From Macrostomum lignano (taxonomy: Eukaryota): DNA of 64,000 nt. This document shows, in pieces, positions 1-64,000 of this stretch. Location: NCBI GenBank assembly GCA_002269645.1, contig NIVC01000988.1, positions 328,405 through 392,404 of the forward strand, given 5' to 3'. Positions within the stretch are counted from its first letter, which is position 1; every line of letters starts with the position of its first letter. Under the pieces are notes generated by a model. The model searched no databases, was not told the origin of the DNA, and saw only the letters and a list, made by a program, of their open reading frames with translations. A program made the position numbers and the translations under genes.

Positions 1-507
1 TTATTTGGGGGATGCTTGCTATTTGGCTGGATGCTTTTATCCGGGAGATGCTTCTATTTGGGGGATGCTTGCTATCTGCAGATGCTTGCTATCTGCAGAT
101 GCTTGCTATCTGGGTGGATGCTTGCTAGGAGTATTAGGGGATGCTTGCTATCTGGGTAGATGCTTGCTAGGAGTATTAGGGGATGCTTGCTATCTGCGGT
201 TGCTTACTTTTGGAGGAGGGTGCTTGCTACTGGGGGGATGCTTGCTGTCTTGGGAATATTTTCTATTTAGGGGTAATGACTGTGATCTTTGTGAAAGCTA
301 TATTTTCTTGTCTGTTTGTTAATTTTAGAAAAAAATAGATTCATTGCAAATATCATTGTCCGTGACAATTTTAAATGAATAAGGTGATTTTTAAAAGTGA
401 TGAAGGACTTGGTTTTTAAGAAAATGTGCTTTTTCATTGATTTCCATAAACTATTTTTGCTTCATTCTTATTGGGCGCCCCGAAGGGGGGCCGCACTAGA
501 TTGCTAG
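1..507 (+). mobile_element. 3' part of a Helitron-like non-autonomous element (unit 0; 5' end not identified, probably outside the window)
   Basis: Ends in a GC hairpin (gcgccccgaaggggggc) followed by actagattgCTAG (504-507). The last 11 nt match the ends of units 1 and 2. It abuts the TC start of unit 1. Confidence 0.55.
8..250 (+). repeat. Degenerate tandem repeat with core ggggatgcttgctatct
   Basis: The motif gatgcttgcta(t)ct recurs about 10 times at irregular spacing. Confidence 0.75.
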
Positions 508-1099
508 TCCTATATACTAAAAATGGTCTGTCTGTGTCTATGTGATCGATTAGAGAAAAAATGGCTGGACCGATTTTGTTCGAACTTGCACTGTTCGATC
601 AGAAATTTTCCCGTGACGGTACATGCATCGTGGCTAAGAAATTGCTCGATGCTAAAGGCATTAAATATTCGAAAAACATGCTTTTTTGCAAAGGTCAAGC
701 AAACTTTTCGACTTGAAATGCATTGTAAGAATGCTAGAGAAAAAACTGACTGGTTGAATTCTGATTCTGAAATAGATTGCATCATAACTGAATTGTAACT
801 CAGTGTGGAAGCGTAGCACCAGACTTGATTTAAATTGCGTAACCATATTGTTAACTGATACTGACTGACTGAGAAACTGATTATGTCATAACTGCTTCGT
901 GTGATTTACTCTATGCTTGGATTTTAAAGTGTTGAATTATATAAGTGAAAAATTTCATGTTATCAAAACGATGAGAGCTAGCCTAGAGGTGAACGGACTG
1001 AACTGCTAAATGCAGCGACGATGGTTCGAATTTTCATTGAGTATAATTTTTTTAATTAAAGCTTTTCAACGTCAGGAAAACTAAAAGACTTTTTAAAAG

Positions 1100-3437
1100 G
1101 AAGCGTCATGTAAAAATCATAGAAGCGTCATGTAAAAATCATAGAAGCGTCATGTAAAAAATCATAGAAGCGTCATGTAAAATTTTAGAAGCGTCATGTA
1201 AACAATCATTGAAGCGTCATGTAAAAATCATAAAAGCGTCATGTAAAAATCATAGAAGCGTCATGTAAACAATCATAGAAGCGTCATGTAAAAAATCGTA
1301 GAAGCGTCATATAAAAATCATAAAAGCGTCATGTAAAAATCATAGAAGCGTCATGTAAACAATCATTGAAGCGTCATGTAAAAATCATAGAAGCGTCATG
1401 AAAAAATAGTAGAAGCGTCATTTAAAAATCATAGAAGCGTCATGAAAAAATCATAGAAGCGTCATGCAAACAATCATAGAAGCGTCATGTAAAAATCATA
1501 GAAGCGTCATGTAAAAAATCATAGAAGCGTCATTTTAAAAAATCATAGAAGCGTCATGTAAAAAATCATAGCAGCGCCATGTAAAAATCGTAGAAGCGTC
1601 ATGTAAAAATCGTAGAAGTGTCATGTAAAAAATCATAGAAGCGTCATGTAAACAGTCATAGAAGCGTCATGTAAAAATTATAGAAGCGTCATATAAACAA
1701 TTATAGAAGCGTCATGTAAACAATCATAGAAGCGTCATGCAAACAATCATAGAAGCGTCATGTAAAAATCATAGAACCGTTATATAAACAATCATAGAAG
1801 CGTCATGCAAACAATCATAGAAGCGTCATGTAAAAATCATACAAGCGTCATGCAAACCATAATAGAAGCGTCATGTAAAAATCATAGAAGCGTCATGTAA
1901 ACAATCATAGTAGCGTCATGTAAAAATCATACAAGCGTCATGCAAACAATCATAGAAGCGTCATGTAAAAATCATAGAAGCGTCATATAAACAATTATAG
2001 ACGCGTCATGTAAACAATCATAGAAGCGTCATGCAAACAATCATTGAAGCGTCATGCAAACAATCATAGAAGCGTCATGCAAACAATCATAGAAGCGTCA
2101 TGCAAACAATCATTGAAGCGTCATGCAAACAATCATAGAAGCGTCATGCAAACAATCATAGAAGCGTCATGAAAAAATCATAGAAGCGTCATGCAAACAA
2201 TCATAGAAGCGTCATGAAAAATCATAGAAGCGTCATGCAAACAATCATAGAAGCGTCATGTAAAAATCATAGAAGCGTCATGTAAAAATCATACAAGCGT
2301 CATGCAAACCATAATAGAAGCGTCATGTAAAAATCATAGAAGCGTCATGTAAACAATCATAGTAGCGTCATGTAAAAATCATACAAGCGTCATGCAAACC
2401 ATAATAGAAGTGTCATGTAAAAATCATAGAAGCGTCATATAAACAATTATAGACGCGTCATGTAAACAATCATACAAGCGTCATGCAAACCATAATAGAA
2501 GCGTCATGTAAAAATCATAGAAGCGTCATGTAAACAATCATAGTAGCGTCATGTAAAAATCATACAAGCGTCATGCAAACCATAATAGAAGTGTCATGTA
2601 AAAATCATAGAAGCGTCATATAAACAATTATAGACGCGTCATGTAAACAATCATAGAAGCGTCATGCAAACAATCATTGAAGCGTCATGCAAACAATCAT
2701 TGAAGCGTCATGTAAAAATCATAGAAGCGTCATGTAAAAAATCATAGAAGCGTCATGTAAAAAATCATAGTAGCGTCATGTAAAAATCATACAAGCGTCA
2801 TGCAAACCATAATAGAAGCGTCATGTAAAAATCATAGAAGCGTCATATAAACAATTATAGACGCGTCATGTAAACAATCATAGAAGCGTCATGCAAACAA
2901 TCATTGAAGCGTCATGTAAAAATCATAGAAGCGTCATGTAAAAAATCATAGAAGCGTCATGTAAACAATCGTAGAAGCGTCACGCAAACAATCATTGAAG
3001 CGTCATGTAAAAATCATAGAAGCGTCATGAAAAAATAGTAGAAACGTCATTTAAAAATCATAGAAGCGTCATGTAAACAATCATAGTAGCGTCATGTAAA
3101 AATCATACAAGCGTCATGCAAACCATAATAGAAGTGTCATGTAAAAATCATAGAAGCGTCATATAAACAATTATAGACGCGTCATGTAAACAATCATAGA
3201 AGCGTCATATAAAAATCATAAAAGCGTCATGTAAAAATCATAGAAGCGTCATGTAAAAAATCATAGAAGCGTCATTTTAAAAAATCATAGAAGCGTCATG
3301 TAAAAAATCATAGAAGCGTCATGTAAAAATCGTAGAAGCCTCATATAAAAACTAATGAAAGTGTCATTTAAAAAATTAAGAAGCATAATGGAAGAATATA
3401 AGAAGCGTCATGTAAAAATCAAAAGAAGCGTCATGTC
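1100..3437 (+). repeat. 22-23 bp satellite (catagaagcgtcatgtaaa[a/c]aat), roughly 100 copies, inside unit 1
   Basis: Directly visible tandem array, with recurring variant blocks (e.g. acaagcgtcatgcaaaccataat) that indicate higher-order structure. Confidence 0.95.
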
Positions 3438-4241
3438 AGACATGAGAGGTGTCATATAAAAATTAAATGAAGCTATAGTACAGCACTGTGCTGGGGAGAA
3501 TTACTGAGACGTCAAGGCTCACAGAGAATAACTGAGATTACAGGGGGGGGGGGGTTCTGAGATGTCAAAGCAAAAGTCAGAAGCTACTTCAAAGTTCATG
3601 TACTTTACTCAATTTTTTATTACATTCTTTGTTGGCTCGCCATGGGGGGCGCTGATAGAAGCAGAGTTATGTAAAAAATAAAAGTAGCACTATGTATACA
3701 TAAAAGAAAAGTCATGTCGAAGTTAAAAGATTCATTTAGGAATTGCTACGATGTCAAAGCTTGGTGGAAATCGTTATAGTGCTGTGATTCTTAAAGAAGG
3801 AATCACTAAAATTCCAAGGCTTAGGGGAGAAGAATTGCTGAGATTTCAAGGCTTTAGGTTGGGTTAAAGTTAGGTTTAGGTCAGGTGTGGGTTGAGGGTT
3901 ATATTTTATCGGGTTTCAAGGTTAACAAGGGATTTTTTAGATTTCAAGATTTATGGGGGCATCGCTGACATGTCAAGGCTCACGGGGGTATAAATGAGAT
4001 TTCAAGGCTTAAGTCAGAAGCTACATGTAGTTTATTGAAAACTTTTTATTACATTATTTGTTGACTCCTCAGGGCTCGCTGATACGAGCTAAAAAAAGCG
4101 TAATGTAAAAATAAAAGAAGCTTCATGTCGAAGTTAAGAGATTCATTTGGGAATCCCTACGATGTCGAGGCTTGCATGCAGGGAATCGCTATAATGCTGT
4201 AGTAGTGCTATAATGACTCAGAAAACTGAAATTTCAATGCT

Positions 4242-4315
4242 TTAGGGTTAGGTTAGGGTTAGGGTTAGGGTTAGGGTTAGGGTTAGGGTTGGGCTAGGGT
4301 TAGGGTTAGGGTTAG
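4242..4315 (+). repeat. Interstitial telomere-type (TTAGGG)n tract
   Basis: About 12 near-perfect TTAGGG units. Degenerate tracts also occur at ~3862-3900, ~4575-4665 and ~4820-4842. Confidence 0.9.
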
Positions 4316-5556
4316 AAGGTTGACAGATTTTTTTAGATTTCAAGGCTTTTTGGGGGCATCGCTGAGATGTCAAGGGGGGAAGTTGATTTGTTAAAGCTTG
4401 TGGGGGGAATTACTGACATTTCAAGGCTTACAAGGGACTTCTGAGGTATGTTGCTAAGAGATGCTACATGTAGTTTATTACAAAATTTGTACTGCATTTT
4501 TGGCTCCCTAACGCTAAGATACTAAGCTAAAAAATACTACTAGCACTTCACAAACTTATGCAGATGTCAGGCTGTAGGGTTAGTGTTAGGGTTGGTATTA
4601 GGGTTTAGGTTTAAGGTTAGGTTCAGGGTTATTATGTTAAGATTTGGGTTAGGGTTAGGGTTAAGGAGCTTATAACTTAGCTCATGTACCTTATTAAAAA
4701 TGTTTATCATGGAAGCATCATGCAAAAATAATGGAAGCGTCATGCAAAAACAATGGAAGCGTCATGCCAAAAATCATAGAAGCATCGATCATGCAAAAAC
4801 TCATAGACAGAATATTGAATTTAGGGTTTTGGTTAGGGTTAGAAGTTTGACAGTAGATTTTTTAAGATTTCAAGGCTACATGTAGCTTATTAAAAAAACG
4901 TGTATTGCATTTCTTTGGCTCCCCAACGGGGGGCGTAGATTGCTAGTCCTATATACTAAAAATGGTCTGTCTGTGTCTATGTGATCGATTAGAGAAAAAA
5001 TGGCTGTACCGATTTTGTTCGAACTTGCACTGTTCGATCAGAAATTTTCCCGTGACTGTACATGCATCGTGGCTAAGAAATTTCTTGATGCTAAAGGCAT
5101 TAAATATTCGAAAAACATGCTTTTTTGCAAAGGTCAAGCAAACTTTTCGACTTGAAATGCATTGTAAGAATGCTAGAGAAAAAACTGACTGGTTGAATTC
5201 TGATTCTGAAATAGATTGCATCATAACTGAATTGTAACTCCGACTTGAATTGAAAATGCAGTGTGGAAGCGTAGCACCAGACTTGATTTAGATTGCGTAA
5301 CCATATTGTTAACTGATACTGACTGACTGAGAAACTGATTATGTCATAACTGCTTCGTGTGATTTACTCTATGCTTGGATTTTAAAGTGTTGAATTATAT
5401 AAGTGCAAAATTTGATGTTATCAAAACGATGAGAGCTAGCCTAGAGGTGAACAAACTGAACTGTTAAATGCAGCGACGATGGTTCGAATTTTCATAGAGT
5501 ATAATTTTTTAATTAAAGCTTTTCAACGTAAGGAAAACTAAAAGACTTTTTAAAAA

Positions 5557-6747
5557 GAATCGTCATGTAAAAATCATAGAAGCGTCATGTAAAAAATCAT
5601 AGAAGCGTCATGTAAACAATCATAGAAGCGTCATGTAAAAAATCATAGAAGCGTCATGTAAAAAATCATAGAAGCGTCATGTAAAAAATCATAGAAGCGT
5701 CATGTAAACAATCATAGAAGCGTCATGTAAACAATCATAGAAGCGTCATGTAAACAATCATAGAAGCGTCATGTAAACAATCATAGAAGCGTCATTTAAA
5801 CAATCATAGAAGCGTCATGTAAACAATCATAGAAGCGTCATGTAAAAAATCATAGAAGCGTCATGTAAACAATCATAGAAGCGCCATGTAAAAAATCATA
5901 GAAGCGTCATGTAAAAAGCATAGAAGCGTCATGTAAAAATCATAGAAGCGTCGTATAAACAATCATAGAAGCGTCATGTAAACAATCATAGAAGCGTCAT
6001 GTAAAAAATCATAGAAGCGTCATGTAAACAATCATAGAAGCGTCATGAAACAATCATAGAAGCGTCATGTAAAAAATCATAGAAGCGTCATGTAAAAAGC
6101 ATAGAAGCGTCATGTAAAAATCATAGAAGCGTCGTATAAACAATCATAGAAGCGTCATGTAAACAATCATAGAAGCGTCATGTAAACAATCATAGAAGCG
6201 TCATGTAAACAATCATAGAAGCGTCATGAAACAATCATAGAAGCGTCATGTAAACAATCATAGAAGCGTCATGTAAAAAGCATAGAAGCGTCATGTAAAA
6301 ATCATAGAAGCGTCGTATAAACAATCATAGAAGCGTCATGTAAACAATCATAGAAGCGTCATGTAAAAATCATAAAAGCGTCATGTAAAAATCATTGAAG
6401 CGTCCTGCAGAAATCGTAGAAGCGTCATGAAATAATCATAGAAGCGTCATGTAAAAAATCATAGAAGCGTCATGTAAACAATCATAGAAGCGTCATGTAA
6501 ACAATCATAGAAGCGTCATGTAAACAATCATGGAAGCGTTATGTAAAAAAATCATAGAAGCGTCATGTAAAAAGCATAGAAGCGTCATATAAACAATCAT
6601 AGAAGCGTCATATAAAAAATCATAGAAGTGTCATGTAAAAATCATAGAAGCGTCATGAAAAAATCATAGGAGCCTCATTTAAAAACTAATTAAAGTGTCA
6701 TTTAAAAAATTAAGAAGCATCATGGTAGAATAAAAGAAGCGTCATGT
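5557..6747 (+). repeat. 22-23 bp satellite, roughly 50 copies, inside unit 2
   Basis: Same monomer as 1100-3437. Confidence 0.95.
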
Positions 6748-7584
6748 CAGACATGAAGGGTGTCATGTAAAAATTAAATGCAGCTATAATGCTGTGCTGG
6801 GGAGAAAAACTGAGACGTAAAGGCTCTCAGAGAATAACTGAGATTACGGGGGGGTTCTGAGATGTCAAAGCAAAAGTCAGAAGCTACTTCAAAGTTCATG
6901 TACTTTACTCAATTTTTTTATTGCATTATTTGTTGGCTCGCCACGGGGGGGGCGCTGATAGAAGAAGAGTCATGTAAAAAATAAAAGTAGCACTACGTAT
7001 ACATAAAAGAAAAGTCATGTCGAAGTTAAAAGATTCATTTGGGAATTGCTACGATGTCAAAGCTTGGTGGAAATCGTTATAGTGCTGTGATTCTTAAAGA
7101 AGGAATCACTAAAATGTCAAGGCTTAGGGGAGAAGAATTGCTGAGATTTCAAGGCTTTAGGTTGGGTTAAAGTTAGGTTTAGGTCAGGTGTGGGTTGAGG
7201 GTTATATTTTATCGGATTTCAAGGTTAACAGAATAACAGGGGATTTTTTAGATTTCAAGGTTTATGGGGGCCATCGCTGACATGTTAAGACTTACGGGGG
7301 AATATCTGAGATGTCAAGGTTCACGGGGGTATAAATGAGATTTCAAGGCTAAAGTCAGAAGCTACATGTAGTTTATTGAAAACTTTTTATTACATTATTT
7401 GATGCCTCCTCTGGGGAGGGATCGCTGATAAAAAAAGCGTAATGTAAAAAATAAAATAAGCTTCATGTCGAAGTTAAGAGATTCATTTGGGAATCTCTAC
7501 GATGTCGAGGCTTGCAGGGAATCGCTATAATGCTGTAGTAGTGCTATAATGACTCTTAGAGAGAATTACTGAAATTTCAATGCT

Positions 7585-7646
7585 TTAGGGTTAGGTTAGG
7601 GTTAGGGTTAGGGTTAGGGTTAGGGTTAGGCTAGGGTTAGGGTTAG
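7585..7646 (+). repeat. Interstitial (TTAGGG)n tract in unit 2
   Basis: About 10 TTAGGG units at the position equivalent to 4242-4315. Confidence 0.9.
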
Positions 7647-10600
7647 AAGGTTGACAGATATTTTTAGATTTCCAAGGCTTATTTGGGGCATTGCTGAGAT
7701 GTCAAGGGGGGAAGTTGATATGTTAAAGCTTGTGGGGGGGAATTACTGACATGTCAAGGCTTACAAGGTTTGACAGGAGATTTTTTAAGATTTCAAGGAT
7801 ACATGTAGTTTATTAAAAAAACGTGTATTGCATTTCTTTGGCTCCCCAACGGGGGGCGTAGATTGCTAGTATACTTCTAACAACCATGAGATTGGTAGTA
7901 TCAACAAGTTTTATTCTACATTTAAATTCATTTCTTATCTTGCTTTATTGTCGAACTACTTTCGGTACGTCATTTTCATTTACCTAGTTGGTGCACTTAC
8001 AGAAAACATAGAAACATTAAATGCCGTTTCTTGTCCTCAATAAACGTTGGAAAAAGTGAGCAGCAGACTAGTTGCAGAATTTTATTGCCGGACATGGCAT
8101 ATTTGACTATTTGCAGCTGCTCTGGCTTGTTTACTGCCTTTCCATAAATCAACAGCAATGGTGAAAGTGAATCTAATCCTTCTCTCTCTCTCTCCCATAA
8201 TGTTAATGATTGATTTGCTGTTAATATGGATTTTTAAAATCCCCCGTGTCTTAAATAAAAAAACGAATAATTTTTTAAGTTGTGATTTCCATCAAAATGC
8301 AATTAATTAATGTTTTAAAAACATTTAAACTCAATAAATTATTTATTCTCTTATCAAATAGAATCCAACTCTAGAATCTTTTTCAAGGAAGGAATACTAA
8401 CTATCCTTAATATTCAATATGCATGATAATAAAGCAGTGCATTACTTTTTCAATTTAGAGAATCTAACAAGGAAATAAATATAATTTAGTACAGTACCAT
8501 TGTAAGCAAAAAAACATAAGTTTACAGGTACAATTTTTTGTAAAGATAGATACAGCGGAAAATTAAAATTTGACAAAAGAATACCACAAACACTAAAAAT
8601 GGGGAGAAAAAGTATTACAAACATTGGCATTAATAAAAAAGTAATAAATATTGCAGCTGAGCAAATGAAATTAGCAATTAAACAATGCAATGAGTTAAAT
8701 GATAAATAACAAAGAAATGCTAAATAACATCTAGCAATGTATATTAAAGTAATTGAAGTGCACTCTGAGTTGAAAGGCTTACAACTCATAAAGTACAGTT
8801 TAAATGCAATGTAACTTTTTATTTATTTGTAACTTTATAACAATAGAAATCATTACCATAAGCAATTGTATGAAAAGTTGCTATTAATAGTCTTATGTAC
8901 TTTATCTCTACTCTAAGAGCTAACTTTCTATAAATATATATGATTCCTTGTATAAAATTAGGGATTCTTTAAAAAATTCATGCTGCAATATGCATATATC
9001 ACACTCTTGACCCAAGAAAATTATTGAAAGTGGTCAACCAATTAGCACAAAAAAATTATAGACGGCTGTAATGGTGCAAGTGGTGTTTCGGCACACCACT
9101 TAAATTAAAGTTGAAATTTTTGGAGCAGTTACACTAAAGAAAATTATTATTTTATAAAATTAAGAGAGGCTAATAAAATTAGTAGGGCTTGAATTGAATA
9201 ATATGCTGTGAAGACTCAAACTTGTAAGCCAAGAAGGCTAGAATTAGGGTTAGCAATTAGGCAATTAGGCGAACTATAGACATTAAGGAATGTGTAGGTA
9301 TTAAATAAATAAATCATGCAGGTGCTAATAGTAGCTTAAAACCTATCACTTGGTCCCTTAGAATGCCATAATTTTGGACATTAGAATTAAAATATAGTGT
9401 TTTACTGATTGGGAACTTGTTCTTATTGGAAAACTTCTCATAAATATAGAAATATTAATATAAACAATACGAATAAATTTGCCTATTAAAACTTTGTGGC
9501 ATTTGTAGGATTTTAGAAGAAGGAAGTATACCCTGCAACATACGTGCAGAATATTTATGTGCTAAAGGATTTAGGTCTGAAATAAATGACAATAAATGTT
9601 ATGTGAAGATGGTTTATATGTTGTTTTTTCAAAGTGTCATATATAAACTTTCAGTAAAAAGACTTCTTGGTCTGTGAGGTAGATTTTTTACTTATATGCT
9701 TGCATTTTTTAACTCATAATTTAAATGATTAGCACAATTTCTTAAATATCATGACTTGGCAAATTATTCATAATAATGTTTTCTTAAAAGGATTGTATGT
9801 AAAGAAGAGACTGTAATTTGAACTTTCACTGAGTAGCTATTCCTTTTTTTGTTGGTTGAAATCATACAAAAAGTAATTGAACTAATAAAAGAAGAAGCTT
9901 GGAAATTATTAATTTAATCATCATCTTACAAAGTAAAAAAAACTTTTTGGGTGCAATTTTTTCATCAAATAATCTGCCAATGTATTAACTTTTTTAATAT
10001 AGAAATACTTGCAATTTGGAATATCCAAAGTTCGTTCTTCATGAAGTAATCCTAACAAAATAAGTTGTGGTTTTTTGATAAGAGCAGAATGCTTCATCAT
10101 TTTATGGAAAATTGAGTTCTGACTATTAGTTTGATCATTTCATATATCAGGCATATTTAGCATTAAATCGGTACGCCTGTAGTACAGAACCTTCGGGTAG
10201 TAAAATCACAGTGTAATAGCATTGCAAGCTGCAGTTTTTGCATGTGCGATTATTTTAAAAAATCGAATGCCAAATTAAACATGTACAAAAAACGATAATA
10301 CAAAGAATATTTAACAAATCATCTATCACGAAAGCAAGGATGTCATTTCTATTATTATCAATTTTTTAAATTATTTAAAAGTATCTCCGCAAGTTTATTC
10401 TGCATTTTCATATCTAATTTTGTTATAAAAAGGGGTGTCCAATGTGTCCAATGTGCCAGTGCCAGCTTTTATACACACCCTGATAACTGATTTCTTACGG
10501 AGTAGGCACTATTATAACACACCATTTTGTTTATAATTAAGTTTATAATTTTGTATTAAAATTAATTTTGTTTATTATAATTACTTTATTAAACTTTCGA

Positions 10601-11619
10601 CTTTCTCAAACTCAATATTTATTTCCTGATTATAAGGACGCAAAAAACCACTATATGCGTGCTTTTGAAAGTTGAAACTAGGTTCTAAACTACACGGTAA
10701 CTGTACTGGTGCGATTTTAAAATTCAATGTCTGTGCCCTTTTCGGACTTGAGCTTGCTGCTTTTAGGAAATAATAATTTAAGATTTTAAAGAGCATGACA
10801 TTGGCAGACTTTAAGAGTTTTAACGGAGAAAATTTTATCGGATAGTCTAAATCTCCAGGTTACATGTAGATAAGAGTTAGCTGAGGCCATGCAGTTACGT
10901 GATGCTCTCCGAGGCCGTTGCCATATGACTCCCTCTCTCTTATCGGCAGCGTCGATCCTTAGATGTCACTTACCTGTTTCTGAAATTAGGCTTATTACGT
11001 CAAAAATGTGTGGAAAATGGCAAACATAATGGGGGTGAGCGTGCGAGAATAGGGAAATGAGTTAGTGATCATGCATATTATTATTGTTTTCAAAGGATAG
11101 TAAAAGATAGTAGATCAATAGATGAATTAAAACTCATACGAGAGTAAAGTGGAAAGATAGAAGGAATAATGAGAGGGAATTGAGGAGGGTTACACCAGAT
11201 AGGCAAGCTTATAGAGAGACGGGAGTGGTTGCAGCTAGGGAGTTTTAAAGCAGAGTGGTCTACTGCACAGAGAGGCGGCATCTATGCTAAACAAAATAGA
11301 TGCTGCCTCTCTGTCTCTGTGGATACAACAATGTGGAACAAATAAAATAGATTTATTTTTTTATTTTTTTTCATATTCTATATAGCGACTAACTGGGCAT
11401 TAAAAAATTATTTGCGCAAGGATATCTCATTTTTTGCCCGCAAGCGGTTTTTTATTTCTGACTGCATAGGATAGTTCTTGGATTTATTGAAATAAAAACA
11501 GCTTGATAAACTCGTGAGAAACCCATTATTGTGCAAAATAATTGGGAGCATTTTTTTAAGAAAACTGCATGCTTATTTAAACTTGTTAGACTGTACAATT
11601 TCGGAATCTACCTTTGTAA

Positions 11620-13860
11620 TTAAGGACTCGATCGCCAAGGTAGAATAGCTACCAGAGTGAAAGCTGTGATCCTCTGATCCGAAACGGATCGAGCGAAGAC
11701 TGCCACCGCGGCCGCAGCTCGCGAAGTTGATTTCGCTGCATTTTGTAAATCAACAGAGAGCAGCGAGCCGGAAGCTCCAGTGGCTGCCAAGTAAGATGAA
11801 GATCCTGGACCGGACATCCATGTTAACTGCGTGCCCAGAGAAGAAATCGACAAGGTGAGAGCACTTAAAAAATCTTCGGCGCATATACAATAGGCTTCTA
11901 TCTACTCATGGCTGGTCCAAGAAAATTACAAAGGCTGTTGAACTCTTAAGGCGGTCACTCCAGAGCAAGTACCGCAAAATTCGATTACTGCGTTCAAAGC
12001 ATTGGCAAATTAAACAAAGAGCCAAGACCCTAAAAGATGTGATTCGAGAGTTAAGGGCCAAATGTATTTTGAATGAAGCTGCTGCATCTCGGCTGAATTT
12101 CTTGCCCTCCGATTCACTGCTTAGCAGCATTTTGCCAAGCAAGATTGCTAAGAGGACAAGAATATTCTCCCACGAAGTGCGGAAATTCGCCTCCACATTG
12201 CACTTTTACAGCCCGAAGGCCTATGCGTATGCGAGACAGTACTTTCAGCTTTCACATCCAGCTTCGCTTAGAAGATGGCTCTCGAATGCGAAATGCTTTC
12301 CAGGATTTTGTGACCAAGCCTTTCAGGAACTTTCTCGGTGACGCAGCTCCAATGATGGCCGATCCTTCGACTACTGCAACGTTGTAGCTGATGGAAATGT
12401 CACTGGAAGCGATGGTTGAGTGGAATTCAAATGAAGGCAGTTTCTTTGGCTATGTTGACAAAAAGCGATGGCAAGTCAACTGGTCAGGAGGCAACTTCAG
12501 CATTGGTAGTGATGGCAGTGGGTCTCAAGAGCTATTGGAAGCTACCTTTAGGATATTTTCTAGTGAGCGGAGTTGATGGCGAATTTCTTTCAAGTGTCGT
12601 AGAGGAATCAATCCAGCGGCTCTACCAGGTTGGCGAATTATTGCCTCGTCATTTACATGCGATGGGACTCAGCACAATATTCGAGCGATCGAGCTTCTTG
12701 GTGCCAGAATAAGCTCTCCCAATGAGATCGTTGCCTCTTTCCCACACCCCTGCGATCCCGGCATTCAGGTTTCAGCCTTCTTGGATGTGCCGCACATGCT
12801 GAAGCTGATTCGAAACCAGTGGCAGTCCCTGGGAACATTTGTTTGGCCGGACAGAGGAAATATTGATTGGAAATATGTGTGCATGTTGCAGCAAGTACAG
12901 GAGAGCCATGGACTCAGACTAGGCAATAAGCTGAGCAGGCATCACATTAACATTGCTAATTTAAAGATGAAAGTTTATTTGGCCTCACAACTTTTTAGTA
13001 AGTCGGTGGCTGACTCGTTACGATGGGTGCACAAGCAAAGCTTGGCCGGATTTAATCATTCCGATGTATTAGTGACAGCAGATTTTATTGAGCACATGAA
13101 TGATCTGTTCGATGCGTTCAACTCGAAGCGATGGTAAATTATGGGGCTAAAATGGCTCTAAGAGCTGACAACCGGCCTGACTGGATCGACTTCTCCACTG
13201 ACTCGATCCAGCTTCTCAAGAGCTTAGAAACTCCAGCTAGATTCAAAATCGTTGACACTGCAAAGAAGACAGGATTTTTAGGCTTCATCACCAATTGCCT
13301 TGCCGTTATTGCGCTTGCCAAGTATTTATTTTCAACTGGCGAATTCTTCTTTCTTTGCACTTACAAGCTGTCTCAGGATTTTCTAGAATCCATCCAGCAC
13401 TGTACTCGTATGAATGCATCTAATTGATTGTGAGATTTGCCAGTCTATTGTGTATCAATTGCCAGAGCAGTTGTGCGAAGCATGTTGAAAGTTGTCGAAT
13501 GTGCTCCGTGCAGGTCAGCTCTGACTGCCAGCTCCGAGACGCCACCAGCTTTTCGTGCCCCTTGCTCACTTGTTGCCTTGAAGAATTTTTTGAACAAGGA
13601 AGGAACTGGCGGCTCGATTTTTCCAGCAGCTATGTCTTCCTACTCAGTGCTGAGTCTGTTATTCGATGTGCCAGCTGTAACAGCCAATTCTCCAGTGACG
13701 TAGCAGTTCACGAGACTTTGCGCAAGTCGAGCAATCTGTTCCGTGAGCTTGACTCGCATTCGGCATCCGCGAGCAGCGGCATTGAGTCGCACAAGCTCCA
13801 TTTAATTCGAGTCATGACCCTGCTCTTCACAAAGATCAGAATGAAAAACTAGCTAAAGAA
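11620..13860 (+). pseudogene. Decayed P-element/THAP9-family DNA transposase
   Basis: Motifs in successive frames: FASTLHFYSPKAYAYARQYFQLSHPASLRRW; EMS..FGYVD; WKLPLGYFL; TCDG..N; DVPHMLKLIRN; KMKVYLASQLFS.SVAD; FIEHMNDLFDAFNS; KTGFLGF; TYKLSQDFLE. Several frameshifts of both signs plus in-frame stops. Candidate intron 11855-11933. Confidence 0.9.
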
Positions 13861-14603
13861 CTTTCTCGCGCAGGAAGGAGACCAGGAAGGAGGCAGAGAC
13901 TACTTCGAGCAGCAATATTTCTTAATTTATAGTATATTCGAAACCAGGTGAGCTATTTATTGACTTAACTTCTATGCTATCAGCAAAAACAAAAAGTCTC
14001 ATTTTGTCTGCAAGCGTTTTTGTACGACGGTTTTTTAGTTTTTAATAAATAAATCTAAAATAATACTGGATTTAAACTGTTAAATTGCTAGTTGCACATA
14101 AAGTTGGTTAAATGGTTAGCAATCCGTGTTCCATGGCAAAAGGCAACAATTAATACAGCGGGCCCAATGACTGAGGGGTAGGAAAGGAAGGGAAGCCAAA
14201 AATATCGATCGTGAGGGCGTGGGAGCTGGGGTGCCATTTTTCCTACTTGGAAAGAGGCACACATTTCTTGCCCCACAATGCGCAGTCTAGTTATACTTAT
14301 TGGTCTGTGAGGAATACGTCTAATTGAGACGCCATATGCTACAGGTGCCTCTTGTCTGGCCACAATGGGCAAGAAACTCTCCGAAGAGATCGCATGTCTC
14401 TGCAGTCAGCTGTCACATAACAAATCAGAAACTATCTAGCGGAAACCAAACGCCACACAGCAACAAGAATTGAGTTTCAAGCCAAGCAGAGCAAAGCAAA
14501 GCAAAACGTCGGAGCGCTGATTAAAGTCCCGGAAAATAGCGAGTAGTTGTGTGATTTCTCTGACGTCACAAACGAAATACAAATTGCCACGTTAAAGACC
14601 AGA

Positions 14604-14915
14604 AGGGAGAGGGGAAGGAGAGTGGGGAGAGGGGAGAGGAGAGACGGGAGAGGGGAGAGGGGAGAGGGGAGAGGAGAGAGGGGAGAAAGAGGAGAGAGAT
14701 GGAGAGAAGAGAGAGGAGGGAGAGGAGGGGAGAGGAGGGGAGAGGAGGGAGAGGAGAGAGAGGAGGGAGAGGAGGGAGAGGAGAGAGAGGAGGGAGAGGA
14801 GAGAGAGGAGGGAGAGGAGGGAGAGGAGGGAGAGGAGGGAGAGGTGGGGCGAGGGAGAGGTGAGGGGAGGAGAGAGAAGAGACGGGAAAGGAGAGAGTGG
14901 AGAGGGGAGAGGGGA
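14604..14915. repeat. Polypurine (GGAGA-type) low-complexity repeat
   Basis: Almost only G and A on the + strand. Confidence 0.9.
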
Positions 14916-15296
14916 GAATTTGGAAATTAGGTTTTTCCAACTCTTGTCAGAGTCTATCACACATGAAGTGCTCTGTGTTTGCACACAGACAATTTCTGCA
15001 GCACTCCCACTGTGTGAGAGTCGAGATAAAATAATCCACAGTTGCGATCAATGTGCCTCTACAGTAGCATCTGTAAAAGAAAACGTACAATACTACTTTC
15101 AGTTTTCAGCACTCTGAGTCAAAAAATGAAATGCACTTTTACTAAATATTGGAAATAAAGTTTGCTTACGTATAACTTTTGAGTCAACTGGTGCAGATGT
15201 TCCGAGGCAGTGTGCATGAAAAACCGAGGGTAAAGTATAGGACAGAGAATGTACCTGAAAGATGTAGATAGACAGGTATTCACTGTCTCTTGAATG

Positions 15297-15327
15297 TAGA
15301 TAGATAGATAGATAGATAGATAGATAT

Positions 15328-15360
<33 letters not shown>

Positions 15361-15361
15361 C

Positions 15362-15409
<48 letters not shown>

Positions 15410-15423
15410 GGATAGATAGATAA

Positions 15424-15503
<80 letters not shown>

Positions 15504-15510
15504 TAGATAG
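15297..15510. repeat. (GATA)n microsatellite
   Basis: Directly visible. Confidence 0.95.
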
Positions 15511-15708
15511 CGAGAAAGAGCGAGCGAAGCGAGCTCTTTCGAGCTTGCTTGCCGCAGCCAATCAAGCTGAATGCACGCACACAAGATCACCGGAAACGAT
15601 TAAGGCAGCTGGAAAGCCAATGGGCGCGGTAAGCGCTTTTATCCAGAGGAACTACCTGCTGGAACCAGCCTGCCGTTCGAAAATCAGACTACTCAAGTAG
15701 TGCAAAAG

Positions 15709-16041
<333 letters not shown>

Positions 16042-16592
16042 GCTAACCATTGAAACAGCACGGCAAAATCGATAATAAGGAAAGGATTGAATAAACAAAA
16101 TGGCAGACTGAAGGCGGGGAGGCTGGCATGGGCAGCAAATGCTTCATCGATTCAGCTTGACCTTCCACAACTCTCTCTCACACAGGCAGTCGAGCTGAGG
16201 GTTGATCTGAGGATCTGGGATATAGGATATGGGAGCAAACAATTGCACCTGCTCCCAGTCGTTATCTCTGTCCGCTCTCTCAGCTGCCGCAGACTCTTTT
16301 GAGCATGCCAAATATGATAGCGATTCGCTGCCATCCAATCCGACTCCGCCAATTCCGCCCACTTTGTCTCCCTTCGTCTCTTTAACCTTCTACCCCTACC
16401 CTCCACCTTTCTCTCCCCGATTCGCTCTCTCCGAGAACCGGTTCGCTCGGCAAAAAAAATGCAGAGCTCACACCGGCCCCTGGTGAGCGCGGTTGCTTAA
16501 ATTGGAAACAGTCGCAGCTTCCCTGTCTGGCAGGTTTTTATCCCTCATCTCAATTCATTTCTTTCTTGGCGAGCCTCCTTGACAATAGCATA

Positions 16593-16978
16593 GTCAAGTC
16601 AGTCAACTCAGTCAAGTCAGTCAGCTCAGTCAAATCAGTCAAGTCAGTCAACTCAGTCAACTCAGTCAAATTCATCGATAGAGAATTGCAATCTATCGCA
16701 TTAGGACTGAATTTCGACAATTGTAAGTAACTACTAAGTTGATATCAACATATTTTATCTCTCCACCTGTCTTGTCTGTCAAACGTCTTGTCTGCCAACC
16801 TGGCTTGTGTATCAACCTGTCTGTATGTCAATCTGTCATGTCTATCAACTTGTCATATCTGTCAAACTGTCTGTCTGTCAACCTGTCGTGTCTGTCAAAC
16901 TGTCTGTCTGTCAACCTGTCGTGTCTGTCAATCTGTCTGTCTGTCAACCTGTCGTGTCTGCCAACCTGTCCTGTCTGT
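16593..16978. repeat. Degenerate AGTC and TGTC-based simple repeats upstream of TRPC
   Basis: agtcaa/agtcag repeats at 16593-16668; ctgtctgtcaacctgtcgtg-type repeats at 16765-16978. Confidence 0.8.
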
Positions 16979-17088
16979 TAAGCAATAAATGCGTGCGAAA
17001 TATTGTTTTGCCGTTAAGCTTCTATATGCTCTATAAATCTGTCAAATCTCACCAACTGCCAGGATTTCAACACCGATCCAACAGCGCA

Positions 17089-44600
<27,512 letters not shown>

Positions 44601-45824
44601 TGATGTTGCAACATTTGAAAAACAATATTTTTACAGCCTAGGATACTAAAACTCGACTGACGTACATGTATACTATAGGTCGTGGAATATTGTCTGATTT
44701 GATTTTTTATGGTTTTGTATCACTCTAAGACAATGAACTTACGTACGGTATTTCGTCTGTGAAAGTAATACTAATTAATCGGTGATATTATCTGATAGTA
44801 TCTGATATTTTTATTATACAAGTTTTTCACAATGCCAGTCACAATGGCAATTAATATATACTCAACAAAATTGAAAACCACCAACCCCAGACTCAGTGCA
44901 CCTAGATGAGCATGAAGCCGTACCTGAATTCAAACACTATGCCAATGCTGATCTACGGTCGCTGTTTGCAAAGTTTCTGAGTATACATACAGTTTCGGCC
45001 ATTATTCTAGCAGTAACTGTTAATTGTGTAAAATGGCATCATCAGGACTGCTTTCCTACCTTTATTATCTGTTAACCTTTCCTAATGTAAAGTTTCTTTC
45101 AAATTAGCGTGGGAAATAAGTTTGGAATAATGCCATCTGTGCTGGGTAAAGTACATATAATGCACGGGTTTAGTATTGTTGCTTGGTTAATTAATAATTG
45201 TGTCAAATTTTTTGTTACAAAACTTATATTCTTCATAATCATAATTAGCTGTTGTTGTGTCGCTGTGTGCAGGTTGCTCGGAACTATACTGCAAGACGAA
45301 AAATTATGAGTATTTTCCTATATACATTCCAATGCAATCCAGAATCTCCATTCCAAATAAATTCAATTGCCTATCTAAATGATAGTTGCGCCTAAGGAGT
45401 AAATGGATTAGCAAGTAGTATCGTTGAATGTGCAGATATAAAATCGATATCTCTCAGCCACCTGCACCTCATGCGCGTAGAGGCCTATGCATGTATTTAT
45501 TAGCCACTGTAGCGTAGCGTGTAAAATACAAGAGCCTGTGTAGGCGGTTGAACACGCCAGATAGAGAATCGATAACCATTTAGCCACCACCCCAACACAC
45601 ACCCAGGAGTAAATAGGAATAGCCTGGCCAAAAATGTACATATATACATGTTCATAGAATTGCAGAGTGGAGCTAGCGGGGTCGACGCGGCGGGGTTAGA
45701 GTGTACATGTACATAAGAGTTTGAAAGGCCCAATTGTTAAAAAATCGATTATTGATCCACCAACACCATGCACGGACAGAAGTCCGAAATAAGAAAGCTA
45801 CAAAGTACAAACTAAACAGTTTTA

Positions 45825-45886
45825 TTGATGGGTTTCGACGTCTATGGGGTAGCTACATGTAGCTATTACATTTGATGGGTTTCGAC
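45825..45886. other. 32 nt palindrome-containing insert flanked by 15 bp direct repeats
   Basis: ttgatgggtttcgac at 45825-45839 and 45872-45886 flanks gtctatggggTAGCTACATGTAGCTAttacat. A second near-copy of the insert lies at 46312-46343. Confidence 0.7.
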
Positions 45887-47145
45887 CTTCCGGCCCCCTT
45901 GTGGGGAAGCTTTCAGGCCTCAGGTCTCAGAAATAAATCAATTAGAGTCCTGGCCCCCACTCCTGTCAGATGGTCAGCCCCATGGTAGCTTGATCTTGTG
46001 GCGAGCAGTCTAGGTCCTATAGCTAAGAGAGGGACAGCGAGAGACGAGCAGGGAGAATTTTGAAAGTAGAAATTAGCTAATCCGCAGATCAACTAACTTG
46101 CTGCCACCAGCCCGTGCGCCCTGGCTCACCACACCGGGACTCTCGAAATCGGACTTCCGACTAGAAGGGGCTTTGCACTTACCTGCCAACTAGTGTCTTT
46201 TTGCTGTCTGTCTCGAAGTCATAGCCGATGATAAGAGACACTGCTGGGACTAGATCGCATTGGCCATGCAGGTACAGAGGGGACTTGTGCAGGGGATTCT
46301 TGTAGTGGCGAGACTATGGGGTAGCTACATGTACTATTACATTGCTAAATACGAAGAATTGTACTTTTGGCCTTCGACGCGCCAACTAGCCTCTCATAGC
46401 GCTGATGATAGACTAACTCGAACTTCAGAGACCGCATGTTCATTACCCGAGCCGCTTGGCGAAACTAGAGTGCACAAAGTACACCTCTGGCGCCGATTTT
46501 GCACTATTGGCAATTTTGCTCACTGATTTGATAGATTGATCGACTGAGAACTGCCTTGCCATTGGTCCACTGTGACCGGCGCCTACTAGCTTAGCTACTC
46601 ATTTGAGCCATCGGCGAACAAAGAAATAAAACCGATAAAAATAACTGTTAGATTTAACCTTCTCCTTAGATCACTTCACACTTCAGATTGAATTGGAGTT
46701 TTAGACTACTAGCAGTATTATTGAATGACTTCTGCCTCAGCAACAGCACTACTGAACAAATTGAGCAAAAGTGTGCGCCTAATTCAGCTACTGAAACAGG
46801 GGACAGATAAGGGTTCACCCAATCAAGCAAGTCCAGGTAGCCTCTCACCCAACCAATCAGAAACTCAACAGCCGGAGACCAGAAAATCCACAGTGACCGA
46901 ATCGGCTTGATGCTTCGCAGCTGTAGACTCGGGATGATGCTGACACAATCTTCGCTGTTAGCTAGCAGGTGATGCTCTTCCCTTGATGTTCGCTGCTGAT
47001 GACCAGGGGACTCGTCCTTGATGATGAGGGGGGAAATCGCAATCCGGGGATCAAGAAACGACGGTCGGGCTCCGGGAACCAGAAATGTCGGGAAGGTTCC
47101 TCCGCGGGAGAGCCAGTTGAGGTCCGAGCGGGCCAAAAGCGCCGG

Positions 47146-47249
47146 TTTAAATAGCCGCCAACTGGACCACAGTTTGTTATAATGGAACACGTCGATTCTG
47201 ATTGGCTGAGCCGTTTTGTTAAAATGAGCGCCGAATTTTCTGATTGGCT
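47146..47249 (-). promoter_or_regulatory. Candidate Pol II core promoter (two CCAAT boxes + TATA-like), possibly LTR-derived
   Basis: Minus-strand AGCCAATCAG at 47249-47240 and 47207-47198 (42 bp apart), then TATTTAAA at 47153-47146. Confidence 0.45.
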
Positions 47250-49751
47250 GAGCTTGTTGCCACCCAGAATCACGTGACCGGGAGATCCTATCAGTTCCCA
47301 CAGGGTTGTAAAAAGATGACAGGTGCGGCCATAAATCAATCAAAATCGCAACAAAATGATTTGACTTTTCGCGTAGGATTAACAGAAATTAATGAAAAAA
47401 TATACATTAGAAAGCTCTTATTAAATAGAAAATGAAGATAATGAAGAGAAACCGCTAATCGCTAATCCCAAAGTACTTTTAGGGGTAAAACGCATAGCTG
47501 TCAAAGCTGTCACACGCTTGAGTGAACCCGAACAATAGGCTCTGACCTCATAAATCTTGATGGCCTGTCAAAATGATGAGAAAAAAGCTACCGCCCGCAT
47601 CCTCTCAGACCATCTGGCGCCCGCCTCAACACTGAGTGAGGCGCAGGTGGCTGTCAGACCAGCTTCGAAAGCGATGATTTATGATCCAAAAAGCTGCGCC
47701 TATGTTATTATGACTACTAGTATGACCAAACAGTATATCTAGTATAGATTCTATGACTATTCGCAGAAAAAGGATAAAAATGCCCATTGCCCACTGTTAG
47801 TAGGCTAGTAAGTTTAGAGCCCATGTGCTAGCGCGGGATTTGGAAAAAAGTGCGTCCTCATCAATTCGATTAAACGGACCTTCACTTGTAGCCTCTGAGA
47901 AATTTTCATCGGATTATCGCTGCGCTCTAAAGTGTTGACAGTCAGGCCGTGCTTCTCATCGCCAATCTTGTCATACTGACCGCGGTGTAATTGGCTGACT
48001 GGTCGATGTCGTGATTTGTCTGGCCAATGTCATTATTTGCGGTTTATAAATTCCACTCACTGCCATCCTCTTCAAGTAGCTCGTCCGGATTACTCATTAA
48101 AAACAAGTCAGTTAAAAACAAGTTTACGCTGACAGTGAAAATTTGCATTGAATGCATATACTGTAGAATGATTAAATTGATGCTCCAAGGATTAAATTGA
48201 ACTCCGCTATGCCAACTTGTGTCGACCATAGACAGAAAATTTTCAGTCTCGCAAGTCATATAATTCCGCGTATCTATGATTAAATTGAAAGCTTGCAGTA
48301 CCAACTAGGCTGCAAAAAGGAATATAGCCTATATATATGCGTAGTCTTTAAGGCTAAATTTGTATCTAACCGCACGGAATCAGGAATCAAACACGGATAT
48401 TTCAAGCAAATGACTTATCACTGATATATAAATTTTAACTGTTACTGTTTAGCCATGCAGTTGGCCAGTTCAAGACCGATAATAAAACGTATTTTAAGTT
48501 GGAACTAAAAAAATCGATTTAAATGTTTATAGATACAATGAAAAAAACAAAAATTAGTGAATACCTATTTTCGTGTAAGAATACTGTACCGTAAATTACA
48601 GATTCTATACGATAATTTTTTAATGTAGACAAACTCTTAAACAGCTGTTTTTACATATTGTCAATGCCTAGTTACATTTCATTTTCGAATAATTTGTTCT
48701 TCGTAATTGTCATTCAATTTTAGTTAACTATCCCTCATTTACAGGATTAGTTGGCCTGTAACAGACTCAAGAAACTAGTAAGTTCTCCGTTTTTAAGCTT
48801 TCTCCTAGCACTCACGCGAAGTACACTGTTTTGTTTGGACAGTTTTTTATTTTGTCTTAAATTTTAATAGACGAGTGAGATTGACAATATTCTTTATCAT
48901 ATCATGGACCGTAACGTTACTCAGTCTGGTAAGTTTTACTGATTATATGTAGATTGATGGTCGAATGTGTTTCAGTTATTAATATTTCTGGCACTTAAAA
49001 ACAATTCCTACGAAAAAAAGCTTCATGGATAGGATAGGGCAGGGTGGTTCCTTGACACTGTCATCTACTCGTACCATTTTTTTTGGCCAAAGTATGGATG
49101 CAAATATGAAAACCTGGATGCAACTTGCCTTGTCATTATAGACAATTGAAAGCACATTTGAAAAGCACATGATAAATAATTTATAAAACAAACTTATTAA
49201 AAGCGGAAGCTAATATTCATTGACCAATACCATTTAATAATAAGAATTAAATAAGATTACATAATCTTTATTCCTTCATTGTCGCCGAATTTGACTAGAT
49301 TGTCGCCGCATTTGCTTTCGCCGAATTTTTCCATGGTGAATCGCTGTTGCTAAATTTGTTTGTCGCCGAATTGGTCAGCACTGCAATGTCGCTATCGTCC
49401 AAGGAGAAACTATCTGACTCTCCCAAACTTACCTGAATTTTTTAAACACTCGGGTTGTTGTTACGAGCACATCAACCATTTTTGTCTTACATGTATTTCA
49501 CAGTAGAAAAAAGAACCATCTCTTCAAAAGAAAGAACTCTTTGGAACGTGAACAGAAGCAGCAAATATGGTCCAATGTGTGCCGATCAACACTGCGCCTC
49601 AGTGCGGCCTTGCCAAGCCTTCGGGTGTCAGCAGCACGTCGACCGACTGTGCGGGAAACATGAGGGTATGGCAAAAAATGCTTGTTCGGGTGTCCATAGT
49701 CTTCCGGTGCCACTCGGGGGAGTGAGTCTAGCTGAGGATGTCCAGCAGTTG

Positions 49752-50816
49752 CCCTGTGAAAAATGATCGCTAGCCTTTCGCCAGCTAAATAGTAGCGAAA
49801 TTTCGCCGGCGAAATGGTAACAGAATGTCACTACTATTCGCCAGCGAAATGCCAGCAAATTTTTCCTGTAAATCGCCGCTATTTTGCCAGGATTTAGCTA
49901 CCCTCTAATTTCTTTATGAATTCACTTTTATTGATTTGATTTGCACGAAAAGCATTTTTAATGTAATATTACTGTTGTTTGTATTGTAACTCCTGTTTAT
50001 GTGAGAAGTTAACCCCCCTAACCCCCTTTCTTCAGCCGAAAATAAGCTTTGAAGTATAATAAAACTGCGGCTGCGGTTTGCGCTAGGCTTGCCTTGAGCA
50101 AACCGGCTTTAGTGCCCAAGCGCGCTGCGTCTGTGGTGCGCCCCCCCGCCGCGTGTGTACGTTCTGTGTTGTTTAGGTGGGCGCCCACCCCTCCGCCGGC
50201 GGGGGGGGGGTATTTTACTCCAGCCGCGCTGCTGAGTTGGCAGTGTTTTCGCGCAGTTCTCGCAGGCCTCGTTACTGCTTTCGCTTTCGCCAACATCGGG
50301 TATTCGTGTTTTGCTTTGGGGCACTAATGTTAGATTTAGAAATATCATATGTCAATGTTTTGAAAAAAGAAATATATTAATATACTGCATTATATATTGT
50401 ACGAGCTAAACAAAGAAAAATGAAAAAAATGCTGTCATGTGCCAAATTGGCACCAACCTGGAGCTGGAGGGCTGCATGATATTTAAGTTAGTTTTGGGCC
50501 ATTACCAAGCAATGGTTTTGTATGCACTGCATTAAACTGGAACTCAATAAAATGATAGGCAACATGCAATAAGTTAAAATTTTTACATTATGTGCAGAAA
50601 ATTCATGAATTAAAACTTATAAAATGCCGTATAACTTTATACAATTCTTCATATTTTATTATTCTTGAGTGTTTTTGTCCTCAGCATTATTGGCACTGGT
50701 CTTGTTGTCACTTGATTTAATGGCCATGCAGGAAGCCTGGCGAAATTTTTGATTTCGCTGTCTGCGCTACCAAGCTAGTGTTTCGCCGGCGTTTCGCCAG
50801 CTCATTTTTCACAGGG
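49752..50816. mobile_element. 1065 bp non-autonomous DNA transposon, CMC/EnSpm-like
   Basis: Perfect 15 bp TIR CCCTGTGAAAAATGA (49752-49766 and 50802-50816), 2 bp TSD (TG), and many subterminal ttcgcc(a/g)g / ggcgaaa repeats. Confidence 0.8.
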
Positions 50817-51510
50817 TGAGGTTTGCTCACTGTCGAGGCTTGATCAGCGAAACTAGAGAAATTCGCGATCAGGTGTTCATAGTCCACTGGTGCCACATGT
50901 TGAATGTCCAGAAGCTCCGCCTGGGTGAATGTCAGTGACCAACGAAGTCAGAGCTGATGCAGACACATGTGGTCGACGTGCTACTGAAATTTGAGGGCTT
51001 GGCGAGGCCGCACTGAGGCATAGTGCTGATTGGCGCACAGGGGTGTACTGAATACACTGGCGCGGATGGGAAAAATCTGACAGAATCGTTGAATATCTCG
51101 ACAGTCCAGAGGGCTGGCGACTTGATTCTTGTTTGAGAAGGTGTGGAAAAAAATGTTAGCTCGGGTTCTTGAATTTCGCGTGACTGCGTTGCCATACATA
51201 CGCAACCTCCAAATTCAGTCGGCCGTGCAACCTAGTTTTAAGCAAGAAATGCGACTTATTTTTAAACCAAAAATGCAACTTACTTGGGGTCGCGACAGTA
51301 AAGGACTTTTTTTGGGGGAGGGATCGTGACAAAAATGATCCTTTTTTGAGGTCCCGTTAAAAACAGCCTTCTGTTGTTTTGTTTTAATGTAAGTACATTA
51401 ATACAATTCTAACTTTCCTTCTTTCTTTTCCATTTTTCTATACCTTACACTTTAACCTCAGGTGTCCTCAGGACTTCGCTTCCTGATTGGCTCCTTGCTA
51501 CCGACGAGGA

Positions 51511-54500
51511 ATGCTAAATGAATTGAACACGAAAAAACCTCTGCTGGGCAGCTGGGGTACACTTAGTTGCCTCTGGCTGCGACATGGTCTCTGTTTTTGC
51601 TTCTTTCCCTTTGTTTTTCTCCTTCCCTGCCTCTCTTTTCCCTCCTGTCACGCTTTTTTCTTTCTTATTCCCATCCTTTTTCGTCTAATTAGTTGGCCGC
51701 TTCGGCCGACTCGTCCGACTGTTGCGCATGTATGTGCGTTGTTCCGTTCCGGCACAGGAAAACAATTATCAGGGGGAATCCCCCCGTTGGTAGTTCTACT
51801 GGCAGAAAAGGTATTCCTACTGTTAATTACTACATTAGAAGAGGAAGAGCAAAATAAAGGGTAATGTTTTCCTTACAATGTTCAATTCCTTAATTCCTTA
51901 CAAAATTCATTTCAGAAGTCAGCAGGCTAGCCCTAATTCTCACTGAAAATAGATTCACTGAAGAACCCTCTGTCACCAACGTCAAAGACATTCTCACTAA
52001 TAGCGGCTTTAGGGTTGAATCGAACGTGCTGGGAAATTATGCTCAAGACATAATATCGTTCGTGCCTGATGAAATTTGTCGGTCGACAGTTCAGCAGTTG
52101 ATCATTATTGTGATCGCCAACGCTCAATATCCGAAATGCATGGATGATTTCCTGAAACTGATGACTGACGGTGGATTTTTCGACCTTCAAAAGCGCTTTC
52201 TCTTATTCTGCAGAGTTTCCAATGGTAATGAAAACACCAGCGACTTGCAGTTGCAGAAAAATTTTCTAGCAATAGTTTCAAGTACAAGAGCGCAATCGTT
52301 GGGTACAAGTTTGACGCCGAAGAGAAAATAAGAAACTTCATTAACTGGCTCGCTCAAGAAATGAACACTTGCTGGAACAATAGCTGCCTATCAGCCATGC
52401 TTAGCAGATGGTTGCCAGCTCATGATGAAGAAGATTTGTACATGTATCCAACAGGAAAATGCAAGCGACCTTTCCTACGGGACATTTTATTTCACCTTGA
52501 TAATCGAGAGCAGCAAGAAGGTAACGGCCCGATGGCAGCTGGAGCCGAGGGCCCGATGGCAGCTGCAGCCGAGAGTCCGATGAATGCGACAGTCGACAAC
52601 GACCAGATTGCTTCCCTGATTTACCCGAACAAGCGCACTCCCACCAAACCCCAAGCTCTGATCATTCTCTATTTCAACAAGAGTGCAGCGCCGTGCGAGT
52701 CTCTCCAGGCCGACTGTTTGCGGCTGATGAAATTATTCAAGTTTCGCCTTGGCTACCTCGTGACAGATATTCAAGTTGATTCAGAGAGCCAGAACGATCT
52801 TGAGGACAGAGTGAAGAGCTTCGCAAACCAACAAGATCACGGTGACTCGTGCGTCCTCATTATTTTGTCACTGTCGAACGGTCTGCTGTGTGGCCACTCC
52901 ATCATCAATCTTTTTAGCCAGATGTCGCTCAGCAAGCAGCTAAAAGGCAAACCGAGGCTGTTTCTTTTGAATGAGTGGCAGAGTGGCGCACAGACTGGCC
53001 GACTTGCTGATCCAGCCAGTCCGAGCGAAGCATTTGAAATTTTGCCAGACACTGTCAGTTCAATGGAGGACTATTGGGGCACCAGAAATGAGACATCTAA
53101 AGTTCACCCCTTTAGTGGAATGGTATTCGGCCTTGCCTCAGCAAACAATGAGACAGATGTAGATGGGAGTGATTTTGTTAGAACGCTCTGCACGACCTTT
53201 GAGAAGTTCGGTAGCACTAAAGACGTAGTGTCCATGAGTGCCATAATTAATGAAGAACTGTCAGTTTCTGCTAAAGCGTTGCCTCGCTGGATTATTCAAA
53301 CAACGAAACTTTTTTTCATCACAAATACAGGTGGACTGGAAAGTAAGTTTCCCAATCTTCTTATAACTTATTCTATTCCCTTGTACGAGCGTAGTTGAAG
53401 ATTTAGTATATTGTGATTGTGCATTATTTGGTATAATTTACATTTACATTTCATTGCCTGTGTTTCTCACAAATTTGTCTTTCTTTATTAATTTCAACCT
53501 ACAGCAACAAGTCAAAAAGTTTCACCTAATGGGCCTCAAGACAACGGTGAGAAAATTTATACTGACAGCATGAGCTACGTTCAGTTATGTACTAACTTGA
53601 AGAGTTGATATTTATAGATAACATTTGAAACTATTAAAAATTTCTAAGAAAACATTACAAATGCATTTTCAGCTTGCACCAGTGAGAGAAACAAAGCTGG
53701 TAAGTTGGAACAATCTAGAATAATTACGAGTTCTTGACATTTGAATTGTATGTGGTTCGCGACTGCATGTTGCAGAAATTTTTCCGCCTTACTTAAAGGC
53801 GCACAACTCGCTCAGCAATCACACCACACATACAGGTGACTGCATGGCGATAGGGACAAGGGGAAGGAAAGGGAGAAGGGGAAGAGGGAGAGGAGAGGGA
53901 GTTGGTGAAACAACTTGAATACTTGTTTTAGTTAGCCGAGAATTCCTAAAGGGAAAGCGATAGCGACGACAATTTATATATTTGATAAATCAATAGAAAA
54001 GGAATAAAACGTGAAAATGAAACTTTGCGTGTGTGTACAGTAATCAATGTACGCAAGGGAATAAAAGACCGCGCACGACACAGGACAACCACCCCAAACC
54101 CACGCAAGCACAAACAAGACCGCGCTAGCTCACACCACCACTGTGGGGACGGAGGAAGTGAGAGGAGAGATCAGGGAGAAATAAGGTAAGGAGGAAGGAA
54201 AAACGGGACTCGCACTACTGATCAAGACCAGTCGAGTAGGGAGCATTCCGGACCAATGTCGCCCGACCCACACTACTCGTATGACTGGCATCCAGTTCCA
54301 GAGCTGAGCAGAGTCAGCCGCCTCCTGATTAGAGGGCTTTCACAGCTGACAGGAAAGCCGGAAGGAGAAGTGGGATTGGTTGGGGAAACAATGGAGATGG
54401 GACAAGGGATCGACAACGCTCACCCAACCGCCCAGACGGTCGAAGCAATCCAAACTGCCACCACTTGTGGCGCTCCTAGTTGCCACCTTGGAACTTTAGA

Positions 54501-57283
54501 GAAACGAGTCCCCGAATTTCTACTTCCAACTTAGCCAATACAACACGCGTTCAGAGGGCTCCGTGCATTTCCGTTTTAGACTAAGTTTAGCTCAGAATGA
54601 AGTCACAATCAGATCGGGTTCACGGATCACTCGATGTTCAAGCACGAGGTCTTTGCTCAAGCCGAACTGAGAGCTACACGTATCAACAATTGATTCTGAC
54701 TAACCGACTGAGGACCCTAAAGCAGCCTGTTGTGAGGCAGATGAAGCTGATCCTCGTAAAAGCGTATTAGCTGACTCAGGAGCGAGAGCCCAAGCAGGCT
54801 GGCCGACACGCGAAGGGGAAGACGGGAAAATGAGCAATGAGCAGAAGCTCGGGTATTGAGCATTCGGGTAGCTAATAAGGGGAGATATGCAGGTCATACA
54901 GTAAAGACAACGAAGACAATATAGGAGGGAAGGCTCGAAGATAGCTGTGCACCATTTGATAAATTTCAGGCTGTGGGTCATATATCGGTTAGAACAGAGG
55001 AACATCGGTTACAGACTCTATAAACTTGCAAAACTGCAATTAGCCTACCCAAACCTACATGACTTGGGTAGAGGATCGGGAGCTACGAACGACTTCTGCT
55101 CCATCTATGAGGCTTTTCAAATAGTCGATTCTAGAACCAGAATCCGTTCTGAAATTCCAGGAAATGAAACAGTAAAATTCTCTAGCCCCTATAAACAAGA
55201 AAAGAACAGACAGTAGATAATTTGATTACATATGACAACTAACAAAATGATGGCAGAAAATCAAACACTCACGTGTAAATATCATATTGTAGCGGCAGAC
55301 GGGCCCGAAACAGACAGGGAGGCCATGCAGACAGACCGAACAGTGCATGCGTCTGCACGCTATCCCCCTGTTTGCTTTGCTGGGGTGGGCGCTCGCCCCA
55401 GACAGCTCCTGGTTTGTGACTCACGCCCCTTTGTTCGCACCTCCCCATGCTGGCTGTTCCCCTTTTACAAATAAAACAAATAAAAGCGATGCACTTCTGC
55501 TTCGTCTGGTCTAACGCTTCTTGCAGACCACTAAAATATCATATACTCCAGGAAAGAAGTATAGAAGTATAGTTTTACTACTTGGATTCACAGATATTCA
55601 GAACCGATTTGGGTCTGTAATTGGCAATTTGAAAAGCCTATTTAAACTTTTAAAAATGGGCAACGAATGAGAAATTACTGAGAAATTCTCCGACTCCAAC
55701 TGACCGTCTATCACATCACTTTGCCGTCTATTGAGTGTACTGAATCTAACGCATTGCAGCCTTCTTTGACGCTAGTAAAAAGTACTTAATACGAGTATGT
55801 TCTCTACAAAATTTCAGGTCGAACTGGTGTTGCCTTGATTTTCACAGAGTATTTATTCGATGCTGTCAGAAACTACCAAACGTTTCTTGAGTACGCAAGC
55901 TTTAAAGTACACGTGGACCGCACACGTGGTGACATGAAATCGTTAAGAAAAGCGTTCGATCGTGAGAAAGACCATTTTCAAAAAGACCTCGTAGTTATTG
56001 TTGTCGTGCGCCACCGTCATAGCGATGGGGATCTGTTGCGAATAATCGGCGATATTGGTATCACGAGATCGACAGAAGCTCGCCACAGCACACTGCTTAT
56101 CCATTGCGAGGTCCATGACACCGAAGAATCTTCTCAGAGGGAGTTACAGGTAGCCCGGCAAGTAGAAAACTTGCCTGACAAGTTCAGCATGGCCTGTTTC
56201 TTTGGCAATGAAGAGGAAGTCAAAGAATTTCTTGACTCATTGCTCCAAGATGCGAGGATGTCAGAAAGCCTGAATGGAATTTCCGTTGTTGGCAGAAATT
56301 TTCAAGACGGGCGCACCTCTCAAAGAAACTTCGTGTTCAAGCGTAATGATGAAATCCCAAAATGGGCAACGGGAAGAGTGATTAAATGGCTAGGCAACTA
56401 TACTATCAAATCAAGTGTTCAACGATCTACTACTGCGCAGGACGACACCGTTCAGTCAGAAGTTGTAGTTGATGAGTTCCGACTGTCCGAAACGCGGAAG
56501 AGATGGCACCCAAAGCTCCCCCCAGCAATCGAATCCACTTCAGAATGTGTCAGAGCACCCAGAGCACTCATCGTGCACAATGTTATCTTCAAAGAGAAAC
56601 TAAGCGCTAGGCTCGGTAGCCAGCATGACTGTCAAAGGCTGACAGAGAGTCTCCTAAGACTCGGCTACAAGGTCTCGATCAGGTCGAATCTCAACGGAGC
56701 TGAAATTAAACACGAAGTTAAGAAGTTTTCCGAAGAGTCTGACGACGGCAGGTCATCTGTCGTTGCGTTTATGTCTCACGGACGCCTCGGCGAAGTCTTC
56801 GGCTCTGATGAAGAGCCTGTAGGAGAAAAAGATGTATTACAACTTTTCTCAGATGAATCAGGGACAAAAGACAACTTTCAGCTAGCCATATTTCAGTGCT
56901 GTCGTGTTCCAGGTCAATTACCAGACGAGGTGTCGTGTCTGGCCTTCTACCCGGGTATGATAATCGCTCACTCTACCCTGCCAAATGACTTCAGTCTGCG
57001 TGTGAAGAGCAAGGGCAGCCGGTTCATCCAGAGCTTCTGCACAGTGCTGGATCTTTTTCCTCACAATGACATTGTAACGATCATTCCTCTGGTGAATTAC
57101 TTAATGCTCAACTCGATTTATCAAGGATTCAGTCAGCAGCCTTGGTGGTTTGTTCAAAGCGGAAAAAGGTTCTGGCCCAAAGTTCAAGGTGCTGGTGAAA
57201 ATTCACAAAATCCGTCAGAATGCAACAATGCTTTTGACTTACAGGAGTTACAAAAAATTATCGAATCAGATCACCAGGATTAG
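51511..57283 (+). CDS. Multi-caspase-fold protein gene 1: degenerate module A1, pseudo-caspase B1, microexon linker, module A2, active-type caspase C1
   Basis: Predicted exons 51511-51556 (tentative), 51916-53342 (one frameshift at the A run 52257-52261), 53505-53546, 53673-53699 and 55818-57283; all introns phase 1 and in frame. C1 has FMSHG (His 56777) and FQCCRV (Cys 56900). B1 has ILSL and LLNEW in place of SHG and QAC. Confidence 0.75.
52361..53342 (+). CDS. Caspase-like (peptidase C14 fold) pseudo-protease segment B1 of gene 1
   Basis: PQALII..DCLRLMKLFKFRLGY..FANQQDHGDSCVLIILS..LKGKPRLF..DGSDFVRTLC; donor GAA A|gtaagt. The ORF reads through to a stop at 53398 if unspliced. Confidence 0.88.
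55277..55544. mobile_element. Possible solo-LTR-like or other short insertion (246 bp) in a gene 1 intron
   Basis: Starts TGTAGCGG (55288), contains two AATAAA, and is flanked by the 11 bp direct repeat aaatatcatat (55277-55287, 55534-55544). No clean CA end. Confidence 0.4.
55818..57283 (+). CDS. Terminal exon of gene 1: module A2 + caspase C1 with intact catalytic dyad
   Basis: PRALIVHN..ARLGSQHD..LGYKV..VVAFMSHG..IFQCCR..MIIAHST..SLR..GSRFIQSFC. Confidence 0.93.
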
Positions 57284-58986
57284 CCTGCAGTTGAGGATCG
57301 TGGAGCAGCCCCTGTTCCAGGTCATTGATACCCTGTGTGGATCATCGGGCAGAGCATGATGATCTTAATGCGGTTGCTTCACTAACTTCTAATGGGATTC
57401 GTCTGACTGATGACGCTCCTGATGCTCCATATAATTCTAAAAGTTGTGCTGGAGTGGACAGCCCTATCCAACTGCGTTGAGTATAATTAATTAATTAACG
57501 TTGATTAATGCGCAAAAGTAAGAGTAAATTTATTTATACTATAATATAGCACGTTTTTTAATAATTCTCACCCATTGTTAATTGTTGTAATCCAATTATA
57601 GGTAAATGTAATACAAATCAGAAATTCTCCATAAAGTACACTGGCAGATCTAATGAGGGATCGAAGCTACTCCGTACGTTGCTTGGTCCACTACACCCCA
57701 AGCACAGCAGCACCTGGTACATTAAATAGACTATTGTATTTCAAATATTCCCATTCCTACGGACATATATTTCTTGCCATGGCTTGCCCCTCTCGGTTGT
57801 TCTGCGAACGCGTCCGCGCAAAGTCTAGCTAGATCTCTTTTTGTCTGTGCTTTTGTCTGCGTCGCTATATATATATGCTCCATATAATTCCATATAATTA
57901 ATTCCATATAATATATGGCTGAGACTCAGACACCGGGTCCTTGGTCGGTTTAGGGGCAGGCATAGAAACCGTCCAGCCAAACCGTCTAGCTAGAGCACAT
58001 AAAATTGAAATTGAAATAAAAAATGATTGCAATTGAATAGCCGCGTGTAAGCCGAAAACACAAAAGGGACAAAATGTGTTTATTGAATCCTTGTTTTCTA
58101 TTCGCACAATATCTTTCACAACGCTCGACGATTTGCTTCTACTTCTTTACACATTTATCGTTTAGTTCGTGTGGTTGATAAAAATACTGTACATATTTTA
58201 TTATTTATACCGGAAATTTTCAACACATTTTTCTTGAACTAATTTTTAATTTGTATTTAAATCCTTTATACCAAATTTAAGCTCAGATCGCGTCATAAAC
58301 TTAGCTAAAAACAATTGTTTAAAATAATTTTCACATTCTTGCTATTTGAGAATTAATCTGACGTCAACTACTTGAACTAATAACGTTCCGCAACTATTGC
58401 GATGACTTTTTAATAGAAAGTTTTTACTGCTCAATGTATGAAGCTTAACGTATTTAGTTAATAATTATTAGTACTATTTTTTTCAGCCAGCTATCATTAA
58501 CAATCCTCGGCTAGCTCTTGATTATGAGCAATTTACGGTTAATTATTTGTGAAGTTCCACTGTCCTGCTGTTTCTGTCGCTTAACAGTTTTTTTCTAACA
58601 ATACAGCAAAAAATGCTTCATCATTCACCTCAAACCGTTTCAATTGACTTTCATTTTCTACGAGCAGAAACGTGTTAAATAGAAACTAAATTTAGATAGA
58701 GATTTAGGTATATTGATTTAGCTGTTTCAAAATGCTAAGACAGTTCGAAGTCAAAAGATAAATCGAGAGCACACAAATCAACAGTTTTCTAAAATAAAAA
58801 TCACTCGTAAAATCACTTTATGCACTGTCAGGTAGTTCAGGCAAGTGTTTTGTACTCGTACTGCAAACAGCTAAATTTCATAACAATTTGCTACCGAATT
58901 TATGCCCCTTTTCAGCGAGAATTTTTCAAAGGCAACTTGAGAGATTTAAAACAAATAAAAACATCCGTTGATTTCTATCAGAAAAC

Positions 58987-61506
58987 ATGACGAAAGACGC
59001 TTCAACTTTTATTGGTAAGGGGTTCGCTTTCTTCATAAATTTTCTATAGCTGACGAAAGATCTATAAAATACGTATACTTGAATAAACGTTTAAGCCGAA
59101 ACTTTTAGAACGATCGTATGGCAACCGCCCAAAACGAGACAATTTTTTTAATTTTTACCCTTTCAGATCATCGCCGACTGCTGCTGGTCTTCGCTGATGA
59201 ACACAAAGACATGCTGATAAATTATACCGAGTTTATGGAGAGTAAATGCGGATTTTTTAGGAAGACATTTCCCCTCGCAAACATTTCTGACGGCTTTGCT
59301 GAACTCGACAGCGGTCCAGTCATTCAAGTTGTCTGCGCCGTCGTCTGCTCGGAGACATCCGCATGCAACATGGAAGACTTCCTGAAGCCTCTTATTGCTC
59401 GGTTTGGGAAAGATGTCGATCAGCTGCTGCTGTACTGCAGAGTCTGTGATGGCAACCCAAATGAGAAGGATGAAGAATTAAAAAGTAAATTCAACGCCAG
59501 TGGATTCGAATACAAAAATTCGACAATTTCTTACATTGCTGACAGTTCTGACAATATTAGAAAGTTCCTAAGTGACAGCCTAATCAAACAGAAGACCAAG
59601 CAATGGAATGCCGAAACTTGTGCAGCTGATGTTCTTTACAACATTGAGGGTTTTGAAAAATTGTGCGTACAAAAGACAAAGAATTTTTTGCGACACATCA
59701 CGGAACCACATACGTCTGGGCAATCTGGCGCCATTTCATTCGCTGAGCCGTTTACCAATCATATCAACACACAGATCTCCGACAATTCGTTGATTTATCC
59801 TAATAGTCGTGAAACTTTTCCGAAGGCTCTTATCATTTTAAACATCTACCCAGAAAATAATATCAGCAAAGCAATGCTCACGGACTGGAAGCGTCTGCTG
59901 TGGCTGTTCGACAAACTGCAGTTCAAAGTCACAGATGTGCAAACCGACGCCAGTACTGAGAACGCAGCAGAAACCAGTGTGAAGAATTTTGCAAACTCTG
60001 AATACCATGGAGATTCGTGCGTCTTAGTGATTCTGTCTGAGCGCAAGCTCAGCCAAAACTTTATTCGCAAAACCAGCGACTCTATGGCAGCTGGCGAAAA
60101 CTCCAGGACAAGCCCAGACTGATCATCCTGCAGCACTGGGAGACCAAACCGCCAAGTGCCGATGGCGCGCCCGCTGGACTTTCCCAGTTCGTGCCGGCTA
60201 TTGTTGACTCAATCCGGACCCGCCGCAAACACACAAGCCTGAAGTGCGAGTTCATCCGCATGGCGGAATGATTTGGTGCCAGCCGGCTGCTGCAGACTCC
60301 GACACTGATGACGGCAGCTCACTAGTTTGGGTGATCTGCGACACCTTCATCAAATATTCAGCCACTGAGGACGTGGTGTCAATGATTTCGCTGATCAATG
60401 AGAAGCTGAAGGCCTCGCCTCCACTGTGGTGTGTGCAGACTACCAAGTATTTCTTCATCACAGACACCAGTCGTCCATTGAATAACTCACGTGAGTACCT
60501 TTTTTGAGCTTATTCAAATTATACCTCGTATTTTAATATTCCATAACTTATCTTTCGACTGTGAAATCGTTTTGTCGAATTGTGCAGTTGCTCTGTGATT
60601 CGGAATTACGTGCATTATTACTAACCAGAACAGGTAGAAAAGAGCAAATGTATTCGTAATTACGTTAAATCAGCCAGCACAAAAAGGTAGCACAATAAGC
60701 TAATGAGGGTCAGTCGATGGAAAATCTTAAACACTATTTCAGTCTAAAAGCTGCCTCATTCCATCGATAAAATGTCTCTTAAAAAACCTTTTTTCAGTCG
60801 AGCCACCTTCCACTAAAGAAAGCGCAAAAGCGGGTCTCGCCTTAATAATTAATAACACATTTAAGAACGACTCCAAATTTGTAAGAGAAGGAAGCGACAT
60901 CGATCGTGAAAAATTGAAAAGTACTTTCAAAAAGTTTGGTTACGACACTAAAATTGCGGAGGATCTCAGTGCAGAGAAAGTTCGATCTGAAGTGAAACAA
61001 TTTGCCGATGATAGCCGTCACGGTGACACCTGCATTGTGGTCATCATGTCCCACGGAAAACTGGGAAAAATCATTGGAGTCGATCACTCGGAAGCGTCGG
61101 AAACGAAAATTCTTAAAATACTGAACGATAGCAAAAGCCTTTCAGGAAAGAAAAAACTCGTCATATTTCAGCTATGCCGAGATCACCCAGATGGAAGCCC
61201 ATCGAGCAATTCTGACCATCCCACTCGACTGGTCTACCCGGACATGATCGTGGCGCACTCGACAAGCATAGGTGAAAAAAGCTTTCGCAGCACAGATCAA
61301 GGCAGCCGGTTTGTGAATAGCCTGTGCGATGCTCTTGACAAGTTCGGGAAAGGCTCAGACATCGTCTCGCTCATCAGTGCCATCAACTGCATTATGATGA
61401 GAAGTTTTTACGATAAACTAGTACAATTAAAGATGACACCCAGCTGCCCTTCTGGCTGGTGCAGACCACGGGCCCTTTTGTTCTCGCCAATCTTACGGAT
61501 GGCTGA
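58987..61506 (+). CDS. Multi-caspase-fold protein gene 2: module A3, pseudo-caspase B2, active-type caspase C2 (three apparent frameshifts)
   Basis: Exons 58987-59014 (MTKDASTFI G|gtaagg), 59167-60490 and 60798-61506; both introns phase 1. B2 has HGDSCVLVILSE and KPRLIILQHW. C2 has VREGSDID, VIMSHG (His 61052), IFQLCRD (Cys 61175) and GSRFVNSLC. Frameshifts near 60055-60072, 60227-60229 and 61413-61415. Confidence 0.78.
60798..61506 (+). CDS. Caspase catalytic domain exon (C2) of gene 2
   Basis: GLALIINNTF..REGSDIDREKLKSTFKKFGY..CIVVIMSHG..KKLVIFQLCR..DMIVAHSTSIGEKSFR..QGSRF. The C-terminal LPFWLVQTT strand is in the shifted frame. Confidence 0.92.
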
Positions 61507-63375
61507 GAAGTCGCTCGCACTGGTTCCGATAAGGGCTTTGGCATCCGAATAAGGGCAAAATGCATGACAGACACTCGCAGTGTTAATTTTTTTATTTATA
61601 TCACTAATTCAATTTTAGCTTCTAAAACATTGTTTTTAAACAATCATAAGCCCTACCGTCAGTAGAATTTTTTTGACATTTTGCGTTTTTCAGTCGGTGC
61701 TTGCGCGATATTTATTGGTTTATAGACGCACAATTTCTGATTGTTGCAAATTATAGTGCCTCTACTTTTACCATGGCCAAATGTGCCAATGGATTGATTC
61801 TGTTCTACGCGGCCACCCACATTGAAATAAAAAAATTAAGAAATAAAAATACCAGGGAGCGGGCACCCTAGCTGCAGTCACTGCAAATGTACAAGCTTAG
61901 ATTGCTTCCTTCATCATCACAATCACAATATACTAAATCTTCATCACAATATACTAAATCTCTAAGGTTTGTTTGTTTTACCGGTATCACAATATACTAA
62001 ATTTCTAACGTTTGTCTGTCTTATACTTTAAATCTCTAAGGTATGTCTGTCTGACCGGTATTCAGTCTACAGCCTGAATGCCTGAACCGTTTTTTTTAAC
62101 ATGCTTTATTCAATTGCAAATTCTTGTGAGATTTTGTGGATTTAATTGTGAGGCAGAATCCTTATAAACTATGTATATTACTTATAACAGTAGTTAAACC
62201 CGAGTTTTAATCACAGCCAATCAGAAATTTTCTTCCCCATTTGTTTAAATTCTCCAAGCAAATCAAATTCTTTTGTTATAATTTTAGTAATTGTTAAAAT
62301 GCGTCCCACCTTCCCCAAATTTTCTGTATATATGGAATCAGGTTGACGCTAGAAAAATATAACCTCGGCGATCGTTCTCAATAATTGCCTTTAACTATTC
62401 TTGCGAGAATCTTTTAGCGAAACAAATCTAAATTTGGCTAAGACTTATCTCGTTATTTCTTTCATAAGATAGGGAAACCAGAGGTCGTGGAGACCCAAAA
62501 CCAGGACTCTAGATAGGGAAAACCAGAGGTCGTGGAGACCAGAACTGGGATCTGGTTAGGAACTTGAGGTCGTGGAGCCCAAGAATAGAAACCTGAGTAG
62601 GGAGATCGAGATCGTACAGATCCTAAGAAAGCCGTACAGGCCAATAATAGGCATTAGGCATTAAGAGATTAGGTATTAGGGAAGTAGATTAGTTACCGCT
62701 GGACACCCTTGATCCCTGGAAAACGCTAGACTTTCGGACTGAACTAGTAGGGAATTAGACAGTGTCTTACCGCTCGCGGCACTACACTCTATCGCAAGGT
62801 TTCTAGGAAATCGTGTGAAATTAGAAATCTCTAGGAAAGAGTCATAGATTAGGGCTGCCAACGCTACTCAAAGTAGATATATTAGTGACAATTTATAGGA
62901 TAGAGAAATTAGAACTAAAGGACTGCAGCAAATTGGTGAGATAATTTCAGTAGGAACCAGAAGGGCTAGCACAATTGCATTGAAAAATTCGAATGGGAAA
63001 GTGTTAAATATTCGAAAAACGAGTTTTCCCAATGCTTTCAATCGGAGGCTAGAAAAGGTCAAAATCTCGACTAACTGAATAGCAATTCCAATTAAGATTG
63101 CGCCACAACTTTTCTCTTTTCACTGTGTAGGCCTCAATACAGGCTGCCGTGTGCAGCGGAGAGGAAAATACACAGTGGCTGCGTGTGTACATTCTGACCC
63201 TGGCTCTGACTCCATAGAAAATTGCTATTTATAGATCTCACTCAACTGTGCATTGGCTCTGCCTGCATACAACCTGTGCACACTGAGCAAGCCTATCACT
63301 GCATGAACATGTATTTGACTGCAGTGCCGAAGCATATATGGCAGATTTTTGTGCTCTCCGATCAGTAGGTGAATA

Positions 63376-63446
63376 GCCGAGGTGTAGGCACTAGGATTAG
63401 GTTTAGTCTCGGCATAAGGTCCAAGGTTCGAGTCTGCCTCCTCGGC
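63376..63446 (+). pseudogene. tRNA-like sequence (degenerate tRNA pseudogene or SINE head)
   Basis: Perfect 7 bp acceptor stem GCCGAGG/CCTCGGC, 71 nt long, with B-box GGTTCGAGTC. The T-stem and anticodon stem are broken. Confidence 0.5.
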
Positions 63447-63949
63447 GGATGATTAAAATCAAATAAATTTATTCATATATAGCTTGGACCTCAACTAATT
63501 GGAATATTTTTGTTGAATTAGCAAAGCAAAGCCAGCTACAGTGAGAGGCCTGCAAGTTAATGCATTGAAATTAAAAACCAAGCCAATGCCCAGGACTAAT
63601 TGAATAGCGACACCCGCCCCTCAATTTCAATATCAAAAATGTGTTGCGCAACCTTTCAACGCTTGTAGCTCTCCACGCGAGTGTAGAGAACCAATGCTAT
63701 AGTTGGCACTGAGTTATGATGCAATACAATTGCATCGACAGTCAGAATGCTTCTCAATCAAAAAGAAACTGTTTGAACTTTAAAAAACGGGGCAAAAAAT
63801 CGAGTTTTTCGAATATTTAATCCCGAAAAAAATTAAGCATTCCTTTGCAAAAAAATGGTGTACCAGCGCTCCATAAATACGCATCGAATGCAGAAAACCC
63901 CACAAAATTCTGACTACGCAGAGTCAAGTTAAACGAAGGTTCCTATAGA

Positions 63950-64000
63950 TATGATAGATAGATAGATAGGATAGTAGTAGTAGGTAGTAGGTAGGTAGGT
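63950..64000. repeat. (GATA)/(GTAG) simple repeat running off the window end
   Basis: Directly visible. Confidence 0.85.

What the first reader, a model, noticed from the sequence alone, without database searches (positions are those of the whole stretch)
51511..61506. Tandem multi-caspase-fold genes: pseudo-caspases fused in cis to an active caspase, with no death-fold prodomain
Seen: gene 1 = A1-B1-(microexons)-A2-C1 and gene 2 = A3-B2-C2. C domains keep the SHG and QxCR dyad, B domains are full-length caspase folds without the dyad, and A domains are compact modules with caspase-like strand order. No CARD/DED/DD-like helical prodomain is apparent. Known: caspases activate by dimerisation, and the pseudo-caspase cFLIP regulates caspase-8 as a separate heterodimer partner. 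Inference: a single-chain regulator-plus-protease architecture in which internal pseudo-domains pre-dimerise with, activate or auto-inhibit the catalytic domain, or act as baits for pathogen proteases or inhibitors. I do not know of a described family with 3-4 caspase folds per chain; the tandem divergent paralogues suggest a fast-evolving immune or cell-death locus.
Basis: partly seen in the sequence, partly recalled or inferred. Interest (0 to 1): 0.9.

Follow-up and report, generated by a model that had tools for sequence, protein, structure and literature searches.

The report
Flatworm multi-domain pseudo-caspase/caspase gene pair
Two neighbouring genes of the flatworm Macrostomum lignano each encode one long protein that strings an inactive caspase copy, one or two small probably caspase-derived modules and one active caspase together; this is a new, more elaborate variant of the "inactive plus active caspase in one chain" design already described in corals, mussels and mammals.

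Summary
The window is Macrostomum lignano DNA. Positions 51.5-61.5 kb carry two tandem genes with the stated order: gene 1 is A1-B1-(two microexons)-A2-C1 and gene 2 is A3-B2-C2. C1 and C2 are caspase domains that keep SHG, QxCR and the P1-Asp-binding arginines. B1 and B2 are full-length caspase folds that have lost all of these. No death-fold or other Pfam domain is present.

The A module (~150 aa, five beta-alpha units) is found only in M. lignano among 1.84 billion representative proteins. Profile comparison links it weakly but specifically to the caspase domain, with a Cys kept at the catalytic-Cys column. It does not match TIR or receiver-domain profiles.

- This copy carries four single-base deletions that break the frames. 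A ~99% identical duplicate locus has both genes intact.
- The "pseudo-caspase fused to active caspase" design is already published (coral caspase-X, mammalian caspase-16, mussel double-CASc caspases).

GenBank gene models built from RNA-seq transcripts, together with divergent paralogues, support single chains.

Most likely function: an intramolecular FLIP/caspase-8-like pseudo-heterodimer, with A as a caspase-derived prodomain. This is inferred, not shown. I rate it a new variant of a known kind, of moderate interest.

The parts
51511..51556 (+). Putative first coding exon of gene 1 (MLNELNTKKPLLGSW + 1 base). Unverified.
   Evidence: The ATG and a GT donor at 51557 are phase-compatible with the acceptor at 51915/51916. 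No transcript or annotated protein covers it.
51916..52360 (+). A1 module of gene 1 (compact alpha/beta domain; core SRLALIL...NFINWLAQE, 51921-52360). It is interrupted by a 1-nt deletion at 52257.
   Evidence: 98% match to P0004 and P0006. The duplicate locus L003 reads A1+B1 in one frame. The deletion context is shown.
52361..53342 (+). A1-B1 linker and B1 pseudo-caspase domain (core 52616-53326). The His column reads ILSLSNG (52862-52882) and the Cys column reads LLNEWQS (52964-52984).
   Evidence: Pfam Peptidase_C14 E 1.2e-10, profile positions 4-229 of 233. Alignment to caspase-3. Coordinates.
53505..53546 (+). Microexon 1 of gene 1 (linker, ...TSQKVSPNGPQDN).
   Evidence: GT-AG borders and phases reproduce P0001 exactly.
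53673..53699 (+). Microexon 2 of gene 1 (linker, ACTSERNKA).
   Evidence: GT-AG borders and phases reproduce P0001 exactly.
55818..56560 (+). A2 module (core 55826-56251; retained Cys in LLIHCEV at 56093-56113) and the A2-C1 linker.
   Evidence: Same ORF as C1. A-N versus A-mid hhalign Prob 97.4%. A versus caspase profile Prob 65-71%.
56561..57283 (+). C1 active-type caspase domain and C-terminal tail, with the stop codon at 57281-57283. SHG at 56768-56785, QCCR at 56888-56908, beta6 WWFVQSGKRFW at 57143-57175.
   Evidence: Pfam E 1e-30. PDB caspase-3 E 6e-11. Alignment. Coordinates.
58988..59015 (+). First coding exon of gene 2 (MTKDASTFI + 1 base).
   Evidence: Matches the N-terminus of the intact paralogue P0005. 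GT donor at 59016 and acceptor at 59166.
59167..59789 (+). A3 module (core 59172-59588; retained Cys in LLLYCRV at 59424-59444) and the A3-B2 linker.
   Evidence: Single ORF with the N-terminal half of B2. AlphaFold model has five beta-alpha units, pLDDT 73.
59790..60490 (+). B2 pseudo-caspase domain, broken in this copy by 1-nt deletions at 60096 and 60236. The His column reads VILSERK and the Cys column reads LQHWET.
   Evidence: Three-frame reading. The intact 95% identical P0005 is.
60798..61506 (+). C2 active-type caspase domain (SHG 61043-61060, QLCR 61163-61183, beta6 FWLVQTTGPFVL 61450-61485). A 1-nt deletion at 61414 shifts the last strand into frame 1, and the stop codon at 61504-61506 lies in that frame.
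   Evidence: Pfam E 5.9e-29. Frame analysis. P0005 and P0006 read through in frame.

Best explanation
This is a tandem pair of Macrostomum lignano genes from a lineage-restricted caspase subfamily. The building block of the subfamily is [A module + caspase-fold domain], encoded in one exon. A is a ~150-aa alpha/beta domain and is most likely a shrunken, inactivated derivative of the caspase fold. An ancestral [A-caspase] unit, still seen as the two-domain protein P0010, was duplicated head to tail and fused. This gave [A-B]-[A-C], where B lost the His/Cys dyad and the Asp-binding arginines and C kept them. Gene 2 later lost its middle A.

Proposed mechanism (inferred, not shown):
- B pairs with C inside the same chain through the canonical beta6 dimer interface. 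The pairing would resemble cFLIP-L with procaspase-8, or the two domains of coral caspase-X.
- The result would be a one-active-site pseudo-heterodimer whose activity is set by B and by the linkers. Recruitment to a death-fold platform would not be needed.
- The A modules take the place of a CARD/DED prodomain, as interaction or autoregulatory modules.

The copy in this window carries four frameshifting single-base deletions. It is either a mis-polished or a decaying duplicate of an intact locus elsewhere in the same assembly.
For: Shown:
- The organism and the transcript-based gene models.
- The caspase identity of B and C and the status of their catalytic residues. Foldseek matches the P0005 model to (pro)caspases at E 1e-10 to 1e-11 and target-normalised TM 0.70-0.84; the output does not say which domain aligned.
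- A+B and A+C are each in one exon in the intact copies. The [A-B]/[A-C] junction in P0007 is a 73-nt intron.
- The same A-B-A-C architecture is kept in paralogues that share only 21-55% identity.
- B is as conserved among paralogues as C (36-52% versus 35-55%), which argues that the pseudo-enzyme is under selection.
- The beta6 motif P-x-W-x-[VIL]-Q-[TS]-x-[KG]-x-F is shared by B and C. It is among the best-conserved blocks in their alignment.
- The A profile finds only 7 proteins in 1.84e9, all from M. lignano, including A-C (P0010) and A-B'-A (P0011).
- A versus caspase profile: Prob 70.6%, E 3.9e-5, 136 columns. Against the C-only profile (Prob 65%) the alignment runs in register from beta1 to alpha4. 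The A Cys falls on the catalytic Cys column in 8 of 9 copies.
- Controls for that comparison: reversed A 0.2%, TIR 0.2%, receiver 0.1%.
- The AlphaFold model of P0005 has pTM 0.54 although 28% of its residues are below pLDDT 50. That is more than one 215-aa domain alone could give, so at least two domains are probably placed relative to each other.

Precedent: in HeLa cells a caspase-X construct with only the active domain killed more effectively than full-length caspase-X. The authors read this as negative regulation by the inactive domain (PMC4715348).
Against: - No interface could be inspected. The tool returns no coordinates and no PAE, so B-C pairing rests on motif conservation, a pTM argument and analogy.
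- The A-caspase homology is weak. Prob falls to 15% (A-N only), 1.4% (A-mid only) and 36% with extended boundaries.
- Foldseek of the A model returns only generic flavodoxin, receiver and SIS folds at E >= 3e-3, with no caspase in the top 50.
- The transcript evidence is short-read assembly reported in a paper. I did not see the reads.
- In this window the chains are interrupted by four frameshifts. Three of them are not homopolymer-length changes, so this copy may not make the full proteins.
- There are no expression, activity or phenotype data.
Confidence: 0.55

Rival explanations
1. The copy in this window is a degenerating duplicate (two pseudogenes or truncated genes). The functional genes are the intact copies on contig NIVC01000269.1 (locus L003).
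For: All four frameshifting 1-nt deletions are in the window copy and none is in L003, over about 5.1 kb of coding sequence. Three of the four remove a unique base, not a homopolymer base, which is less typical of PacBio consensus error. Coding substitutions between the copies are 20 nonsynonymous to 5 synonymous. The sequenced DV1 line carries extra duplicated chromosomes, with 180 Mb of duplicated blocks at 95% identity or more (PMC5730564).
Against: The assembly is PacBio/Canu polished with short reads. Short reads map ambiguously in 99% identical duplicates, so residual indel errors are expected. Noncoding DNA between the copies also has 14 indels. The other four coding indels are multiples of three (3, 3, 6 and 3 nt), so frame preservation has mattered in both copies. 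Outside the A2 patch, gene 1 is nearly identical to the intact copy. This rival concerns only this copy and does not affect the architecture.
Confidence: 0.4
2. A is not caspase-derived. It is an unrelated flavodoxin-like or TIR-like adaptor domain, so the proteins hold only two caspase folds (B and C) plus novel prodomains.
For: Foldseek of the A3 model gives only generic flavodoxin, receiver and SIS hits with TM 0.35-0.5. Pfam and a PDB sequence-profile search find nothing. The hhalign probability depends on which sequences are included. UniProt names the A-B-A fragment P0008 'TIR domain-containing protein'.
Against: The TIR profile (four sequences confirmed as TIR by Pfam) gives Prob 0.2% against A, and the receiver profile gives 0.1%. 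Caspase profiles give 65-71% in the correct register. Rotated versions of the A alignment always recover the same register. A Cys followed by R, E, K or N sits on the catalytic Cys column in 8 of 9 A copies. The A-mid copies keep a His just after beta3.
Confidence: 0.35
3. [A-B] and [A-C] are made as separate proteins, for example by spliced-leader trans-splicing at the A2 exon or by internal initiation. They would then act in trans, like cFLIP and caspase-8.
For: M. lignano uses SL trans-splicing, and its transcriptional units are often multi-gene precursors (PMC5730564). In gene 1 the two halves are 2.5 kb apart. I saw no long-read cDNA.
Against: The annotation pipeline cut units at experimentally supported trans-splice and poly(A) sites, yet it kept P0001, P0005 and P0007 as single ORFs. 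The A2-C1 exon begins in phase at an acceptor and has no ATG before residue ~45 of A2. In P0007 the junction is a 73-nt intron, and in gene 2 it is a 307-nt in-phase intron.
Confidence: 0.12
4. The inactive modules (A and B) are decoys or baits for pathogen proteases or caspase inhibitors, which would make this an immune sensor locus.
For: The family is lineage-restricted and its paralogues are highly divergent. Ten substitutions, all nonsynonymous, cluster in 180 nt of A2, on the loops following beta2, beta3 and beta4. These are the equivalent of the caspase active-site face. The two copies are otherwise 99% identical.
Against: There are no infection, expression or interaction data. The patch could be a gene-conversion tract or relaxed constraint in a dying copy. 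Ten of ten nonsynonymous is only marginally unusual under neutrality (about 0.06 by my estimate, assuming roughly three quarters of random changes are nonsynonymous).
Confidence: 0.1

Closest known systems
Coral caspase-X (Acropora millepora AmCaspase Xa-Xd; Moya et al. 2016, PMC4715348)
   Same: One polypeptide carries an N-terminal caspase domain that lacks the His and Cys, followed by an active caspase domain. There is no CARD or DED. It is a multi-copy family, and one A. digitifera gene prediction has four caspase domains. The authors modelled the two domains as a FLIP/caspase-8-like pair through beta6.
   Different: Caspase-X was reported as possibly coral-restricted, and the flatworm genes are very probably an independent origin (phylogeny not run here). 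The flatworm proteins add one or two compact A modules and show a duplicated [A-caspase] unit. The coral protein has cDNA and cell-death assay data, and the flatworm proteins have none.
Mammalian caspase-16 (Eckhart et al. 2025, PMC12198278)
   Same: The prodomain arose by duplication of caspase-domain exons and lost the catalytic site, while the C-terminal domain keeps it. A single-nucleotide frameshift pseudogenises some copies (human CASP16P), as may be the case for this window copy.
   Different: It has two folds, not three or four, and sits in a different caspase clade and lineage. Its prodomain is a recognisable full caspase-like fold, whereas A is much reduced.
cFLIP-L / procaspase-8 heterodimer
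   Same: A pseudo-caspase lacking the dyad pairs with an active caspase and tunes its activity. This is the working model for B with C.
   Different: cFLIP is a separate gene product recruited through DEDs at the DISC. Here the partners are covalently linked and no death-fold domain is present.
Bivalve caspases with two CASc domains (Mytilus coruscus, PMC10967218)
   Same: These are expanded, tandemly arrayed lophotrochozoan caspase genes with duplicated CASc domains and frequent loss of active-site residues.
   Different: They are known only from domain counts. No A-like module was reported and no relationship to the flatworm genes was tested.

Membership tests
Caspases (MEROPS C14A; Pfam PF00656 Peptidase_C14) | Caspase (hemoglobinase-type) alpha/beta fold with p20-like and p10-like parts | tested here: met
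   Pfam hits for B1, C1 and C2 and for P0005 and P0007 with two matched stretches each. Foldseek of the P0005 model against (pro)caspase-7, caspase-9, CED-3 and Sf-caspase-1 gives E ~1e-10 and TMt 0.70-0.84. For A the result is only inconclusive (hhalign Prob 65-71%).
Caspases (MEROPS C14A; Pfam PF00656 Peptidase_C14) | Catalytic His (SHG) and Cys (QACxG) dyad | tested here: met
   Met for C1 (MSHG, QCCR) and C2 (MSHG, QLCR). Not met for B1 and B2 (L/E at the His column, W at the Cys column). Not met for A (Cys column kept in 8 of 9 copies, His not kept).
Caspases (MEROPS C14A; Pfam PF00656 Peptidase_C14) | P1-aspartate pocket: the two Arg and the Gln (caspase-3 R64, Q161, R207) | tested here: met
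   C1 and C2 keep all three by alignment with caspase-3. The B domains lack both Arg.
Caspases (MEROPS C14A; Pfam PF00656 Peptidase_C14) | Asp-directed proteolytic activity | not testable with these tools
   This needs recombinant protein and peptide substrates.
In-cis pseudo-caspase + caspase proteins (caspase-X / caspase-16 type architecture) | Inactive caspase domain N-terminal to an active one in the same polypeptide | tested here: met
   Transcript-based GenBank ORFs P0001, P0005 and P0007. Exon and phase analysis.
In-cis pseudo-caspase + caspase proteins (caspase-X / caspase-16 type architecture) | Common descent with coral caspase-X or mammalian CASP16 | not tested
   No phylogeny was run. 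The A module, which marks the flatworm family, is absent outside M. lignano, so an independent origin is likely.
In-cis pseudo-caspase + caspase proteins (caspase-X / caspase-16 type architecture) | Inactive domain contacts and modulates the active domain | not testable with these tools
   Only indirect evidence is available: the shared beta6 motif and pTM 0.54 for the three-domain model.
TIR domain (for module A; suggested by the UniProt name of P0008) | Sequence or profile similarity to TIR (Pfam PF01582/PF13676) | tested here: not met
   No Pfam TIR hit at E <= 10 in P0008, P0007, P0005 or six isolated A modules. hhalign of A against a 4-sequence TIR profile gives Prob 0.2%.
Death-fold initiator caspases (CARD or DED prodomain) | CARD, DED or DD domain N-terminal to the caspase domain | tested here: not met
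   No such Pfam hit in the window ORFs or the full-length paralogues. The predicted N-terminal module is alpha/beta, not a helical bundle.

The most novel reading that the evidence does not exclude
The A module is a previously unrecognised minimal derivative of the caspase fold. It keeps the old catalytic-Cys position and works as a new kind of caspase prodomain. On this reading, gene 1 encodes four caspase-derived folds in one chain ([A-B]-[A-C]). The chain would fold into a self-contained, death-fold-independent activation or sensor unit. The vestigial active-site face of A would be under diversifying selection as a ligand or bait surface.
Probability: 0.25. Interest if true: 0.7.

Novelty: new variant of a known kind. 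Interest (0 to 1): 0.45.

Why it matters
Caspase activation is normally explained by recruitment of monomers through CARD/DED prodomains, followed by dimerisation. Proteins that hard-wire a pseudo-caspase partner to the active domain have now turned up in corals, in mammals and here in a flatworm. The lineages are far apart, so the origins are probably independent, although no phylogeny was run. That would suggest a recurrent evolutionary route to a pre-dimerised or self-restrained protease.

The flatworm version is the most elaborate of these. Its reduced A module may show how far a caspase fold can shrink and still be reused as a regulatory domain.

M. lignano is a practical system for testing this. 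A transgenesis method has been published for it (PMC5730564), and RNAi is routine to my knowledge. The role of each module could therefore be tested in vivo, which is not practical in corals.

A published survey of lophotrochozoan caspases reported only a kinase-prodomain caspase as unusual in M. lignano (PMC11463336). This family therefore appears to have been overlooked.

Tried and rejected
- TIR hypothesis for A, prompted by UniProt's name for P0008. Rejected: no Pfam TIR hit and hhalign Prob 0.2%.
- PDB sequence-profile search and Pfam scan with the A alignment. Only noise was found, including DUF7909 at E 0.05-0.09 and Peptidase_M9_N at 0.03.
- Foldseek of the A3 model against the PDB. 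It returned only generic flavodoxin-like folds and does not discriminate.
- Extending A by about 50 residues to capture a possible alpha5/beta6 (for example KLCVQKTKNF, which resembles the B/C motif WCVQTTKYF). This lowered the hhalign probability to 36% and did not extend the alignment. It remains an unproven idea.
- BLASTP of gene 1 against itself. It found no internal repeats because the modules are too divergent.
- My first guess for the position of the B2 frameshift (~60045) was wrong. Comparison with P0005 and L003 places it at 60096.
- The third large homologue search used an alignment that contained human caspase-3. It returned only vertebrate caspase-3, so it gave no information on related flatworms.
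- Exact-protein look-ups found only the GenBank contigs. No independent transcript assemblies turned up.
- Searching the literature for the six locus tags found nothing.
- The 2.1-kb intron and the intergenic spacer have no other copies in the held sequences, so they gave no sign of a transposon.

Full report
**What is in the window.** The 482-aa ORF at 55835-57283 is 100% identical to part of GenBank protein P0001 (838 aa, 'hypothetical protein BOX15_Mlig007987g1', Macrostomum lignano). The window lies on contig NIVC01000988.1 of assembly GCA_002269645.1 (Mlig_3_7). It is therefore flatworm nuclear DNA. The ORF list from the bacterial-code tool was used only as a frame map.

**Checking the observation.**
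- Pfam Peptidase_C14 matches B1 (ORF 52361-53398, E 1.2e-10, profile positions 4-229 of 233). It also matches C1 (E 1e-30) and C2 (E 5.9e-29).
- C1 is closest to caspase-3, caspase-7 and CED-3 among solved structures (E 6e-11).
- In an alignment with human caspase-3, C1 and C2 keep SHG and QxCR. They also keep the three residues that hold the P1 aspartate.
- The four B domains examined have L/E/E/Q at the His column and W/W/Y/W at the Cys column. They lack both arginines.
- The two microexons (53505-53546, 53673-53699) and the A2 exon acceptor (55817/55818) have GT-AG borders and matching phases. Spliced together they reproduce P0001 residue for residue.
- A2 and C1 share one uninterrupted ORF. 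So do A3 and the first half of B2.
- The B2-to-C2 junction (60490|60798) is in phase.
- No CARD, DED, DD or other Pfam domain is found in the window ORFs or in the full-length paralogues.

In this window the chains are not continuous.
- Comparison with in-frame copies shows four 1-nt deletions. They lie at 52257 (between A1 and B1), 60096 and 60236 (inside B2) and 61414 (before the last strand of C2).
- GenBank therefore annotates only B1-A2-C1 (838 aa) and a 325-aa remnant of gene 2 here.
- A second locus in the same assembly is about 99% identical to window 48984-64000, through exons, introns and spacers alike. This is L003, NIVC01000269.1:185432-207965.
- L003 carries both genes intact. A1+B1 are in one frame and A2+C1 in one frame. 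A3+B2 are in one frame and C2 is in one frame.
- Its gene 2 is the annotated 691-aa protein P0005, with the order A-B-C.
- Over 10.3 kb the two copies differ in coding sequence by 25 substitutions and 8 indels. Four of these indels are in-frame (3, 3, 6 and 3 nt). The other four are the frameshifts, and all of those are in the window copy.
- In noncoding sequence the copies differ by 36 substitutions and 14 indels.
- Three of the four frameshifts delete a unique base and not a homopolymer base.
- The sequenced DV1 line has extra duplicated chromosomes. The PacBio assembly was polished with short reads, which map ambiguously in such duplicates (PMC5730564).
- I cannot decide between residual assembly error and real decay of this copy, and put it near even odds.
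- The true gene 2 start is the ATG at 58988, in a 28-nt first exon. It is not the ATG at 59118.
- The proposed gene 1 start at 51511 is phase-compatible but has no support beyond that.

**Are the modules on one mRNA?**
- The GenBank proteins are ORFs of RNA-seq-based transcript models. The gene boundaries were cut at experimentally supported trans-splice and poly(A) sites (PMC5730564).
- P0001 joins B1 to A2-C1. P0005 joins A-B to C. P0007 (1017 aa, another locus) joins A-B to A-C.
- In P0007 the two halves are separated by only a 73-nt intron.
- The A2-C1 exon starts at an acceptor and has no ATG until about 45 residues into A2.
- This is good indirect evidence for single chains, but I saw no reads or long cDNAs.

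**The family.**
- A profile of six A modules was searched with HMMER against 1.84 billion representative proteins. It found seven proteins, all from M. lignano.
- Besides the A-B-A-C and A-B-C proteins, these include P0010 (580 aa). P0010 is A followed directly by an active caspase with SHG and QACR.
- They also include P0011, which is A, a pseudo-caspase and the start of another A.
- The repeating unit is therefore [A + caspase fold]. Gene 1 is two such units in tandem.
- A second tandem pair exists on contig NIVC01000896.1 (L002). It consists of a P0002-like A-B-A-C gene followed by P0007.
- Gene 1 is most similar to the P0002 group (C 55% identity). Gene 2 is most similar to P0007 (B 52% identity). 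The two pairs are thus old paralogous blocks, and gene 2 has lost its middle A.
- Module identity among paralogues:

| Module | Identity among paralogues |
|---|---|
| A-N | 21-36% |
| A-mid | 34-41% |
| B | 36-52% |
| C | 35-55% |

- The inactive B is thus kept as well as the active C. This argues for a selected pseudo-enzyme role.

**What is A?**
- AlphaFold gives five beta-alpha units for A3 (pLDDT 73). The same pattern appears in the full-length P0005 model.
- Foldseek finds only generic flavodoxin, receiver and SIS folds (E >= 3e-3, TM 0.35-0.5). No caspase or TIR structure is in the top 50.
- Pfam and PDB sequence searches are empty.
- Profile-profile comparison is more informative. Nine A modules against the flatworm B and C domains plus human caspase-3 give Prob 70.6%, E 3.9e-5, over 136 columns.
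- Against the C domains plus caspase-3 only, they give Prob 65% over 145 columns. That alignment runs in register from beta1 to alpha4.
- The A motif [FYH]-C-[REKN] falls on the catalytic Cys column in 8 of 9 copies.
- Controls were low. Reversed A gave 0.2%, a TIR profile 0.2% and a receiver-domain profile 0.1%.
- Receiver against caspase gave 2.6% and TIR against caspase 0.2%. Rotated A alignments always re-found the native register.
- The signal is fragile, however. It is 15% for A-N alone, 1.4% for A-mid alone and 36% with extended boundaries.
- A-N and A-mid are clearly homologous to each other (97.4%).
- I conclude that A is probably (about 60%) a reduced, inactivated caspase-derived domain, and that it is not a TIR domain. 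UniProt's name for P0008 could not be reproduced.

**Mechanism.**
- Shown: one active-type caspase domain per chain. It is preceded by a conserved full-length pseudo-caspase and by one or two A modules, with no death-fold domain.
- Inferred: B pairs with C in cis through beta6.
- Three observations support the inference. First, the motif P-x-W-x-[VIL]-Q-[TS]-x-[KG]-x-F is shared by B and C, and it is among the most conserved blocks between them.
- Second, B is conserved as strongly as C.
- Third, the three-domain model has pTM 0.54 with 28% of its residues disordered. That is hard to reach unless at least two domains are placed confidently relative to each other. Neither coordinates nor PAE were available to confirm this.
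- The C domains have short inter-subunit linkers. To my knowledge this would suit activation by pairing and not by cleavage, but that is inference.
- The role of A, whether interaction prodomain, autoinhibitor or bait, is open.

**Comparison with what is known.**
- The general design is published. Coral caspase-X has an inactive and an active caspase domain in one chain. A HeLa cell-death assay showed stronger killing by the active domain alone, and the authors built a FLIP/caspase-8-like model. One Acropora digitifera gene prediction has four caspase domains (PMC4715348).
- Mammalian caspase-16 has a prodomain made by duplication of caspase-domain exons, with loss of the catalytic site (PMC12198278).
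- Four Mytilus coruscus caspases have two CASc domains (PMC10967218).
- A survey of lophotrochozoan caspases noted only a kinase-prodomain caspase as unusual in M. lignano. It reported TIR-caspases in an annelid and did not mention this family (PMC11463336).
- The flatworm genes are thus a new and more elaborate variant of a known kind. The new elements are the lineage-specific A module and the duplicated [A-caspase] unit. The origin is probably independent, but no phylogeny was run.

**Verdict.**
Single-chain regulator plus protease is plausible and has precedent. The novelty claim is overstated, and the immune role is untested.
- Interest is moderate (0.45). The most novel reading not excluded is four caspase-derived folds forming a self-contained activation or sensor unit, with a fast-evolving A surface. 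I give that about 25%.

Noticed in passing
window 55934-56114 (A2 module): There are ten substitutions relative to the 99% identical duplicate locus L003, and all are nonsynonymous (M>V, K>E, R>C, H>Q, L>W, G>R, T>A, T>I, H>Y, H>Y). They lie on the loops after beta2, beta3 and beta4, including the residue next to the retained Cys. A1+B1 (1.4 kb) and the C1 catalytic domain have no substitutions at all. This could be a gene-conversion tract or diversifying selection.
   Followed up: partly
window 56326, 60854, 60872, 61213: There are four in-frame indels (3, 3, 6 and 3 nt) between the window and L003 inside coding sequence. These contrast with the four 1-nt frameshifts that are all in the window copy.
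   Followed up: partly
L002 (NIVC01000896.1:286839-311032) 4656-8242 and 10970-14191: This is a second tandem pair of the same family, a P0002-like A-B-A-C gene followed by P0007 (A-B-A-C). It is paralogous, block for block, to the window pair. GenBank annotates only the C part (P0003, 318 aa) of the first gene.
   Followed up: partly
L003 2923-8288: The intact duplicate of gene 1 (A1+B1 in one frame, A2+C1 in one frame) has no called gene on record at this locus, although the neighbouring gene 2 copy (P0005) is annotated.
   Followed up: no
P0006 and P0008 (UniProt, older ML2 assembly): P0006 (1101 aa) is a chimeric model that fuses pieces of gene 1 and gene 2. P0008 is named 'TIR domain-containing protein', but no TIR similarity could be reproduced with Pfam or hhalign.
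   Followed up: yes
window 1100-3436, 5556-6747, 25104-28815, 30529-31519, 42769-44094: These are large tandem arrays. They comprise a 23-bp satellite (about 100 and about 50 copies), a 238-bp repeat array, (ACAG)n of about 1 kb and (TAGT)n of about 1.3 kb. They account for the composition-skew spikes in the first 45 kb of the window.
   Followed up: no
window 17100-17741 and 20593-21228 (+ strand): These ORF pieces carry ankyrin repeats (E 1e-6) and a TRP_2 domain (E 1e-29). They are probably exons of a TRP-family ion channel gene upstream of the caspase genes.
   Followed up: no
window 33313-34410 (- strand): A 365-aa ORF hits Pfam Cornifin (E 5e-13), but it lies on a 24-bp tandem repeat array (33573-34236). 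It is most likely a repeat-derived spurious match.
   Followed up: no

What the first reader, a model, noticed from the sequence alone, without database searches (positions are those of the whole stretch)
51916..59700. Module A: a compact, highly divergent caspase-like domain repeated three times, always keeping the Cys
Seen: A1 (~51916-52400), A2 (~55818-56300) and A3 (~59167-59700) share ALI[L/F] or LLVF, a helix, [G/S]F.V, a helix, a hydrophobic strand (IIIVIA / VIVVVRH / VVCAVV), a helix, LL[F/I/Y]C[R/E] or LLIHCE (Cys at 52209, 56105, 59436), and a later (I/V)(R/K).F(I/L) helix. This parallels caspase ALII, GF.V, vvilSHG, fiQACR, GS.FI. A2 also has a His at the end of the third strand. 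Inference: a minimal caspase/haemoglobinase-fold domain that may be a sensor, a dimerisation module or a cryptic protease of new specificity.
Basis: inference. Interest (0 to 1): 0.7.

Follow-up and report, generated by a model that had tools for sequence, protein, structure and literature searches.

The report
Degenerate pseudo-caspase domains in flatworm caspases
The three "module A" segments are real, related protein domains in two neighbouring caspase genes of the flatworm Macrostomum lignano; they are most likely stripped-down, non-catalytic copies of the caspase domain, which would put up to four caspase-fold domains in one protein.

Summary
A1, A2 and A3 are coding and mutually homologous. 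Each sits directly in front of a full-size caspase-like domain, in two tandem caspase genes of Macrostomum lignano. Gene 1 reads A1, dead caspase B1, A2, active caspase C1. Gene 2 reads A3, dead caspase B3, active caspase C3.

Three lines of evidence, none fed with caspase sequences on the module A side, support a caspase origin:
- **Profile comparison.** Module A aligns collinearly with the family's own active caspase domains (hhalign local P 3e-5, global P 4e-7, far above shuffled controls). Its Cys falls on the catalytic Cys.
- **Search of solved structures by sequence.** Four of the ten best sub-threshold hits of the module A HMM are insect caspases, in the correct register.
- **Predicted structure.** The five best Foldseek hits of the A2 model are caspase-fold proteins, led by the pseudo-caspase c-FLIP(L) (E 2e-4). 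For the A3 model, caspases give the best TM-scores.

Pfam does not detect the module, and it was found only in M. lignano.

It is unlikely to be a protease. The substrate-binding loops are deleted. His is absent from A1 and A3 and not in register among A2-type copies. One paralogue has Phe in place of the Cys.

Single-chain pseudo-plus-active caspases are already known (coral caspase-X, caspase-16). I rate this a new variant of a known kind, of moderate interest.

The parts
51916..52495 (+). Module A1 (type 1). It starts at the exon start after the acceptor tttcag. The Cys codon is at 52209-52211. The frame is broken by a 1-nt deletion near 52255, so the distal part (FKYKSAIVGY, IRNFINWL, FLRDILF) reads in the next frame.
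   Evidence: HMM E 8e-44 and 3e-31 for the two frame pieces.
52613..53342 (+). B1, a full-size pseudo-caspase domain in the same exon as A1. It has SLSNG in place of SHG and LNEWQ in place of QACRG. A GT donor follows at 53343.
   Evidence: Pfam PF00656 E 1.2e-10; alignment; splice site.
53505..53700 (+). Two mini-exons (about 53505-53545 and 53672-53700) that encode the B1-to-A2 linker TTSQKVSPNGPQDN / ACTSERNKAG in gene model P0001.
55818..56405 (+). Module A2 (type 2, called A' in the report). It starts at the exon start after the acceptor tttcag. The His codons are at 56012 and 56018. The Cys codon is at 56105-56107.
   Evidence: HMM E 4e-65.
56552..57283 (+). C1, an active-type caspase domain (MSHG, FQCCR) in the same exon and ORF as A2.
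   Evidence: Pfam PF00656 E 1e-30.
59118..59702 (+). Module A3 (type 1), intact. The Cys codon is at 59436-59438.
   Evidence: HMM E 8e-70.
59787..60490 (+). B3, a pseudo-caspase domain in the same exon as A3. In this window it is interrupted by two 1-nt deletions (near 60100 and near 60236) relative to the 96%-identical model P0006. A GT donor lies at about 60491.
60797..61503 (+). C3, an active-type caspase domain (MSHG, FQLCRD) on the next exon of gene 2. It has a 1-nt deletion near 61412 relative to P0006. There is no A' module between B3 and C3.
   Evidence: Pfam PF00656 E 5.9e-29.

Best explanation
**What it is.** Module A is a strongly degenerate, trimmed copy of the caspase (peptidase C14) domain, that is, a pseudo-caspase. 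It arose by internal duplication within a Macrostomum lignano caspase family.

**What is kept and what is lost.**
- It keeps the alpha/beta/alpha core: beta1-alpha1-beta2-alpha2-beta3-alpha3-beta4, then beta5-alpha4-alpha5 and possibly beta6.
- It usually keeps the Cys at the end of beta4.
- It has lost the loop after beta1 that carries the S1 Arg.
- It has lost the hairpin after the SHG position.
- It has lost the QACRG context.
- It has lost most of the loop before the GSxFI helix.

**Architecture.** Each module A is encoded in one exon together with the full-size caspase-like domain that follows it. The ancestral unit therefore looks like [A + caspase]. That unit was duplicated within the gene to give A-B-A'-C. 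The first full-size domain then decayed to pseudo-caspase B. The second gene of this window later lost A'.

**How it most likely works (inferred).** It does not cut anything. It serves as a folded, built-in partner or prodomain that packs against or regulates the neighbouring caspase-like domain in the same chain. c-FLIP(L) does this for caspase-8 in trans, and the inactive domain of coral caspase-X does it in cis.

**Shown.** Homology among the modules, caspase-like fold and alignment, loss of catalytic and substrate-binding features, architecture.

**Inferred.** Regulation or dimerisation in cis.

**Rough probabilities.** Caspase-derived fold 0.8. Non-catalytic 0.8 given that. Cis partner or regulator of the adjacent domain 0.35.
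For: **Organism and architecture.**
- The window encodes M. lignano protein BOX15_Mlig007987g1 at 100% identity.
- Pfam caspase domains follow each module.
- Exon boundaries put A1+B1, A2+C1 and A3+B3 each in a single exon.
- A paralogous locus has the same two-gene tandem, with both genes A-B-A'-C.

**Homology among modules.** (P 2.4e-10).

**Homology to caspase domains.**
- hhalign of eight A modules against five active caspase domains of the family, local mode: score 39.7, P 3.2e-5, 98 columns from beta1 to beta4. The Cys lies on the catalytic Cys.
- Local controls: reversed template 20.4; 60 block-shuffles mean 14.8, sd 2.3, max 20.2.
- Global mode: score 38.0, P 4e-7 over 197 columns, against shuffles with mean 4.75 and max 17.9.
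- HMM of module A against all PDB sequences: Spodoptera caspase-1 (E 0.024 and 0.06) and drICE are 4 of the 10 best hits. The alignment is in the right register, with a 12-residue deletion after beta1.

**Predicted structure.**
- The alignments fed to AlphaFold contained no caspase sequences.
- A3: pLDDT 74, pTM 0.75, core blocks mostly 86-93.
- A2: pLDDT 67, pTM 0.69.
- Foldseek, A2 model: top five hits are c-FLIP(L) 3h13 (E 2e-4, TM 0.51/0.49), 3h11_A, drICE and two CED-3 chains.
- Foldseek, A3 model: the highest TM-scores are procaspase-3 4jqz_B (0.50/0.58), caspase-6 zymogen and caspase-3.

**Structural constraint.** Paralogous A modules are 33-42% identical, against 38-51% for B and C.

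**Loss of catalytic features.**

**Precedents for cis pseudo-caspase domains.** PMC4715348 (caspase-X; the inactive domain dampens activity) and PMC12198278 (caspase-16).
Against: - No Pfam match for any of the eight modules, even at E 10.
- hhalign probabilities are only 73-87%. Each subtype alone against the caspase profile is weak (P 0.008 and 0.16).
- Against the neighbouring pseudo-caspase B the match is not significant (P 0.04).
- For the A3 model no Foldseek hit reaches E 1e-3. The lowest E-values go to flavodoxin-like and SIS domains.
- The best HMM hit in the PDB is a designed Rossmann 2x3 protein. Some of the signal is therefore generic alpha/beta periodicity.
- TM-scores of about 0.5 are moderate.
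- The sixth strand, which separates a caspase fold from a flavodoxin-like fold, is predicted only at low confidence.
- I could not inspect coordinates.
- The cis-partner function rests on analogy only.
- The near-invariant Cys is unexplained by a purely structural role.
Confidence: 0.7

Rival explanations
1. Module A is an unrelated small Rossmann-like or flavodoxin-like (CheY-, TIR- or SIS-like) domain that was fused to caspases. Its resemblance to caspases would then only reflect the shared 2-1-3-4-5 parallel alpha/beta core.
For: - The lowest E-values for the A3 model are the flavodoxin domains of flavodiiron proteins and an RpiR SIS domain (E 3e-3 to 1e-2).
- The best sequence hit in the PDB is a designed Rossmann 2x3 fold (E 0.0013).
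- A TIR domain appears at rank 31 for A2.
- There is no Pfam hit.
Against: - None of those hits is significant, and their TM-scores (0.26-0.39) are below those of caspases (0.45-0.58).
- For A2 the five best hits are all caspase-fold.
- Natural flavodoxin, CheY or TIR sequences are absent from the ten best PDB sequence hits, while four caspases are present.
- The collinear full-length profile alignment to caspase domains is far above the shuffled controls and puts Cys on Cys.
- Helices and a strand follow beta5 as in caspases.
- An internal duplication is the economical origin in a protein that already holds two caspase domains.
Confidence: 0.15
2. Module A is a cryptic cysteine protease or other Cys-dependent enzyme of new specificity. 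It would use the conserved Cys, with the beta3-end His in A2-type copies.
For: - Cys is present in 7 of 8 module lineages and is among the best conserved positions.
- It aligns with the caspase nucleophile and is followed by Arg in type 1 copies, as in QACRG.
- A2-type copies have His within four residues of the end of beta3.
Against: - Type 1 modules (A1, A3 and relatives) have no His at the end of beta3.
- The His of A2-type copies shifts register (RHRH, RTHR, KKHQ).
- The Cys is Phe in the A' of P0008.
- The loop with the S1 Arg after beta1 is deleted.
- The Gln before the Cys is replaced by an aromatic residue or His, and the Gly after it is missing.
- The loop before the GSxFI helix is shortened by about 7 residues.
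- In both models the Cys lies inside the strand rather than on a loop after it.
Confidence: 0.05
3. The segments are decaying, non-functional remnants (pseudogene or linker sequence) without a folded role.
For: - The window copy of A1 carries a frameshift near 52255.
- Gene 2 of the window has three further 1-nt deletions in B3 and C3 relative to P0006.
- The NCBI model P0001 omits A1.
Against: - A2 and A3 are open and continuous with the downstream domains.
- Intact copies of all module types exist in other M. lignano loci and models.
- Hydrophobic periodicity and 33-42% identity persist between old paralogues, close to the rates of B and C.
- The A3 core is predicted with block-mean pLDDT mostly 86-93 from only eight sequences.
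- All four breaks are single-base deletions and two of them lie in A-runs. That is what errors of a long-read assembly would look like. This last point is my inference.
Confidence: 0.05

Closest known systems
c-FLIP(L) protease-like domain (pseudo-caspase; PDB 3h13, 3h11)
   Same: A caspase fold without catalytic competence that partners an active caspase domain. It is the best Foldseek match of the A2 model (E 2e-4, TM about 0.5).
   Different: - c-FLIP(L) is a separate polypeptide with DED prodomains.
- It keeps full-length caspase loops and is detectable by Pfam.
- From my own knowledge, it has lost the catalytic Cys.
- Module A is in cis, about 60-80 residues shorter and invisible to Pfam, and it mostly keeps the Cys.
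Coral caspase-X (Acropora; inactive plus active caspase domain in one chain; PMC4715348)
   Same: A single polypeptide with N-terminal inactive and C-terminal active caspase domains. This parallels B+C and, on my reading, A+C of these flatworm proteins. Removing the inactive domain of caspase-X increased cell killing, so that domain has a regulatory role in cis.
   Different: - The inactive domain of caspase-X is a recognisable Peptidase_C14 domain that lacks both His and Cys.
- The flatworm proteins carry two different grades of pseudo-domain (B recognisable, A not), in an alternating A-B-A'-C order.
- The origin is independent: module A was found only in M. lignano.
Mammalian caspase-16 prodomain (PMC12198278)
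   Same: The prodomain is derived by duplication of the exons that encode the caspase domain. The catalytic site is lost in the N-terminal copy. An intramolecular pseudo-dimer has been proposed.
   Different: - Caspase-16 has one duplicated domain, still similar enough to be seen by sequence.
- It occurs in vertebrates only.
- It does not have the loop deletions seen in module A.
Bivalve caspases with two CASc domains (Mytilus coruscus; PMC10967218)
   Same: Lophotrochozoan caspase families expanded by tandem duplication. Some members carry duplicated caspase domains and degenerate QACxG motifs.
   Different: Those domains are detected by standard domain models. No minimal, undetectable module has been described there.
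Flavodoxin-like fold (flavodoxin, CheY receiver)
   Same: A three-layer alpha/beta/alpha sandwich with parallel strands. These give weak Foldseek matches.
   Different: - TM-scores are lower than for caspases.
- No natural member of this fold appears among the ten best sequence hits.
- From my own knowledge of the flavodoxin-like fold, it ends with a single helix after beta5. Module A continues with two helices and a possible strand, as caspases do.

Membership tests
Peptidase C14 (caspase) domain, as an evolutionary family | Match to the family's curated sequence model (Pfam PF00656). | tested here: not met
   No hit for any of eight modules at E up to 10. The neighbouring B and C domains match at E 1e-10 to 1e-30.
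Peptidase C14 (caspase) domain, as an evolutionary family | Significant collinear profile-profile similarity to genuine caspase domains. | tested here: met
   hhalign local P 3.2e-5 (score 39.7 against a shuffled maximum of 20.2). Global P 4e-7 (38.0 against a shuffled maximum of 17.9). Probabilities are moderate (73-87%). Sub-threshold HMM hits to insect caspases are in the correct register.
Caspase/haemoglobinase fold (clan CD) | An alpha/beta/alpha sandwich with a six-stranded sheet, order 2-1-3-4-5-6, last strand antiparallel. | tested here: inconclusive
   The order of secondary-structure elements fits. The best Foldseek matches of A2 are caspase-fold proteins (E 2e-4), and the best TM-scores for A3 are caspases. 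The sixth strand has low confidence (pLDDT about 50-70).
Active caspases (catalytic membership) | Catalytic Cys in QACxG after beta4. | tested here: inconclusive
   A Cys aligns with the nucleophile in 7 of 8 module lineages and is Phe in one. The Gln, Ala and Gly of the motif are absent.
Active caspases (catalytic membership) | Catalytic His in SHG after beta3. | tested here: not met
   A1 has IANAQ and A3 has CSETS, with no His. A2-type copies have RHRH, RTHR or KKHQ, so the His is not in one register and has no following Gly.
Active caspases (catalytic membership) | S1 pocket formed by the Arg after beta1, the Gln before the Cys, and the Arg in the loop before GSxFI. | tested here: not met
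   There is an 11-12 residue deletion where the first Arg sits. The Gln is replaced by Phe, Tyr or His. There is a deletion of about 7 residues in the loop carrying the second Arg.
Cis pseudo-caspase regulators (caspase-X / caspase-16 type) | An inactive caspase-fold domain in the same chain as, and contacting, an active caspase domain. | not testable with these tools
   Same-chain arrangement is shown.

The most novel reading that the evidence does not exclude
The A-B-A'-C proteins would be single-chain caspase assemblies. Two grades of pseudo-caspase domain would pair in cis (A with B, A' with C) to mimic the caspase dimer or tetramer. That would give adaptor-independent control of activation in a flatworm lineage reported to lack FADD (PMC11463336). 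The nearly invariant Cys of module A would be kept as a regulatory (redox or covalent) switch rather than as a nucleophile. Module A would then be a new, minimal class of caspase-fold pseudo-enzyme.
Probability: 0.15. Interest if true: 0.65.

Novelty: new variant of a known kind. Interest (0 to 1): 0.42.

Why it matters
Caspases normally need dimerisation on adaptor platforms to become active. Pseudo-caspases such as c-FLIP(L) tune that step.

A lineage-specific family that strings together up to four caspase-fold domains would be a natural experiment in two things. One is how far the caspase fold can be trimmed and still be kept; two of the four domains are too reduced for standard domain models to see. 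The other is how cis-acting pseudo-enzymes regulate proteases.

It also shows that domain counts in invertebrate caspase surveys can miss such modules. The lophotrochozoan survey I read reports only a kinase-prodomain caspase as unusual in M. lignano (PMC11463336).

The practical reach is modest. I found the family only in M. lignano, and no function is shown.

Tried and rejected
- **Pfam scan** of the three modules and later of eight modules found nothing relevant.
- **Five-module profile against PDB sequences** gave only chance-level hits (SAC3, MJ0577). The eight-module profile was needed before caspases appeared.
- **First hhalign** with small alignments was not significant (E 0.084). It improved as more modules were added.
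- **Subtype profiles alone** against caspase domains stay weak.
- **Word-indexed homologue searches** with the module profile and with the N-terminus of P0010 returned one and zero proteins.
- **Exhaustive HMM search** of 1.84 billion representatives found only six proteins, all M. lignano. No deeper alignment could therefore be built.
- **dN/dS** was considered and rejected. Paralogues are 33-50% identical, so synonymous sites are saturated, and the closest copies are nearly identical. I compared per-module identity instead.
- **A hidden A' in gene 2.** I looked between B3 and C3 and found none. That 300-nt interval is an intron with GT/AG ends.
- **Asp-containing linker motifs** as possible cleavage sites (DEVD|A in P0002/P0007, VDND in gene 1, QISD in gene 2). 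These are not above what Asp frequency would give, so I keep them only as a lead.
- **His/Cys geometry in A2** could not be measured, because model coordinates are not exposed.

Full report
**1. Where we are**

The window is eukaryotic DNA with sparse ORFs, short GT-AG introns and many minisatellites. The 482-aa ORF at 55835-57283 is 100% identical to part of Macrostomum lignano protein BOX15_Mlig007987g1 (P0001, 838 aa). All relatives found are from the same free-living flatworm.

**2. The observation**

The Cys codons start at 52209, 56105 and 59436.

- A1 and A3 are significantly similar on their own (BLASTP E 1e-7).
- A2 is more distant (E 0.028 to A3, not significant to A1).
- A profile of five A1/A3-type modules against three A2-type modules gives hhalign P 2.4e-10, probability 96.8%, over 148 columns.

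The three segments are therefore homologous. An HMM of the module finds exactly these three copies in the window.

In this window A1 is interrupted by a 1-nt deletion near 52255, relative to the 98%-identical model P0004. Its last strand and helix therefore lie in the next frame.

**3. Surroundings and gene structure**

Each module is followed by a genuine Pfam caspase domain. Mapping protein models and splice sites gives two genes on the + strand.

| Gene | Order of parts |
|---|---|
| Gene 1 | exon 51916-53342 = A1 + B1; two mini-exons (about 53505-53545 and 53672-53700); exon from 55818 = A2 + C1, stop at 57283 |
| Gene 2 | exon from 59118 to about 60490 = A3 + B3; intron; exon from 60797 = C3 |

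- B1 and B3 are full-size pseudo-caspases. They have SLSNG or SERK in place of SHG, and NEWQS or QHWET in place of QACRG.
- C1 and C3 have the active-site motifs MSHG and FQCCR or FQLCRD.
- Other M. lignano proteins show A-B-A'-C (P0008, 1017 aa), A-B-C (P0006, 691 aa) and A-C (P0010, 580 aa).
- A paralogous contig (L001) carries the same two-gene tandem, with both genes A-B-A'-C.
- Module A always directly precedes a full-size caspase-like domain. In this window each pair shares one exon.
- This suggests an ancestral [A + caspase] unit that was duplicated inside the gene. Gene 2 of the window lost A'.

**4. What module A is**

Standard models do not see it. There is no Pfam hit for any of eight modules at E up to 10.

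An exhaustive HMM search of 1.84 billion representative proteins found six proteins, all M. lignano.

Three lines of evidence, none of which used caspase sequences on the module A side, point to a caspase origin.

(a) *Profile against profile.* Eight A modules were compared with the five active caspase domains of the same family.
   - Local mode: score 39.7, P 3.2e-5, 98 columns from beta1 to beta4. The reversed template scores 20.4. Sixty block-shuffles have mean 14.8, sd 2.3, max 20.2.
   - Global mode: score 38.0, P 4e-7, 197 columns. Shuffles have mean 4.75 and max 17.9.
   - It also shows where module A is shorter. About 11 residues are missing after beta1, which is the loop with the S1 Arg. 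About 10 are missing after the SHG position. About 7 are missing before the GSxFI helix.

(b) *Module A HMM against all PDB sequences.* Four of the ten best hits are insect caspases (Spodoptera caspase-1 at E 0.024 and 0.06, drICE at E 0.4-0.55), in the same register. These hits are all sub-threshold. The best hit is a designed Rossmann 2x3 protein (E 0.0013).

(c) *AlphaFold2 from an alignment of A modules only.*
   - A3: pLDDT 74, pTM 0.75, core blocks mostly 86-93. Element order is beta-alpha-beta-alpha-beta-alpha-beta-alpha-beta-alpha-alpha-(beta).
   - A2: pLDDT 67, pTM 0.69, same order.
   - Foldseek against the PDB, A2 model: the five best hits are c-FLIP(L) protease-like domain 3h13 (E 2e-4, TM 0.51/0.49), 3h11_A, drICE and two CED-3 chains.
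   - Foldseek, A3 model: nothing is significant. Flavodoxin-like and SIS domains have the lowest E-values (TM 0.26-0.39). The highest TM-scores belong to procaspase-3 4jqz_B (0.50/0.58), the caspase-6 zymogen and caspase-3.

From general knowledge of the two folds, a caspase fold is a flavodoxin-like core plus an antiparallel sixth strand, so this mixture of hits is expected. The sixth strand is predicted only at low confidence, and I could not inspect coordinates. Taken together I put the caspase-derived reading at about 0.8.

**5. Is it an enzyme?**

Probably not.

- Type 1 modules (A1, A3 and relatives) have no His at the end of beta3.
- A2-type modules have RHRH, RTHR or KKHQ, so the His is not in a fixed register.
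- The Cys is kept in 7 of 8 distinct module lineages. It is Phe in the A' of P0008, confirmed in genomic DNA.
- The S1-pocket residues and the loops that carry them are missing.
- In both models the Cys lies within beta4.

The high conservation of the Cys remains unexplained by a purely structural role.

**6. Is it maintained?**

Between old paralogues, A modules are 33-34% identical and A' modules 36-42%. B and C are 38-51% identical. Module A evolves somewhat faster but in the same range, and its hydrophobic pattern is kept. This argues for a folded, constrained domain.

**7. How it most likely works**

Shown:
- a caspase-like pseudo-domain;
- always adjacent to, and co-exonic with, a full-size caspase-like domain;
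- an alternating A-B-A'-C architecture.

Inferred, from c-FLIP(L) with caspase-8, coral caspase-X and caspase-16: module A acts in cis as a packing partner, prodomain or regulator of the neighbouring domain.
- In caspase-X the inactive and active domains share one chain, and removing the inactive domain increases killing (PMC4715348).
- In caspase-16 the prodomain is a duplicated, inactivated caspase domain (PMC12198278).

This step is untested here.

**8. Comparison with what is known, and novelty**

Single-chain pseudo-plus-active caspases are known in corals, bivalves (four Mytilus caspases with two CASc domains; PMC10967218) and mammals (caspase-16).

As far as I could find, what is new here is:
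- a second, much more reduced grade of caspase-fold domain that escapes Pfam;
- its strict pairing with a full-size domain;
- the resulting proteins with up to four caspase-fold domains.

The lophotrochozoan caspase survey mentions only a kinase-prodomain caspase as unusual for M. lignano (PMC11463336). The proteins themselves are already in public databases as uncharacterised "Caspase family p20 domain-containing" entries.

I class this as a new variant of a known kind, interest about 0.4.

**9. State of the window copies**

Relative to close protein models, the window has single-base deletions at about 52255 (A1), 60100 and 60236 (B3) and 61412 (C3). Two of them lie in A-runs. They may be assembly errors or real decay of these copies. 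Intact copies exist elsewhere.

Noticed in passing
window 52255; 60097-60101; 60236; 61412: Four single-base deletions break the reading frames of A1, B3 (twice) and C3 relative to the 96-98% identical protein models P0004 and P0006. Two of them sit in A-runs. They could be long-read assembly errors or real pseudogenisation of this copy.
   Followed up: partly
L001 (NIVC01000896.1) 7249-10957 and 13653-16877: A paralogous M. lignano locus has the same two-gene caspase tandem. Both genes there are A-B-A'-C. The counterpart of window gene 2 (P0008) still has the A' module that window gene 2 lacks, and that A' has Phe in place of the conserved Cys.
   Followed up: yes
P0002/P0007 A-to-B linker; window about 52560-52600 and 59740-59790: The linkers between module A and the next domain contain tetrapeptides ending in Asp: LDEVD|A in P0002/P0007, VDND in gene 1, QISD in gene 2. 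These could be caspase self-cleavage sites that release module A, but they are not above chance expectation.
   Followed up: no
window 17100-17741 and 20593-21228 (+ strand): Exons of a TRPC-type cation channel gene: ankyrin repeats (E 1e-6) and the TRP_2 domain (E 1e-29). The stretch from about 15 to 44 kb around these exons is packed with minisatellites.
   Followed up: partly
window 1100-3436, 5556-6747, 25104-28815, 30529-31519, 42769-44094: Large tandem arrays: a 23-nt satellite (about 100 and about 50 copies), a 238-nt/68-nt composite repeat over 3.7 kb, (ACAG)n of about 1 kb and (TAGT)n of about 1.3 kb. They explain the extreme skews in the composition profile and the long repetitive pseudo-ORFs.
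   Followed up: no
window 53505-53549: The two public gene models read the same mini-exon in different frames: P0001 as TTSQKVSPNGPQDN, P0004 as QQVKKFHLMGLKTTV. At least one model of the B1-to-A2 junction is therefore wrong, and transcript data are needed.
   Followed up: no

What the first reader, a model, noticed from the sequence alone, without database searches (positions are those of the whole stretch)
52615..60490. Both pseudo-caspases replace the catalytic Cys with Trp, recalling cFLIP
Seen: B1 KPRLFLLNEW (Trp 52976) and B2 KPRLIILQHW (Trp 60137), with the catalytic His replaced by Leu and Glu. Scaffold motifs (IYPN, ALII, HGDSCVL.ILS, DGS, DVVSM..INE, QTTK.FFIT) are conserved between two otherwise very divergent paralogues. 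Known: cFLIP has an aromatic residue (Tyr) at this position. Inference: a selected pseudo-enzyme with a plugged active site rather than random decay, convergent with vertebrate FLIP.
Basis: partly seen in the sequence, partly recalled or inferred. Interest (0 to 1): 0.72.

Follow-up and report, generated by a model that had tools for sequence, protein, structure and literature searches.

The report
Dead caspase domains in flatworm double-caspases
Two genes of the flatworm Macrostomum lignano each join a catalytically dead caspase domain, with a bulky Trp where the active Cys should be, to a working caspase domain in one protein; this design is already known from coral caspase-X and resembles vertebrate FLIP, so it is a new example rather than a new principle.

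Summary
B1 has Trp (TGG 52976-52978) and B2 has Trp (60137-60139) at the catalytic-Cys column. Leu (52871) and Glu (60039) sit at the His column. Both P1-binding Arg residues are also lost.

The window is the last 64 kb of Macrostomum lignano contig NIVC01000988.1. B is not a stand-alone protein: transcript-based gene models join it to an active caspase domain (A1-B1-A'-C1 and A2-B2-C2).

Two 1-nt deletions flank the Trp codon, and two more lie in the A1/B1 linker and in C2. A 98.5 % identical sister contig has every frame intact, so these are assembly errors or a decaying duplicate.

An old paralogous cluster carries two more B domains, with Trp and Tyr. All four share the same lost residues and indels. 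dS is saturated, omega is about 0.1-0.2, and dN is similar to that of the active C domains. B is therefore a maintained pseudo-enzyme.

The closest precedent is coral caspase-X, a tandem inactive/active caspase with Phe at the Cys column. FLIP has Tyr. Trp, Tyr and Phe are all one mutation from Cys. The "plugged site" idea is untested. No B-type relative was found outside M. lignano.

The parts
51918..52257 (+). A1: N-terminal alpha/beta domain of gene 1. A 1-nt deletion at 52257 (in a GCAG|AAAAATTTT run) cuts it off from B1 in this window.
   Evidence: tblastn of P0001 gives two frames in the window but one frame in L001. Indel list, sequence.
52595..53342 (+). B1 pseudo-caspase domain (exon ends at 53342, donor GTAAGT). 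Leu at the His column is 52871-52873; Trp at the Cys column is 52976-52978.
   Evidence: Pfam PF00656 E=1.2e-10; alignments; AF2 plus Foldseek match caspases; codon coordinates.
53505..53546 (+). Mini-exon 2 of gene 1 (linker between B1 and A').
   Evidence: Matches P0002 residues TTSQKVSPNGPQDN and is flanked by CAG| and |GTGAGA.
53673..53699 (+). Mini-exon 3 of gene 1 (linker).
   Evidence: Matches P0002 ACTSERNKAG and is flanked by CAG| and |GTAAGT.
55818..57283 (+). Last exon of gene 1: A' domain (55820-56302) plus the active caspase domain C1 (56555-57175). His is 56777-56779 (SHG); Cys is 56900-56902 (QCCR).
   Evidence: Pfam E=1e-30; caspase-3 alignment; P0002 model.
59166..59699 (+). 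A2: N-terminal alpha/beta domain of gene 2.
   Evidence: Alignment of A domains; AF2 pLDDT 81.
59778..60490 (+). B2 pseudo-caspase domain, split over three frames in this window by 1-nt deletions after 60096 and 60236. Glu at the His column is 60039-60041; Trp at the Cys column is 60137-60139. The exon ends at 60490 (donor GTGAGT).
   Evidence: The intact copy is P0003 on L001.
60798..61506 (+). C2 exon: active caspase domain of gene 2. His is 61052-61054 (SHG); Cys is 61175-61177 (QLCR). A 1-nt deletion at 61414 shifts the C-terminus; the stop in the shifted frame is 61504-61506.
   Evidence: Pfam E=5.9e-29; P0003 junction NNS|LEPPSTK with acceptor TTTTCAG|; indel.

Best explanation
B1 and B2 are catalytically dead caspase-fold domains kept by selection inside 'double caspase' proteins of Macrostomum lignano.

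Each gene encodes an N-terminal alpha/beta A domain, the pseudo-caspase B, and an active caspase C. Gene 1 also has a second A-type domain between B and C.

B has lost the nucleophile (Cys to Trp, or Tyr in one paralogue), the general base (His to Leu, Glu or Gln) and both Arg residues that hold the P1 aspartate. It therefore cannot cleave.

Inferred, not shown: B acts as a built-in partner of C. It would pair with C through the alpha5/beta6 face that caspases use to dimerise. That would give a single-active-site pseudo-dimer whose activity B tunes. This is how FLIP(L) works with caspase-8 in trans, and it is what was proposed, with cell-death assays, for coral caspase-X in cis.

The aromatic side chain at the former nucleophile position probably fills and stabilises the dead cleft.
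For: Shown:
- Identity of the dyad columns and loss of both P1 Arg residues in all four B paralogues.
- Caspase fold.
- Long-term purifying selection: dS is saturated; ML omega is 0.19 for B1-B5, 0.13 for B2-B4 and 0.17 for C1-C5.
- Intact ORFs in L001 and L003.
- B and C are joined in three GenBank models (P0002, P0003, P0004). These derive from RNA-seq/StringTie assemblies (PMC5730564). All junctions have canonical GT-AG splice sites.
- The same two-gene layout recurs in an old paralogous cluster, L003.
- alpha5-beta6 is the most conserved part of B (54 % mean identity, against 41 % for the p20-like part and 20 % for the linker). The same region of C is at 39 %.

Precedents:
- FLIP(L) has R315/Y360 and activates caspase-8 as a heterodimer (PMC7586951).
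- Acropora caspase-X is a tandem inactive/active caspase. Its inactive domain restrains killing in HeLa cells and was modelled as a beta6-beta6 pseudo-dimer (PMC4715348). It has Phe at the Cys column and Glu/Gln at the His column.
Against: - No structural or biochemical test of B-C pairing was possible. Both AF2 jobs went to single domains, and no coordinates or PAE are returned.
- In gene 1 about 240 residues (A' plus linker) lie between B and C, so pairing in cis is less obvious there.
- Between the window and its 98.5 % identical sister copy, coding changes are 20 nonsynonymous to 5 synonymous (A2-B2: 6 to 1). Recent constraint on at least one copy is therefore relaxed, or the differences are errors.
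- The window's own copy carries four frameshifting deletions.
- The aromatic residue may reflect mutational access from TGY rather than function.
Confidence: 0.6

Rival explanations
1. The B domains in this window, B2 especially, belong to a decaying duplicate. The frameshifts are real, and this copy of the cluster is becoming a pseudogene after the recent genome or chromosome duplication in the DV1 line. The sister copy would carry the function.
For: - There are four 1-nt deletions in coding DNA of the window copy (52257, 60096, 60236, 61414) and none in L001.
- Coding substitutions between the copies are 20 nonsynonymous to 5 synonymous.
- The DV1 assembly holds 180 Mb of blocks that are at least 95 % identical (PMC5730564).
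Against: - One-base deletions are in excess across the whole 15 kb overlap, 27 in the window against 6 in L001. Most lie in non-coding DNA and they are densest at the contig end. That is the pattern expected of long-read consensus errors.
- All longer coding indels between the copies are multiples of 3 (3, 3, 6, 3 nt), so they keep the frame.
- B1 is identical in both copies.
- REAPR rated only 64 % of the assembly's bases error-free.
- Even if true, this concerns one copy and not the family.
Confidence: 0.3
2. B is a stand-alone regulator acting in trans, as FLIP or the mosquito decoy caspase does, or a bait or sensor whose dead cleft binds a ligand or a pathogen-derived caspase inhibitor. 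On this view the fusion to C in the gene models is secondary or partly an artefact.
For: - B's nearest active relative by score is the single-unit caspase P0007, not the C domain in cis.
- The changes between the recent copies are mostly amino-acid-changing, as is often seen in immune genes.
- Two UniProt models of this locus differ. P0001 is clearly chimeric.
Against: - Three independent loci give B-C fusions with canonical splice sites and compatible phases.
- B2 and C2 are separated by only a 307-nt intron and a linker of about 22 residues.
- No B-only gene was found.
Confidence: 0.15
3. The shared Trp has no particular meaning. It is simply inherited from one ancestral Cys (TGY) to Trp (TGG) mutation in an already dead domain. 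The resemblance to FLIP Tyr and coral Phe reflects that three of the seven one-step non-stop substitutions of a Cys codon give aromatic residues.
For: - The codons are TGG in three lineages and TAC in one.
- The B domains are paralogues, so their Trp residues are not independent events.
- The chance that three lineages are all aromatic is about (3/7)^3 = 0.08 (own arithmetic).
Against: - The flanking positions of the former QACRG motif vary freely (NEWQ, QHWE, HEWD, QEYQ), while this column stays aromatic although dS is saturated.
- Going from Trp (TGG) to Tyr (TAC) needs at least two nucleotide changes, yet the result is again aromatic.
Confidence: 0.3

Closest known systems
Acropora millepora / A. 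digitifera caspase-X ('double caspase'; Moya et al. 2016, PMC4715348)
   Same: - One polypeptide with an N-terminal inactive caspase domain followed by an active one.
- The inactive domain lacks His and Cys.
- By my alignment of their Additional file 5A, the Cys column holds an aromatic residue (Phe) and the His column holds Glu or Gln, as in B2, B4 and B5.
- It is a multi-copy, lineage-specific family.
   Different: - No detectable specific sequence relationship. phmmer scores between Macrostomum B and coral CASc* fall below reporting, and no coral protein appeared in the exhaustive search. Independent origin is likely.
- Macrostomum proteins carry extra A domains (A-B-A'-C or A-B-C).
- They have Trp/Tyr instead of Phe.
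- The B domains have deleted the L3 'SxR' segment and changed the beta5 motif.
Vertebrate cFLIP(L) (CFLAR), the pseudo-caspase partner of caspase-8
   Same: A caspase-fold domain with both dyad residues replaced and an aromatic residue (Tyr360) at the nucleophile position. It is kept by selection as a regulator of an active paralogue (PMC7586951).
   Different: - FLIP is a separate protein that is recruited through tandem DEDs and pairs with caspase-8 in trans. Here B is fused in cis to the active domain and there are no DEDs.
- The His column is Arg in FLIP and Leu, Glu or Gln here.
- The two are not orthologous.
Other clan-CD pseudo-protease partners, from my own knowledge and not tested here: the separase pseudo-protease plus active protease domains; Aedes aegypti decoy caspase CASPS18, which enhances CASPS19; C. 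elegans CSP-2/CSP-3
   Same: A dead caspase-fold module that regulates an active one, either in cis (separase) or in trans (CASPS18, CSP-2/3).
   Different: They belong to different families and have different architectures. No sequence relationship was examined.

Membership tests
Caspase family (Peptidase C14A, PF00656) - fold membership of B | Significant match to the caspase domain profile, and the caspase fold order beta1-alpha1-beta2-alpha2-beta3-alpha3-beta4 / beta5-alpha4-alpha5-beta6. | tested here: met
   PF00656 E=1.2e-10 for B1. The AF2 model has this order of elements. The top 50 Foldseek PDB hits are all caspases, E about 1e-7, TM about 0.55. The window's B2 fragments alone do not reach the Pfam threshold.
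Active caspase | Catalytic His (SHG) and Cys (QACxG). | tested here: not met
   The His column is Leu, Glu, Gln, Glu and the Cys column is Trp, Trp, Trp, Tyr in B1, B2, B5, B4. The neighbouring C domains keep SHG and Q.CR.
Active caspase | The Arg residues that bind the P1 Asp: the L1 Arg and the L3 'SxR' Arg. | tested here: not met
   The L1 column is Cys, Ser, Tyr, Asn. The L3 Arg lies in a 4-residue segment that is deleted in all four B domains.
Pseudo-enzyme (maintained, not a pseudogene) | Open reading frame and purifying selection across diverged homologues. | tested here: met
   Intact ORFs in L001 and L003. dN is 0.38-0.68 with saturated dS. ML omega is 0.03-0.19, similar to the C domains. 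Caveat: all comparisons are between paralogues within one species, and the window's B2 copy is frame-broken.
Pseudo-enzyme (maintained, not a pseudogene) | The domain is expressed. | tested here: inconclusive
   The GenBank models P0002, P0003 and P0004 come from an RNA-seq-guided annotation (PMC5730564). I could not inspect reads. Exact-product look-ups in other assemblies found nothing.
Tandem inactive/active 'double caspase' (caspase-X type) | An inactive caspase domain lies N-terminal to an active caspase domain in one polypeptide. | tested here: met
   P0002 (B1-A'-C1), P0003 (A2-B2-C2) and P0004 (A-B-A'-C). Splice junctions are canonical and in phase.
Tandem inactive/active 'double caspase' (caspase-X type) | Common descent with coral caspase-X. 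| tested here: not met
   No score between Macrostomum B and Acropora CASc* in pairwise phmmer. Only M. lignano proteins and one Artemia caspase were found among 1.84 billion representatives.
cFLIP-like regulator | Pairs with an active caspase domain through the beta6/alpha5 interface and modulates its activity. | not testable with these tools
   Only indirect support: alpha5-beta6 is the most conserved part of B.
cFLIP-like regulator | Tandem DED prodomain, and orthology to CFLAR. | tested here: not met
   No DED is found by Pfam. The N-terminal domain is an alpha/beta fold.
TIR domain (for the A domain, as a UniRef name suggests) | A match to TIR profiles or to the TIR fold. | tested here: inconclusive
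   UniRef names P0006 'TIR domain-containing'. Pfam gives no TIR hit at E<=0.1. A profile search of PDB sequences finds no TIR. Foldseek ranks caspases and SAVED-CHAT (TMq 0.52-0.56) above a plant TIR (TMq 0.41), all at weak E of about 3e-3 or worse.

The most novel reading that the evidence does not exclude
An aromatic side chain at the former nucleophile position may be a convergent, functionally required feature of regulatory pseudo-caspases. It appears as Tyr in vertebrate FLIP, Phe in coral caspase-X and Trp/Tyr in Macrostomum. It would lock the dead cleft in an 'occupied' conformation that is passed across the beta6 interface to switch the partner's single active site. Macrostomum would then offer a third, independent, cis-linked system in which to test this. 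In addition, the A domains may be cryptic, further degenerate caspase-fold modules, making these four-module caspase-fold proteins.
Probability: 0.25. Interest if true: 0.6.

Novelty: new variant of a known kind. Interest (0 to 1): 0.45.

Why it matters
Pseudo-caspases are rare. FLIP(L) is described as the only one in humans (PMC7586951). How a dead protomer controls a live one is central to the choice between death and survival.

A third, independently evolved pseudo-caspase/caspase pair gives a natural comparison for asking which features of the dead partner are required. This one is hard-wired in cis, has an aromatic residue at the nucleophile position, and sits in a transgenesis-ready flatworm.

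It also adds an undescribed, lineage-specific caspase architecture to flatworms. Recent surveys reported only one unusual caspase prodomain for M. lignano (PMC11463336).

For the genome scan itself, this is a warning. The window is a contig end with excess 1-nt deletions, so apparent frameshifts here should not be read as biology without reads.

Tried and rejected
- The search for homologous proteins with B1 returned only one chimeric UniProt model, P0001. With the B-domain alignment it returned nothing, even at E<=10, although family members are in the collection. I treat that as a tool limitation, not evidence.
- MAFFT alignment of the three B2 frame fragments to B1 was poor and was not used.
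- NG86 and YN00 dN/dS failed or saturated for most pairs. Only ML values are quoted, and only as upper-bound-type evidence.
- Exact-product look-ups of P0001 and of the window's B1 and B2 ORFs in other assemblies found nothing. There is therefore no independent check of the frameshifts.
- The TIR identity of the A domain was not supported by Pfam, by a PDB profile search or by Foldseek. The alternative that A is a cryptic caspase domain was not supported by hhalign either, with probability below 1 %.
- Random decay of B is rejected on ORF retention and omega.
- Common descent with coral caspase-X is rejected for lack of any specific similarity.
It was rerun without them.
Full report
**What the window is.**
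- The B1 ORF matched a UniProt protein of Macrostomum lignano at 100 % identity.
- The locus of the GenBank model PAA73902.1 (P0002), fetched as L002, is an exact suffix of the window.
- The window is therefore the last 64 kb of contig NIVC01000988.1 of the Mlig_3_7 assembly (GCA_002269645.1).
- This is flatworm nuclear DNA with introns, so the ORF lists show exons, not genes.

**Check of the observation.**
Their Trp codons (TGG) are at 52976 and 60137.
- B1 is a caspase domain by Pfam (E=1.2e-10). C1 and C2 are strong caspase domains that keep SHG and Q.CR. C1 aligns with caspase-3 across both catalytic motifs.
- I aligned B1, B2 and two further B domains with four C domains and two other active caspases. 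The B residues at the key columns are:

| Column | B1 | B2 | B5 | B4 |
|---|---|---|---|---|
| Catalytic Cys | Trp | Trp | Trp | Tyr |
| Catalytic His | Leu | Glu | Gln | Glu |
| L1 Arg | Cys | Ser | Tyr | Asn |

- The L3 Arg lies in a four-residue segment that is deleted in all four B domains.
- The AF2 model of B1 (pLDDT 62, pTM 0.66) has the caspase order of strands and helices. The Leu sits at the end of strand 3 and the Trp at the end of strand 4. All of its top PDB matches are caspases.
- The sequence observation and the "pseudo-caspase" label are therefore correct.

- In the window B2 is spread over three frames.
- A sister contig (L001, NIVC01000269.1) matches window 48984-64000 at 98.5 % identity. 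It differs by 76 substitutions and 45 indels.
- 27 of those indels are one-base deletions in the window, against 6 in L001. They are densest towards the contig end.
- Four of them hit coding DNA: 52257 (between A1 and B1), 60096 and 60236 (either side of the B2 Trp codon) and 61414 (C2 C-terminus).
- In L001 all these frames are open, and the annotated protein P0003 runs through A2-B2-C2.
- The longer coding indels between the two copies are all multiples of three.
- The assembly paper reports heavy redundancy (180 Mb in blocks at least 95 % identical) and only 64 % error-free bases by REAPR (PMC5730564).
- I think consensus errors at a contig end are the more likely cause. A genuinely decaying duplicate cannot be excluded without reads.

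**Gene structure.**
- P0002 joins B1 to A'-C1 through two mini-exons. P0003 joins B2 to C2 across a 307-nt intron.
- Every junction has a strong GT-AG pair and the correct phase.
- The GenBank annotation was built from RNA-seq (StringTie/TACO/TransDecoder).
- A third model, P0004, has A-B-A'-C.
- B is thus a domain of a "double caspase", not a free protein.

**The family.**
- An exhaustive HMMER scan of 1.84 billion cluster representatives with B1 found seven proteins. Six are from M. lignano and the seventh is an ordinary Artemia caspase at E=8e-4.
- Contig L003 carries an old paralogous cluster with the same two-gene layout. Unit 1 (B5) has ...ILHEWD. Unit 2 (B4 = P0004) has ...IIQEYQ.
- P0005 and P0006 are further copies, with Trp and Tyr respectively.
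- The nearest active relative is P0007, a single A-plus-caspase gene with no B domain nearby.

**Selection.**
- All pairwise dS values between the four B lineages are saturated. ML estimates are shown below.

| Pair | dN | dS | omega |
|---|---|---|---|
| B1-B5 | 0.50 | 2.6 | 0.19 |
| B2-B4 | 0.38 | 3.0 | 0.13 |
| C1-C5 | 0.34 | 2.0 | 0.17 |

- For C2-C4, dN is 0.67.
- B therefore evolves under purifying selection of the same order as the active domains. All copies outside the window keep open frames, which excludes random decay.
- Within B the alpha5-beta6 region is the best conserved, at 54 % mean identity against 41 % for the p20-like part and 20 % for the linker. This region is the canonical caspase dimer interface.
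- The recent copies tell a different story. Between the window and L001, B1 has no differences, A2-B2 has 6 nonsynonymous to 1 synonymous, A'-C1 has 11 to 0, and C2 has 3 to 4. This points to relaxed or diversifying evolution, or to base errors, in the last step.

**Comparison with known systems.**
- FLIP(L) replaces His and Cys by R315 and Y360 and forms an active heterodimer with procaspase-8 (PMC7586951).
- Closer still is Acropora caspase-X. It is a tandem inactive/active caspase whose first domain restrains killing in HeLa cells. It was modelled as an intramolecular FLIP/caspase-8-like pair through the beta6 strands (PMC4715348).
- I aligned the sequences printed in that paper's Additional file 5A. 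The inactive coral domain has Phe at the Cys column and Glu or Gln at the His column.
- Three independent pseudo-caspase lineages therefore carry an aromatic residue at the nucleophile position.
- Trp (TGG), Tyr (TAY) and Phe (TTY) are each one step from Cys (TGY). They make up 3 of the 7 non-stop one-step substitutions, so the coincidence alone is weak (about 0.08).
- Two things argue for some selection for bulk. The column stays aromatic while its neighbours vary, and a change of at least two steps, from Trp to Tyr, kept it aromatic.
- No specific sequence similarity links the Macrostomum and coral domains, so independent origin is likely.

**Mechanism.**
- Shown: B cannot be a protease, is maintained by selection, and is encoded on the same predicted transcripts as an active caspase.
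- Inferred by analogy: B pairs with C through alpha5/beta6 to form a single-site pseudo-dimer and tunes its activity.
- Inferred: the aromatic residue fills the dead cleft.
- The upstream A domains are confident alpha/beta folds (pLDDT 81) of unclear affinity. They may mediate recruitment or oligomerisation.
- None of these inferences could be tested here.

**Verdict.** This is an undescribed flatworm variant of a known design and is of moderate interest.

Noticed in passing
window 55934-56114 (A' domain of gene 1) vs L001 6939-7119: Ten nonsynonymous and no synonymous differences fall within 60 codons between the two 98.5 % identical copies. The flanking 4 kb is almost identical. This could be gene conversion from another paralogue, diversifying selection or local errors.
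   Followed up: partly
window 59166-59699 (A2), 55820-56302 (A'), 51918-52257 (A1): The A domain that precedes every caspase-type domain folds confidently (pLDDT 81) as a five-strand alpha/beta sandwich. Foldseek ranks caspases and SAVED-CHAT above TIR, all weakly. A UniRef name calls one family member 'TIR domain-containing', but Pfam does not. Most A copies have a Cys just after strand 4 (LLLFCRV), and A' copies also have a His after strand 3.
   Followed up: partly
window 48984-64000: The window is a contig end that overlaps another contig (NIVC01000269.1) at 98.5 % identity. It carries 27 one-base deletions against 6 in the other contig, increasing towards the end. This part of the assembly is redundant and probably error-prone.
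   Followed up: yes
L003 (NIVC01000896.1:286839-311032) 4572-8274 and 11122-14194: An old paralogous copy of the whole two-gene cluster, with both units as A-B-A'-C. This shows that the tandem pair predates the block duplication and that gene 2 of the window has lost its A' domain.
   Followed up: yes
window 60854-60872 and 61213 (C2): Three in-frame indels (3, 6 and 3 nt) distinguish the C2 domains of the two near-identical copies. The two contigs are therefore truly different copies, not one locus assembled twice.
   Followed up: partly
window ~17100-44600 (+): Exons of a TRP-channel-like gene with ankyrin repeats (ORFs at 17100-17741, 20593-21228, 34267-34644, 41260-42054 and 44103-44600) lie upstream of the caspase cluster.
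   Followed up: no
window 14500-16100, 17743-18528, 21273-23481, 30465-34410: Long micro- and minisatellite arrays produce spurious long ORFs in several frames on both strands. This fits the repeat-rich M. lignano genome.
   Followed up: no
P0001 (UniProt A0A1I8H3..., ML2 assembly): This public model of the locus is chimeric. It reads A1-B1 up to 'EILPDT', then jumps through non-homologous pieces into parts of C1 and skips the catalytic-Cys strand. It should not be used as the reference protein.
   Followed up: yes
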